Shown here: positions 1-64,000 of the stretch, in pieces
How positions within the stretch are numbered: the first letter of the stretch is position 1
How the letters are laid out: every line of letters starts with the position of its first letter
DNA from: Mesotaenium endlicherianum
Taxonomy: Eukaryota
Length of the DNA stretch: 64,000 nt
Assembly (NCBI GenBank): GCA_009602735.1
Contig: WELA01003517.1
Coordinates: 87,141-151,140 of the forward strand
Direction of reading: 5' to 3'
Program-made: the position numbers and the translations under genes
The notes under the pieces: model-generated
What the model saw: only the letters and a program-made list of their open reading frames with translations
What the model was told of the DNA's origin: nothing
Databases searched by the model: none

Positions 1-539
1 CCCCCCCCCCTCCCCCCCCCCTCTTCCCCTTCCGCAGGCCCAGGGCACCGATAGGCTGCTGCTACTGCTGCTGTAGCCACGCAATGGTGGCTGCGGCGGC
101 GGTTGTGGCACAGGTTGATGATGAGCTGGCGGCGGCTGGTCCTCGGGGTTGGAAAATCTGGGGACCTGGGGTTTTGGGTGAGGGGTGTTGGTGAGTTTAG
201 GGCAGGGGGCTGCTCCTGTGGGCTGCTGCCTGACTGCTTGCACGCCCTTCTATCTTTGAGTGCAGTACTGCTGGTGCCGCTGCTGCTGCTGCTGCTGCAG
301 TGCTCAATGATGCCCACCGGTAGGGGCATGCATGCACTCCCTCCTGGCGCTACTCTCTTTGTTCCCCTTCATCCCATGCGCGGTTTGGCATGCGTGCAAT
401 GTCGTCAGAGTTTCCCTCTCCCCCCCTTTTGGGCAACGTGGGGCCCCGTGCTAATCGAGGGCAAAGCAACGTGGGGGGGTGGGGGTGGGCGTGGCTGCGG
501 GTGTGGGTGTGTGTCTGTGTGGGATTGGACGGAGGGCAG

Positions 540-3500
540 CTACATCAACGAGATGATAGTGAAGCACGCGTCGTTTGTGGTCGACGACCGCGCCGTCTCT
601 AGCGGCAGCCTTCGCCACAAGGGCGCGGGCTCCTCCAAGGGGGCCCGCCAGGTGTCGTTCAAGGACAGGGGGAGGGAGCATGCGGGGGGTAGCAGCAGCA
701 GCAGGGGGGCATTTCGGAGTTACGGTGGCAAGGACGGGCCGTCCCAGCTGCAGACGAGCCGCTCCGACAGCAACTTGCCGGCGGTGGCGGCAGCGGCAGC
801 GGCAGCCATGGCTCCGCTGGCAGCCGCGACGCCACCTGGCATCCCCACCCAGCCGCACCGGCAGCAGCAGCAGCAGCAGGTGCAGCAGGTGCAGCCGCGC
901 AGTCCAAGCTTGCTGCAGGACAGGGGGACGTCTCAGAAGGAGCAGCAGCTGTCGCATGCAGCCGCCGGCGCAGAGGCCAGCTGCGGTTCCGCTGGGCCAT
1001 CCTTTCGAGAGGAGCCGGGGGCAGGGCTGCAGGGGCCGGCGTGGCGGCTTGGGGAGGAGGCGCAGGCGGGAGCCGGCAGGGGGCGGAAGTCCCCGGCAGC
1101 AGTGGCGGCGGCGGCCACGGCCACGGCGGGGGCGGGGGGGGCGGCGTCGTGGATGCGGGCGTTGGACGACTACTCGGCGCAGAAGAAGCACAAGGTGGAG
1201 GCGCTGGCGCCGGAGCATCTGGACAACATGTGGGCCATGGGCCGCGACTACCGCGCCAAGGACGAGGCCCGCGCGCCAGGTGGCGGCGCCGGCGGCAGGG
1301 GCCCGGCCAGGGGTGGGCGAGAGGGCCTGCCCTGGTGGTCCCCGCCGCAGCGACAGCAGCAGCAGCTGGATGAGGAGCCGCAGGCACTGCAGCCGCCGCC
1401 GCTGTCGCTGTCGCACTTGCAGCCGGCATCACTGACCAGGCCGATGGCGACAACGGGCAGCGGAGGGGAGGTGCAGCCGGAGAGGAGAGAAGAGGCAGAT
1501 GAAAGGGAGGAGCCGAGCGTCAGCAGGGGCAGCGGCAGTGGCAGCGCCAGCGGCAGGGGCAGGGCGGGGTCGCCAGCAGCTCCAGGCCCAGGCAGCTCCA
1601 GCTGCCACAGCACTAGCCCTGTGGGTGTTGGTGCTGCTGCTGCTGCTGCTGCTGCTGCGAGGGAATTATGGAGCAATAGCAGCACCAGCAGCAGCAGCAG
1701 CAACCGCCCAGGCACCGGTACGGGTGCGAGCGCAGGCGCAGCCCCCGTGGCAGCGGCTGCGGCGGCGACGCCGGCCTCTGGTCGCAGGGGTGTGGGCGGT
1801 GAAGGGCGTCGCTTTGCTGCGTTTGGCAGCCCCATCTCCATCCCCAGCTTTGCTGCTGCGCTGGGCGGCGGCTTCTTGGACGGCAGAAGGTTGCAATCCG
1901 GCAGCGGTGCAGGAGGGAGTGTTCATGCTGATGCTGCTGCCGCCCTTGACCTCGGCCTTGCTGCCAGCAGCAGAGAAAGCGATGGGATTAGTGGCGGGAG
2001 GAGTGCAAGTGGCAGTGGGCGGCACTGCGGGAGCGGCAGAGGGAGTGGGAGTGGGAGCGGGAGCTTGAGGGTAGTGGAGGCCCAGGACCTACAGCAGCAG
2101 CGAGGGGTGACCAGAGACAGCTTGCCCGACACTCTCTCCCTCCCTCTCCCCGGCCGCCCCCTCGCCTCCCCAGAGGCGGCGGCCGAATCTTCCACCAGCG
2201 CGCCACTTCCGCCGCCGCCGCCGCCTGCTGTGCCAGCTGGTGCAGCGGAGGGGGGCGGCGGCGGCAGCGGCAACAGTGGTTGCGGCGGCGGCGACTCGGC
2301 GGCAGCTGCGCGGCGGCGGCGGATCGCACGCGGCATCGGGTTTGACCTGGACGACGACGAGTGGGAGGACGGCCTGGCGAGCGTGCCCGGCATCGGCTTC
2401 GGGTTTGGGCGCTCCGCTTCCACGTCCTCCTCCAAGGCCGGTGCCTCCAGCCCCCCGGAGGGCGCCGCGCCGTCCTCGAGGCCGCTGCCGCAGCCGCAGC
2501 CGCCGCCGCCAGGTGGCAGCTCGGTGGTGGTGACGGCGGGGGCAGTGGTAATGGCAACAGCGGCGGTGGTGGTGACGAGGACACCGGCAGCAGCGCCGAC
2601 CACGCCAACGGGGGCGGAGGAGCAGCAGCGGCTGCGGTGGGCCAGCTCCAGCTCTAGCTGCACTGCTCCAGCGGGCGAGGGCTGGAGCGGCGGCACACAG
2701 GAGATGGAGGTGCGGGCGGAGGAGGAGCCAGAGGAGGAGGAGGAGATGGTGCCTGAGACCTGCGTGACGCCTGCCTCTGGCAGCAGCCAGAGGTGTGCGG
2801 GCGGCTTGCTCTTGCTCTGCCTTGCCCTCTGCAATGTCCTCCTGGCCTGCCTTGCCGCGCCTTTGCTGCGTGCTTGCAGGCAGACGACAGTACTGGTTTT
2901 ACTGGTTTCACTTGATCGCTCTCTAGCTCTCCTTGCATGCCGCGTCACTTGGGGGAAACGCGGGCTGGCCTTCCGCGCGGGAGAAGGACCACCCTGGCAG
3001 AGCTGCGTGGCCCCAGAGGTCCCAATCACGCGTGCGCCGCCTCGAGGGGCCTCAGACGCGGCTCCTTACTCTCTCTGCGATACTCGGCTGCAATACTCTC
3101 AGCTGTGTTTGCCGTACTCTTTTCTGCCCTTCTGGGCTGATTGGAGGGATGTCTGAGGGGCTGGAAAATTTGTGAGAGCTGTTTGCAAGGGACCAAAATT
3201 GTCTCTCCGTGCGGCCATGCAGGGGGGGCGGCGTCACGCCTGAGAAGCCAGGTGGCGGCCCTACAGCAGCAGAGGTTGAGTGGGAGGAGGCGTGGAGAGC
3301 AGGCGGCGGCAGCGGGCCCAGCACGCCGAGGGATGCCAGCAAGGCCTCTGCGGGCGGCGGCAGCGGCAGCGGCGTGGCAGAGTCTCCTGCGGCCAGAGCG
3401 CGGCGCCTGTCGGAACTTGACGCCCACCTTCCGGACAGCATGGATATAACAAGCAGTGACATTTACAGGGGCGTAGACATGGACATGGACCTCTTGCCTC

Positions 3501-6500
3501 CCTCCCCTATAGACCCCTCGGTGGGCATTCCCCGCAGCTTGGGGGAGAGGGAGAGAGGGGGGGGCCTGCGGCGCCACGAGTCGGGCAGCGGGCGGCTGGA
3601 GCCGGCAGTCGGCCCCTCTTCCCCCCGTGGCTATGAGCAGCGGGGAAATGCTGGTGCTGCCACTGCTTCTGCTGATGCCGATGCCGCTGCTGCTGTGCTT
3701 GACCCTGGGCCTGACGCGGCAAGCCCGGCCCTCAGGTCTGGGGCTGGGTCGGGACGTGCACCGGAAGGACCTGGTCTGGGCGGCTCGGGCGCGCACTTGT
3801 CAGCAGATCCTCTCAGGGAACTCGATCCTTGGATGCACGCGGCATCCAGGGGCGGTGGTAACGCGCCACCTGGCGGAGCGCTGCAGCGAGCCAAGTCCTC
3901 ATACGCTGGCCAACTGTTCAGCCCCCGGCGGTCTGCAGCCTTCGGCCCCAGGCTGCACGCCAGGGTGTGTTCTCCCTTCCCATTCCTCCTCCCCTGCTCC
4001 CCGCCCCTCCCAAGTCGGTTGCTGCCACCCCGCATTGCTCTCCCCCGCGTACGCGAGGGAGAGGTGAGTCGTTGTGGCCCCAGCCTCCAGCCTCCAGCCT
4101 CCAGCAAGGAAGAGAGGAAATGGAGCTCGCGAGATGGGTAGGCGGGTGGGCCTTGCGCCCCTGTGCGGTTGCTGTCTCTCTCCCGGCGGGTATGGCATGG
4201 CCATTGGTGTTAAGTCGTCTCGTTGCTCTCTCGAGGCCTGTCAACGGCGGTAGTGGTCCCAGTCTGGAGTTCTGGCAGGCGTGCAGGCTCAGTGGGGCAC
4301 GCGGGGGAGAGGANGGCGCAGAAGAAGCACAAGGTGGAGGCGCTGGCGCCGGAGCATCTGGACAACATGTGGGCCATGGGCCGCGACTACCGCGCCAAGG
4401 ACGAGGCCCGCGCGCCAGGTGGCGGCGCCGGCGGCAGGGGCCCGGCCAGGGGTGGGCGAGAGGGCCTGCCCTGGTGGTCCCCGCCGCAGCGACAGCAGCA
4501 GCAGCTGGATGAGGAGCCGCAGGCACTGCAGCCGCCGCCGCTGTCGCTGTCGCACTTGCAGCCGGCATCACTGACCAGGCCGATGGCGACAACGGGCAGC
4601 GGAGGGGAGGTGCAGCCGGAGAGGAGAGAAGAGGCAGATGAAAGGGAGGAGCCGAGCGTCAGCAGGGGCAGCGGCAGTGGCAGCGCCAGCGGCAGGGGCA
4701 GGGCGGGGTCGCCAGCAGCTCCAGGCCCAGGCAGCTCCAGCTGCCACAGCACTAGCCCTGTGGGTGTTGGTGCTGCTGCTGCTGCTGCTGCTGCTGCGAG
4801 GGAATTATGGAGCAATAGCAGCACCAGCAGCAGCAGCAGCAACCGCCCAGGCACCGGTACGGGTGCGAGCGCAGGCGCAGCCCCCGTGGCAGCGGCTGCG
4901 GCGGCGACGCCGGCCTCTGGTCGCAGGGGTGTGGGCGGTGAAGGGCGTCGCTTTGCTGCGTTTGGCAGCCCCATCTCCATCCCCAGCTTTGCTGCTGCGC
5001 TGGGCGGCGGCTTCTTGGACGGCAGAAGGTTGCAATCCGGCAGCGGTGCAGGAGGGAGTGTTCATGCTGATGCTGCTGCCGCCCTTGACCTCGGCCTTGC
5101 TGCCAGCAGCAGAGAAAGCGATGGGATTAGTGGCGGGAGGAGTGCAAGTGGCAGTGGGCGGCACTGCGGGAGCGGCAGAGGGAGTGGGAGTGGGAGCGGG
5201 AGCTTGAGGGTAGTGGAGGCCCAGGACCTACAGCAGCAGCGAGGGGTGACCAGAGACAGCTTGCCCGACACTCTCTCCCTCCCTCTCCCCGGCCGCCCCC
5301 TCGCCTCCCCAGAGGCGGCGGCCGAATCTTCCACCAGCGCGCCACTTCCGCCGCCGCCGCCGCCTGCTGTGCCAGCTGGTGCAGCGGAGGGGGGCGGCGG
5401 CGGCAGCGGCAACAGTGGTTGCGGCGGCGGCGACTCGGCGGCAGCTGCGCGGCGGCGGCGGATCGCACGCGGCATCGGGTTTGACCTGGACGACGACGAG
5501 TGGGAGGACGGCCTGGCGAGCGTGCCCGGCATCGGCTTCGGGTTTGGGCGCTCCGCTTCCACGTCCTCCTCCAAGGCCGGTGCCTCCAGCCCCCCGGAGG
5601 GCGCCGCGCCGTCCTCGAGGCCGCTGCCGCAGCCGCAGCCGCCGCCGCCAGGTGGCAGCTCGGTGGTGGTGACGGCGGGGGCAGTGGTAATGGCAACAGC
5701 GGCGGTGGTGGTGACGAGGACACCGGCAGCAGCGCCGACCACGCCAACGGGGGCGGAGGAGCAGCAGCGGCTGCGGTGGGCCAGCTCCAGCTCTAGCTGC
5801 ACTGCTCCAGCGGGCGAGGGCTGGAGCGGCGGCACACAGGAGATGGAGGTGCGGGCGGAGGAGGAGCCAGAGGAGGAGGAGGAGATGGTGCCTGAGACCT
5901 GCGTGACGCCTGCCTCTGGCAGCAGCCAGAGGTGTGCGGGCGGCTTGCTCTTGCTCTGCCTTGCCCTCTGCAATGTCCTCCTGGCCTGCCTTGCCGCGCC
6001 TTTGCTGCGTGCTTGCAGGCAGACGACAGTACTGGTTTTACTGGTTTCACTTGATCGCTCTCTAGCTCTCCTTGCATGCCGCGTCACTTGGGGGAAACGC
6101 GGGCTGGCCTTCCGCGCGGGAGAAGGACCACCCTGGCAGAGCTGCGTGGCCCCAGAGGTCCCAATCACGCGTGCGCCGCCTCGAGGGGCCTCAGACGCGG
6201 CTCCTTACTCTCTCTGCGATACTCGGCTGCAATACTCTCAGCTGTGTTTGCCGTACTCTTTTCTGCCCTTCTGGGCTGATTGGAGGGATGTCTGAGGGGC
6301 TGGAAAATTTGTGAGAGCTGTTTGCAAGGGACCAAAATTGTCTCTCCGTGCGGCCATGCAGGGGGGGCGGCGTCACGCCTGAGAAGCCAGGTGGCGGCCC
6401 TACAGCAGCAGAGGTTGAGTGGGAGGAGGCGTGGAGAGCAGGCGGCGGCAGCGGGCCCAGCACGCCGAGGGATGCCAGCAAGGCCTCTGCGGGCGGCGGC

Positions 6501-7693
6501 AGCGGCAGCGGCGTGGCAGAGTCTCCTGCGGCCAGAGCGCGGCGCCTGTCGGAACTTGACGCCCACCTTCCGGACAGCATGGATATAACAAGCAGTGACA
6601 TTTACAGGGGCGTAGACATGGACATGGACCTCTTGCCTCCCTCCCCTATAGACCCCTCGGTGGGCATTCCCCGCAGCTTGGGGGAGAGGGAGAGAGGGGG
6701 GGGCCTGCGGCGCCACGAGTCGGGCAGCGGGCGGCTGGAGCCGGCAGTCGGCCCCTCTTCCCCCCGTGGCTATGAGCAGCGGGGAAATGCTGGTGCTGCC
6801 ACTGCTTCTGCTGATGCCGATGCCGCTGCTGCTGTGCTTGACCCTGGGCCTGACGCGGCAAGCCCGGCCCTCAGGTCTGGGGCTGGGTCGGGACGTGCAC
6901 CGGAAGGACCTGGTCTGGGCGGCTCGGGCGCGCACTTGTCAGCAGATCCTCTCAGGGAACTCGATCCTTGGATGCACGCGGCATCCAGGGGCGGTGGTAA
7001 CGCGCCACCTGGCGGAGCGCTGCAGCGAGCCAAGTCCTCATACGCTGGCCAACTGTTCAGCCCCCGGCGGTCTGCAGCCTTCGGCCCCAGGCTGCACGCC
7101 AGGGTGTGTTCTCCCTTCCCATTCCTCCTCCCCTGCTCCCCGCCCCTCCCAAGTCGGTTGCTGCCACCCCGCATTGCTCTCCCCCGCGTACGCGAGGGAG
7201 AGGTGAGTCGTTGTGGCCCCAGCCTCCAGCCTCCAGCCTCCAGCAAGGAAGAGAGGAAATGGAGCTCGCGAGATGGGTAGGCGGGTGGGCCTTGCGCCCC
7301 TGTGCGGTTGCTGTCTCTCTCCCGGCGGGTATGGCATGGCCATTGGTGTTAAGTCGTCTCGTTGCTCTCTCGAGGCCTGTCAACGGCGGTAGTGGTCCCA
7401 GTCTGGAGTTCTGGCAGGCGTGCAGGCTCAGTGGGGCACGCGGGGGAGAGGAAAGTCGTGCGCCTGGCTGCATGCTGTGGGGCTGCCGCCCTCTCCCCTG
7501 TGCTGTGGCTATCTCATGACGACGCGCTCAAGCGCTGCCTCTAGGGACAAGCAATGAGAGGCAGGAGGCTACATGGGGCCCCACTGAGCGCCTGCCAGGC
7601 AGGCAAGGCTTTGCAGACACGAGAGAGGAAAATGTGTGTGCGTGCGTGGGTTGCACTCATGGAGCAACAAATGCAAGTTTGCATATGCGCGCG

Positions 7694-7732
<39 letters not shown>

Positions 7733-8531
7733 TTGTGTGTGTGTGAGTGCGCGCGTGCAAGCGCGTGCACTGGGCTCGTATACTCAGCCTGTATGCTCCT
7801 TCAGCCAGATGCCTGCAGTCGCGTGCGGGGCAGTGGCGCCTGCGCGTCACGCACACTCACGCCACATGCACACCGACACTGACACACGCGCACGGGGGTG
7901 GCAGGTGGTGGGGGCGCATCTGGTGGCTAACCACGGGGAGTCGTTTGTGATGTACTCGGTGGCCGTCAGCGACTCCCAAGGCTCCTCCTCCTGGCTCATC
8001 CGCCGCAGGTGCTCCTCCCTTTTGCCCTCCCTCTTCTCATGCCATCGCTACCGCAGCTACACGGCTGCGGACACTGCTTGCAGCAGCAGCAGCAGCAGCG
8101 TGAGTCCTCCTGTAGGATGAGACAGAGAGGAAGAGGGAAGGAGAAAGGGAGGGAGGGAGGGAGAGGAAGAGAGAGGGGAGGATGTGTTGTGTCTTAGTTA
8201 ATGCCGGGCTAATCATGCTGGTGCTGGTGCTGGTGCTCTTCTGTGGGTGGGGAGAAGTAATTTGACGATGCTCTTGAGGGCCCCTTGCCCTGCCGTGTGA
8301 GAAGAGCCCTCCTCCTGACAGCGTGACACGTGTCCCCCGAGCGCAGGTACCGGAGCTTCGAGAAGCTGCACCGCACGCTCAAGGGCGCGCTGGCGCTCTA
8401 CTTCTCCAAGCTGCCGCCCAAGCGCTTCCTGGCGCACAACCTGAGCAACGCGTTCGTGCGCCAGCGCCGCGCCCAGCTCGACACCTACCTCCAGGTCCGC
8501 CCGCCCGCCTGCCTGCCTGCCTGCCCGCCCG

Positions 8532-8573
<42 letters not shown>

Positions 8574-11500
8574 TGCATGCCTGCCTGTCTGTCGGCATGC
8601 CTGCCTGCCTGCCGGCGTGCCCGCCTGTGTGCCTGCCTGCCTGTCATTGATGCTGCTCCTTTTTGCGTGTGCCGCATACTAATGGCTGCTGCTGCTGCCT
8701 AAGTGGAGGATAGGGTGGCTGTGTTGTCCACGCCCACCTTCTGCCACGCTCACTCTCTCTCAACCGCTCAACCTCTCACCTTCTTCTCTGCCTCTCTCCC
8801 CCCTTCATCCTGTGGGTGTGCAGGAGATAATGGCAGTGCCCACGGTGGCGGAGTATCACGAGGTGTGGGACTTCCTCAATCCCGACTCTAAGGTCAGCTC
8901 TTCCCCCCCCTTTCCCCCCTCTCTCTCCCGGGCATGGTTGGACATTGGGTTCATGCGGTGGCCCTCTCCCTCGCTCTGCCTTCCTTTGGAAAAGGGAGGA
9001 TGTGGCCGTGATTATCGCAGCTGCCCTGCTGTCTTGCGCCAACAAGCACACACATACGCACATACACTGGTGGGTGTGTTTAAAGGCTGTCTCGCTGACG
9101 CAGGAAGCATTTAGCGGGGGGACGCAAGTGCTAAGCATAAGGGAGCTGCTGGTGCTGGTGTTGGTGCCTCAGAGCGAAGGTCACACACCCCACCTCGGTT
9201 GTTGTTTGCAGCAGGACCTGAAGTAGTGGCGTGTGTGCTGTGGGTATGGGCGTGGGTGTGGGGGGTGCAGAGATACGGGTCCAACATGGCCACGTCCATG
9301 ATCACCACTCTCGCTGGTAGGATGCTACTGCCCGCTCCGCCTCCGCCTCCTCCTGGGTTGCGCTGCCCTCTGGGACTCACTGGCTGGGCGTGACTGGGCT
9401 GGGCTGGGCCAGGCCCCCTTTGCAGCACGCATGCATGCATGCATGCATACAATGCGTGGCAAGATTTGCAAATTAACAAAACCTGGGGGTCAAGCTGGAT
9501 GACCTGGAGTACGGAAGGCTGATGGCCTTTGTGTTGGAATATTTTGAAGTCTATCAATCTGCTTGTGGCTATCTCTTGGTGCTCCTGGAGACTCCTGTTA
9601 CAGGACTCTTCTGAGAGCTAGATGTGTGCCCGTGAGTTGCATCGTTTGATGATCGCCAGAAGCTCAGCCCCTCACTGTGACAGCCACAGCCCACACCCCG
9701 CATACGCACGTCTCTTGCTGACATCATGCGATGAGGGGGGGCGCGGGGTGCAGTGAACGTGGACGACGCGGTGGGGGGGGCGCTGCGGCACCTGCGCACC
9801 ATGTCCGGCGACATCACCTTCAAGGCCGAGAAGTTTCTGGGGCGCAGCCTGTCGGGCTCCTCCGCCACCACCGCGGCTGCCGCCGACGCCGCCCTTGCCA
9901 ACATCAACGCCCTCAGAGCCGGCAAACACGAGCGTGCAGCTGCTGCGGCCGCCGCGGCCGCTGCTGCTGCTGCCGCTTCCGGCGGGTTGTACTCTGGCAG
10001 CCAGCGCACGGTCCAGGAGACGGGCGAGGGCGGCGGCGTGGCGCCTCCAGAAGATGCCGTGTCAGCGTCGACGTCGGGAGCGGCCAGCTGGCACTCAAGC
10101 GGCGTCTCCAGCAGCAACAGGGGGAGGAGCAAGCCGCGGCTGGACCGCTGGTCCTTTGACGCGGGGGTGGGGGCCAGCGCCCGGATCAGCAGCAGCAGCA
10201 GCAGCAGCAGGCGGGGGGGAGGGGCTCAGGAGCAGCAGGCGCCGCCCGCGCCGCCGCTGCCAGATGAGCACCTGGGGTGGGAGAGCGACCCCCAGGGGGC
10301 CAATCAGAGCGGCAGCTTGCACACGCGCCGGAGCTCGCGCGCCACCACGGCCGCGGCCGCCGCCGCTGCTGCCGTCGCCCAGCCGGCCGAGCTAGAATGT
10401 GGGCAGGACACCCGCCAGCTGGCAGGGAGGGGGGCAGCTGCAAAATCCATGGCGGAGGCAACGGGCGTAAGCAACGCCGACGCCGGCGCCGGCGCCGCTG
10501 CCGCCCGGGATTACGGCGGGCCAGCGCCGTCCGTGTTGAAGGCGTACTATGAGGACGACACACTCTCGGACGACGGCGCGGGCGGCGGTGCGGGCGGCGC
10601 AGGCGGGAGGTGGGGCGACGACATGTCGCCCACCAGCTCTATGGCCGGCTCTGACATCTTTTCAACGACGACGGCCGCAACGGCGACTGCGGCGGCGTCG
10701 TCGGCGGCGGCGACGATGGTGCAGGCAGACGAGCTCGGCGCCATTCCCCTCGAGGTGAGACATCTGTCGTACTTCTCCCATCCTTTCCTTCTTCCCTTCC
10801 TCCCTGGCCCTCTAGTGAGAAGACAGGCAGACAGGCAGAGCGAACGAGCGAGTGGACGTATGGGCGCAGGCTGGCTGGTTTCTTAGGCTGGCTTCGCAGG
10901 GGAGGGCTTGGCAAATGGCGTTGGTATCTTCTCCCAGTGGAGCGAGGTTACGACGCTGCTAGTGCTGCCTGGTGTCGCTCTTTGAGGGCTCAGCGGATTG
11001 CTGGGCGGGACCAGCGCCCGCTTCTTCCTCATTCTCTGTCTCTGCTTCTTGTATGCCTGCCTGCTGTCCTGCCTGCCCACCCGCCTGCAAGCTGTTGGCA
11101 AAGTACGTCGAGAGCCTTAATAGGTGGCTGGCTGGTCTGGACAAACAGACAAGCATACAGAGAGAGGGTTGTGAGGCACCCTTGGAGACAGAGAGGGACT
11201 AGAGTTGTCCGCCCGTGTGCGTGTGCTTGTGCCTGTGAGAGAGGGAGGCAGTGTGTGTATCTCTATGTGTGCTAAATTTGTTCGCGTGTGCATGCGAGTG
11301 AGTGCAGTGGAACATATCGCGGCTGAGCGCGCCCGTGCTGAATCTGGTCAACACCGTCTTCCAGCTGCACAAGCGCGGCTGGCTCCGGTACCCCCCCTCG
11401 CCCTCCCTGACCCTCCCTTTGCCTCGCCTCGCCAGTCTGCTGGCATGGCATTGCATGGCATTTACTTCCCCCTCCTGCCGCGCCCTGCTCTCTTCACTCT

Positions 11501-13565
11501 TGCGCCTGCCGTCACCCATGCATTTCTCACCGACTTACAAGGCAGGCAGGCGGCTCTTTTTTCTTTAGGGGGTGTTTTTCTGCCAAGGGAGTGACCCTGC
11601 CGTCTGCTGCTGCTGCTGCCACTGCTGTCGCTGCTGATGCTGCCGCTATTGCTTCTCTGTGGCTGCTGCTGCTGCTAATGGTGGTCGGGGCAAGAGAGGG
11701 GGCGTGCAGGCGGCAGGTGCTGTGGATAGCACGGCAGGTGATCGAGCTGGGGGTGGGCGACGCCATCGACGACTTTCTGCTGGGCAAGATCCAGTGGCTG
11801 CGCCGCCCCGACACCGTCGTGGCCGCCATCCGCCTCGTCCGCCAGGTGTGCCTGGCCTGCCCCCCCCCCCCCGCACCTGCCCGCCCCTAGCTGGCGCACC
11901 GCCCTCACTCTGTCTGTCTGCTGTTTGCAACCTCTTACGGTCAGAGGTGAGGGGAAGGGAGGTCTAAGGGGAGAGCGGAAGGGAGGCAGGGAGGGTGGGA
12001 GCAACTGCAATGATGGCAGAGAGAGAGAGAGAGAGTGGGGTGTGGATCCAGGAGGTACAGGCAGGCCTCACAGGAACCGGAACTGGCACCCCCAGCACCT
12101 GCGCCAGCACGGGAACCACTTAAGTTGCGGCTGGCGTGAAGAGCTCCCCGTGCTGCATCCGCTCACCCACCCATGGGGCCATCCGAGTGGAGTGCAAACG
12201 GAGCTGAGCGTCTCTCCCTCTCTCGGCGTCTCTCTAGCTCTCCGTCTCCCCCTCTCGCTCTCCTCTCACCTCTCTGCTCCTTGCCCCCCTGCTTGCTGCA
12301 GTCTTTGTGGCCAGATGGCACGTTCTACACGCGCCACCCGAGCTTCACGCCGCCAACCCTGCCAACCGGCTCGGGCACAAGCGGTGGTTGGGCGGCGGCG
12401 TCAGCGGGGACGGCGGGCGCCGCCGATCCCCTCGGGGCTGCGGCGCCTGCGCTCACCTTTGAGCAGCACCTGCAGGCTGCGCGCCACGCCATGCTCGTCC
12501 GCGAGATGTTCTTGGGTGAGTCACACACGCGCGCACGAACACACACACACTGGGAGAGAGGGAGACAGAAACTGAGAATGAGACTGAGTGAGACAGTCTG
12601 AGACTGAGTGGGGGAAAGGGGAGAGAAGCAAAAAAGGAGCAGCCCCCCCGCCGCGCCGCTTCCTGCCCCATGCGTCCTGCGCCAACTGTCCGGCCTTTGC
12701 ATGTGTTGCCTTATTATTTTCCGTAATCTCAGTTTCTGGCCTTCTTCACTTAAGTTGACTCCCATTGGTTAAATCTTCAATGGGCTTTGATTTGATTTAA
12801 TCGATTGGGTTAATCGGAGCTGCTCTGACATATTCACACACGCCTACAACCACACCCGCGCCCACCCCCGCAAGCACACACCCACATCCACTGCACTCCC
12901 TCCGGATCCTTAGAGAGGTAGCAATAGGCTCGGCATTCTAACAGCGGGGCAGGAGGTGGGGGCAGATGCGGCGCCCACGGGGCTGGTGAGCCTGATCGGC
13001 GGCAAGGCGTACAAGCGCGGCGCCAAGGACCTCTACCACTTCTTGCAGGTGCGCCCCCCNCACACATGCGCGCGCTCGCAATGCATACACGAGCGGTGTG
13101 GCATCTGTCTGGGCTCTGCGGCGGATAGTGGTGGAGGGCTTACCGCCCTCTGCTCTTGTTGGTGGGATATGCAGAGCAGGCACGGAAACGAGTGGGGGGG
13201 AAAGTGGGTGGGGCGTCAGCGCAGCCTTAGAGCACAGACTGTTTCTGGTAGTGTGCTACGGAGGCGCTCTCGTTTTGCGTGGCCTGCTGGGGAGAACAGG
13301 AGGAGCTGACACTTGGCACTAGGGCCTCAACCAGAGGCACACAGTGTACATGCCTGTTGCCTATTGCCTGTTTCGATTCACTTGGTCTCAATCCATGGCC
13401 GCTGATGCTGGTCAAGTGTGGTGGCGTGGGCGGGTGGGCGGCTGCGGGCGGCAGTCGCCGGTGTGCGTGAAGCAGCTGGCGCACAGCCTGCTGGAGACAT
13501 GTGTCCTGGCGGCGTTTCCGGAGCTGAGCGCGCTCGTGGTCGACATCCGCCACCACAACATGTAG
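540..13565 (+). CDS. Plant-type PXA-PX-Nexin_C sorting nexin (SNX13/14-like PX-domain protein), 5'-partial, multi-exon
   Basis: Exons read by eye, all GT-AG and phase-consistent: 540-2792, 3223-3964 (or the duplicate copy to 7103), 7905-8008, 8347-8494, 8824-8892, 9271-9316, 9754-10754, 11308-11387, 11710-11845, 12302-12515, 12966-13048, 13455-13565(TAG). Motifs: PXA end (YINEMI), LAPEHLDNMWAMGRDY, PX domain (VMYSVAV..WLIRRRYRSFEKLH..LPPKRFL..FVRQRRAQLDTYLQ..EVWDFL), TLAVNVDDA, Nexin_C (VFQLHKRGWLRRQVLW..DAIDD..LWPDG..LIGGKAYKRGAKDLYHFLQSP..AFPEL). The N-terminus lies upstream of the window. Confidence 0.88.
1176..7452. repeat. 3138-bp direct duplication (1176-4313 / 4315-7452) separated by a single N; probable scaffolding artefact
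   Basis: The ORF track repeats identically with a 3139-bp offset. The junction is the N at 4314. Short duplications also flank single Ns at 23975, 26226, 28458 and 38798. Confidence 0.9.
7696..7745. repeat. (GT)n microsatellite in a sorting nexin intron
   Basis: Directly visible tgtgtg run. Confidence 0.9.
8497..8645. repeat. (GCCT)n tetranucleotide microsatellite at the 5' end of an intron
   Basis: Directly visible gcctgcctgcct array immediately after the donor at 8495. Confidence 0.9.
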
Positions 13566-15381
13566 CGGCTGCTGCTGCTGCTGGTCCTACTCCTCCTCCT
13601 CCTCCTCCTCCTCCGCCTCTTTTGGCTCGCTGGGCGCAAGCAGCAGCGGCAGCAGCAGAGGCAGCCGCAGAGGCAGCAGCAGCGGCCTCAGCGGCGCAGC
13701 TGAGCTCTGCCATTGCTCTGCTAGTACTGCATGTACAGTTCTCATATTTAATAGTTATAAGATCTTATTCAGTGCTAAAGGAGTCCTCCATTGGTCCCTG
13801 GTCTCTGTAGATGTCCCTGGTGGGAGGGGGGGGGGCTGCTTGGAGCATGAGGCATGCTCTGCTGGTGTCAGCGTTGCATACATTTCTTACAAGTTACGCA
13901 TGTTTTGCTTGAGGCAGCGCATGCAGATTTAGGGGGGGCAGCACATGCAGGTCCGGGGGGATGCCCCACCGTCAGTGACTGCTGACACCTCTGCTTACTA
14001 CATATATACGCTATGGTATAAGCCTGTATACATATAATATATCTCTATGGATATGATCCTAATGACTGCCAGTAGGATTGCAAGTCATGTTTGTGCCCAG
14101 GAGGCACTAGGCACTAATATATTAGTAACCAGTATATAAGGAATAGCCCGTGAAGGCAATTATGTATGACAGTATCTGGTACATATATTCTTTTCATCAA
14201 AGCAGAAGTTTGTACGCACAAGTTTTGCCGGCATTAATTGCCAAGTGGCTACACCATATGTTATGTTCATGGCAAGTACCGTGCGGGCTTGAAAAGACAG
14301 GTGGCATCCTCCAGGACTCTTACAAGTGCTCGTAAAGCTCACGAACAATTAGATGGAAGTTGTATACGCCGGGACTTCTTCTGGCAATTAACTGGACCCC
14401 AATGGGATGAGCTAGTGCCGCGACATATTTTTTGCATCTGAAAAAATTCCTCGAGAAGTTTCAATCCGGGCTTGATGACAAAGTATAAGGGCTGCATTGA
14501 AAGGCTGAAGTGGTGTTACCGGCAGCCAGGAGTGCTTCCACATCTCATTCCTTGCTGGTGCCCAAAGGTTGCCATGCATGTAAAAGCCAGCTGGCTAAGT
14601 TAGGTTCTTTACTATGATGCATTTGAGCGTGACACCCATGCCAAGGCAAGTGGATGCATATTTAGAGACACACACATGCATGAATACGTATCTGTATAAA
14701 TGTAAACACGCGATACTGGGCAATTTGACTCCTTTAGTGGTCAGCGCACATCAGCTACAAGGATATAACGAGCCCCTATTGCACCTGCAGCAGGGCCAAC
14801 CATTGTAAGGTTGACATCAACTGGGGATTGCCACATGCATGAGCAAGTATATTTCTTGAGACGATACGAATCTCTCATAAATTCCTTACTGTAGACATCC
14901 CATTCGCTCTACTATATCTTTGGGACCCATTCTATATTGAATTGACATTACATGAGGGGGCCGCAAACTCACCCTCACAAAGCGCCCCGAACCACGACAA
15001 CATAATACAACATCCACACAAAGCGACGCAAGCCGTCGGTGTAACCACAAATTGGAATATTAATTGTCGAAGTGACCAGGCAAGGTGAACCCTCACTTGC
15101 CATCGCTGGCACGGAATCAACCTGCATCTGACAAGAATGTCCAAAAACAAGTGAGCGACAAATGATGACTTCCCTCGCATGGGCGGACTCATCCTTGCCA
15201 TTGCCTTTGCCCTCTCTGCTCCTCGCCATGCCCAATATCCTCACATTAAGCCACCAGCGGCCATCATTTGCACTGACCAAACCAAGTCATCAAAACAAAT
15301 TGGGCCTCTTACTCAATTTCTCACCAAGGTGAGACAAAGAGTAACTTCAACACCAATAAAAGTAATGTTCCTTCAAGAGTG

Positions 15382-15839
15382 TGTCGACTATATCTAGACT
15401 TCACAAGTCAACTTACTGACGTCGGTTATATGTCGGTCGCACGTGTTCACACGTGTGATTTCACGTGCTAAGTCAAACTTGCTAGTCAGTTTAGCTATTT
15501 GTGTTCACACTATGAAATAAAGAGTTGAGCTAGTCTTTCATGACAGTTAGCAACTTGTGAGTGCATTTATATAATCTCGAGAGTTAGAGATTCTAGATAG
15601 ATTCTAGATATTGCAGATTCTAGCTTTTAGCATTTCACAAGTTTTAGAAGTTGCAGTTTATCTGATCCATTCATTTTATGCACATAGATGTTATACTAGT
15701 TAAATCCTAGTTAGCCTCCGCTAAGTATAAAAGCAAGAGAACAAGATGTAAACAATCGGTCAAGAAAAGTTTATCATTTCTCCAATCAAGTCTTATAAAA
15801 ATTCTATTAGAGAAGTCTAAATACTTCATTCTTCTAACA
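15382..15839 (+). repeat. Copia 5' LTR
   Basis: TGTCGACTATATCTAGAC...TTCTAACA followed by a tRNA-iMet-type PBS; matches 53956-54395. Confidence 0.95.
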
Positions 15840-15902
15840 TGGTATCGGAGCACTGATCTCCTACAAAGCACATCAAAACTTTCAGCACATATTTTCTACA
15901 CA

Positions 15903-18337
15903 ATGGCTGAAACGGACAAGTCTGATGACTCACTTATCAAAGGACTTGGAATTGAGAAATTTGATGGCATTGACTTTGATACATGGAGATGGCATCTTCA
16001 AGTACAACTTGAGGCTGTTGGTCTCTAGAAATTTTTTCACCAAGATGTTCCAGATCCTCTTCCAACTGCCAACAACTTTGCCAAACACATGAAAGACAAA
16101 GGCTTTGCATTAGCTCTTCTTTCTAGAGGATTAACTATGGAGCATCTCAAGTTGATCAAACATGTCAAAGATCCACATAAGGCATGGACCACTCTAGTGA
16201 ACTATTTTGCTCCTAACAATATTGCTCAGCAACGCTTGTACATATCACAGCTCAACAACATGAGCAAGCAAGTGGATGAGTCTATGGAAATATTTGTCCT
16301 CAGATTCAAGGACATTCTGAATTTACTCAAAGGCATTGCTCCCAACATACAAGAGGATGAAGTGCTGTCAACATTTATGGGCAATCTAAATGATCCAAAT
16401 ATCAACAACACATATAGAACTCTACCTGCAGAGCGTACCTTTGAAGGTCTCTCCAAGCAGCTGATCATTAATGACAAGCAACGTCTTGCAAATGAGTCCC
16501 ACTCTGAGCAGGCCCTGTATACACAACAAAAAGGAAAACAACCCTTTCCCAAGACAATTACTACTGGACCTTCCTCAGGCTCTGGATCTCCTTCCACAGA
16601 ACCAGATCAAGGACAAACATCTTCCAGACCACAGTGCAGATACTGCAAGGAAACCTGCTGGAAGTTGGTTGGCAAACCTCCACAACAGGCTACAGCTCAT
16701 ATGGCTACTTCTACATCCACATCAGAACCTGCTTTGGCTAACTATCTATCCAATACTCACCTTATGGTGGCAGCTCTCATCAGCAACAATACTCCACATC
16801 CCTCTTGGGTCTTGGTTTCAGGTGCTTCCTGTCACATGTGTCCCATCCGAAAAGGGTTTGACACTCTGACTGAACTTAATCCTCCAGAACAGATTCAACT
16901 TGGAGACAAATCCCTGGTTCCAGCCACCCATAAAGGAACAATGTCAGTGCTATTCTACAATCAAGACAAGGCCCCTCACTCCATTCTCCTTCGAGATGTT
17001 GTTCTGGTCCCTCAGCTTGGCCACAATCTAGTCAGTGTTAAACACTGTGCAAAGGCAGGCGCTCATTTCCACTTTTATGGCGAACATTGTACCACTTCCA
17101 AGGTTGGACAACACATTGGCGCTGCAAGTGGCCAAGGCAATCGTTATGATCTGCGCTGCAAAGCTCAGAGATCTACAAAGACTACAACACCCTATGCTCC
17201 AGCAGCTCTGATCTGAGATCTCCACTACAGCCAATCCCACCAATCTATGGCATCGCAGATTTGGACACTTACCATTACCAGCCTTGGCCCTTCTCCAACA
17301 ATACAGTATGGTCATCGGCCTCCCAGATCCTCCCTTCTCCACCAAGGAAGAACATTGCACCACCTGCCAACACAGCCGACACCACAGAGATCCCTTTCCT
17401 CTCAACAATACCAGAGCAGCCCAATCTCTGGATCTCATTCACTCAGACATTGCTGGACTTATGAAGACCACAGCCTTGGAAGGCAGCAACTATTTTCTCA
17501 CAATTTTGGACGACTACTCCAAATATCCCACAGTCATCTGCTTCAGCAATAACTCTACAGCTCTGGAAGCCTTTAAGAACTTTGCTCAACATGTGGAGAC
17601 TCAATTTGGGAGACCCATTAAGGCTCTCAAGACTGACAATGGAGGCAAATATACCTCTACTGCCTTCAAGCAATTTTGTTCTTCAAAAGGCATCGACCAT
17701 CAATTTACAATCCCATATACTCCTCAGCAGAATGGCAGAGCTGAACGTCTCAATCGCACTCTTGTAGAAAAAGCCAGAGCCCTTCTTATTGACCAGCAGC
17801 TTCCTCTCAAATTTTGGGCTGAAGCAATCTATACAAGTGCTTACCTCTTGGCCAGTTCCCCTTCATCTATCCTCCAAAACCAGACCTCTTATGAAGCCTG
17901 GCATGGCCACAAACCTTCAGCCAATCATCTCAGAGTCTTTGGCAGCCCAGCCTTTGTTTACATTCCCAAGCAATTTCGCAAAAAGTTTTCCCCCACTAGC
18001 ACTTCCAAAATTTTCATTGGCTATTCCTCTAACTCCACAGCCTACAAGCTATTTGATCCAGCCACCAACAAGTGCCAAATCTTGCGAGATGTGATCTTCA
18101 ACAAATCTACAACACTTCCAAACATTTCTCCTACCTCAGTCATTCCAATTCTCTCCTTATCTGATGACTCCCCAGTTCCCTCTCCAGTTGGCACACCAAT
18201 GACACCACCAAGATCTCCACCAGTTACCCTGGTCCCTCCTCTTGCCCCTCAGCAGCCCAACACTACAAATACTCTTACTTCAGGCTCAGCCCAGCACAAC
18301 TCTCCACTAGATCCCACTCACTTGTTCTCCACTCCAC
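15903..18337 (+). pseudogene. Copia gag-protease-integrase, disrupted
   Basis: ATG at 15903 with an in-frame TAG near 16026. UBN2-like gag, zinc-knuckle remnant (CRYCKE..CW), degenerate protease (WVLVSGASCHM), integrase (LIHSDIAG, TDNGGKY, PYTPQQNGRAERLNRTL). Frameshifted and cut at 18337 by element A1. Confidence 0.9.
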
Positions 18338-19054
18338 TGTAATGAATCAGTGTATTGGTAGATATAATAATCATTTATATATAGTAGTTAATTAAGTTCA
18401 GCTTGTTGAACTATAGTTAATGTTCAGTCTGTTGGACCATATAATTATCAGTTAAATGACTCAGCCGAGAGCAGCAAGCTGAAGTCAATTTAGGTCAGCT
18501 TTGCTGACACATTCTTTGACAGCCAACTGACTTCCGTACTCGGTAGCAGCGAACTGCCTAGACATGCATCTAAGTGTGATATGCTAGATGAATGGCCAAA
18601 TGACATCCTTGGGATGGATGGCGATTCGGGATGATGGGAGATGGCGGTGAATTTGGTTAACCGAGGTCCTACCCACGTGGCTAACTCCCGGGTAGGAGGT
18701 GCCATCGCACTTGCCGTTGAACAGTAACTCATTCCATGTACATAGGCTAGACATTGCTCTCGAGTTCGGCATTTGGAAACGAGGCCAACTCTCTTGTACT
18801 GCTTACTGGGAGAAATCTGAATTCCAGGCGAGAAGCCATTGATACGCATTGTCTTCTAGCCTTGCTTATATATGAGTTTACTGATTGCATTATCAAATGC
18901 GAGTTTACTTGCATTTGACTTGCGAGTATTGTCCACTGCTAGTGTGTTGTCTTTTGCTGATTAATCAGTTAACAGAAAATACCATAAAGATTACTCGCTG
19001 ACATAAAGATCTTCATTAATTGTTAATCGCTTACTGGTAAGTCAATTCAATTCA
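18338..19054 (+). repeat. A1 5' LTR (~717 bp)
   Basis: TGTAATGAATC...TTCA, homologous to five other family-A LTRs in the window. Confidence 0.93.
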
Positions 19055-19088
19055 ATGGTATTGGAGCAATTATCACACTCTTCTTTGT

Positions 19089-20468
19089 ATGGTAAGGACA
19101 AGGTCTCAAACTAGCAACTCCCGAGACATGAAGAACCAGGATAACGAGAATGTCGAAAAACCAGGCTGAAAGCCATGTAGCGGGAACTCGTACTTATTCT
19201 GAAGCAGTGGCGGATACTGCAGCTAGAGAGGCTGCAGATGAGGCAGCTGCTACTGCCGCTGTCGCAGCACAGCAAGCTGAGGAGGAGAGAGTCAGATTAC
19301 AAGCCGAACGATTGGCAAAAGCTGCTGAAGATGCAGAAAGGAGGGAAGGACAGCCAGCGGACGAGCGCACTGTCGACGAACTTGTGGCAGCAAGGGCCAA
19401 TGTTCTGAACCACCTCCTGCTGTGCAACTCAATGTACCTCTAGGTCAAATTTGTGACCGGCTGAATGCAGCAGGAATTGTTGCTGCAGGGGCGAGAGGGA
19501 CTGTTGCGGACACTACTCAGCGAGTGGATGCCACTGCTGCTACTGCATTTGCTGGACTTCCACCTCAGAGTGTAGATTTGAAAGCATTATTGGTGCAAAT
19601 GGAATCGCAAATGGCGAGCATGAACCAGTCCCAACAGGAGGACAAAAGAATCATAATGTTTTTGTTGCGTAACAGAGACCAGCTGGGTTCTCAAACCACT
19701 GGTGGTGGTGGCAGAGGGCCTAGTAAGCCTAAGCCAAAGCCTCCCCACGACTATGATCCACAGGGAAACAAAAAGTATTATCTGATCAAGTTTCTCGCTG
19801 ATGTTGAGCAGTGGCTGGAGAACTACCCAATATTGCAGGATTACGAGAAGGTCAGGCACACTGGTGCTCTACTGAAAGGTAGTGCAGCAAATTGGTGGCT
19901 GTATTGGAAAGGAGAGCGTAAGGGTCAACAACCCGGTGACCCTACTTGGGTAGAGTTTGTCAAGAAACTGCATGAGAAGTTTGATGTCATCAATCAGCAG
20001 GCTAAAGCTATCTATGCAATGATCTCCTTGACATTGAAGCAGACCACTTCAGTTGCTGAGTTTGCTCAAAAGCTTCAGGAGAACATGATGAAATAGCCGG
20101 ACTTGCCGGAGCCGTATAGGATAGCATACTTCAGGTATGGCTTGAAATCCGAAGTCTCAGGTCATTTTGCTGAAAAGAAATATGAGAAACTGGCTGACTT
20201 GATCCAGGATGCTGATGCCTTGGATCAACATCCATTCAAGCACAAGCGCCAGAGTAGTGCTTTGGTGTCTAAGATTGCCAAAAAGCCCAACGGTTCCTAC
20301 AATGCAATTGAAGGAGACCAGGCTGAGGACAATCAGAGTGATGAGTATGAGTATGAGTATAATGGTATGCAGCCAAGAGGGAAAGGTGGTTACTCTCGAG
20401 GTGGCTATGGAAGAGGTGGTGGTAGGACTAAGTTGAGACCAGCCTCAGCAGAATCTATTTGCTTCCAT
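19089..20468 (+). pseudogene. A1 gag, frameshifted, interrupted in the zinc knuckle
   Basis: Homologous to intact gag 21390-22868. The CFH/CQQLGHYKKECP knuckle is split by a ~158-bp insertion and by A2, and resumes at 29549. Confidence 0.9.
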
Positions 20469-20634
20469 TTCCTTGAGACACTCCCGATTCTATGTGCAAC
20501 AACCTAGTAGGTGTAGGTCTGATCTTACGTCTTTGATAAGCAAGGTTCAAAAAGTACTCCTGTACTTCTAGCAGGTAATTGGGATCGAACAGATGTCGGT
20601 AAATTTGCTTGTAATCTAAATCATGGTGCCAGCA

Positions 20635-21355
20635 TGAAATGAATCAGTATACTGGTTGACATAATATTCATTTAAATAATATAGTTAAATAAGTTCAGCC
20701 TGCTGAACTCTAGTTAACAATCAGTCTGCTGGACTTTATACTTAATATCAGTTTAATGACTCAGGCCGGAAGTAGCAGGCTGAGGTCACCTTAAGTCAGC
20801 TTGCTGACACATTCTTTGACAGCCAGCTGACTTCCGTACTCGGTAGCAGCGAACTGCCTCGATATGCATCTAAGTGTGGTATGCTAGATGAATGGCCAGA
20901 CGACATCCCTATGATGGGTGGCGATTCGGGATGATGGGAGATGACGGTGGATTTGGTTAACCGAGGTCCTACAACCGTGGTTAACTCTCGGGTAGGCGGT
21001 GCCATCGCACTGACCGTTGAACAGTAAACTCATTCCATGTACATATGCTAGGCATTGCTCTCTAGTTCGGCATTCGGAAACGAGGCCAACTCTCTTGTAC
21101 AGCTTACTGAGAGAGATCTGAATCCAAGGCGAGAAGCCATTGATACGCACTGTCTTCTAACCTTGCTTATGTATGAGTTTACTGATTGGCATTATTGATG
21201 CTAGTTTACTCGCATTTGACTTACGAGTATTATTCCCTGCTAGTGTACTGTCCTTTGCCGTTTAACTAGTTAACGGAAATACCATAAAGATTACTTGCTG
21301 ATATAAAGGTCTTTATTAATTGTTAATCGCCTATTTGGTAAGTCGATTCATTTCA
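20635..21355 (+). repeat. A2 5' LTR
   Basis: TGAAATGAATC...GATTCATTTCA (11-bp terminal inverted repeat) followed by PBS. Confidence 0.95.
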
Positions 21356-21389
21356 GTGGTATCGGAGCAGTTATCACAGTCTTCTTTGT

Positions 21390-22868
21390 ATGGTAAGGAC
21401 AAGGTCTCAAACTAGCAACTCCCGAGACATGGAGAACCAGGATAACGAGAATGTCGAAAACCAGGCGGAAAGCCATGTAGCGGGAAACCGTACCTATTCG
21501 GAAGCAGTAGCGGATACTGCAGCTAGGGAGGCAGCAGATGAGGCAGCTGCTATTGCCTCAGTCGCAGCTCAGCAAGCTGAGGAGGAGATAGCCAGACTAG
21601 AAGCTGAACAAGTAGCAAAGGCCGCTGAAGATATACAAAGGAGGGAAGGACAGCCAGCTGACGAGCGCACTGTTGAAGAACTTATGGCATCAAGGGCCAA
21701 TGTTCTGAACCCACCTCCTGCCGTACAACTCAATGTACCCCTAGGTCAAATACGTGACCGGCTGAATGCGGCAGGAATTGCTGCTGCAGGAGCAAGAGGG
21801 ATTGTTGAGGACACTACTCAGCGAGTAGATGCCAATGCTGCTGCTGCATTTGCTAATCTACCACCCCAAAATGTAGACTTGGGAGCATTGTTCGTTCAGA
21901 TGCAGTCGCAAATGGCGACCATGTGTCAGTCCCAACAGGAGGACAAAAGAATCATAATGTCCCTACTACGGGACAGAGACCAACTGGGGTCTCAAACCAC
22001 TAGTGGTGGTGGCCGAGGGCCTAGTAAGCCCAAGCCGAAACCTCCCCAGGAATATTATCCTGAGGGAAACATAAAATATTACCTGATCAAGTTTTTCGCG
22101 GATGTTGAGCAGTGGCTGGAGAACTACCCAGAACTGCAAGATCACGAGAAGGTCAGGCACACCGGTGCGCTACTGAAAGGCAGTGCCGCAGACTGGTGGC
22201 TTTACTGGAAAGGAGAGCGTAAGGCTCGGCAACTCGGTGACCCTACGTGGGTAGAGTTTGTCGAGAAGTTGCATGAGAAGTTTGATGTCATCAACCAGCA
22301 GGAGAAAGCTATCTATGCGATGATCTCCCTGACACTGAAGCAGACCACTTCAGTTGCTGAGTTTGCTCAAAAGTTCCAAGAGAACATGATGAAGCAGCCT
22401 GATTTGCCAGAACGGTATAGGATAGCATACTTCAGGTATGGCTTGAAATCCGAGGTCTCTGGTCATTTTGCTGAGAAGAAGTATGAGAAACTGGCTGACT
22501 TGATCCAGGATGCTGATGCCTGGGATCAGCAACAGTTCAATCACAAGCGCCAGAGTAATGCTTTCGTGTCTAAGATTGTCAAAAAGCCCCACGATTCCTA
22601 CAATGCAATTGAAGGAGACCCGGCTGAGGATGATCAGGGTGATGGATTTGAGTATGAGTATAATGCCATACAGTCTAGAGGTAGAGGTGGTTTCTCTCGA
22701 GGCGGCTATGGAAGAGGTGGTGGTAGGACTAAGCCGAGACCAGCCTCAGCAAAATCTACTTGCTACCATTGTCAGCAGAAAGGCCACTACAGAGAACAGT
22801 GTCCGGTCAAGCACCTGCCTAAGGTCGAGAGAAAAGACCAGCCTTTAAAAGACAGCAACAGTCAGTAA
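21390..22868 (+). CDS. gag: A2 Gag (492 aa)
   Basis: Retrotrans_gag-like core ([33 protein letters not shown]), RGG tract and CCHC knuckle [14 protein letters not shown]. Confidence 0.92.
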   Translation: MVRTRSQTSNSRDMENQDNENVENQAESHVAGNRTYSEAVADTAAREAADEAAAIASVAAQQAEEEIARLEAEQVAKAAEDIQRREGQPADERTVEELMASRANVLNPPPAVQLNVPLGQIRDRLNAAGIAAAGARGIVEDTTQRVDANAAAAFANLPPQNVDLGALFVQMQSQMATMCQSQQEDKRIIMSLLRDRDQLGSQTTSGGGRGPSKPKPKPPQEYYPEGNIKYYLIKFFADVEQWLENYPELQDHEKVRHTGALLKGSAADWWLYWKGERKARQLGDPTWVEFVEKLHEKFDVINQQEKAIYAMISLTLKQTTSVAEFAQKFQENMMKQPDLPERYRIAYFRYGLKSEVSGHFAEKKYEKLADLIQDADAWDQQQFNHKRQSNAFVSKIVKKPHDSYNAIEGDPAEDDQGDGFEYEYNAIQSRGRGGFSRGGYGRGGGRTKPRPASAKSTCYHCQQKGHYREQCPVKHLPKVERKDQPLKDSNSQ

Positions 22869-22957
22869 TCCAGTCTACTGACTGTGAGGATGCTAGAGAT
22901 AGTGAGTCGTCACTAGCTGCCCTCGTAGCAGGTATTATGGGTCCTGCTGAACTGGAT
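22844..22957 (+). promoter_or_regulatory. Putative -1 programmed ribosomal frameshift signal (gag to pol), family A
   Basis: Slippery heptamer T TTA AAA (22844-22850) in the gag frame, 7-nt spacer, 10-bp stem ACAGTCAGTA/TACTGACTGT. Pol lies in the -1 frame and is open from the heptamer. The same signal is at 29615 (A1) and 46049-46055 (A3, minus). Confidence 0.8.
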
Positions 22958-25900
22958 TCACTATGCATGCCTGACACCCAGATAAAGGAGACCATCAGCA
23001 ATATAGACGTCCAGGGAGTGCACACTCTGGATGCTCTTGTTCCACCTGATGTCCAACATTTCTTTGCTACGTCAGGAGAACAATGCGAAAGTCAGGAAAA
23101 GACAGTCCCCCCTATCCTACTGCATTGCATGATTGCAGGTAGGAAGGTGAGGGCATTTGTTGACGGAGGGGCGTCACATACTTTTATCCACAAGGACTTA
23201 GTTAAGCGGCTAAGGCTGCCTACTGTCACCCAAGGGAATAGAAAAATATTCCTTAGAGATGCCTCAAGTATCCCGGGAGGAGTTATAACCAAGCCTATTG
23301 TTGTCCAGTTAGTTTCTGGCATTGCAGTTCGAGCTGAAACGCTTACATTTGAGGTACTCAACACTGGCTTTTATGATCTTGTGCTGGGCAGGTCCTGGCT
23401 TAATAGACATCAAGCTGAAGTGTGTTGGAGCAGAGGTACAGTTAAAGTGAGAGGAGCCAGTGATGGGCAGACTGACTTGGCACCCACCAGTGCTCTTCCT
23501 CTTGTCTTGTGTGGATGGCAAATGAAGGAAAAGAAGAGGGTTCTAGAAGGATGCAAGTTGCTGAATGCAATGGAGTTCGTCGAAAGCTGGAACCAGAAGG
23601 AAGACAGAATGTTCTGTCTGCTGCTAAGAGAGGTACCTCCTCAACCTGAAGAAGTGGTTGAGAAAAAGGTAAGCCCTCCGGAGCACCCTACTGCTGCAAA
23701 AATTGTTGCTCAGTACACTGATGTATTTAATATGCCTCCAGGACTACTAACTAAGAGGGAAGTACATCATATGATTGATCTATTACCTGGGAGTCAGCCA
23801 CCTTGGCAACGCACGTATGGCTTGTCTTATGGAGAGAGCGAGGAGTTGAGAACACAGATTGCAGAGCTTGAGGAAAATGGTTATATTTCTCCCAGTAAAT
23901 CACCTTACGGCGCACCCATCCTATTTGTTAAGAAAAAGGATGGCAGTATGCGGATGTGTGTGGGTTACAGAGCCNTGTGTGTGGGTTACAGAGCCTTGAA
24001 CAGAATTACGGTAAACAAGTATGCTTTACCCAGGATTGAGGACTTGCTGGATACCCTGTCTGGCGCTAAGGTGTTCAGTAAGATAGATCTCAAGAGTGGT
24101 TATCATCAAATCAGAATTGCTGAGGGGGATGAACACAAGACTGCTTTCCGCACACGTTATGGACACTATGAGTTCAACGTGATGCCATTTGGACTGACTA
24201 ATGCTCCTGCCACCTTCATGGGTGCTATGAATGACATTTTCAGACCTTATTTGGATAAGTTTGTGCAAGTTTTCCTGGATGATATTTTAATTTTCTCTAA
24301 AGATGAAGCTCAGCACGCTGAACACTTAAAGACAGTCCTGGACACTCTGAGAACGAATCACTTATATGCCAAAATGAGCAAGTGTGATTTCCTTAAAGAC
24401 AGTATTGATTTCTTAAGCCACATTGTCAGTAAAAAGGGCATCAGTGTGGATCCTAAGAAAGTCCAGACCATAAGGGACTAGCCAGTACCACAGTTTGTCT
24501 CTGAAGTTAGATCCTTCCTCGGGTTGGCTAACTACTGTAGGAGATTTATTGAGAATTATTCCACAAAGGCCAGTAAACTGACTGAGCTTACTAAGAAAGA
24601 CATAGGGTATGTGTGGGGGGAAGAGCAGCAGGCTGCCTTCCAGACCATTAAAGATGCCCTTTGTTCTGCCCCAGTGCTAGCCGTGTATGACCTCAGCAAA
24701 CCGGTGCAGGTGGTTACTGATGCCTCTGACTGTGCCATGGGTGCTATTTTGTTGCAGCCTGCTGACAAAACCAGAAAGGATGGTAAGGTACGGCAGGAGT
24801 GGCATCCTGTGTTGTATGAGTCTATGCAATTTAATCCAGCGGAGATTAATTACTCAGTGCATGATAAAGAGCTGCTAGCTATCATTCATGTACTCAAACA
24901 GTGGAGAGCATACTTACATGGTAAAGCTTTTAAGGTGATTACAGATCATCTAGCTCTGACCCACTTTCAGAAGAAGTCCAAGCTGTCGAGGAGGGAGAAC
25001 CGCTGGAGCCAGATGCTGGAGCAGTTCCAAGTCCACTTTGACTACAAACCAGGGAAGTTGAATCCTGCTGATGCACTCTCTAGAAGACCTGACTTGCAAG
25101 AAAGGAACTTTAGTCAGCATACTGTAGATAAAGTCCTGTGTGCACTCACTTCACTAAAGGTGAAAAAGTCCTTCCTTGAACAACTTAGGAAAGCCTACCT
25201 TTCTGACCCAACATTTGAGCCCAGCCCCACTACTGGTGTGTGTCGTGCTACTGCACTCGGGTATAAGCTCAAGGGAGGGGTCTGGGTGACTGAAACCACT
25301 TCAGGCAGGCTGAAGCTGGTCATTCCTAATAACTTGGAAATAAGGTCTTCCTTACTGAGTCAAGCTCATGACAGTCTCCTGGGTGGACATTTGGGGCAGG
25401 CCAAAACTGTTGGCATACTGGCAAAACATTATCATTGGGAGGGGTTACCCCGGGGAGGTCTTAAAATATGTCAAGTCCTGTGACCAGTGTCAGAGAAATA
25501 AGTCTCGGCACACTCCACCCGGAGGTCTCTTGCAACCACTGCCCATCCCAGCGGGACGCTGGGAAACTATATCCATGGACTGGGTGGTCTCACTACCAAG
25601 AACTGCCAACGGGCATGATTCAATACTGGTAGTCGTGGATAAACTGACAAAAATGGTCATTTTTATCCCCACAACTGTCAAAGTGACTGCACTCGAAACA
25701 GCGAGACTGTTTTACAACCATGTAGTATGCCAACATGGGCTACCTTCTAATATCATCTCAGACAGAGACTCAAAATTCACCTCTAAGTTCTGGAGAGCTT
25801 TAATGGGGTTAATGGGAGTCAAACAGCTGCTCAGCACAGCAAATCACCCTCAGACTGATGGGCAGATTGAAAGAACTAATCGAGTTCTGCAAGAGGTGCT

Positions 25901-26720
25901 GAGAGCATATATTAACCAAAAACAAGATAATTGGGATGACCTGTTGCCTCAAATTCAGTTTGCGGTCAACAGTGCGGTGCACGCGTCAACGGGCAAGACT
26001 CCTTTTGAACTCAGCCTAGGTAGAGTCCCTAAGTCTCCTCTAGATGTGCTAGGGGAATCTTTAACTCGGCCTGAAGGGATTGACAACCTGGTCTCCCTCT
26101 AGTTAACTCAGGAGTTTGCTGACACCCTGTCAGAAGTCCAACGAAACTTGCACACGGCCCAAGAAAACCAACAAAAATACGCTAATCAACACCGTCGGGA
26201 ACTGACATTTTCCAAGGGGGATTTANGAAGGGCGATTTAGTCAAACTNNNNNNNNNNNNNNNNNNNNNATTTAGTCAAACTGCATTCTCAGCACCTGTAC
26301 CTCCCTGGTGTGGTCAAGAAAAAGCTTGGCCCTGTCTGGGTCGGTCCATATTCGGTGGTACGTCGTGTCGGTCAGAATGCTTACAAACTGAACATGTCAG
26401 CTGACTACAAGGGTCACCCGGTCTTTAATGTCTCCTTCTTGGAACCATACATCAAAGGTGATACACTGTTCACAGGGCGGTTACCTGTCCAATCGGGACC
26501 GGTCCCCGCTGTCCGACACGGCGATCCTGAGGAATATGAGGCCGAAGAGATTTTAGACGCTCGCTCGGTCCGTCGATCGTCTAAATATGTCATGAAGTAC
26601 CTCATCCGATGGAAGGGTTACGATGCCTCTGGGGACACTTGAGAATTTAATGGTCAGCTGATCAATGCCAAAGGGGCGTTGAAACGGTTCCACCTTTGGG
26701 CGGCTGGGGCACCTCCCTAA
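22844..26720 (+). pseudogene. pol: A2 pol (PR-RT-RH-IN-chromodomain) with premature stops and frameshifts
   Basis: [11 protein letters not shown] protease, [17 protein letters not shown] RNase H, ISMDWV/ISDRD/HPQTDGQ integrase, [17 protein letters not shown] chromodomain. Stops near 24479, 26100 and 26640. Confidence 0.92.
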
Positions 26721-27044
26721 CAGTCATTTCAGTTGACACGGGAAGGTGACAGGAGGTCCTGTCTCCATATAAGTTGGAGGGGGATGCGATAGTTAGTGAC
26801 AGTTGTGACAGGCAGCCCACCTTTAAATTTAAGTTGGAGAGAGTGGTATTCTCTGATCACCATATTACACACTCAACCTGCGCTCACACTCACTTGCTCT
26901 CCAACTCAATTTTCCCTTATATTCACTCACACCAGGTATTCCACACTAGGAACTCTTCCGATCGCGTTCCTCTTCATCAAGGGCACTCAGTAGCGGCAAA
27001 ATATCATGACTTCACTAACTGCATTGTGTTTATGATTGAGCAGG

Positions 27045-28736
27045 ATGACTCCCGAATCGGAACTCAAGAGGAAGAGAAGGGCGGAAGAGGCACATGCAGA
27101 ATACTTGCAATTCCGTGGAGACATCGAATCATCTTCCATCTCCGCTCGGGAATCACAACGACTCCAACAACAGCGGGAGGCACAGAAGAAGAAGGAGGAG
27201 GAGGAACAGGCCAGACTGAGGCAGGAAGAAATGGACAGAAAAGCTGCAGAGGAAGCCAAGGAAGCAGAGGAGGAGAGGCAAGCTGAGGAGAAGCGGAAGC
27301 AGCAGGCTGAAGAAGAAGAACAGAGGAGAATCAGCAGCAACCGCTACACGGTGCTGGGCAAGGGCTTTAATCTACTGGAGGAGGCCTTCAAGTATGCCCA
27401 GAGAAGTTGCAGTGAGTCGCAGAAGGAAATCCTCCAGAGGGAAGGGGAGACATCCGAAAACTTTGACAAGTATATAGAGGTCGGCACAGGGCTCCTCCTC
27501 TACCACGATTACGCCAGGATGGTAGGATATACGGTCAGAGAGGCCAAGGCAATGGCCCAGGTGAACGAAGCAGGGGCTGTCTCGATTCCTGGTATCTGGG
27601 GGGAAGATAGGGTCATCAGGATGATCCCCATGGACGCGGACAGCTTCAAGGACTCAACACCCCACAACAGGTTCAAGGCCATGTACAATGAGGTGGAGAG
27701 GAGGAGCTAGGAATTCTTGGCTAGGGAAACCAGTCAACTGGACTTTGCAGGGCACTGGTACCCTTGTACTCTTAAAAAGACAGACGCTGCCTTCTTCCAA
27801 AAGCCCACTGATTGGCGGTGGATGACCATCAACATGAGGGACCAGCAGAATGACAGGGCGACGGATGAGGATTTCCTGACAGACCTAAAGGGGAATATAG
27901 TATTGCCCCCTCACATTGCGGCTTGGGACCCAAGATTGGATGGAGTCAGAGACTGCATGAGCCAAGAGATGCAAGGGGACAGAAGCAGGGCCCGAGAGTC
28001 ATTCTCCAAAGGGAAGCACGCTTATGCCAAATGGGCAAGTAAGCACGGGGAAAAGGACCTCAATGCGGTGCGGACTCAGCAGCCCCCACCAGCACCCAAA
28101 AGGGGAAGGTCAGTAGGATATTCTTTTTCTCAGGAAGAGCTGGAGCAGCTGACAGAGGAGACCCCAGAAGTCTCAGAGGAACCCAGGGACGGCAAGGAGG
28201 AGGAGTCAGAGGAAGACGAGGAGGAAGGCGAGGAGGAGGACACTAGCCCCGCCGTGATCCTGACACCTGCCACATCCCCTGTAAGGGAGAAGACGGGGTT
28301 GGCCCTGCAGCAACTCGCTCAAGAGGAGGATATCACTTGGCTGGGAACTGCCAGAGGACACAGCCCATCTCCAGGCAAGGAGACCCAGTCAGACAGGGCA
28401 GACAGGAGGGCTGCTCGGGAGATAGCCAGAGGCCTGCCAGCATCTCCCTCGCAGAGANAGCCAGCATCTCCCTCGCAGAGAGGACATGTACCCTTGGCTC
28501 ATGTCATGCAACATCCATCTGGGATGCCGGTATACGTACCTGTCAGTTTGAGGGCTGCCCAGGAGAAGGCTGCCTCCCTTCAGTTTCAGACTGTGCAGGA
28601 GGAAACAGCCCAGTTACTGCGTTCTCCGCCGGGTCCTTACACGGAACCTCCTTCTCTGACAGGCTTCAGAAGACCCCAAGACAGGAGGAGGTCTGGCTCC
28701 CCTGAGTATAGAGCCTCAGGGACATCTCCCTCCTAA
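27045..28736 (+). pseudogene. A2 accessory ORF3 (type II), unknown function, one internal stop
   Basis: ATG at 27045 directly after CAG|G. ORFs 27036-27710 and 27717-28736 are in one frame, split by a TGG>TAG change. Block-wise homology to A3 ORF3. Confidence 0.8.
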
Positions 28737-28821
28737 GGGCAGCAGGCTGGGGATAAGAGGGACAGCATGCTGTTATTAGTGTTAGTGTTGTTGAGGCGAC
28801 AACATGATAAGTTGGAGGGAT

Positions 28822-29543
28822 TGTAATGAATCAGTATACCGGTTGACATAATATTCATTTAAATAACATAGCTAAATAAGTTCAGCCTGCTGAACTCTAG
28901 TTAACAATCAGTCTGCTGGACTTTATACTTAATATCAGTTTAATGACTCAGGCCGGAAGTAGCAGGCTGAGGTCACCTTAAGTAAGCTTGCTGACACATT
29001 CTTTGACAGCCAGCTGACTTCCGTACTCGGTAGCAGCGAACTGCCTCGATATGCATCTAAGTGTGGTATGCTAGATGAATGGCCAGACGACATCCCTATG
29101 ATGGATGGCGATTTGGGATGATGGGAGATGGCGGTGGATTTGGTTAACCGAGGTCCTACCAACGTGGTTAACTCCCGGGTAGGCGGTGCCATCGCACTGA
29201 CCGTTGAACAATAAACTCATTCCATGTACATATGCTAGGCATTGCTCTCGAGTTCGGCATTCGGAAACGAGGCCAACTCTCTTGTACAGCTTACTGAGAG
29301 AGATCTGAATCCAAGGCGAGAAGCCATTGATATGCACTGTCTTCTAACCTTGCTTATGTATGAGTTTACTGATTGGCATTATTGATGCTAGTTTACTCGC
29401 ATTTGACTTACGAGTATTATTCACTGCTAGTGTGTTGTCCTTTGCCGTTAAACCAGTTAACGGAAAATACCATAAAGATTACTTGCTGATATAAAGATCT
29501 TTATTAATTGTTAATCGCCTATTTGGTAAGTCGATTCATTTCA
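28822..29543 (+). repeat. A2 3' LTR
   Basis: Follows the PPT and is followed by TSD CAGCA. Confidence 0.95.
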
Positions 29544-29548
29544 CAGCA

Positions 29549-32500
29549 GCTGGGTCACTACAAAAAGGAGTGTCCAATCAAGCACCTTCCAAAGGTCGAG
29601 AGAGAGGACCAGCCTTTAAAAGACAGCAACAGTCAGTAATCCAATCTACTGACTGTGAGGATGCTAGAGATAGTGAGTCGTCACTAGCTGCTCTCGTAGC
29701 AGGCATTATTGGTCCTGCTGAATTGGATTCACTATGCATGCTTGACAACCAGATAAAGGAGACCATCAGCAATATAGATCCCCAGAGAGTGCACTCTCTG
29801 GAGGATCTTGTACGACCTGATGTCCAACATTTCTTTGCTAAGTCGAGAGAACAATGCGAAAATCAGGAAAAGTCAGTCCCCCCTATTGTACTTCATTGCA
29901 TGATTGCAGGTAGGAAGGTGAGGGCATTTGTTGACGGAGAGGCGTCACATACTTTTATCCATAAGGACTTAGTTAAGCTGCTAAGGCTAACCACTGTCAC
30001 CCAAGGGAATAGACAAATATTCCTTGGAGATGCCTCAAGTATCCCGGGAGGAGTTATAACCAAGCCTATTGAGGTCCAGTTAGGTTCTGGCATTGCAGTT
30101 CTAACTGAAACGCTTACATTTGAGGTACTCAACACTGGCTTTTATGATCTCGTGCTGGGCAGGTCCTGGCTTAATAGACATCAAGCTGAAGTGTGTTGGA
30201 GCAGAGGTACAGTTAAAGTGAGAGGAGCCAGTGATGGGCAGACTGACTTGGCACCCACCAGTGCTCTTCCTCTTGTCCTGTGTGGATGGCAAATGAAGGA
30301 AAAGAAGAGGCTTCCAGAAGGATGCAAGTTGCTGAATGCAATGGAGTTCGTCAAAAGCTGGAACCAGAAGGAAGACAGAATGTTCTGTCTGCTGCTAAGA
30401 GAGGTACCTCCTCAACCCGAAGAAGTGGTTGAGAAAAAGGTGAGCCCTCCGGAGCACCCCACTGCTGCAGAAATGGTTGCTCAGTATAATGATGTTTTTT
30501 ATATGCCTCCAGGACTGCCCCCTAAGAGGGAAGTAGATCACAAGATTGATTCATTACCTGGGAGTCAGCCACCTTGGCAACGCACCTATGGCTTGTCTTA
30601 CGTGGATAGCGAAAAGTTAAAAACACAAATTGCAGAGTTGGAGGAAAATAGTCATATTTCCCCCAGTAAATAACCTTATGGCGCACCCATCCTATTTATT
30701 AAGAAAAAGGATGGAAGCATGCGGATGTGTGTGGATTACAGAGCTCTTAACAGAATTACAGTAAAGAACAAGTATGCTTTATCCAGAATCGAGGACTTGC
30801 TTGATACCCTGTCTCTTGCTAAAGTATTTAGTAAGATAGATCTCAAGATTGGTTATGATCAAATCAAAATTGCTGAGGGAGATCAACACAAGACTGCCTT
30901 CCGCACACGTTATGGACACTATGAGTTGAATGTGATGCCATTTGGACTGATTAATGCCCCTGCAAACTTCATGGGTGCTATAAATGACATTTTCAGGCCT
31001 TACTTGGATAAGTTTGTGCAAGTCTTCTTGGATGATATTTTAATTTTTTCTAAAGATGAAGCTCAGCATGCTGAGCACTTAAAGACAGTCATGGACACTG
31101 AGAAGAAATCAATTATATGCTAAAATGAGCAAGTGTGATTTCTTTTAGGAAAATATTGAATTCTTGGGCCACGTTGTCGGTAAGGAAGGCATCAGTGTGG
31201 ATCCTAAGAAAGTCCAGACCATAAGGGACTGGCTAGTACCACAGTCTGTCTCGGATGTTAGATCCTTTCTTCGGTTGGCTAACTATTACAGAAGATTCAT
31301 TGGAAACTATTCTACAAAGGCCAGCAAATTGACTGACCTTATTAAGAAAGACATAGAAATTGTGTGGGGAGAAGAGCAGCAAGCTGCCTTCCAGACTTTT
31401 AAAGATGCTCTTTATTCTGCCCCAATCTTAGCTGTGTATGACCCCAATAAACCTGTGGAGGTGGTTACTGATGCTTCAGACTTTGCCATGGGTGCTATTT
31501 TGTTGCAGCCTGCTGACAAAACCATACAGGATGGTAAGGTAAAGCAGGAGTGGCACCCTCTGCTGTATGAGTATGAATTTCAACTCAGCTGAAATTAACT
31601 ATTCCGTGCATGATGAAGAGCTGCTTTCTATCATTCATGTGCTCAAACAGTGGAGAGCATACTTATATGGTAAAGCTTTTAAGGTGATTACAGATCATTT
31701 AGCTCTGACTCACTTTCAGAAGAAGTCCAAGCTGTTGAGGAGGGAGAACCGCTGGAGCCAGATGCTGGAGCAGTTTCAAGTCCAGATTGACCCGCTGATG
31801 CACTCTTTAGAAGACCTGACTTGCAAGAAGGGAACTTTAGTCAGCATGCTGTAGATAAAGTCCATTGCGCACTCACTGCATTAAAGGTGAAAAAGTCCTT
31901 CCTCGAACAACTTAGGAAAGCCTATCTTTCTGACCCAACATGTGAGTCCAGCCCCACTGGTGGTGTGTGTCCTGCCACTGCACTCAAGTATAGGCTAAAG
32001 AGAGGGGTCTGGGTAACCGAAACCACTTCAGGCAGACTGAAACTGGTCATTCCCAATAACTTAGAAATAAGGTCACTCTTACTGAGTCAAGCACATGATA
32101 GTTTACTGGGTGGACATTTGGGGCAGGCCAAAAGTGTTGGCAAACTGGCAAAACAATATCACTGGGAGGGGTTACCTCGGGAGGTCTTGAAATATGTTAA
32201 GTCCTGTGATCAGTGTCAAAAGAATAAGTATAGGCACACACCAATTGGGGGGCTATTACAACCACTACCCAGCCCAGCTAGACGCTGGGAATCAATATCC
32301 ATGGACTGGGTGGTAACACTACCAAGAACCGCCAATGGGCATGACTCGATACTAGTAGTAGTGGATAAACTGACAAAAATGGTCATTTTCATCCCCACAA
32401 CTGTCAAAGTAACTGCCCTTTAAACTGCAAGATAGTTCTACAACCATGTAGTATGCCAACATGGGCTACTCTCTAATATTATCTCAGACAGAGACTCAAA

Positions 32501-33397
32501 ATTTACCTCTAAGTTCTGGAGAGCTTTAATGGGGTTAATGGGAGTCAAACAGCTGCTCAGCACAGCAAATCACCCTCAAATTGATGGGCAGACTGAACAA
32601 ACTAACCGGGTTTTGCAAGATTTGCTGAGAGCATATATTAACCAAAAACAGGATAATTGGGATGACCTGTTGCCTCAAATTCAGTTTGCGGTCAGCAGTG
32701 CGGTGCATGCGTCAACGAGAAAGACTCCTTATGAGCTCAGTCTGGGTAGAGTCCCTAAGTCTCCTTTAGATGTGCTAGGGGAGTCTTTAACTCATGCTGA
32801 GGGCATTGACAACCCAGTGTCTCTCCAGTTAACTTAGGAGTTTGCTGACACCTTGTCAGAAGTTCAACACAATCTGCACAAAGCCCAAGAAATTCAACAA
32901 AAATACGCTAATCAACACCGTCGAGAACGACATTTTCAAAGGGCGATTTGGTCAAACTGCATTCTCAACACCTGTACCTGCCTAGTGTGGTCAAGGAAAA
33001 GCTTGGTCTCGTCTGGGTCAGTCCATATTTGGTGGTGCGCCGTGTCGGTCAGAATGCTTACAAACTGAACATGTCAGTTGAATACAAGGGTCACCCAGTC
33101 TTTGATGTCTCCTTCCTGGAACCATACATCAAAGGTGACACACTGTTCACAGGTTGGTTACCCGTCCAACCGGGACCGGTCCCCGCTGTTAGGGATAGTG
33201 ACCCCGACGAATATGAGGTCGAGGAGATTTTAGACGCTCGCTCTGTCAGTCAATCATCTAAATATGTCATGAAGTACCTGGTCAGATGGAAGGGTTACGA
33301 TGCCTTTGGGGACACTCGGGAATTGAAGGACCATTTGACCAATGCCATAGGGGCGTTGAAACGGTTCCACCTTCGGGCGGCTGGGGCACCTCCATAA
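29549..33397 (+). pseudogene. pol: A1 gag end and pol (PR-RT-RH-IN-chromodomain), heavily disrupted
   Basis: Collinear with A3 pol, with many stops and frameshifts across ORF fragments 29570-33397. Confidence 0.92.
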
Positions 33398-33791
33398 CTG
33401 TCATTTCAGTTGACATGGGAAGGTGACAGGAGGTCCTGTCTCCATTTAAATTGGAGGGGAAATGTGCCAGTGAATGACAATTAGTGTGCGAGAAAGGGAC
33501 AGTTATTGACAGTAAAGTGTCAGCATGGTGACGGATGTGACAGCTAGAAATAAGCAAAGTTGGCGGAATAAGAAAAGGGACCAGCACATCAACAAATCAC
33601 TCAACTCACCCTGCACACAACATTCATCCGTTTATTCTTCATCGCACTACATTCTCGTTAACTCCTAGTAACCACCCTGTAAGGTAAACAAGAACATACC
33701 TGCCATCATAATACAAACTTACTTCTCTTCCTGCAACTCCTGTGACAAAGATTAAGATCCTACTAACTTGTGCCCTGGTTACATGTGCAGG

Positions 33792-35239
33792 ATGGCTCCC
33801 ACCACACAAAAGGAAGACAAAAAGCGCAAGGCAAAAGAAGCCAGGAGGACGATGGAGCAATACCGAAAAGAGTTGGCGGCGACGTCCCTCACCAGGAAAG
33901 AACAAGAAAGAGTTCGCAGACAACAAGAGGCGGCAGAAGAAGCACAGAGGAAGAAGGAGCAGGAGGCGGAAAATCTCAGGAAAGCTGAGGAGGAGAGACA
34001 GAAGAAACAACAAGAGGAAGCGGCGGCAGCAGAGGAGGAGAGAAGGTTGAAGCTGAGAAGCAGAAGAGCCTGGCCACTTACAGATATACTGTGGTGGGTA
34101 GCCAAATCTTTGATAACCTGAAGGGAGCATTGCTGGCAGCCCAGGAGATCAACAAGGTGGAACAAAAAACGATGTTACAGAGGCAAGGAGCAGAAGTCCT
34201 GGACAGGTATATTGAAACACACACTGGTGTGGTCCTCTACAAAGATTATGCCAAAATGGTGGGGTATACAGCAGAGCAGGCACGTTTTCTTGCAGATGAC
34301 TCGGAGGATAAGCCGGTACCAGTGGTTGGCATAGTAGGGAATCAGAGACTCATCGGGATGGTCAACATGCCGCCGGATAGCTTCAAGGATGCAATATTCT
34401 ACCTGACACTACTGCCAGCCTACAATGAAGTTGAGAGGAGGAGCTGGGAGTACTTGGCCAGGGAAACAGGACAGCAGATGTTCTCTCCCTACTAGTTCCC
34501 TTGTAAGCTGAAAAAGGTTGAGCATGGGCCATAGTATTACCAGCAGCCCACAGACTGGAGGTGGATGACCGTCACTAACAGGAAGCAGCAGTGTGATTGG
34601 GTCCACCCAGATGACTTCCATTATGGGCTGGACGGCTACCTCATCCTACCACCTCACATTGCCCCTTGGGACCCCAGGCTGAATGGATGCCTGAGTAATA
34701 TGAATGCTGAGACCAAGGAGCACAGGAGGAGGGGGAGAGACTATTTCTCTAAGGGGAAGCATGCCTTTGTCAAATGGGCGAAGAATGCAAGCCGGGTAGT
34801 TATCAGCAGGCTGAAGGCCAAGCAACCTCCAACTCGTCCTAAGAAAGGGCGGTCAGTAGATTTCTTCATGTCTACCCGGGAGCAGAATGACTTAGTGGAC
34901 GAGGCCCCTACTCGCTCTGAGGAGGAAGATGAGGAGGATGAGGAAGAAGAACAGGGTGGGGCAGAAGCATCAGGATCTGGTACTCAGGAGACCCAAAGGC
35001 AGGCAAAACAGGGACTCCTAGGGCGCCAAGATCAGGTGTATGGAATGTGATCCCTACTGTAGAGGCAACAGGACCCCGCCCTCGTTCTCCCAGCCCACCT
35101 GCCCAAGCAGGGAAAGAAGCTGATTTGACTGTTCTTGGCAGCAGAGAAAGGCTGAAATTCCCAGAGGACAGGGGTACCAGAAGAGGGACACGCGAAGTAG
35201 CCAGAGAAATGCTGGCCACCCCCTTCAGTCAGGGACATG
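33792..35239 (+). pseudogene. A1 accessory ORF3 (type I), disrupted; 3' end continues at 49816-49905
   Basis: MAPTTQKED... closely similar to A3 ORF3. Interrupted by element B. The tail RRPADRPRGLSRSRSRS resumes after 49815. Confidence 0.85.
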
Positions 35240-35600
35240 CATCGACATTACTAGAATATTCTACCTTAGACGCGCTAGGCTAAACCGAAACTTCTAGGTA
35301 AATCGACCTAGTCGGCACTCCGCGTCAGCCAAACTTACGTGAAGGTTCGAGTTCATTCTAACGGGCCAGATCGCTCGACGCTGTCGGTCAATCCGACAGT
35401 TGCGCTCACCGCGAATTAAGGACAGTTGTCAACCGACCTCAAAATTAATTAAACTTCGGAAATCTGTAACTCTCTTAATACTTGACCAAATTTGATGAAC
35501 TTTATATCAAAATGACCAAAACAATGCACTCTATACTATTATACAAAAAAACCACTTTCTTGAAACTCAAAAATGCACTTTATAAACCTATGACCTTACA
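35235..35600 (-). repeat. Family B 3' LTR, truncated
   Basis: Matches ~49448-49815 only; the rest is deleted. Confidence 0.88.
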
Positions 35601-38600
35601 TCATCCCCCTCCTCAAGATGCGACGTCCTCGACGCATTCTGCAGATAACGTCTCAACTTACTCTTACAATGGGTCAAGTTGGCCTCTGGCTCCCAAGTGT
35701 TGTTGTCCGCATGGTAGCCTTTCCACTTGACCAGATACTCTTGGACAAATCGCTGACCTCGTTTGACTCGTCGATCGCCGACAATCACCTCCACTTCATA
35801 CTCCAATACATCATCGATCTCGACCGGTGGTGGCGGTGTAGGTAGTCGCCCTGGATGTCCTTCATTCGGGTCAACGTATGGCCGCAGACAATTGACATGG
35901 AACACAACATGGATACGCCAGCCTGAAGGAAGTTCCAACTTGTAGGCCACTGGATTCACCTGCTTGAGCACTACAAAGGGACCTGTGAACCGTGCCCGCA
36001 GTTTCCTCTTGCCTGTGAAAGGTAGGTTCTCTGTGGACAAGAGTACTTTGTCGCCCACATGGAATGTCACTTCCCTCCTGTGCTTGTTAGCATGCTTGAC
36101 GTGCTCTTCCTATGCCTTCCGAATACACGTCTTTGCCATATGCCAAGTGTTGGCCATCTGCTCCATAAAAGCTTGTGTAGTAGGAACCTGAGTCTCCTTG
36201 GCCTTCTCCAACAAGATGTTCCCTGGATGATATACTTCTCGCCCATAAACCATAGCGAATGGTGACTGCTTGGTGGATCCCTGCATGCTGTTGTTGTAGG
36301 CAAACTCCAATCCTGGCAGCTTCTTGTCCCACTCTGAAGGGTCCTCCATAGTGAAACTCCTGAGCACCTCTTGCAGAGTTCTGTTGAGCCTCTCACTCTG
36401 CCCGTCTGTCTTAGGGTGATAGGAAGTGCTCATACTCAACTTGGTCCCTATCAAAGTAAACAATGACCGCCAAAAGTTGCTAGTAAACCTTGGATCCCGA
36501 TCTGAAACAATCACCTTTGGCAACCCATGTCGCCTGAATATATGATCAAAGAATAGCCGTGCCACATCCGCTGCCGTAGAAGTCTCCTTCATGGGAATGA
36601 AGTGAGCCATCTTGCTGAGCCTATCAGACACAACCCATACTGCATCGTGCCCTTGACCACTGCCTAGTAACGATGTGATGAAGTCCATAGCAATCTGCTC
36701 CCAAGGATACTCTGGAATAGGCAGGGGCTGCAATGTACCTCCCTTCTTTTGATTTGGTGTCTTGTTTCTCTGGCACGCATCACAACTCCTGATCCACTCC
36801 TCGATGTCCTTGTCCATTTTTCTCCAATAGTACACTCGCTTCAGCACGCTTGCCGTCTTCTCGCTTCCAAAGTGTCCAGCATATAAGCAATCATGATGCT
36901 CCGCAAGTAGTAAGTCTCGTAGCTCCTTGATGTCAAGTACCACCACTCTCTTGGAATCACCATAATACCATATGCCGTCCTCCTTCTGCATACTTGAGTT
37001 GGACTCAGCTGCTCCACCATCAGCAAACTCGGGGTCCTCCTCATAACCTCTTTAAAGCTTCTCCTTGAAGTCCATACTCTCCTTGATGACCGAGAAAGCT
37101 GCAAGGTCACACCTTCTGGATAAGGCATCTGTAGGGTTGATCTTCCCAGATAAATACTCAATCTTGTGGTCGAATTGTTGCAGAAACTCCATCCACCTTG
37201 CCTGTCTTGGTGTCAACGTTGGTTGCGTCATAAACTTCTCCAAGCTCTTGTGGTCGGTCTTGATGAACACCTTCCGGCCGTCCACATAACATCGCCAAAT
37301 CCTCAAAGCCTGGATAATAGCCAACATCTCTCGCTCGTGTGCTGCATAGTTCTGCTCCGCAGGACTCAACTTTCTGCTCTCATATGCCACAGGCTGCAAT
37401 CCTTTGCCTTGGTCCTGGAGAAGAAAAGCTCCCACTGCAAAATTTGATGCGTCCGTGATGATGGTGAAAGGAAGCTCTGGACTGGCAATTGCCAACACAG
37501 GTGCTTGTGTCAACAGCTCCTTAATCTTCTCGAAGGCTTGCTGCTCCTTGTCACCCCATAGCCACTTCTCCTGCTTCTTCAACATGTCCGTGAGCGGTGC
37601 ACACACCTTGGCAAATCCTTCAATGAAACGTCGGTAATAATTCGCCATGCCGAGGAAACTCCTGAGTTGATGAATATCAGCAGGTACCGGCCAATCTCTG
37701 ACTGCTTGCACCTTCTTCTGCTCCACCTTGACTCCTTCAGCTCCCACTATGTGTCCAAGAAACTCGACCTCCTTGAGACAGAAGTCGCACTTGCTCATCT
37801 TCCCATACAGCTTTTGATCTCTCAAGACCTCCAACACCTTCCTCAGATGCCCCACATGCTCCTCCAAGGTCTTCGAATAGATCAGGATGTCGTCCAAAAA
37901 TACCACCACAAACTGGTCCAAGTAGGGTCTGAAGATACTATTCTTGAGTCCCATGAATGTAGCAGGTGCATTAGTCAATCCAATAGGCATGACTGTGAAC
38001 TCAAACAAACCATAGCGAGTTCTGAAAGCAGTCTTCTGAACGTCTCCTTCCGCAATCCGTACCTGGTGATAGCCACTCCTCAAATCGATCTTCGAGAAAT
38101 ACTTCGCCCCGACAAGCCTGTCAATCAACTCGTCCACTCGTGGAAGTGGGTACCTGTTCTTGATAGTGACCTTGTTGAGTGCCCGGTAGTCAACACACAT
38201 CCTCATAGTCCCATCCTTCTTCTTCACAAATAAGACTGGCGCTGCAAATGGAGACTCGCTGGGTCGGATGAATCCCTTCTCCAATAACTCTGTCAGCTGC
38301 TTCTTCAACTCATCCAACTCTGCAAACGATTGTCGATAGGCGGATCTCACTGGTGGCTTGCTCCCCTGGTTCCAACTCGATCTTGTGCTCCATAGCTCTC
38401 TGTGGAGGTAATCCTGTAGGTAGCTCCTCAGGAAATATGTTCTTGAACTCCTCCAACAGCGCCTTAATTTGGGCAGGCATCTCAGCAAGCTTCTTCTCTT
38501 GAGCAGTTGGGCTCTGCTCCTTCTGAGCAAGGGGATCAGACACCACTACTTGCTCCTCCGGCGATGTACATTCGCCGAGGCTGTTAGGATTCACGCTTGC

Positions 38601-39230
38601 TCCATCTGATGACCTGGCCAGAGCCACCGAAACAAGGTACATCTCCTTCACCTGATTCGCCCTGCATAGCTTCTTAACTTGCAGGCTCGACAGAAGACAG
38701 TTACTTGTGGTCGTATCTACCTCCACCTGTTTCGCTGTCTCCATTCGACCATCACGCCCTTGGACCTTCACTTGTCCTGTACTCCAGTGCACTTGAGNTG
38801 TACTCCAGTGCAATTGAGGGTTGGCTTTTCTTAGCCATGGTCGGCCCAATATCACCTCATGGTGACCTAACTCTGCCTGCTCCATAACTTCAGTACTCCG
38901 GTGCCTCGCTACTTCCACGTGAATAGCTTCCGTAGGTGCACCACAATTGAGTCTCTGCCCATTCGCCAAAATTGCCTTCTTAGGCTCATAATGCTTTTGC
39001 ACAGGGATTCGCCACTCTTTCACCAGCTTCTTGTGCACAAAGTTTGCATTTGCGCCACTGTCGACCATACACTTCGCCTTGTTGCCGTCGACCACTCCTT
39101 CCACGATGATAGGCTTGTCAACATCTCGTCCTACGCTTCTCGGCAGGCTCCTGGGGATAACCTCCTTGTGAGTTCTCGTCTTCACGCCAGTAGACACCCC
39201 AGAACAACTTACTGGCGTCCTCCTTTTTCC
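35588..39230 (-). pseudogene. pol: Family B pol (PR-RT-RH-IN-chromodomain), frameshifted
   Basis: [43 protein letters not shown], chromodomain EYEVEVIV..YLVKWKGY..NTWEPEANL. The stop lies just inside the 3' LTR. Confidence 0.92.
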
Positions 39231-39468
39231 TGCTGTTGAGGTTGCTTTGCCTTCACATAACAGTCTCGAGCCATATGTCCAAGCTTGCCGCAATTATAGC
39301 AGGGTCCTCTCGGCTTAAAATTCTGCTGCCTGCGTTGGTACTGCACAAGTCCCAACTCCATAGGTACAGGACCTTGAACACTCGTGCTTGGCGCTTGAGA
39401 TCCAAAGGGTCGATAACCTCCAAAGTTGTGGCTGCCCCACTGCCTCTGACTATACTCCACAGCGTCGA

Positions 39469-40188
39469 TGAAATGAATCGACTTACCAAATAGGCGATTA
39501 ACAATTAATAAAGATCTTTATATCAGCAAGTAATCTTTATGGTACTTTCCGTTAACTGTTTAATGGCAAAAGGACAACGCACTAGCAGTGAATAATACTC
39601 GTCAGTCAAATGAGAGTAAACTAGCATCAATAATGCAAATCAGTAAACTCATACATAAGCAAGGTTAGAAGACAGTGCGTATCAATGGCTTCTCGCCTTG
39701 GATTCAGATCTCTCTCAGTAAGCTGTACAAGAGAGTTGGCCTCGTTTCCGAATGCCGAACTCGAGAGCAATGCCTAGCATATGTACATGGAATGAGTTTA
39801 CTGTTCAACGGTCAGTGCGATGGCACCGCCTACCCGGGAGTTAACCACGTTGGTAGGACCTCGGTTAACCAAATCCACCGCCATCTCCCATCATCCCGAA
39901 TAGCCATCCATCATAGGGATGTCATCTGGCTATTCATCTAGCATATCGCACTTAGATGCATATCAAGGCAGTTCGCTGCTACCGAGTACGGAAGTCAGCT
40001 GGCTGTCAAAGAATGTGTCAGCAAGCTGACTTAAGTTGACTTCAGCCTGCTGCTTTCGGCTGAGTCATTAAACTGATAATTATGTAAAGTCCAGCAGACT
40101 GACTATTAACTAAAGTTCAGCAGGCTGAACTTAATTAACTATTATATTTAAATGAATATTATATCCACTAATATACTGATTCATTACA
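39469..40188 (-). repeat. A3 3' LTR
   Basis: Adjacent to the PPT; matches 47544-48263 with scattered substitutions. Confidence 0.95.
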
Positions 40189-40301
40189 ATCCCTCCAACT
40201 TAACTTGTTGTCGCCTCGACAACATTAAACTGCAGAAATTTTAAATAAGGGAACTGAACCTGACCAGCCTCCCTTACTGACTGCCTCTTCAGCGTGTCAC
40301 C

Positions 40302-41978
40302 TTAAGGGGTTGTTCCTGGGGCTTCAGGGTCAGGAGACGGAGATCTGGACCTAGATCTGGACAGCCCTCTAGGTCTGTCAGCTGGCCTTCTAAAGAACCC
40401 TGTTTGCTCTAAAGTTGGCCCTCGAGGAGAACGGAGGATGGTGGCCTGCTCTTCAACCACTTGGGTGTTGATTCCCACATAGACAGGCATTCCAGTAGGA
40501 TGCTGAAATACATTGGCTAGAGGTACATGCCCCTGAGCGGAGGGGGAGGCTGGCATACCTCTGGCCCACCCGCGTGTCCCTCTTCTGGCACCCCTGTCCT
40601 CTGGGGATTTCTGTCTGTGTCTGCTGCCCAGTACAGTCAGATCAGCTTCTTCCCCTGCTTGGGCAGGTGGGCTGGGGGAGCGAGCGCGGGGTCCAGTTGT
40701 CGCCATAACGGGGATCACATTCCAAACACCTGATCGTGGTTCTTTAGGAAGCGCCCCTGCCTGTCCCTGGGTATCCTGAGTACCTGCTGCTGATGCTTCT
40801 CCTCTGCCTTGTTCTTCTTCCTCATCCTCCTCATCCTCCTCCTCGGAGAGAGTAGGGGTCTCGTCCACTAAGTCGTCCTGCTCCCTAGTAGACATGGAGT
40901 AGTCTACCGACCTCCCTTTCTTAGGGCGCGCTGGAGGTTGCTTGGCCTTCAGCCTACTGATATCTATCCGGCCTGCATTCTTTGCCCATTTGACAAAGGC
41001 ATGCTTTCCCTTAGAGAAGTACTCTCTTCCCCTCCTCCTATGTTCCTTGGTCTCTGCATTCATATTGCTCAGGCATCCATTCAGCCTGGGGTCCCAAGGG
41101 GCAATGTGAGGTGGTAGGATGAGATAGCCGTCTAGGCCATAGTGGAAGTCATCCGGTTGGGCTCGGTCACACTCCTGCTTCTTATTTGTGACGGTCATCC
41201 ACCTCCAGTCTGTTGGCTGCTGGTAGTACTGGGGTCCGTGCTCAGCCTTCCTCAGTTTACACGGGAACCAGTGGGGAGAGAACATCTGCTGTCCTGCTTC
41301 CCTGGCCAAGTACTCCCAGCTCCTTCTCTCAACTTCATTGTAAGCTGGCAGGAGTGTGAGGTAGAATACCGTATCCTTAAAGCTATCGGGCCGCATGCTC
41401 ACCATCCGGATGAGTCTCTGATCTCCCACTATTCCCGGTATGGGGACCGGCTTGTCCTCTGAATCATCTGCGAGATACCGGGCCTGCTCTGCTGTATAGC
41501 CCACCATCTTAGCATAATCTTCGTAAAGGACCACGCCGGTGTGTGTCTCGATGTACCTGTCCAGTGCTGTAGCTCCTTCCTTCTGTAGCAGTGTTGTCTG
41601 TTCCAGCCTGTTGATCTCCTGGGCTGCCAGCAATGCTTCCTTCAGGTTATCGAAGTTTTGGCCACCCACCACAGTATACCTGTAAGTGGCCAAGCTCTTC
41701 TGTCTGTCCGCTTCAATCTTTTTTCTTTTCTCCTCTTCTGCCGCTGCCGCTTCTTCTTGCTGTTTCTTCTGTCTCTCCTCCTCAGCCTTCCTGAGGTTTT
41801 CCGCTTCCTGATCCTTCTTCCTCTGTGCCTCTTCTGCCGCCTCTTGTTGTTTGCGGACCCTTTCTTGTTCTCTCCTGGTGAGGGACGTCGCCGCCAGCTC
41901 CTTCTGGTATTGCTCCATTGTCCTCCTGGCTTCTTCTGCCTTGCGCTTTCTGTCCTCCTTTTGTGTGGTGGGCGCCAT
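40302..41978 (-). CDS. A3 accessory ORF3 (type I), 558 aa, unknown function
   Basis: Uninterrupted ORF with the ATG directly after a splice acceptor. N-terminal charged coiled-coil-like region, aromatic-rich conserved core, acidic tract, Ser/Pro/Arg-rich tail. No obvious transmembrane segment. Confidence 0.85.
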   Translation of the reverse strand: MAPTTQKEDRKRKAEEARRTMEQYQKELAATSLTRREQERVRKQQEAAEEAQRKKDQEAENLRKAEEERQKKQQEEAAAAEEEKRKKIEADRQKSLATYRYTVVGGQNFDNLKEALLAAQEINRLEQTTLLQKEGATALDRYIETHTGVVLYEDYAKMVGYTAEQARYLADDSEDKPVPIPGIVGDQRLIRMVSMRPDSFKDTVFYLTLLPAYNEVERRSWEYLAREAGQQMFSPHWFPCKLRKAEHGPQYYQQPTDWRWMTVTNKKQECDRAQPDDFHYGLDGYLILPPHIAPWDPRLNGCLSNMNAETKEHRRRGREYFSKGKHAFVKWAKNAGRIDISRLKAKQPPARPKKGRSVDYSMSTREQDDLVDETPTLSEEEDEEDEEEEQGRGEASAAGTQDTQGQAGALPKEPRSGVWNVIPVMATTGPRARSPSPPAQAGEEADLTVLGSRHRQKSPEDRGARRGTRGWARGMPASPSAQGHVPLANVFQHPTGMPVYVGINTQVVEEQATILRSPRGPTLEQTGFFRRPADRPRGLSRSRSRSPSPDPEAPGTTP

Positions 41979-42245
41979 CCTGCACATGTAACCAGGGCAC
42001 AAGTTAGTAGGATATGGACCTTTGTCATAGGGATTGCAGGAAGTATGTTAGTATTTAGTATAGTGGCTTCGCTGCTGTTTACCTTACAGGATGATTGCTA
42101 AAAGTTGACGTAGTTGCGATGCGCTACACATAAACGTATGAGTGTGTTTTTATCGCTCTCGCTCACTAACTGTCATATATTTTCCCCTCCAACTTAAATG
42201 GAGACAGGACCGCCTGTCACCTTCCCGTGTCAACTGAAATGACAG

Positions 42246-45200
42246 TTATGGAGGGACTCCAGCGGCCCGAAGGTGGAACCGTGTCAACGCCCCTTTGGCA
42301 TTGGTCAAGTGGTCCTTAAACTCCCAAGTGTCCCCAGAGGCATCGTAACCCTTCCATCGAATGAGGTATTTCATGACATATTTAGACGATCGACGGACCG
42401 AGCGAGCGTCTAAAATCTCATCGACCTCATATTCCTCAGGGTCGCCGTCCCGGACAGCGGGGACCGGTCCCGGTTGGACAGGGAACCGACCTGTGAACAG
42501 TGTATCACCTTTGATGTACGGTTCCAGGAAGGAGACATTAAAGACCGGGTGCCCCTTGTATTCAGCTGACATGTTCAGTTTGTAAGCATTCTGACCGACA
42601 CGACGGACCACCGAATATGGACCGACCCAGACAGGGCCAAGCTTTTTCTTGACCACACCAGGGAGGTACAGGTGCTGAGAATGCAGTTTGACTAAATCCC
42701 CCTTGGAAAATGTCAGTTCCCGACGGTGTTGATTAGCGTATTTTTGTTGGTTTTCTTGGGCCGTGTGCAAGTTTCGTTGGACTTCTGACAGGGTGTCAGC
42801 AAACTCCTGAGTTAACTGGAGGGAGACCGGGTTGTCAATCCCTTCAGGGTGAGTTAAAGATTCCCCTAGCACATCTAGAGGAGACTTAGGGACTCTACCC
42901 AGGCTGAGTTCAAAAGGAGTTTTGCCCGTTGACGCGTGCACCGCACTGTTGACCGCAAACTGAATTTGAGGCAACAGGTCATCCCAATTATCTTGTTTTT
43001 GGTTAATATATGCTCTCAGCACCTCCTGCAGAACTCGGTTAGTTCTTTCAGTCTGCCCATCAGTCTGAGGGTGGTTTGCTGTGCTGAGCAGCTGTTTGAC
43101 TCCCATTAACCCCATTAAAGCTCTCCAGAACTTAGAGGTGAATTTTGAGTCTCTGTCTGAGATGATATTAGAAGGGAGCCCATGTTGGCATACTACATGG
43201 TTGTAAAACTGTCTCGCTGTTTCGAGTGCAGTCACTTTGACAGTTGTGGGGATAAAAATGACCATTTTTGTCAGTTTATCCACGACTACCAGTATTGAAT
43301 CATGCCCGTTGGCAGTTCTTGGTAGTGAGACCACCCAGTCCATGGATATAGTTTCCCAGCGTCCCGCTGGGATGGGTAGCGGTTGCAAGAGACCTCCGGG
43401 TGGTGTGTGCCGAGACTTATTTCTCTGACACTGGTCACAGGACTTGACATATTTCAAGACCTCCCGGGGTAACCCCTCCCAATGATAATGTTTTGCCAGT
43501 TTGCCAACAGTTTTGGCCTGCCCCAAATGTCCACCCAGGAGACTGTCATGAGCTTGACTCAGTAAGAGAGACCTTATTTCCAAGTTATTAGGAATGACCA
43601 GCTTCAGCCTGCCTGAAGTGGTTTCAGTCACCCAGACCCCTCCCTTGAGCTTATACCCGAGTGCAGTAGCACGACACACACCAGTAGTGGGGCTGGGCTC
43701 AAATGTTGGGTCAGAAAGGTAGGCTTTCCTAAGTTGTTCAAGGAAGGACTTTTTCACCTTTAGTGAAGTGAGTGCACACAGGACTTTATCTACAGCATGC
43801 TGACTAAAGTTCCTTTCTTGCAAGTCAGGTCTTCTAGAGAGTGCATCAGCAGGATTCAACTTCCCTGGTTTGTAGTCGATCTGGACTTGGAACTGCTCCA
43901 GCATCTGGCTCCAGCGGTTCTCCCTCCTCGACAGCTTGGACTTCTTCTGAAAGTGGGTCAGAGCTAGATGATCTGTAATCACCTTAAAAGCTTTACCATG
44001 TAAGTATGCTCTCCACTGTTTGAGTACATGAATGATAGCTAGCAGCTCTTTATCATGCACTGAGTAATTAATCTCCGCTGGATTAAATTTCATAGACTCA
44101 TACAACACAGGATGCCACTCCTGCCGTACCTTACCATCCTTTGTGGTTTTGTCAGCAGGCTGCAACAAAATAGCACCCATGGCAAAATCAGAGGCATCAG
44201 TAACCACCTGCACCGGTTTGCTGGGGTCATACACGGCTAGCACTGGGGCAGAACAAAGGGCATCTTTAAGGGTCTGGAAGGCAGCCTGCTGCTCTTCCCC
44301 CCACACATACCCGATGTCTTTCTTAGTAAGGTCAGTCAGTTTACTGGCCTTTGTGGAATAATTCTCAATAAATCTCCTATAGTAGTTAGCCAACCCGAGG
44401 AAGGATCTAACTTCAGAGACAGACTGTGGTACTGGCCAGTCCCTTATGGTCTGGACTTTCTTAGGATCCACACTGATGCCCTCTTTACTGACAACGTGGC
44501 CTAAGAATTCAATACTTTCCTTAAAGAAATCACACTTGCTCATTTTAGCATACAAGTGATTTTTCCGCAGAGTGTCCAGCACTTTCTTTAAGTGTTCAGT
44601 GTGCTGAGCTTCATCTTTAGAGAAAATTAAAATATCATCCAGGAAAACTTGCACAAACTTATCCAAATAAGGTCTGAAAATGTCATTCATAGCACCCATA
44701 AAGGTAGCAGGAGCATTAGTCAGTCCAAATGGCATCACGTTGAACTCATAGTGTCCATAACGTGTGCGGAAAGCAGTCTTGTGTTCATCCCCCTCAGCAA
44801 TTCTGATTTGATGATAACCACTCTTGAGATCTATCTTACTGAACACCTTAGCGCCAGACAGGGTATCAAGCAAGTCCTCGATTCTGGGTAAAGCATACTT
44901 GTTCTTTACTGTAATTCTGTTCAGGGCTCTGTAATCCACACACATCCGCATACTGCCATCCTTTTTCTTAACAAATAGGATAGGTGCGCCGTACGGTGAT
45001 TTACTGGGAGAAATGTAACCATTTTCCTCCAGCTCTGCAATCTGTGTTTTCAACTCCTCGCTCTCCAAATAAGACAAGCCATAAGTGCGTTGCCAGGGTG
45101 GCTGGCTACCAGGTAATAGATCAATCCTATGATCTACTTCCCTTTTAGGGGGTAGTCCTGGAGGCATGTTAAACACATCAGTGTACTGAGCAACAATTTT

Positions 45201-46055
45201 TGCAGCAGTAGGGTGCTCCGGAGGGCTTACCTTTTTCTCAACCACTTCTTCAGGTTGAGGAGGTACCTCTCTTAGCAGCAGACAGAACATTCTGTCTTCC
45301 TTCTGGTTCCAGCTTTTGACGAACTCCATTGCATTCAGCAACTTGCATCCTTCTGGAAGCCTCTTCTTTTCCTTCATTTGCCATCCACACAGGACAAGAG
45401 GAAGAGCACTGGTGGGTGCCAAGTCAGTCTGCCCATCACTGGCTCCTCTCACTTTAACTGTACCTCTGCTCCAACACACTTCAGCTTGATGTCTATTAAG
45501 CCAGGACCTGCCTAGCACGAGATCATAAAAGCCAGTGTTGAGTACCTCAAATGTAAGCGTTTCAGTTAGAACTGCAATGCCAGAACCTAACTGGACCTCA
45601 ATAGGCTTGGTTATAACTCCTCCCGGGATACTTGAGGCATCTCCAAGGAATATTTTTCTATTCCCTTGGGTGACAGTAGGCAGCCTTAGCCGCTTAACTA
45701 AGTCCTTGTGGATAAAAGTATGTGACGCCCCTCCGTCAACAAATGCCCTCACCTTCCTACCTGCAATCATGCAATGCAGTAGGATAGGGGGGACTGTCTT
45801 TTCCTGACTTTCGCATTGTTCTCCTGACGTAGCAAAGAAATGTTGGACATCAGGTGGAACAAGAGCATCCAGAGTGTGCACTCTCTGGACGTCTATATTA
45901 CTGATGGTCTCCTTTATCTGTTTGTCAGGCATGCATAGTGAATCCAGTTCAGCAGGACCCATAATACCTGCTACGAGGGCAGCTAGTGACGACTCACTAT
46001 CTCTAGCATCCTCACAGTCAGTAGACTGGATTACTGACTGTTGCTGTCTTTTAAA
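42246..46055 (-). CDS. pol: A3 Pol (PR-RT-RH-IN-chromodomain), intact, probably reached by -1 frameshift from gag
   Basis: 1238-aa ORF, open upstream to the slippery site at 46049-46055. Catalytic motifs and a chromodomain ([25 protein letters not shown]) are present. Confidence 0.95.
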
Positions 46056-47509
46056 GGCTGGTCTTTTCTCTCGACCTTAGGCAGGTGCTTGACCGGACAC
46101 TGTTCTCTGTAGTGGCCTTTCTGCTGACAATGGTAGCAAGTAGATTTTGCTGAGGCTGGTCTCGGCTTAGTCCTACCACCACCCCTTCCATAGCCACCTC
46201 GAGAGGGACCACCTCTACCTCTAGACTGAATAGCATTGTACTCATACTCATATTCATCACCCTGATTATCCTCAGCCTGGTCTCCTTCAACTGCATTGTA
46301 GGAACCGTGGGGCTTTTTGACAATCTTAGACACCAAAGCGTTACTCTGGCGCTTGTGATTGAACTGCTGCTGATCCCAGGCGTCAGCATCCTGGATCAAG
46401 TCAGCCAGTTTCTCATACTTTTTCTCAGCAAAATGACCAGAGACCTCGGATTTCAAGCCATACCTGAAGTATGCTATCCTATACCGTTCTGGCAAATCAG
46501 GCTGCTTCATCATGTTCTCTTGGAACTTTTGAGCAAACTCAGCAACTGAAGTGGTCTGCTTCAGTGTCAGGGAGATCATCGCATAGATAGCTTTCTCCTG
46601 CTGGTTGATGACATCAAACTTCTCATGCAACTTCTCGACAAACTCTACCCACGTAGGGTCACCGAGTTGCCGAGCCTTACGCTCTTCCTTCCAGTAAAGC
46701 CACCAGTCTGCGGCACTGCCTTTCAGTAGCGCACCGGTGTGCCTGACCTTCTCGTAATCTTGCAGTTCTGGGTAGTTCTCCAGCCACTGCTCAACATCCG
46801 CGAGAAACTTGATCAGGTAATATTTTCTGTTTCCCTCAGGATCATAGTCCTGGGGAGGTTTCGGCTTGGGCTTACTAGGCCCTCGGCCACCACCACTAGT
46901 GGTGTGAGACCCCAGTTGGTCTCTGTCCCGGAGTAGGGACATTATGATTCTTTTGTCCTCCTGCTGGGACTGATACATGGTCGCCATTTGCGACTGCATC
47001 TGAACGAACAATGCTCCCAAGTCTACATTTTGGGGTGGTAGATTAGCAAATGCAGCAGCAGCATTGGCATCTACTCGCTGAGTAGTGTCCTCAACAATCC
47101 CTCTTGCTCCTGCAGCAGCAATTCCTGCCGCATTCAGCCGGTCACGTATTTGACCTAGGGGTACATTGAGTTGTACGGCAGGAGGTGGGTTCAGAACATT
47201 GGCCCTTGATGCCATAAGTTCTTCAACAGTGCGCTCGTCAGCTGGCTGTCCTTCCCTCCTTTGTATATCTTCAGCGGCCTTTGCTACTTGTTCAGCTTCT
47301 AGTCTGGCTATCTCCTCCTCAGCTTGCTGAGCTGCGACTGAGGCAATAGCAGCTGCCTCATCTGCAGCCTCCCTAGCTGCAGTATCCGCTACTGCTTCCG
47401 AATAGGTACGGTTTCCCGCTACATGGCTTTCCGCCTGGTTTTCGACATTCTCGTTATCCTGGTTCTCCATGTCTCGGGAGTTGCTAGTTTGAGACCTTGT
47501 CCTTACCAT
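46031..47509 (-). CDS. gag: A3 Gag (492 aa)
   Basis: Nearly identical to A2 Gag; CCHC knuckle present. Confidence 0.94.
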
Positions 47510-47543
47510 ACAAAGAAGACTGTGATAACTGCTCCGATACCAC

Positions 47544-48263
47544 TGAAATGAATCGACTTACCAAATAGGCGATTAACAATTAATAAAGATCTTTATATCA
47601 GCAAGTAATCTTTATGGTATTTTCCGTTAACTGGTTAAACGGCAAAGGACAACACACTAGCAGTGAATAATACTCGTAAGTCAAATGCGAGTAAACTAGC
47701 ATCAATAATGCAAATCAGTAAACTCATACATAAGCAAGGTTAGAAGACAGTGCGTATCAATGGCTTCTCGCCTTGGATTCAGATCTCTCTCAGTAAGCTG
47801 TACAAGAGAGTTGGCCTCGTTTCCGAATGCCGAACTCGAGAGCAATGCCTAGCATATGTACATGGAATGAGTTTACTGTTCAACGGTCAGTGCGATGGCA
47901 CCGCCTACCCGGGAGTTAACCACGTTGGTAGGACCTCGGTTAACCAAATCCACCGCCATCTCCCATCATCCCGAATAGCCATCCATCATGGGGATGTCAT
48001 CTGGCCATTCATCTAGCAGGTCGTACTTAGATGCATATCAAGGCAGTTCGCTGCTACCGAGCACGGAAGTCAGCTGGCTGTCAAAGAATGTGTCAACAAG
48101 CTGACTTAAGTTGACTTCAGCCTGCTGCTTTCGGCCGAGTCATTGAACTGATAATTATGTAAAGTCCAGCAGACTGATTATTAACTAAAGTTCAGCAGGC
48201 TGAACTTAATTAACAATTAGATTTAAATGAATATTATATCCACTAATATACTGATTCATTACA
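47544..48263 (-). repeat. A3 5' LTR
   Basis: Adjacent to PBS TGGTATCGGAGC on the minus strand. Confidence 0.95.
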
Positions 48264-49071
48264 GTCGACCCTTGTTGCCAATGCCATCATTTCTCCAAGA
48301 CTGGTAGGGTCCTTCAGCGCCACTTCCTTGGCCACAGTTGGCTTGAGTCCCCTCTTGAACTTGTCCATCATCTCCGACTCGTGCATGGATGGACATTGAA
48401 GCACCAGCTCGTTGAAGCGCGATACATACTCCTCTATGCTTCCTCGTTGACGAAGGCGCACCAATAGATTTCGTGCGGTAGCCTCGGGTGCAATAGGTTG
48501 AAATTGCCTCTTCAAGCAGAGCTGATCAACAGTAGCAGGAATTCCAGACAGCTGCTCCTCTCGTTCATACCAAGCTCCAGCACTCTTCTGCAACAAAGTT
48601 ATGACAAAGGCGACTTGCCTGTCGGGCGTGAGCGCAGAATACTCCATAAACTTCTTCACTCCAAAAATCTATTGATGAACAGGCGGCGATCCACGCTCTC
48701 CAGTGTACACTTCAGGCTTAGGCACACGCACTCTCGATGCGGGTGGAATAACTGGTTGCACCACTGGGTTAACATGAATTGGTGGTACAACGGGTGCAGG
48801 TGCCGAATTCGTCGAAGCAGCATTCCCAATAACAACTCGCACCATTCTCTCCACTTCCGCGCGCATATTTTGTTGGAATGGGGCGTAGACTTCTCCTCCA
48901 ATTGCATTCGCCATTTGCCTTAGCATCGCCTGCATCTCCTGTTGCTCTCTAGTCATTGTTGGTGCTGCCTGCTGCCCCGCGCGCTCGACATGCTCGACAT
49001 GTTCGCCTCCTCCAGCTGCCGGCTGCGACTCCATAATATAATATGCAAACTAGCCCAGCTCTGATACCAAA

Positions 49072-49815
49072 TGAAAGGGGCAGAGTGCCCTAGTGGAAGC
49101 GTAGTGACTCACGAGGAACAAAGCTAGCTGCAATCATACTCAAGAGTGCAGCGGCATATTGCTAAGAAAGCTTAGGAAAATTATTTGACATTTTGAGTGG
49201 CAAGAAACTGCTCACAAATGATGAAGGATGAAAGGTCTTGTCATTACAAACCCGTAGAAATTTACAGAAGTGAAAACTGATAAGAAACAAAGAAGTTATG
49301 CCTATTTATAATTTTCTGCCTAAATGCTCCTCTCTAGAAGGAAGCTACGGATTTTCCCAAGTGTTCGTCAAATCGTCCCTTTCAGAATATTCGTGAGTAA
49401 GCCAGATCAGTCTAATCTGACGTGGCGGGCCAAATTGACGTCCACCTACATGCCTCGACATTACTAGAATATTCTATCTTAGACGCGCTAGGCTAAACCG
49501 AAACTTCTAGGTAAATCGACCTAGTCGGCACTCCGCGTCAGCCGAACTTACGTGAAGGTTCGAGTTCATTCTAACGGGCCAGATCGCTCGACGTTGTCGG
49601 TTAATTCGACGGTCGCGCTCACCGCGAATTAAGGACAGTCGTCAACCGACCTCAAAACTAATTAAATTTTGAAAATCCGTAACTCTCTGAATACTTGACC
49701 AAATTCGATGAACTTTATATCAAAATGACCAAAAAAATGCACTCTATACTATTATATAAACAAAACACACTTCCATGAAACTCAAAAATGCACTTTATAA
49801 ACCTATGACCTTACA
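49072..49815 (-). repeat. Family B 5' LTR (~744 bp)
   Basis: TGTAAGG...TTTCA on the minus strand, followed by the PBS. Confidence 0.9.
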
Positions 49816-50137
49816 AGAAGGCCAGCTGACAGACCTCGAGGGTTGTCCAGATCTAGGTCCAGATCTCAGTCCCCTGATCCTGGAGCCCTAGGAACAACCC
49901 CCTAAACATCAAAACTATCCTCCAGTCAAGCCTTGCTGGAGGTCTCTCTGTTTGCACCCCACAACGGAAGTGGACTGAGGGTGGAGGTGACAATTCACCG
50001 TCATTAGTGATCCCCACAGCTAGGCAACAGTGTTGAAGCAAGAGGCAGGCGGTGGAGGGGTAGTTCTGTTAGTTCCCTGACCAGATAATTTTATAGTTTA
50101 ATGATGTCGAGGCGACAACAATTTAAGTTGGAGGGAT

Positions 50138-50851
50138 TGTAATGAATCAGTATATTGGTAGATATAATACTCATTTATAGTAGTTAATTAAGTTCAGCTT
50201 GCTGAACTATAGTTAACATTCAGTCTGCTTGACTTTATATAATTATCAGTTAAATGACTCAGCCGAGAGCAGCAGGCTGAAGTCAATTTAGGTCAGCTTG
50301 CTAACACATTCTTTGACAGCCAGCTGACTTCCGTACTCGGTGGCAGCGAACTGCCTAGATATGCATCTAAGTGTGATATGCTAGATGAATGACCAAATGA
50401 CATGCTTGGGATGGATGGCGATTTGGGATGATGGGAGACGGCGGTGGATTTGGTTAATCGAGGTCCTACCAACGTGCTTAACTCCCGGGTAGGCGGTGCC
50501 ATCGCACTTGCCGTTGAACAGTAAACTCATTCCATGTACATAGGCTAAACATTGCTCTCGAGTTCGGCATTCGAAAACAAGGCCAACTTTCTTGTACTGC
50601 TTACTGGGAGATATCTGAATCCAAGGCGAGAAGCCATTGATACGCATTGTCTTCTAGCTTTGCTTATGTATGAGTTTACTGATTGCATTATTGATGCGAG
50701 TTTACTTGCATTTGACTTGCGAGTATTGTCCACTGCTAGTGTGTTGTCTTTTGCTGATTAATCAGTTAACAGAAAATACCATAAAGATTACTTGCTGATA
50801 TAAAGATCTTCATTAATTGTTAATCGCTTATTGGTAAGTTGATTCATTTTA
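50138..50851 (+). repeat. A1 3' LTR
   Basis: Follows the PPT; terminal CA mutated to TA; followed by TSD TCCAC. Confidence 0.93.
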
Positions 50852-52999
50852 TCCACCACGCTCCTCAGTTCGCCTCGCCGGCAAAGAGCTTATTCCATAC
50901 AAACAATTTCATCAGACAGGCATGGATCACACAGCCCAGATAGCTCTCACTGTCCACCAGGCAGCCAATGATCCCACCTCTGTGCAGGATGCCCTCTGAA
51001 GGCCTGACAAAGCCCACTGGATTGCAGCCATGAATGCAGAATTGGAATCCATCTATGTCAACCACACTTATGATCTGGTCCCACGCCCTCCCGGCATCAA
51101 GTGTATTCCCACTATGTGGATTTTCGCCACCAAGAGGACTCTAACAGGAGACATTGCCAAATACAAAGCCAGATTGGTAACTCTGGGCAATCAACAAACA
51201 GAAGGCGTTGACTATGAGGAAACTTACAGTCCCATGGTAAAGTACACCTCCCTCCGCATGGTTTCTGTTGCAACCACAGCCCCTGCACATGCCTGTCCAC
51301 CAAATAGATGTGCAGACAAGTTTTCTCAATGGAGCCATCCACGAAGAAGTCTACCTCCTCCAACCTTTTGGCTACAAGGATCCCTTCTGCCTAGACTATG
51401 TCTGCAAGCTCAACAAAGTCCTCTATGGTCTCAAACAGGCCCCCAGAGCCTGGCATCTTCGCATCAACCAATTTCTGCTGGCACTTGGTTTAGAAAAGAG
51501 CAAGGCAGTCTTTGTCTCTATGTACGACATGCTCCTGACTGGCTACTCTATATTCTATGTGGACGATCTGGTCTTGGCCTCCACAGATCCAGAATTTCTC
51601 ACCGCAGTCAAAACCAGACTCTCAGAAGAATTTAGGATGACAGACTTGGGTCCTGTCAAACAGTGCCTTGGCATGCACATTCATCAAGATCTCTCAGTCG
51701 GCACAATCACTATGTTCCAGTCTCACTATATCAAGAACATCCTGGACAAATATGGTTTCTCCTCTTCCTCATCAGTGGTCACCCCCATGGAGACATCTTG
51801 CCGGCTGTCCTCACGTGACTCTCCTCTCACACAAGATGACAAAGTCATCATGAATCATCATCACTATTCCCAGGCTTGTGGCAGTTCGATGTATGCAATC
51901 TCCTGCACAAGGCCAGACATTTCCCATGCGCTTAGCAAAGTGGCTGCCTACATGCACAACCCAGGCCAGAAGCATTGGGATGCGGTCAGAAGAATCTTCA
52001 AGTACCTCAAAGGCAATGATTATCAAATCGTCTTCACCAGCAAGGATCCTGATCTTCCTCCCTATGCCTACACAGACTCTGATCATGCAGCTGACCCTGA
52101 CTACAGACGCTCTACAGGGGGCTATGTCTTCATCCTATGAGACGGTCCAATTTCTTGGGATTCAAAAAACTCACCAAGATTGTGGACTCCTCCACATCCG
52201 CTGAGTATTTGGCCCTGCACAAAGCAGTCAAGCATGCACTTCATATTAGGCAACTCATGGAGGACCTTGGCTTTCCCCAGGCAGAATCCACAGCTATCTT
52301 CACAGACTCCTCTGGGGCTCTCTCTATTTGCAAACGCGACCAGATAGAGCAGGACAGCAAGACAGTGGAACTTGTAGAACATATTATTAGGCAAGAATAC
52401 GGTCTTCTCCATATCTTTGGGGTTGAAAGAAACTCACCAAGATTGTGGACTCCTCCACATCCGCTGAGTATTTCGCCCTGCACAAAGCAGTCAAGCATGC
52501 ACTTCATGTTAGGCAACTCATGGAGGACCTTGGCTTTCCCCAGGCAGAGCCCACAGCTATCTTCACAGACTCCTCTAGGGCTCTCTCTACTTGCAAACAC
52601 GACCAGATGGAGCAGGACAGCAAGGCAGTGGAACTTGCAGAACATATTATTAGGCAAGAATGCAGTCTTCTCCATATCTGTCCACTAAAGATCTCCACCA
52701 AGAACAATGTTGCAAACATCATGACTAAGGCAGTCCCTGGCCCCAAGCACCATGCAGCCTGCAAGCAGATGCAGCTGCTCCATCCTGCCACACTTCAGCA
52801 AGCTAACACAGCTTTCACAGACCAAGAGACTGCCTCCTCTGCACGTGAGGCTGAAGAAGGTACCTCCACTTGGAAACCTTTTCCTCCAGGGTTCCCTCCC
52901 CTCCCAGCCATGGCCTACCCAGAGACACCAGCTCTTCAGGCGCCTTTTGGGTCACTGAGCTGTGACTCCTGTGACACATCACCCTCTGCTCTGCCTTAA
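50852..52999 (+). pseudogene. Copia reverse transcriptase-RNase H, disrupted
   Basis: AMNAELES, YKARLV, QIDVQTSFLNG, LYGLKQAPRAW, YVDDL, TRPDI, YTDSD, STSAEY and NVANIMTK motifs, with frameshifts. Confidence 0.92.
52154..52679 (+). repeat. ~263-bp diverged tandem duplication within Copia RNase H
   Basis: AACTCACCAAGATTGTGGACTCC recurs at ~52168 and ~52431. The copies differ at several positions and there is no N at the junction. Confidence 0.88.
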
Positions 53000-53955
53000 G
53001 TAGACATGCCTTTGTTGCCCTCCAGCCTCCTTCCAGGCCCCCATACTGCTTATCTTCCACAGGGCGAGTTTTTCCCCACCACAGATCCACAGGTGGCACA
53101 GGACGCTCCTGCCATTCCCCAGTTCAGTTACAATCCTTATCACTTAGGCAATCCTGATTTTATGGACCTTACAGAGGATAGCTCAGACTCTCTCCAGATT
53201 GTAAGTCGAGACATCTCATGAAGGATCTTTCTTACCTCTCTTATATCGTTCTGGTACATAGTACTTCCAATAGTCTGCTTCATTTCAAAATCTCCTAATT
53301 GCACTTTCAGCCACTCAGTTTCTACCTCATCCAACCCCTCATCTTGCAGTGCACTCTCAACATTCAGCAACAAAATTTTCAAACATTCCACAATCTTTCC
53401 TAATTCCTTCTTCATTTTTCTCCCGGAGTTCCACACCAGATCTCAAATTTTTCACTATACACATCTGACATTCTCCCCACAGCGGCACAGCCTCCCACTT
53501 CAACGACTTTTTAGCATTATTTCGCTCACATGACCTCTCTCCCAGTCCTATGAATCGCCTCTGCACAAACTCAACTATTCCCATCGGCAGCCAGACAAGC
53601 ACACCACACACTGACTCAATTCACTCGAGCACCCAATCTTCAGACGTTCTCCCTCCTAGCAGGCTCTTTTTCACAAAGACATTGAACATTCTCTTTTTCC
53701 AATTAATTCAATTCGTCTTCCAGCCTTGCTTTCACCCACAGCCGCGATGCATCGTTGAGGTCTTGGCTTTCATTGGTCCAGGTCAAGCCCAGTGCTGTCC
53801 TGGCGCCTCCATTCGTTCTGCAGCGTCATCAACCGCTGACATCAGCCTCATCCTATCTTGGCGGCACGCTCTTCAACACGTCCCCTGTGCTCTCCTAGTC
53901 AACTTCACACGTCAACTTTGGCCGTCGTCACTCCGTGACTCTGTCCAGGGGGGCA

Positions 53956-54395
53956 TGTTGACTATATCTAGACTTCACAAGTCAACTTACTGATGTCGGT
54001 CATATGTCGGTCGCACGTGTTCACACGTGTGATCTCACGTGCTAAGTCAAACTTGCTAGTCAGTTGAGCTATTTGTGTTCACACTATGAAATAAAGAGTT
54101 GAACTAATCTTTCATGACAGTTAGCAACTTGTGAGTGCATTTGTATCTCTCGAGAGTTAGAGATTCTAGATAGATTCTTGATATTGCAAATTCTAGCTTC
54201 TAGCATTTCACAAGCTCTAGAAGTTGCAGTTTATCTGATCCATTCATTTTATGCACATAGATATTATGTTAGTTAGTTCCTCGTTAGCCTCTGCTAAGTA
54301 TAAAAGCAAGAGAACAAGATGTAAACAATTGGTTAAGAAAAGTTTATCATTTCTCCAATCAAGTTTTATAAAATTTCTAATAGAGAAGTCTAACA
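53956..54395 (+). repeat. Copia 3' LTR
   Basis: Matches 15382-15839; followed by TSD GAGTG. Confidence 0.95.
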
Positions 54396-55039
54396 GAGTG
54401 CATGGATTTATTAAATATACGAGGGGAGGTACATTCAACTCTAGCACAAAACTCATTCACAAATTTGAAAATAATGACGATACCATGTGTTAAAGTGCTT
54501 ACAACATTGAACAGAGATCCCGTGAATGTGCAACCAAATTGGGCTATGGGACGAATGATGAGCATGCGTGTTGTAGCCAATTGCTGTCAATGTTCTTTAG
54601 GCCATAGTTACTAAGGACGTTCTGTAATTTGATGCGGTTCTATTGTGCAAATCCATGCAAGTATCAAAGATACAATAGAAAGCTTGATCTCCCACGATCA
54701 AGATCATAGGATTTCTAAAGTGGTTGCTATTTGCTTTATCAAATGACGGGCTATGCGATAATAAGACTGGACACTTGAACATTTCACATTCTTTGAACTA
54801 AGAGGGCGAAAAGTTTGTGACGCAATTAGCATATAAGTTTAGAATACATGTACTGCTATTTGATTGTCCCATTGTGTTTTTCAAATGCATAAGACCGCTC
54901 AAATTAACGACTTCGTTAGCTGGTTGGCAGCTAGTGCATACTAAAGTGGGACACATGCGAGAATAAAAGACCTGAAACCAGCGGCACACTTGTTCGGTGG
55001 CCCTGTCGAGCGTCAAAAACTACTTCTCGACAGGAAGGG

Positions 55040-55283
55040 AAAGAAAGCTTCCGAGTTGAGACGTCCGAAAGGTTCCCGACAGAGCAGTAGCGCAAAGTGG
55101 CACCTTCCAGAAGAACGAGCATATTTTCTAGAGACTCATCATGGCCGTTAGATGAGTCCAAGCACGAGTAACAACTGTCGCACCATTGAAGTCGAGTATT
55201 CGCCGCTTCAGGCTGTTTTGAAAATGAAGGGTTGAAGAGCCATCTTGGTCAATTTCGGTACACCTATGCTTCCAGAAACTTCT
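55040..55283 (+). promoter_or_regulatory. Heat-shock elements upstream of Hsp110
   Basis: Perfect three-unit HSE cTTCcaGAAacTTCt at 55269-55283, two-unit TTCcaGAA at 55105-55112, and further GAA/TTC-rich motifs at 55040-55135. Confidence 0.7.
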
Positions 55284-55550
55284 CCTTCTGGAGGACCCCT
55301 GTCCTGAGTCCTGACCGACTCGTAAGTAGTGTGTAGAACGTTTTCAAGTCATGCAGACCGGGAAATGCTCTGGAGTGCCAGGTTGTCGTTCTTAACAGGC
55401 ACAGAAACCTTCTTCCTTCGCATCAGCGATAAGGTGCATATCATTCTGCCGTTATAGGAAAGACGGCTTGCTATGCAACTTTGAAGTCAGCAAATTTAAA
55501 GATTTAGTACTGCTCGGTGGTAAACAGAAGTCACCTTTTATTCTTTCAAG

Positions 55551-58119
55551 ATGAGTGTTGTGGGATTTGATCTAGGCAATGAAAGTGGAATTGTGGGTGT
55601 TGCTCGCCAACGAGGAATCGATGTAGTTCTCAATGAGGAATCGAAGAGAGAAACGCCCATGATGGTGTGTTTTGGAGATAAGCAACGGTTTTCAGGTGTT
55701 GCTGGAGCAGCCTCTCAGATGATGAACCCAAAGAACTGTGTCAGTCAGGTGAAGAGGCTGATCGGCAAGAAGTTCTCTGATCCGGACGTTCAGAAGGACA
55801 TAGCCTTGCTCCCCGTGTCTGTGACAGAAGCTCCTGATGGTGGTTGTCAAATTAATGTGACGTACCTTGGTGTCAAGCGCAGCTTTACTCCAACGCAGGT
55901 CCTTGCCATGTTACTGGGCAATTTGAAGATAATAGCGGAGCAGAACTTGGGAGTTTCCGTTGTAGACTGTGTCATGGGTATACCTGCTTACTTTACAGAT
56001 TCTCAAAGACGAGAGTACTTAGACGCTGCCGCCATTGCAGGCCTCCACCCTCTGCGCCTGATGCATGAAGGGACTGCAACAGCCCTGTCTTACGGCATCT
56101 ACAAGACTGACTTATCAGAAACAGAACCACTTAATGTAGCCTTTGTAGACGTGGGCCATGCAAGCATGCAGGTGACAATAGTGGCCTTTAAGAAAGGGCA
56201 GCTTAAAGTTCTGTCTCATGCATTTGATCGTTCACTTGGGGGCAGAGATTTTGACGAGGTCCTCTACAACTACTTCTCAGACCAATTCAAGGAAAATTAT
56301 AAGATAGATGTGAGGTCAAATGCACGGGCTTCTTTAAGGCTTAGAGCAGCATGTGAGAAGATGAAGAAGGTTCTGAGTGCCAACCCAGAGGCACCACTTA
56401 ATATTGAGTGCCTTATGGATGAGAAGGACGTTAGAGATAAGATGACAAGGGACAAATTTGAAGAGCTGGCAGCTCCTATTCTAGAACGTGTGAAGGGTCC
56501 CTGCCAAAGAGCTCTGGAGGACTCCGGTTTGGTGACCCCAGACAAGATCAGCATAGTTGAGGTCGTCGGATCTGGTTCACGTGTACCAGCCATCATGAAG
56601 ATTCTCAGCTCATTTTTCCAAAAGGATCCTAGCCGTACCATGAACGCTAGTGAATCTGTTGCCCGAGGTTGTGCCCTGCAATGTGCCATGCTGAGTCCCA
56701 CATTCCGAGTGAGGGAGTTTGAGGTATGTTTCAGGTCCCTTGACTTCAAAAATCTGCCATGAATGTAGTCATGGGGTCTTGTGTGTTTCATTTTGTTATG
56801 GCCTCGACTGCTTTTTATGTTGTCTGGGGTCTTGAGTGTTTCATTGTTTTATGGGCTCGACTGCTCTTTATGTTGACTGTACTTTGCTCAAGCTTCAGTT
56901 TGTATGCTCTTATTGTATATAGACAGGCAGCAGTCACATGGTGAAAGCAGGTGCTTGTGATGTGAGCTCTTACATCTATCTTCATTTATTAAAAGTTGGC
57001 ATTTTCTAGCCTTAACACTGCTGCATCATACATACCACTTTGCCCCATACTACTGCATTTGTGCATCTTCTTCACCTTATGATGACTTGAAACCTCTACC
57101 TCCCCTTCATCACCCCCTAACGTCCAGACTGCCAACACCGTTGAGTGCTGATTTGTTCTGGGTATGCAATGGGCAAAACTTTTGGATATGAGCAGGTACA
57201 AGACGCCTATCCATTCTCCATCGCTCTGTCGTGGAAGCAATTGGGAGCAAGCGGTGCTCCTCCTGAAGGAGCGGAGGGAGAGGAGGCAGGGGATCAGTCT
57301 AACCAACCTGTTTTCTCAAAGAACAACCAGTTGCCGAGCTCGAAGCTCCTCACATTCTACCGCAATGAGACCTTCACAATTGACGCTTTCTACCAAGACA
57401 CAAACGAGCTGCCGCAAGGCACAGATCCCAAGATCGGCACTTTCAAAGTATGTAGTAGTGCACGGAATTCTACTTATTTGTGGTCGCTTTTTTTTCTTTT
57501 AGGTTGTTTTTCTGACTTTGTTGACGTCTTGTCTGCATGAGGGATGGTTTGGCATACCTCTTAGCTAAGATTGGTGTTCACAAAAGCTTCTGCTGTGTTT
57601 GGGTTTTAATAAATGCGTTCAAGAGCTTATATACCTTGAGAATGCTTCGTTCTACTCTCAAGATGGTGCATGGGTCATATGTGTGTGTGTGGGTTGATGC
57701 AGTTCGGGCCCATCCAGCCGACAAAGCAGGACAGCAAGCCGAAGCTCAAAGTGAAGATCCGCCTGAATTTGCACGGCATTCTTTCTGTCGAGTCAGCAAC
57801 GGTGAGTGCCCAAACCTTCATCTCCAGTCTAACTCCTGAGAACACCACATGCATTGTACACATTGTATCGTGTTGGCCCCTTCCCGCATGGGCAAGTTAC
57901 ACGCAACAGTGTCCCAGGCGCCATGGTCTTAAGCACTTGCAGTTGCCCTTAAACACTCAGCTGCGCAATTAGCTGGTAGTGTTCACCATTCAATGAGGAT
58001 GAGCCTGGCATGTGCTTGTATATGGTTTTCAGCAGATGCACTTGGCTGCTTCTTGCAGTCAGCGACCTTAAACTTGATTAGCATCATTCAGATTGGAATG
58101 GTTGTTTGAAGTCAGCTTA

Positions 58120-58155
<36 letters not shown>

Positions 58156-61100
58156 TAGCTTCTCAAAAGAATGCATCCAGAGTAACAAACTTAGAGAGGC
58201 AGCTTGGCCATCAAGGGATACTGATGGAGGCAACCACAACGTGGCCGGATGTGGGGGCAGCTGCTGGAGGAGGAAGAGGTGGAGGTGCCCGTGGCCAAGG
58301 CCAAGGACACAGCGAAGGGGGCTGCTGCAGCTGCACCAATGGACACTGACAGCAAAGAAGGGGCTGCGGCGCCTCCCGAGGATGCCACTGCTGCTGACGT
58401 CAAGATGGACGACGCCGGGGCCCCTCCTGCAGAGAATGGTGTCGAGGGCAAGACTGATGCGGATAAGGTACAGCCTCCTGCTGCTTATGGTTTGCTTGCC
58501 TGCTTGTCTTGCACTGATTGTTTAACCAAAGTTCGTTTAAGTTCCACATACTAGGTTTCTGGAGTCTCTGGGTGGAGTATGGCTTGTTAATGTTTTGGTG
58601 CACTTTGTTGATGATCATAATACAAACATGAATGTGGGTCGCAAGCTTACCACTTTTCATCTTCACATCTTTGTGAGGTGTGTGGCTCAACTGGGCCAGA
58701 AACTGCAGAACTGGATCTGGTGACGTGGGAAATGTAATGAGTGGAATGCTGGGGAGTTGCGATGACGATAAAATTTGATTCTCGTGCTCTCCTATTCAGG
58801 CGGCGCACCATGAGATCCGAAGCTCGTTGCCCGAGCAGCTTCCTTGAACTTTCTTGTCTCTTATTTTGGAAGGAAAGCCTGTCCTCTTGAGGTCTTGCAT
58901 GCGTATAATTGTCTACATCCTTTGCAGCGCTCCAACTATTCAGATTCGTCTTGAGCCCTTGTTCTATGAGTCGCACTTTGGGCCTGTTATCCTTTGATTT
59001 CCACATGCTAGGTAGAAGCTCTGGCATGGACTTCATGCCTTCTTGCTGTGGCGTACAAAAGCAATGATTGTTTTCATGGTTGAAACATTATTAGGTAAGC
59101 TCTTTCCATTTGGGTGCTGGTAGCATTTCTATATCACTCTAGCCTGTCTCTGGACAATTTGTCAGAAGTCTTCCTAATTGGTGAAGATGCTCGGGAAACG
59201 CGGGGCTGAGGTCGATGGGCAGACGGAGGTAGTGAAGAAGAAGAAGGTGAAGCGGACCGAGGTCCCCTTTGAAGCCAACTTGATAGGGGGACTGCCTGCC
59301 GGTGAGCTTCGGGAAGCTACGGAGAAGGAGCTGGAGATGGCCCTCCAAGACCGCGTCATGGAGGAGACCAAGGACCGGAAGAACTCGGTGGAGGCGTATG
59401 TGTACGAGATGAGGAACAAGGTACATGGGCTTACCTTGTCGCGTGGCACGGCAGGGCAACTGACACCTGAGAGAGCAGGGGACGGGGCGTATTTGTCTGA
59501 AAGATCGAGGTACTGCAGATGATGATAAGCACCTTTGCGTCTTCTAACCTGCTATGTGGTAATGGCAAAAGCATATGGTGTTTCTATAGAGCAAACCATG
59601 CTGCTGGGGCGAGGGGGTCAGTTTGGGGTACGAGAGAAACATCTGGTGGGAAGGACGTGCACACTGTTGCAGCTCTTACAACGCGGCCGCTTGTCAAATT
59701 TCCGACCCGATTGCTCGTTGACAGCAGCAGGCGGGCGGGTCTCTTAAGATCCCAGAGGGGCGAGTGTTGAGGCAGGCGTGCTGGGGGGTAATGCCGAGGG
59801 GAGTGTGCTGTTGGAGATGCTGACAAGCTTCGGGCACTGGGCTGGCGGGTGCGGCGATGCGCGTGCGTGCTGTATGCAGTTGCACGACAAGCTGGCCAGC
59901 TACGTGACGGAGCAGGAGCGGGAGTCGCTGACGGCCAAGCTCCAGGAGACGGAGGACTGGCTGTACGAGGACGGCGAGGACGAGATCAAGAGCGTGTACG
60001 TTGCTAAGCTCGACGAGCTCAAGAAGGTGAAGCCTGCCCCCCTCGCCTGTCCTCCCAACCACCTGCTGGCTCGCCTCTGGAATAGGACAAGGTCGGGGCT
60101 GGATCAGTTTGTGGATCTGGATCACCACCAGCCTGTTTCTGAATGGGGTTGGGCAAAAGACGGGAAAGGGATGGGTACAGGAGGAAATGGCAAATGATAT
60201 GATGGTCGTAAGGAATGGGAGCGGGAGTGGTGCTGGGTTGGTATTCTGTCGGAGAATGTATTTTTTTACGACATACCACCTTCAAAAAACACCAGACCAG
60301 GCCGAAAGTTCTGCAAGAGGACTGGCAACAATACCAAGTGAAACTACGAGGGAAGCTGGTCTTTGTAGTGGCATGGACTGAGGAGGGAGAGGCTCCACAA
60401 GGTTGGCAGCAGGAAGGCAGAGGGCTTTGTCTTGGAAGCACCGCCTCATCTGGCTCTGCACATTCTTCTCTTCTTTGTTGATGTGTAGGTAGCATACTGC
60501 ATCTGGGTCGGTTGCGCGTAATTGGTCTTTTTGTGGTGGGTCACATCGGGTGTTTGTATGTCTCTCTGGTCATGCCTGAGATTTCTGGAAGCGGGAATTC
60601 TGAGCATCCCGTCTGTCTTCTGCTATGAATATCGATTGGCAATACATTCATGCATTTGCTGACGCTCTTGTGTGTTTGTGTGTTTGTGTGTGTGCGTGCC
60701 GTGGAGCAGATGGGGGACCCCATCGAGGAGCGACTGAGGGAGGAGGAGACCCGGGGCCCTGCCGTGGACTCCCTGACTTACTGCATCTCCAGCTTCAAGA
60801 GTGCCGCCCAATCACCAGACGCCAAGTACGACCACATCGAAGCTGGCGAGAAGGCCAAGGCAAGTTGCCCCCCGGACAAACGAACACACACACACACACT
60901 GACGCGCAAAAACACACCCACATAGACACACGCGCACGCACACACGTACATATCTCATGCTCAGCAGCTGGCACTGCACACCTACGCACTGCTTACTTGG
61001 CTGGGAATGTCAACTTGCCGACCCTGGCCTCCTGTACAGGAGGGGTGCAGAGGCAACTGAGTGAGCGGAGGCAATTGCAGTCAGCCGCATAGGTGTCACT

Positions 61101-62015
61101 GGGTGCTCTGGGTCATAGCTTTTGTACTTGTAAAATAGTGTCTTGTACTTGTAAACTGAAGCGTTGTATTGAATGTGCGGAGTGAGCATTGCAATGTCAG
61201 TGTGCCAACGAGCTGCCACCAAAGTGGGATCCACGGGAGTGTGCCCCTGACCTTGTGGCGTTGGGGGCTCTTTGGGGGCCTGCAGGTGGTGGAGGAGTGC
61301 AGCAAGGCGGAAGCGTGGCTGAAGGAGAAGCAGCAGCAGCAGGCGTCTCTGGCCAAGACTGCCAACCCCGTGCTTCTCAGCGGGGATGTCAAGAAGAAGG
61401 CGGAGATGCTTGATCGGTGTGCACTTTTTCACTGCCCTCACGTTTCCTCCCTGTGGTGTATATCCACCTGTCTCGTCTTGCTAACTCGCCAACATCAGCC
61501 AATCAGCCAAGGTGCAAGCTTGCTTGTTTGCAATGCTAAGCCAAGAGTGCCTACCATAGGTTGTCCACGTACTTGTTGCGGTTGCAGAATAGCCTAGTTT
61601 GCAGAATAGCCTAGTCTTACACGTCTGTTCATCTGCCTCTGCCGTGCTACTTCATACTTCTATTCGGGAGGCTCGAGAGTGCTAGCAGCTGTTTTTGCAC
61701 CCATGTTTTTGAGGCTCGTTTGAGTTTGACGTGGATGAGGGTAATCTGGTCTGCATGCGGCGGTTCTTCAGCCTGGTGCTTGCGGCATGTGTCTGACGCA
61801 TCTATGAGCTGTTGGCGCGCAGGTTCTGCAAGCCCATCATGACAAAGCCGAAGCCCCCCCCTCCTGCTCCCAAGCCCGCCCCCGCTCCTGCTCCAGCGAG
61901 CGACGCTAAGCCCGAGGAGCCTAAGGAGGGAGAGGCCCCCAAGGCTGAGCCCATGGAGACTGACGCGCCCTCGCCAGCTCCTCTTAAGGAGGGGGAGAAC
62001 ATGCAGACGGAGTAG
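55551..62015 (+). CDS. HSP110: Cytosolic Hsp110/SSE-family chaperone (plant Hsp70-14/15 type), ~849 aa, 9 coding exons
   Basis: MSVVGFDLGNE..VARQRGIDVVLNEESKRETP start. Exons 55551-56723, 57196-57447, 57703-57801, 58261-58467, 59223-59420, 59880-60026, 60710-60859, 61286-61416, 61823-62015 sum to 2550 nt in frame. Motifs EMALQDRVMEETKDRKN, EDWLYEDGEDE, CKPIMTKPKP. Confidence 0.95.
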
Positions 62016-63467
62016 ATGGAGGTCTACCATTTGGCAGTGGCTGCTATTTCATTTGTTGGTTGTGGCTAGTGGTTGGGTCTAAAATAAATAGGTGTCGCGC
62101 TCATAAGGTAGTATACACACGATGATAGCTATGGGGCTATAGTGAGGTGTAGTGCTTACACATCCTATGGAATGGCTGGGATTTGAAGCCCTGTTTCTTG
62201 TTTGTTCACTCTGCATTGCTTCTTTCTTTCAGATGTCCCTTACCTGACGTAAATCATAGCTCACTGGCACATCCCTCTGTCATTTGAGGGCACTCTTGAC
62301 AAGAGCGCTCTTTGGGAGGGAAAAAGCAGTAGTGTTCGGATTGATATCTTTTCTTGCATCTTTTTTATTCCAGTCCATCAATTTCTTCGCCTTCGGGCAC
62401 AACGGGACACCACATAGCTGGTGGCATCAATCTCTTATCGTACGTGAAGTGGAACAAACAAGCTCGGATCACCTCTTATCATGACCTTTGTTTGTCCAAG
62501 CTTCAGGCATGCAACTCTATCACAAATGGTTGCATGCAATATCGGTATTCAAAGCACTGTGGTCAGTGTCGCTCTATCCCTTGCAAGAGTTGATGCTGTG
62601 CTTTTTTATATACATTATATACAATACCTTTCACAATCTCCTGCACTTGCAATTGCTTTGCACTACCTTATCATGCAGCAACCGTCGAACGTTGAAAGTT
62701 TGTATCTTACTAAATGCGACTAAAATTTCTTCTCTACTGAGTAGGCAACACGTTACCACCTATGCCTTGATGAACAAAAGAAGCAGGTAAAGGACGTAAG
62801 AAAGCAACAAAATGCTTTAAGGGTCAGTGTGCTTCCCTCTTGTGTAATCTGACCTTCTGTGCAACATGGTCAGCATTGACAGCTCACTATCACGAATAAA
62901 TTGCGGTTGCAGCATGCCATATAAGTATCTAATGGCTACTTACCCTTGGCTCGCCACTTGAGCTTCTGACCTCTGCTTACCCTTCAAGTATATGCTCATC
63001 TGTACTGACACAACTAGTACGTGAGCTAACTTCAACTTTCAACAATAACCTTTCCGACACCCTCAGCTGACACTTGTGTTGACAGTTGAAGTAATCCACA
63101 GTCTACACAACTCAAACACACTACTAGATTCAAAATCTGACGTGGATGTAGATTTGGATTCACAAATACAAACTTATTAACAACCATAATTGTATTTATT
63201 TACTACTTAGCGTCAAGATTGTCATATCCCTCCTTCGGCTGCATGACTTGTCAATCCAGCTCACTAGCAGCAGCCCCATGCCACTCTGAGGCCTGTTGCA
63301 ACTCCGCGCCTGCAAACGTCCACCCTGGCAGACTCGGCAGGGCTGCTGCTGCTGTGCCTCAACCTGCTGCTATGCTGCAAGCCGCTGCTCAAGCAGTGAC
63401 TTTATCTCTTAGGGAGCCCCTTCATCCTGTAAAGCAGCTGGCACTCCCCCCTCCCCCTCTCTCCCCC

Positions 63468-63971
63468 NNNNNNNNNNNNNNNNNNNNNNNNNNNNNNNNN
63501 NNNNNNNNNNNNNNNNNNNNNNNNNNNNNNNNNNNNNNNNNNNNNNNNNNNNNNNNNNNNNNNNNNNNNNNNNNNNNNNNNNNNNNNNNNNNNNNNNNNN
63601 NNNNNNNNNNNNNNNNNNNNNNNNNNNNNNNNNNNNNNNNNNNNNNNNNNNNNNNNNNNNNNNNNNNNNNNNNNNNNNNNNNNNNNNNNNNNNNNNNNNN
63701 NNNNNNNNNNNNNNNNNNNNNNNNNNNNNNNNNNNNNNNNNNNNNNNNNNNNNNNNNNNNNNNNNNNNNNNNNNNNNNNNNNNNNNNNNNNNNNNNNNNN
63801 NNNNNNNNNNNNNNNNNNNNNNNNNNNNNNNNNNNNNNNNNNNNNNNNNNNNNNNNNNNNNNNNNNNNNNNNNNNNNNNNNNNNNNNNNNNNNNNNNNNN
63901 NNNNNNNNNNNNNNNNNNNNNNNNNNNNNNNNNNNNNNNNNNNNNNNNNNNNNNNNNNNNNNNNNNNNNNN
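63468..63971. other. Assembly gap
   Basis: Run of N. Confidence 1.
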
Positions 63972-64000
63972 NCCCCCCTTCGCCGCCTCTTGTGGTTGCA

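Follow-up and report, generated by a model that had tools for sequence, protein, structure and literature searches.

A conserved third ORF of two divergent types in a chromovirus family of the streptophyte alga Mesotaenium endlicherianum

Background

Accessory ORFs (aORFs) that lie in the sense direction between pol and the 3′ LTR form an established class without known function, and what additional ORFs contribute in plant LTR retrotransposons is described as an open question (PMC7264820). Here we analyze such an ORF, called ORF3, in a chromovirus family of Mesotaenium endlicherianum (family A). Our comparisons with described systems draw on passages of the papers cited and of PMC11963269.

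The “env-like” ORF2 of Athila and the ORFs of Bagy2 and SIRE (aORF-3S or eORF-3′F) resemble ORF3, in the passages compared, in that they occupy the same position in sense orientation, are conserved among copies, have predicted splicing and are of unknown function (PMC7264820, PMC6317226, PMC7197481). Unlike them, ORF3 has no TM helix and no Pfam match to Athila ORF1, TRP28 or the plant mobile domain. The setting also differs, in that the host is a streptophyte alga, the element is a chromovirus with an aromatic-cage chromodomain, and ORF3 has two apparently exchangeable types between duplicated PPTs.

Extra ORFs are also known in chromoviruses. In Tekay elements, forward 3′ extra ORFs (eORF-3′F) are recorded at 18% and forward 5′ ones (eORF-5′F) at 33% (Neumann et al. 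2019, PMC6317226, Additional file 5). The same source describes eORF proteins as highly heterogeneous, with 314 groups in Ty3/gypsy, and in its table Chlamyvir, Tcn1, Galadriel, Reina and CRM have no entries for eORFs; exceptions to this could be in its Additional files 1 and 3. An “add. ORF” of unknown function is drawn among fungal and Selaginella elements (Novikova et al. 2010, PMC2864245), and a conserved 5′ aORF is reported in sunflower Tekay (PMC11728184). Because chromovirus extra ORFs are thus known from Tekay and fungal elements, the class of feature is not new, and the statement in an earlier note on this DNA that chromoviruses normally encode only gag-pol was too strong. As far as these passages describe them, the Tekay and Novikova elements are like family A in combining a chromovirus with a conserved non-env ORF that has no known domains and has NLS-like and disordered parts. 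They differ in that the pol of the intact family A copy lies outside the seed-plant group in our tree; no sequence link to them emerged from the database searches run with ORF3.

Two further systems are more distant. VANC, of the VANDAL MuDR elements, is like ORF3 an accessory protein carried by a TE, combines a globular domain with a long helix, and possibly has family-specific variants, but it belongs to a DNA transposon, is related to MAIN and is described as dicot-specific (PMC13547354); no sequence or fold link to ORF3 was found, the ORF3 models being too poor for a fold comparison. Arabidopsis accessory TE proteins are reported to have dN/dS values above those of core proteins, unlike ORF3 (PMC13547354). 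The gene23 of maize Grande is likewise an accessory gene in the interval between pol and the 3′ LTR, and is reported to be nuclear and to have its own promoter; unlike ORF3, it is antisense and occurs in a non-chromovirus, with no sequence link found (PMC7264820).

Beyond the known class, family A appears to add, judging from its sequence, the exchange of a PPT-bounded cassette and conserved splice-like signals. Family A is useful for study in that one copy of the ORF is uninterrupted, purifying selection on it could be measured, two variants occur naturally on near-identical gag-pol and splice sites are predicted, and its host is a culturable alga in the sister group of land plants.

Results and discussion

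Three copies of the family in a nest of LTR elements

The window, meaning the whole stretch of 64,000 nucleotides that we analyzed, contains three copies of family A (A1, A2 and A3). The family is a chromovirus (Ty3/gypsy), with gag and PR-RT-RH-INT between LTRs, a PBS, a PPT and a 5-bp TSD. In agreement with the earlier note, a sense ORF lies between pol and the 3′ LTR in all three copies, uninterrupted in A3, with one stop in A2 and broken in A1.

A3 is a full-length element on the minus strand. Its 5′ LTR (47544..48263) and 3′ LTR (39469..40188) are 97.1% identical and are flanked by the TSD TCGAC. The primer-binding site, TGGTATCGGAGC (47531..47542, minus strand), is presumably of the tRNA-iMet type. 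The gag gene (46031..47509, minus strand) encodes a Ty3 capsid and a CCHC knuckle, and pol (42246..46076, minus strand), in the −1 frame relative to gag, encodes protease, RT, RNase H, integrase, SH3 and chromodomain. The two genes overlap by 46 nt (46031-46076, minus strand), within which T TTA AAA is a candidate slippery site. ORF3, a reading frame from ATG to TAA that encodes 558 aa (40302..41978, minus strand), follows the pol stop (42246) and precedes the 3′ LTR (40188-39469). An internal copy of the PPT (42183..42196, minus strand), about 50 nt past the pol stop, marks the 5′ edge of what we call the cassette, and the terminal PPT (40189..40202, minus strand) marks its 3′ edge. A short hairpin stands ahead of each A3 PPT (42196-42225 and 40203-40225, minus strand) and is kept in A2 and A3; its z-scores are −0.9 to −2.4 in four folds.

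The other two ORF3 copies were located by tblastn. Element A2 (20635..29543, plus strand) has LTRs that are 97.2% identical, the TSD CAGCA, an internal PPT at 26771 and a terminal PPT at 28809. Its ORF3 (27045..28736, plus strand) has 563 codons with one premature TAG at codon 222 (27708-27710), and its single N is inside a private 24-nt duplication. Element A1 (18338..50851, plus strand), the oldest copy, has LTRs that are 94.1% identical and the TSD TCCAC, and is interrupted by A2 and by element B. The 5′ part of its ORF3 (33792..35239, plus strand) has two TAGs and frameshifts, and the 3′ end (49816..49905, plus strand) follows past the inserted element B, which splits the ORF with the loss of about 133 nt.

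Together these elements form a four-level nest (15382-54393), in which a copia element (LTRs 15382-15820 and 53956-54393) contains A1, A1 contains A2 and B, and B contains A3. The LTR identities of A1 (94.1%), B (94.0%), A2 (97.2%) and A3 (97.1%) make this order consistent. Element B (35235-49815, minus strand) is a second chromovirus and lacks an ORF3. Its 3′ LTR is reduced to 366 bp, and it seems that one deletion removed the rest together with the roughly 133 nt of the A1 ORF3. An empty-site junction for A3 (39463/48264) was seen in two reads of one public run and in one contig of another, so copies of B without A3 exist.

The integrase of A3 ends in a chromodomain (PF00385, E 2e-8, aa 1216-1268) with the Tyr/Trp/Tyr cage residues present (EYEV..WKGY), which fits group I as that group is described in the relevant passage of PMC3350952. 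A FastTree of RT-RH places A3 outside the seed-plant group, in a set with Haematococcus and Closterium elements, with supports near A3 of at most 0.69. This tree has 53 rows, namely A3, B and 51 of the 120 hits listed, with all Tanacetum and several others omitted and no named references. Compared with Tcn1 as characterized in PMC6317226, the gag/pol overlap of A3 is similar, but its tRNA-type PBS is unlike the usual self-priming.

ORF3 is a selected gene

Between A3 and A1, the dN/dS of ORF3 is 0.167 (95% bootstrap interval 0.12-0.23; 462 codons; dS 0.47, dN 0.078), calculated by the Nei-Gojobori method with 500 bootstraps and with codons containing stops or N excluded. Purifying selection on an accessory ORF had been proposed in the earlier note, and the ratio is far from 1, the value that was to count against it. 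Mutations that arose in the dead A1 copy after its insertion could only have raised this ratio. When the same alignment is read in the two shifted frames, dN/dS is 1.18 and 1.51, so the conservation of the ORF3 frame is beyond chance. The constraint is equal to that on pol, since the A3 versus A1 values are 0.162 for pol and 0.195 for gag. By region, dN/dS is 0.09 in the N-terminal helix, 0.133 in the core and 0.44 in the tail piece. For A3 versus A2 a ratio of about 0.17 is merely indicative, because silent sites are saturated (pS 0.73). ORF3 is therefore almost certainly a real, selected gene. Like the aORF-3S class, it is a sense ORF of at least 250 codons in the interval between pol and the 3′ LTR; it is present in all three family copies within the window and is conserved, with a dN/dS of 0.17.

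Two types of ORF3 on a common backbone

A1 and A3 share one type of ORF3 (type 1, 84% aa identity), and A2 alone carries a divergent type 2. The two types (A3 versus A2) have 40% aa identity by BLAST and 48% over aligned pairs. Thus, the observation that A2 and A3 are very divergent was correct, with the added correction that A1 belongs to the type of A3. All the motif blocks that had been quoted as conserved are found in the ORF3 alignment.

The relationships of the rest of the element are different. The gag-pol DNA of A2 and A3 is about 95% identical, and silent divergence between these two is low (dS 0.07 in pol and 0.04 in gag) compared with A1 versus A3 (0.29 and 0.37). The LTRs of A2 are 94-95% identical to those of A3, and those of A1 90-92%. 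In 400-nt windows, A2 and A3 are 93.5-99.8% identical across the second half of the 5′ LTR and onward to the end of pol, and the cassette is unalignable; their similarity ends about 20 nt past the internal PPT, a copy of which follows pol in all three elements, and restarts about 25 nt ahead of the terminal PPT. Within the LTRs, A2 and A3 are about 91% identical in the first 400 nt of each and 98% in the remainder.

Since the divergent block is bounded by the two PPT copies, ORF3 appears to be a cassette swapped by recombination. A template switch during reverse transcription could have fused the 5′ portion of an A3-like RNA with the cassette and U3 of another co-packaged RNA, and the identity pattern of A2 and A3 matches what would be expected of such a switch by analogy with retroviral reverse transcription. 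The direction of the swap is suggested by parsimony among three copies.

Further copies of both types exist in public DNA data. A 600-nt contig of type 2 has 18 differences at depth 17, and a 548-nt contig of type 1 has 3 differences at depth 40. Of the 24 runs listed, which come from 7 studies, 20 contain at least half of the type-1 words, and no RNA run is among the listed runs with such words.

The two types bear on the idea that ORF3 is a helper of the particle or pre-integration complex, serving in nuclear import, as a chaperone or as a chromodomain-partnered integration tether. Such a role would suit its long charged helix and its NLS-like patches, as well as the conserved block at aa 484-502, a possible binding motif, and the element lies within a dense nest of LTR elements and has an internal PPT, a feature of active elements in the account of PMC7197481. 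However, the pairing of types that are 40-48% identical with a Gag and Pol of 96-97% identity is a poor fit with tight contact to Gag or integrase, and ORF3 has no similarity to Gag. We therefore consider a particle helper unlikely.

Predicted splicing and transcription

The ORF3 leader carries splice-like signals in all three copies: a donor stands at −104, −109 or −108, CAG/GATG at −1 and, between the two, ACTAACT near −30. In A3, a 103-nt intron is predicted (41980..42082, minus strand), with an AG/GTAAAC donor at 42082, ACTAACT at 42008-42002 and CAG/G abutting the ATG. The predicted A2 intron of 108 nt (26936..27043, plus strand) has AG/GTATTC, ACTAACT and CAG/GATG, in DNA that cannot be aligned to that of A3, and a corresponding intron is predicted before the A1 ORF3 (33684-33790, plus strand). 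When each copy was resampled 20,000 times under a first-order Markov model, the triple of donor, branch site and acceptor, a pattern picked after inspection, turned up in 0.2-0.5% of cases. In the 8.8-kb A3, the leader site is the sole CTAAC-type branch-plus-AG among 16 CTRAC sites. All three copies additionally have a G/GTAAGT donor in U5, 19 nt ahead of the PBS (at 47561 in A3), and a second one right after the gag ATG.

Given that the donor, branch and CAG/GATG are equally spaced in both types, a spliced ORF3 mRNA is predicted, and it is likely, on these sequence signals, that ORF3 is translated from its own spliced mRNA. This mRNA could arise through the intron of about 105 nt from an internal promoter, or through a long env-like splice from the U5 donor.

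Transcription could be judged from three polyA runs labelled as the same species, of which about 6-12% each was read, without a host control gene. At 90% likeness, the depth on type-1 ORF3 is zero in all five bins of all three runs, and at 80% likeness one bin has a depth of 0.26. The 5′ part of type-2 ORF3 has a depth of 0.2-3, with most of the signal oriented as sense transcripts would be. Reads on gag-pol are sparse and patchy and come mainly from diverged copies, and no read joint crosses the predicted ORF3 introns at the very low depth of these runs. The element family is largely silent in the three runs. The transcription check proposed earlier is accordingly a weak one: type 1 is essentially without reads and type 2 has few, in runs where the whole element is near-silent. 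A GT..AG joint at 43999-44159 on the plus strand, antisense to pol, was seen in three reads of one run, and probably derives from a diverged copy inside another transcript.

The predicted splicing is relevant to the proposal that ORF3 acts on RNA, either as a Rev-like regulator of the export or splicing of genomic RNA or as a suppressor of RNA silencing. A spliced ORF3 RNA is predicted while the genomic RNA leaves strong donors (in U5 and at the gag ATG) unspliced; in addition, A3 has an RSRSRS tail, basic patches occur in both types, and the sunflower Tekay aORF has been proposed, in the passage we compared, as a silencing modulator (PMC11728184). By contrast, type 2 lacks the RS run, ORF3 has no match to an RNA-binding domain, and no Rfam element was detected in 26500-48400. 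An action on RNA strikes us as somewhat unlikely.

Features of the ORF3 protein

The architecture given in the earlier note, which comprised a charged N-terminus, a core, an acidic tract, an S/P/R-rich tail and no TM helix, was borne out in all but one respect. The N-terminal ~97 aa consist of 64-65% E/K/R/Q, and aa 1-97 are predicted by AlphaFold as a long charged helix (pLDDT 60-83). Only 8-9 of 89 residues in this helix are hydrophobic, pointing to a single charged helix and not to a true coiled coil, whereas the earlier note had called the N-terminus coiled-coil-like. The core (aa 98-350) is 49% identical between types, with an AlphaFold pLDDT below 50. It is followed by the acidic tract, with a net charge of −16 or −20, and by the S/P/R-rich tail, within which the short C-terminal block at aa 484-502 is conserved in both types. 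Basic NLS-like patches occur in both types near aa 10 (RKRK/KRKR) and near aa 353 (KKGR/KRGR). At aa 152-172, two short predicted helices flank A-x-x-V-G-Y-T, a stretch that in our view resembles a helix-turn-helix (HTH). The HTH-like pattern is rare in shuffles; it was tuned after seeing the sequences and so does not make a fair test.

In a hydropathy scan of both types, no TM helix or signal-like segment was seen, the maximal 19-residue hydropathy being 0.73 and 0.63. As ORF3 has no TM segment, it is not env-like, in line with its earlier description as a non-env third ORF. If ORF3 were an env-like protein or a movement protein serving spread from cell to cell, this would account for the env position and the env-like splice layout, and ESM Atlas neighbours below threshold include filamentous-virus coat proteins (0.76-0.77). 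Those Atlas scores are within the range of chance, however, and did not recur for aa 205-345. Mesotaenium is, moreover, a walled unicell, and with no membrane or signal-like segment in the protein we regard a role in spread between cells as highly improbable.

Searches for relatives

The domain, unrecognised in the earlier note, remained so in Pfam, in PDB sequences and in word-indexed and profile searches. The only Pfam match to ORF3 is a sub-cutoff one of coiled-coil type (Borrelia_P83, E 0.009). Pieces of ORF3 gave sub-cutoff matches to Obc1_C (E 0.007), DUF6462 (0.03), TraD (0.21) and FAR1 (0.28), none of which recurs in the other type. Athila ORF1, TRP28 and the plant mobile domain (PF03078, PF04195 and PF10536) gave no match at E≤0.1 for P0001 or at E≤10 for nine pieces from both types. 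PHROGs, NCBIfam and PDB sequences yielded no significant match; none of 4288 candidates in a word-indexed protein search (lengths 306-977 only) is related to ORF3; and an exact look-up found 0 of 3. A profile search of 1.84 billion representatives, a collection that includes Mesotaenium proteins, found no ORF3 homolog. Viral and metagenome contigs contained no ORF3 relative, the search returning two short integrase loci at 33-41% identity that are too short for an ORF3.

Among structure-based searches, the best ESM Atlas scores are 0.79 and 0.87, mostly to basidiomycete clusters and below the 0.9 level of a lead, and Foldseek gave no match at E≤0.001. The fold searches are uninformative on the core because its models are too poor. 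Likenesses to a filamentous-virus coat protein, to a class-I methyltransferase motif and to a FAR1/MuDR DNA-binding domain were each considered and dropped, as the spacing did not fit or the residues were not kept in both types. The ORF3 protein is thus without a match in the searches run, and its core may be a new fold. A literature search found no description of family A and none joining “Mesotaenium” and “chromovirus”; the Mesotaenium genome papers and their supplements lie outside its scope and may bear on it.

These searches also inform the alternative that the element captured ORF3 as a host gene or as a foreign passenger, which selection keeps for a function unrelated to regulation of the element, such as that of an enzyme with an unrecognised fold. 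Capture could explain the predicted 5′ intron, the cassette between duplicated PPTs and the higher GC3 of ORF3 (0.57-0.66 versus 0.48-0.50 for pol and gag), and rotifer LTR elements with captured enzymes as ORF3 are described in PMC5408684, in the part compared. Neither the 1.84 billion representatives nor the word-indexed search contained a host or other homolog, however, and the saturated silent sites point to a long residence on the element. Overall, we find capture of this kind quite unlikely.

Possible function

We tentatively prefer, short of calling it probable, a reading in which ORF3 is an accessory gene under selection, with a non-membrane product and two types on a PPT-bounded cassette, likely expressed from its own spliced mRNA and likely a nuclear, trans-acting, nucleic-acid-binding factor that raises element expression as a transactivator or anti-silencing factor. 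For this reading we have the ORF itself, purifying selection, two types on a common backbone, the cassette edges, the splice-like signals and the absence of a TM helix. The part concerning a nuclear regulator is supported by three features that both types keep, namely NLS-like patches, an acidic tract and a sequence free of TM segments. Precedents in the passages compared are the nuclear Grande and Tekay aORF proteins, the spliced subgenomic RNA of ATHILA and the anti-silencing by VANC (PMC7264820, PMC11728184, PMC13547354, PMC7197481). In the preferred scheme, ORF3 would be located in the nucleus, contact DNA through the HTH-like stretch at aa 152-172, and use the acidic tract for activation or as a surface that contacts histones. 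On the other side, no homolog or fold found in the searches run ties ORF3 to a DNA-binding family, the polyA runs showed no spliced read and next to no depth on type 1, the LTR-pair transitions given below carry no clear methylation signature, and chromovirus B in the nest transposed without an ORF3, which counts against a strict need for it.

A bolder version is that ORF3 represents a new family of retrotransposon specificity factors. Each type would recognise its own U3 or LTR to lift silencing or to activate, and the plug-in cassette between PPTs would be swapped by reverse transcriptase together with U3. If true, this would be a VANC-like arms-race module for an LTR retrotransposon in the algal lineage that is sister to land plants. 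However, transitions between LTR pairs show no clear excess at CG or CHG (0.096 CG, 0.060 CHG, 0.072 CHH); methylation pressure on family A therefore lacks this signature, which counts against a methylation arms race. We judge the specificity-factor version distinctly unlikely.

Other features of the window

A direct duplication lies at 1176-7500, with a spacing of 3139 bp and 100% identity where sampled; it begins at a single N (4314) and is possibly an assembly artefact. Within the copia element, a 263-bp tandem duplication (93%) occupies 52150-52675. The window also contains a host Hsp110/Hsp70-14 gene at 55551-62012 on the plus strand. Its first exon is 100% identical to a JGI Mesen1 protein, with the second-best match at 80%, which identifies the host as Mesotaenium endlicherianum (Zygnematophyceae), and nine coding blocks of the gene match P0127.

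Follow-up and report, generated by a model that had tools for sequence, protein, structure and literature searches.

Plant Ty3/gypsy elements commonly carry extra open reading frames (ORFs) behind pol, of heterogeneous kinds (PMC6317226), plant LTR elements are generally without introns, and most extra ORFs are without known expression or function (PMC12786077, PMC7264820); for these and all later citations, our statements extend to the passages of each source that were available. The window analysed here, a 64,000-nt stretch of Mesotaenium endlicherianum DNA, brings the two subjects together: three retroelement copies (A1, A2 and A3) carry an intron-like stretch of about 105 nt that ends 1 nt before the start codon of an extra reading frame, ORF3. 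How is ORF3 expressed, and how is such an intron kept through reverse transcription? A sequence-only reading of the window had proposed a separate spliced mRNA under regulated splicing, reminiscent of complex retroviruses. We favour an ORF3 message from an internal promoter, with a 5′-UTR intron of ~105 nt that is likely spliced out just before the start codon, a reading that we hold with evenly divided confidence. The read evidence comes from five of nine raw RNA runs, 6–24% of each being searched, and two contig sets; the RNA runs are from a related strain or species, whose organism has 54–57% of sampled words in common with the source of the window.

A nest of chromoviruses with an exchanged block behind pol

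The elements form a nest (Table 1). A1 contains A2 inside its gag and chromovirus B inside its ORF3, and A3 sits inside B. Each A element has its own target-site duplication, hence A1, A2 and A3 are three independent insertions, each from reverse transcription. A tandem map that included a shared LTR and gave A1 no gag was dropped, given that the target-site duplications show nesting. The A3 pol order of protease, RT, RNase H and integrase with a C-terminal chromodomain, together with paired LTRs, a primer-binding site (presumably of the initiator-Met tRNA type), a terminal polypurine tract and a 5-bp target-site duplication, identifies a Ty3/gypsy chromovirus. Relatives of its RT–RNase H region at near-full coverage come from plants and algae, with up to ~62% identity among the 120 matches listed. 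A3 pol overlaps the end of gag in the −1 frame across a TTTAAAA heptamer (46031–46076), by its sequence a likely ribosomal frameshift site; an intron between gag and pol was rejected in favour of this overlap.

Table 1 Coordinates of the elements and their parts within the window.
Feature	Position	Strand	Properties or evidence
Element A3	48263-39469	-	intact; LTRs 97.0% identical; target-site duplication TCGAC
Element A2	20635..29543	+	complete, nested in A1 gag; LTRs 97.1% identical; target-site duplication CAGCA
Element A1	18338..50851	+	oldest copy; LTRs 93.0% identical; target-site duplication TCCAC
Chromovirus B	35235-49815		without ORF3; 3′ LTR truncated; related element
A3 5′ LTR	47544..48263	-	TG..CA; 97.0% identical to 3′ LTR
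A3 primer-binding site	47530..47542	-	presumed initiator-Met tRNA type
A3 gag, 492 aa	46031..47509	-	Pfam Ty3_capsid, Retrotrans_gag, zf-CCHC
A3 pol frame (protease, RT, RNase H, integrase, chromodomain)	42246..46076	-	Pfam
A3 post-pol non-coding block	42185..42245	-	TGACA repeats, hairpin, internal polypurine tract
A3 leader, 102 nt	42083..42184	-	putative internal promoter and first exon (predicted function)
A3 putative intron, 103 nt	41980..42082	-	AAG/GTAAAC to TGCAG, G, then ATG at 41978
A3 ORF3, 558 aa	40302..41978	-	only intact ORF3 copy
A3 terminal hairpin and polypurine tract	40189..40228	-	fold and motif
A3 3′ LTR	39469..40188	-	97.0% identical to 5′ LTR
A2 post-pol block and leader	26722..26935	+	internal polypurine tract 26770; tract-like motif 26829; G-poor, CA-rich
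A2 putative intron, 108 nt	26936..27043	+	CAG/GTATTC to AGCAG, G, then ATG at 27045
A2 ORF3, divergent type	27045..28736	+	one internal stop and one N
A1 post-pol block and 224-nt leader	33399..33683	+	internal polypurine tract 33446
A1 putative intron, 107 nt	33684..33790	+	AAG/GTAAAC to TGCAG, G, then ATG at 33792
A1 ORF3 5′ part	33792..35234	+	frame changes, stops; interrupted by B; 3′ end resumes 49816-49905

Other features surround the nest. A Ty1/copia element (15382–18342 and 51289–54393; LTRs 15382–15820 and 53956–54393, 94% identical) encloses all of it between its LTRs, so the nest sits in one copia copy. Part of the B LTR (35593–35637) is a short high-copy fragment, very abundant in contig set X7 and in the RNA runs. 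Positions 1176–7280 hold a ~3.1-kb near-perfect tandem duplication of GC-rich coding sequence; an N (4314) lies close to its junction, and the duplication may be an assembly artefact. A host Hsp70-family gene of the Hsp110 type, with spliceosomal introns, occupies 55552–62016, and one of its introns apparently starts with GC (60860).

Directly after the pol stop, A1, A2 and A3 have a block of ~60 nt that is 93–95% identical among them, the last 300 nt of pol being 87–91% identical. The block folds with z scores of −2.5 (A3), −1.5 and −3.2 in the three copies and ends in a hairpin and polypurine tract resembling the one before the 3′ LTR. In element B, pol runs straight into hairpin, tract and LTR with no ORF3. 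Hence, the internal tract of the A elements marks the ancestral end, and the leader, intron and ORF3 would have been added behind it. Between A2 and A3, identity is 93–100% over gag and pol (92% in the final bin of pol), 56–64% from the internal to the terminal tract and 92–97% in the 3′ LTR. With the drop confined between the two tracts, the block has been exchanged as a unit. This shows modularity and not a dedicated swapping mechanism, because conserved ends are where breakpoints would be placed anyway. An assembly error is not the source of the A2 junction, given that a contig from another run spans 26619–27107 with 25 differences and no gap at a depth of 55. The A2 leader also has a second polypurine-tract-like motif (26829–26845), and in a variant contig from X7, 26389 is followed, across a tract-like insert, directly by an A1-type leader.

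Between the pol stop and the donor, TGACA occurs at 19–25 per kb, compared with 3.5 per kb for positions 14001–63400, and the counts in the three copies were reached by 2, 1 and 39 of 5000 shuffles, for a motif noticed after the fact. We take these TGACA(G) motifs to resemble TALE-homeodomain sites.

Selection on ORF3 and on both ends of its putative intron

The A3 ORF3 product has a charged helical N-terminus, a conserved core (approximately residues 93–350), an acidic stretch and a Pro/Ser/Arg-rich tail. Two very divergent ORF3 types have been swapped on one element backbone: those of A2 and A3 have 40% amino acid identity, with 120 of 247 aligned core residues identical, and in the core dN is 0.41 and dS is 3.6 (synonymously saturated). 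Judged by these rates, ORF3 is a real gene under purifying selection. It lies on the pol strand, not antisense as in the gene23 type of Grande, and lacks a transmembrane stretch (highest 19-residue hydropathy 0.73), which sets it apart from env-like proteins. Basic clusters and RS/SP repeats, together with the acidic stretch and the missing transmembrane stretch, indicate that ORF3 is probably a nuclear regulatory protein and not an envelope protein. Our guess would be that it aids export of unspliced genomic RNA or counters silencing. No Pfam family matched ORF3 at cut-off, and no homologue was found among 3592 candidates or among 7989 longer ones. Pattern matches were confirmed in 0 of 588 and 0 of 275 cases in metagenome contigs and in 0 of 25 cases in viral contigs (0 of 2 for an integrase query). 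Among solved structures there was no match, the best ESM Atlas score of 0.81 was at chance level, and two AlphaFold models were unusable (mean pLDDT 34 and 38). Provisionally, ORF3 is therefore an orphan in the databases searched.

Re-reading the sequence confirmed the three intron-like stretches at the positions originally given, with donor, branch, acceptor and G-ATG as described. All copies have AG/GTA, then ACTAAC, then YAG/G-ATG ahead of a sense ORF3, with 29, 29 and 30 nt from the start of ACTAAC to the intron end. The stretches thus show the sequence features of a major-class spliceosomal intron: a GT donor, a branch 20–35 nt from the end, a YAG and conserved ends. The pattern ACTAAC-N15-30-YAG-N-ATG has exactly 3 matches in the 64-kb window, all at these sites, compared with a mean of 0.25 in 100 shuffles, of which 0/100 reached 3; this pattern, like the combined donor, branch and acceptor pattern treated below, was defined after the sites had been seen. 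Each intron contains 1–2 ATGs. No notable RNA fold is found in the introns (z +1.0 and +0.7), and Rfam gave no match over 41900–42400.

The A2 intron does share little with those of A1 and A3, as had been claimed: there are 58 identical positions and weak global similarity, and alignment scores are 41 and 37, where shuffles average 21 and 22 (s.d. ~7.5). Two further claims need narrowing. AG/GTA is conserved in all three copies, but the exact 5′ splice site is ambiguous in A1 and A3, in which a second donor, CCT/GTAAGG, lies 5 nt upstream, is closer to consensus and would make the A3 intron 108 nt long. Likewise, the signals are present in all three copies, but A1 and A3 are homologous there, so the conservation represents two independent lineages. 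A local AG/GTA at the kept distance in A2 has a probability of ~1% by chance.

Could these stretches be something other than introns? The conserved bases might be promoter, initiation or RNA-binding signals, with ORF3 translated from an internal message that is not spliced; its translation in A1 and A3 could then begin at an in-frame ATG 9 nt upstream of the ORF3 start. ACTAAC is present at other places in and near these elements too, no junction is listed here in the five low-coverage RNA runs, and as introns the stretches would be atypical for the host. Six of seven Hsp110 introns picked by eye (one with a wrong donor was excluded) are 255–472 nt long; degenerate branch motifs occur in five and ACTAAC in none, so those six exceed the element intron in length and have weaker branch sites. 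However, donor, branch and acceptor co-occur at kept spacing in both lineages, a combination found once in 200,000 base shuffles of the A2 region, and an unspliced A2 message would be hampered by its last ATG in the stretch, 13 nt upstream of the ORF3 ATG and out of frame. We regard this explanation as decidedly unlikely.

A1 and A3 are identical over the last 34 nt of the intron and over 15 nt around the donor, whereas the remainder of the intron is ~70% identical and its middle drifts; 70 of 103 four-fold sites in ORF3 are identical. The chance of a 34-nt identical run is between 2e-6 and 6e-3, set by the neutral rate chosen. The first 222 nt of ORF3 are more alike than the core (19/22 four-fold sites match), and taking this rate as neutral gives p ~0.006 instead of 2e-6; a recombined tract may account for some of the 34-nt identity. 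Between A2 and A3, synonymous sites of ORF3 are saturated, so that unconstrained DNA would by now be randomised, yet the donor, branch and acceptor persist, as do the length and the distance to the ATG. From these comparisons both intron ends look constrained and the middle free, which is the profile of a working intron with selected signals.

Proposed expression of ORF3 and retention of the putative intron

This conservation supports a selected intron and an ORF3 message of its own, as the sequence-only reading had it, but none of the junctions listed in the five RNA runs, at low coverage, ends at 41979, 33791 or 27044. The splice would also not produce the message by itself: removal of ~105 nt leaves gag and pol in front, so an internal start or an upstream splice is needed as well.

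Mean read depth was 0, 0 and ~2 over the A3-type intron and <0.5 over the A1-type intron. The bin with the A2-type intron (26900–27214) reached 5.7 (X16), 20.8 (X14) and 3.0 (X11), with no junction listed. The A2-type reads are strongly one-stranded in two stranded libraries and antisense under the usual library convention. If antisense, they are uninformative on splicing; if sense, they represent unspliced RNA and argue against efficient splicing there. One-stranded reads cover the integrase end, the internal tract and the A2-type intron (42082–43571 in A3, 26270–27214 in A2) and have fixed differences common to three studies, hence they probably derive from one expressed copy. Within pol, a CT..AC joint of 204 nt (31508–31713) was supported by 9 reads in X14 and was absent from X7 contigs; it is likely an intron on the strand opposite to the element. 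It shows that short splices are detectable at a depth of 10–20 and that opposite-strand transcription and splicing occur in some copies. The halves of the LTRs (39469–40188 and 47544–48263) have reads of opposite strands meeting near the middle, which by strand convention is either a two-way promoter or a two-way terminator.

The favoured internal promoter would place the ORF3 transcription start in the 100–220-nt leader, and the host major spliceosome would remove the ~105-nt intron, with its upstream ATGs, before the ORF3 ATG. Plant 5′ UTRs are G-poor and CA-rich, and in A1 and A2 the last 80 nt before the donor are CA-rich and free of ATG, with 7 and 4 G, which favours an internal promoter with a 5′-UTR intron. 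The A3 leader fits less well: it is the shortest, with 15/80 G, and two ATGs lie upstream of its donor, at 94 and 49 nt. The three leaders have no convincing TATA box in common.

Alternatively, transcription could start in the 5′ LTR, and a donor at the LTR end could be joined to the ORF3 acceptor, directly or via a small post-pol exon, the short intron being a final step or by-product only. This is the known route of Athila ORF2 and Bagy-2 in the available text of PMC7197481 and PMC7264820. GGTAAGT is present in 6/6 LTR copies (TTG/GTAAGT in the last 20 nt of the A3 5′ LTR, GT at 47561), TTTCAG just behind the pol stop is a possible small-exon acceptor, and the branch and acceptor side is the most strongly conserved. 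However, the local AG/GTA at equal distance in both lineages would then need a second step; a long LTR splice would not need a local donor, and its conservation favours a short local intron. The LTR donor lies ~30 nt past a TATA-like TATAAAG and leaves almost no first exon (with the start site assumed from the motif), whereas splicing from the donor behind the gag ATG would leave this ATG and ORF3 in different frames. Among the joints listed from the five low-coverage RNA runs, none links the LTR to ORF3. We consider a start in the LTR somewhat unlikely.

Whichever way the message starts, the packaged RNA must keep the intron, as originally argued: it is retained in all three copies and in contigs from other runs. 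DNA-like contigs run uninterrupted through the A3-type (X1, 41609–42255) and A2-type (X7) introns; among the contigs, which drop rare variants, none with a precise loss of the intron is listed. One X7 contig (depth 6.75) is without likeness over 33619–33708, which includes the A1 donor. Together with the favoured internal promoter, we propose passive purging. Genomic RNA spliced at this site would have a junction ~160–290 nt behind the pol stop and would be subject to nonsense-mediated decay, plant introns more than 50 nt after a stop being triggers of decay according to passages of PMC3711448; with the junction beyond that distance, passive purging of spliced genomic RNA is possible. Mainly unspliced RNA would then be packaged, and the intron would survive retrotransposition. 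A separate packaged RNA pool, as described for BARE in part of PMC3735527, is another route to retention.

The regulated splicing proposed earlier is thus not required, given that the intron would also be kept if spliced genomic RNA decayed or if daughter copies without it were selected against. On the regulated reading, an element-encoded factor, maybe ORF3 itself acting like Rev or CERV, would block splicing of the genomic RNA or export it unspliced, and this control would be what keeps the intron. The basic clusters and RS/SP repeats of an ORF3 without a transmembrane stretch, the structured and highly conserved block behind the pol stop and the precedent of CERV (PMC10309623, as far as available) are consistent with such a factor, which could be an added layer on an internal promoter. 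On the other hand, the searches gave no homology or fold evidence for ORF3, passive purging would do, and a perfect branch site would argue against a deliberately weak intron. We think regulated retention very unlikely. The comparison with complex retroviruses stands as a fair analogy, but ORF3 is without env features.

A broader reading, unlikely in our judgement, would make the whole a self-contained sense module of promoter, leader exon, optimal intron and orphan nuclear protein between two working polypurine tracts, traded among families as a cassette. The intron would act as a quality filter via nonsense-mediated decay, with no Rev-like control, and TGACA(G) could tie expression to a TALE-homeodomain zygote-stage programme. 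Such a programme, if true, would explain the silence in ordinary RNA samples.

Known elements and significance

Spliced extra ORFs or extra ORFs with their own promoter are already known from Athila, Bagy-2, CERV and Grande. Athila ORF2 and the env-like gene of barley Bagy-2 are also sense 3′ extra ORFs of plant Ty3/gypsy elements and are spliced (PMC7264820, PMC7197481), and Athila4 and Calypso have an extra polypurine tract in the linker (PMC2829016, available portion). In contrast to Athila and Bagy-2, the element here is a chromovirus, its ORF3 lacks a transmembrane stretch, and a conserved local donor defines a putative short intron, whereas theirs is a pol-removing splice of full-length RNA. 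CERV of the Caenorhabditis elegans element Cer1 is, like ORF3, a non-env orphan of ~520–560 aa in the env slot; its message is spliced (PMC10309623), as is proposed here for ORF3, and by this analogy a Rev-like role of ORF3 is conceivable. However, CERV joins gag-frame exons to its 3′ ORF (PMC10309623, same passages), whereas ORF3 has its own ATG, 1 nt past the acceptor, in 3/3 copies, and a donor after the gag ATG would be out of frame.

The maize Grande gene23 is likewise an accessory gene between pol and LTR, and it has its own promoter and a nuclear protein (PMC7264820, as available), both of which are proposed here for ORF3. However, gene23 is antisense, so that any intron in it would stay in genomic RNA, whereas ORF3 and its putative intron are sense. 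For the env-like ORFs of Sireviruses, an internal promoter ahead of the ORF, in a region with repeated motifs, has been hypothesised, and multiple polypurine tracts and a hairpin at the tract occur; these are Ty1/copia elements, however, with most extra tracts after the ORF, and the available part of PMC2829016 describes no leader intron. Foamy viruses use a second internal sense promoter for accessory genes near the 3′ end (PMC7828637, in part), which in a vertebrate retrovirus is an analogy only. Ogre, EVADE and BARE1 are plant LTR elements that keep a sense intron and package unspliced RNA (PMC12786077, PMC3735527). Their introns lie in gag-pol and set the Gag:Pol ratio, whereas the present one belongs to the leader of an accessory gene behind pol, and gag and pol here appear, from their frames, to be linked by a −1 frameshift.

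Our literature search, of incomplete coverage and with published extra-ORF lists that could hold cases, found no chromovirus in which a leader intron precedes a sense extra ORF. New here, as far as that search extends, is the combination of a chromovirus, a two-tract sense module and a short leader intron that has stayed conserved despite synonymous saturation. The short leader intron gives exact predictions for the junction and the 5′ end of the message, which separate an internal promoter from a start in the LTR. The ORF3 intron can also serve as a clear-cut test case for how introns persist in retroelements that pass through reverse transcription.
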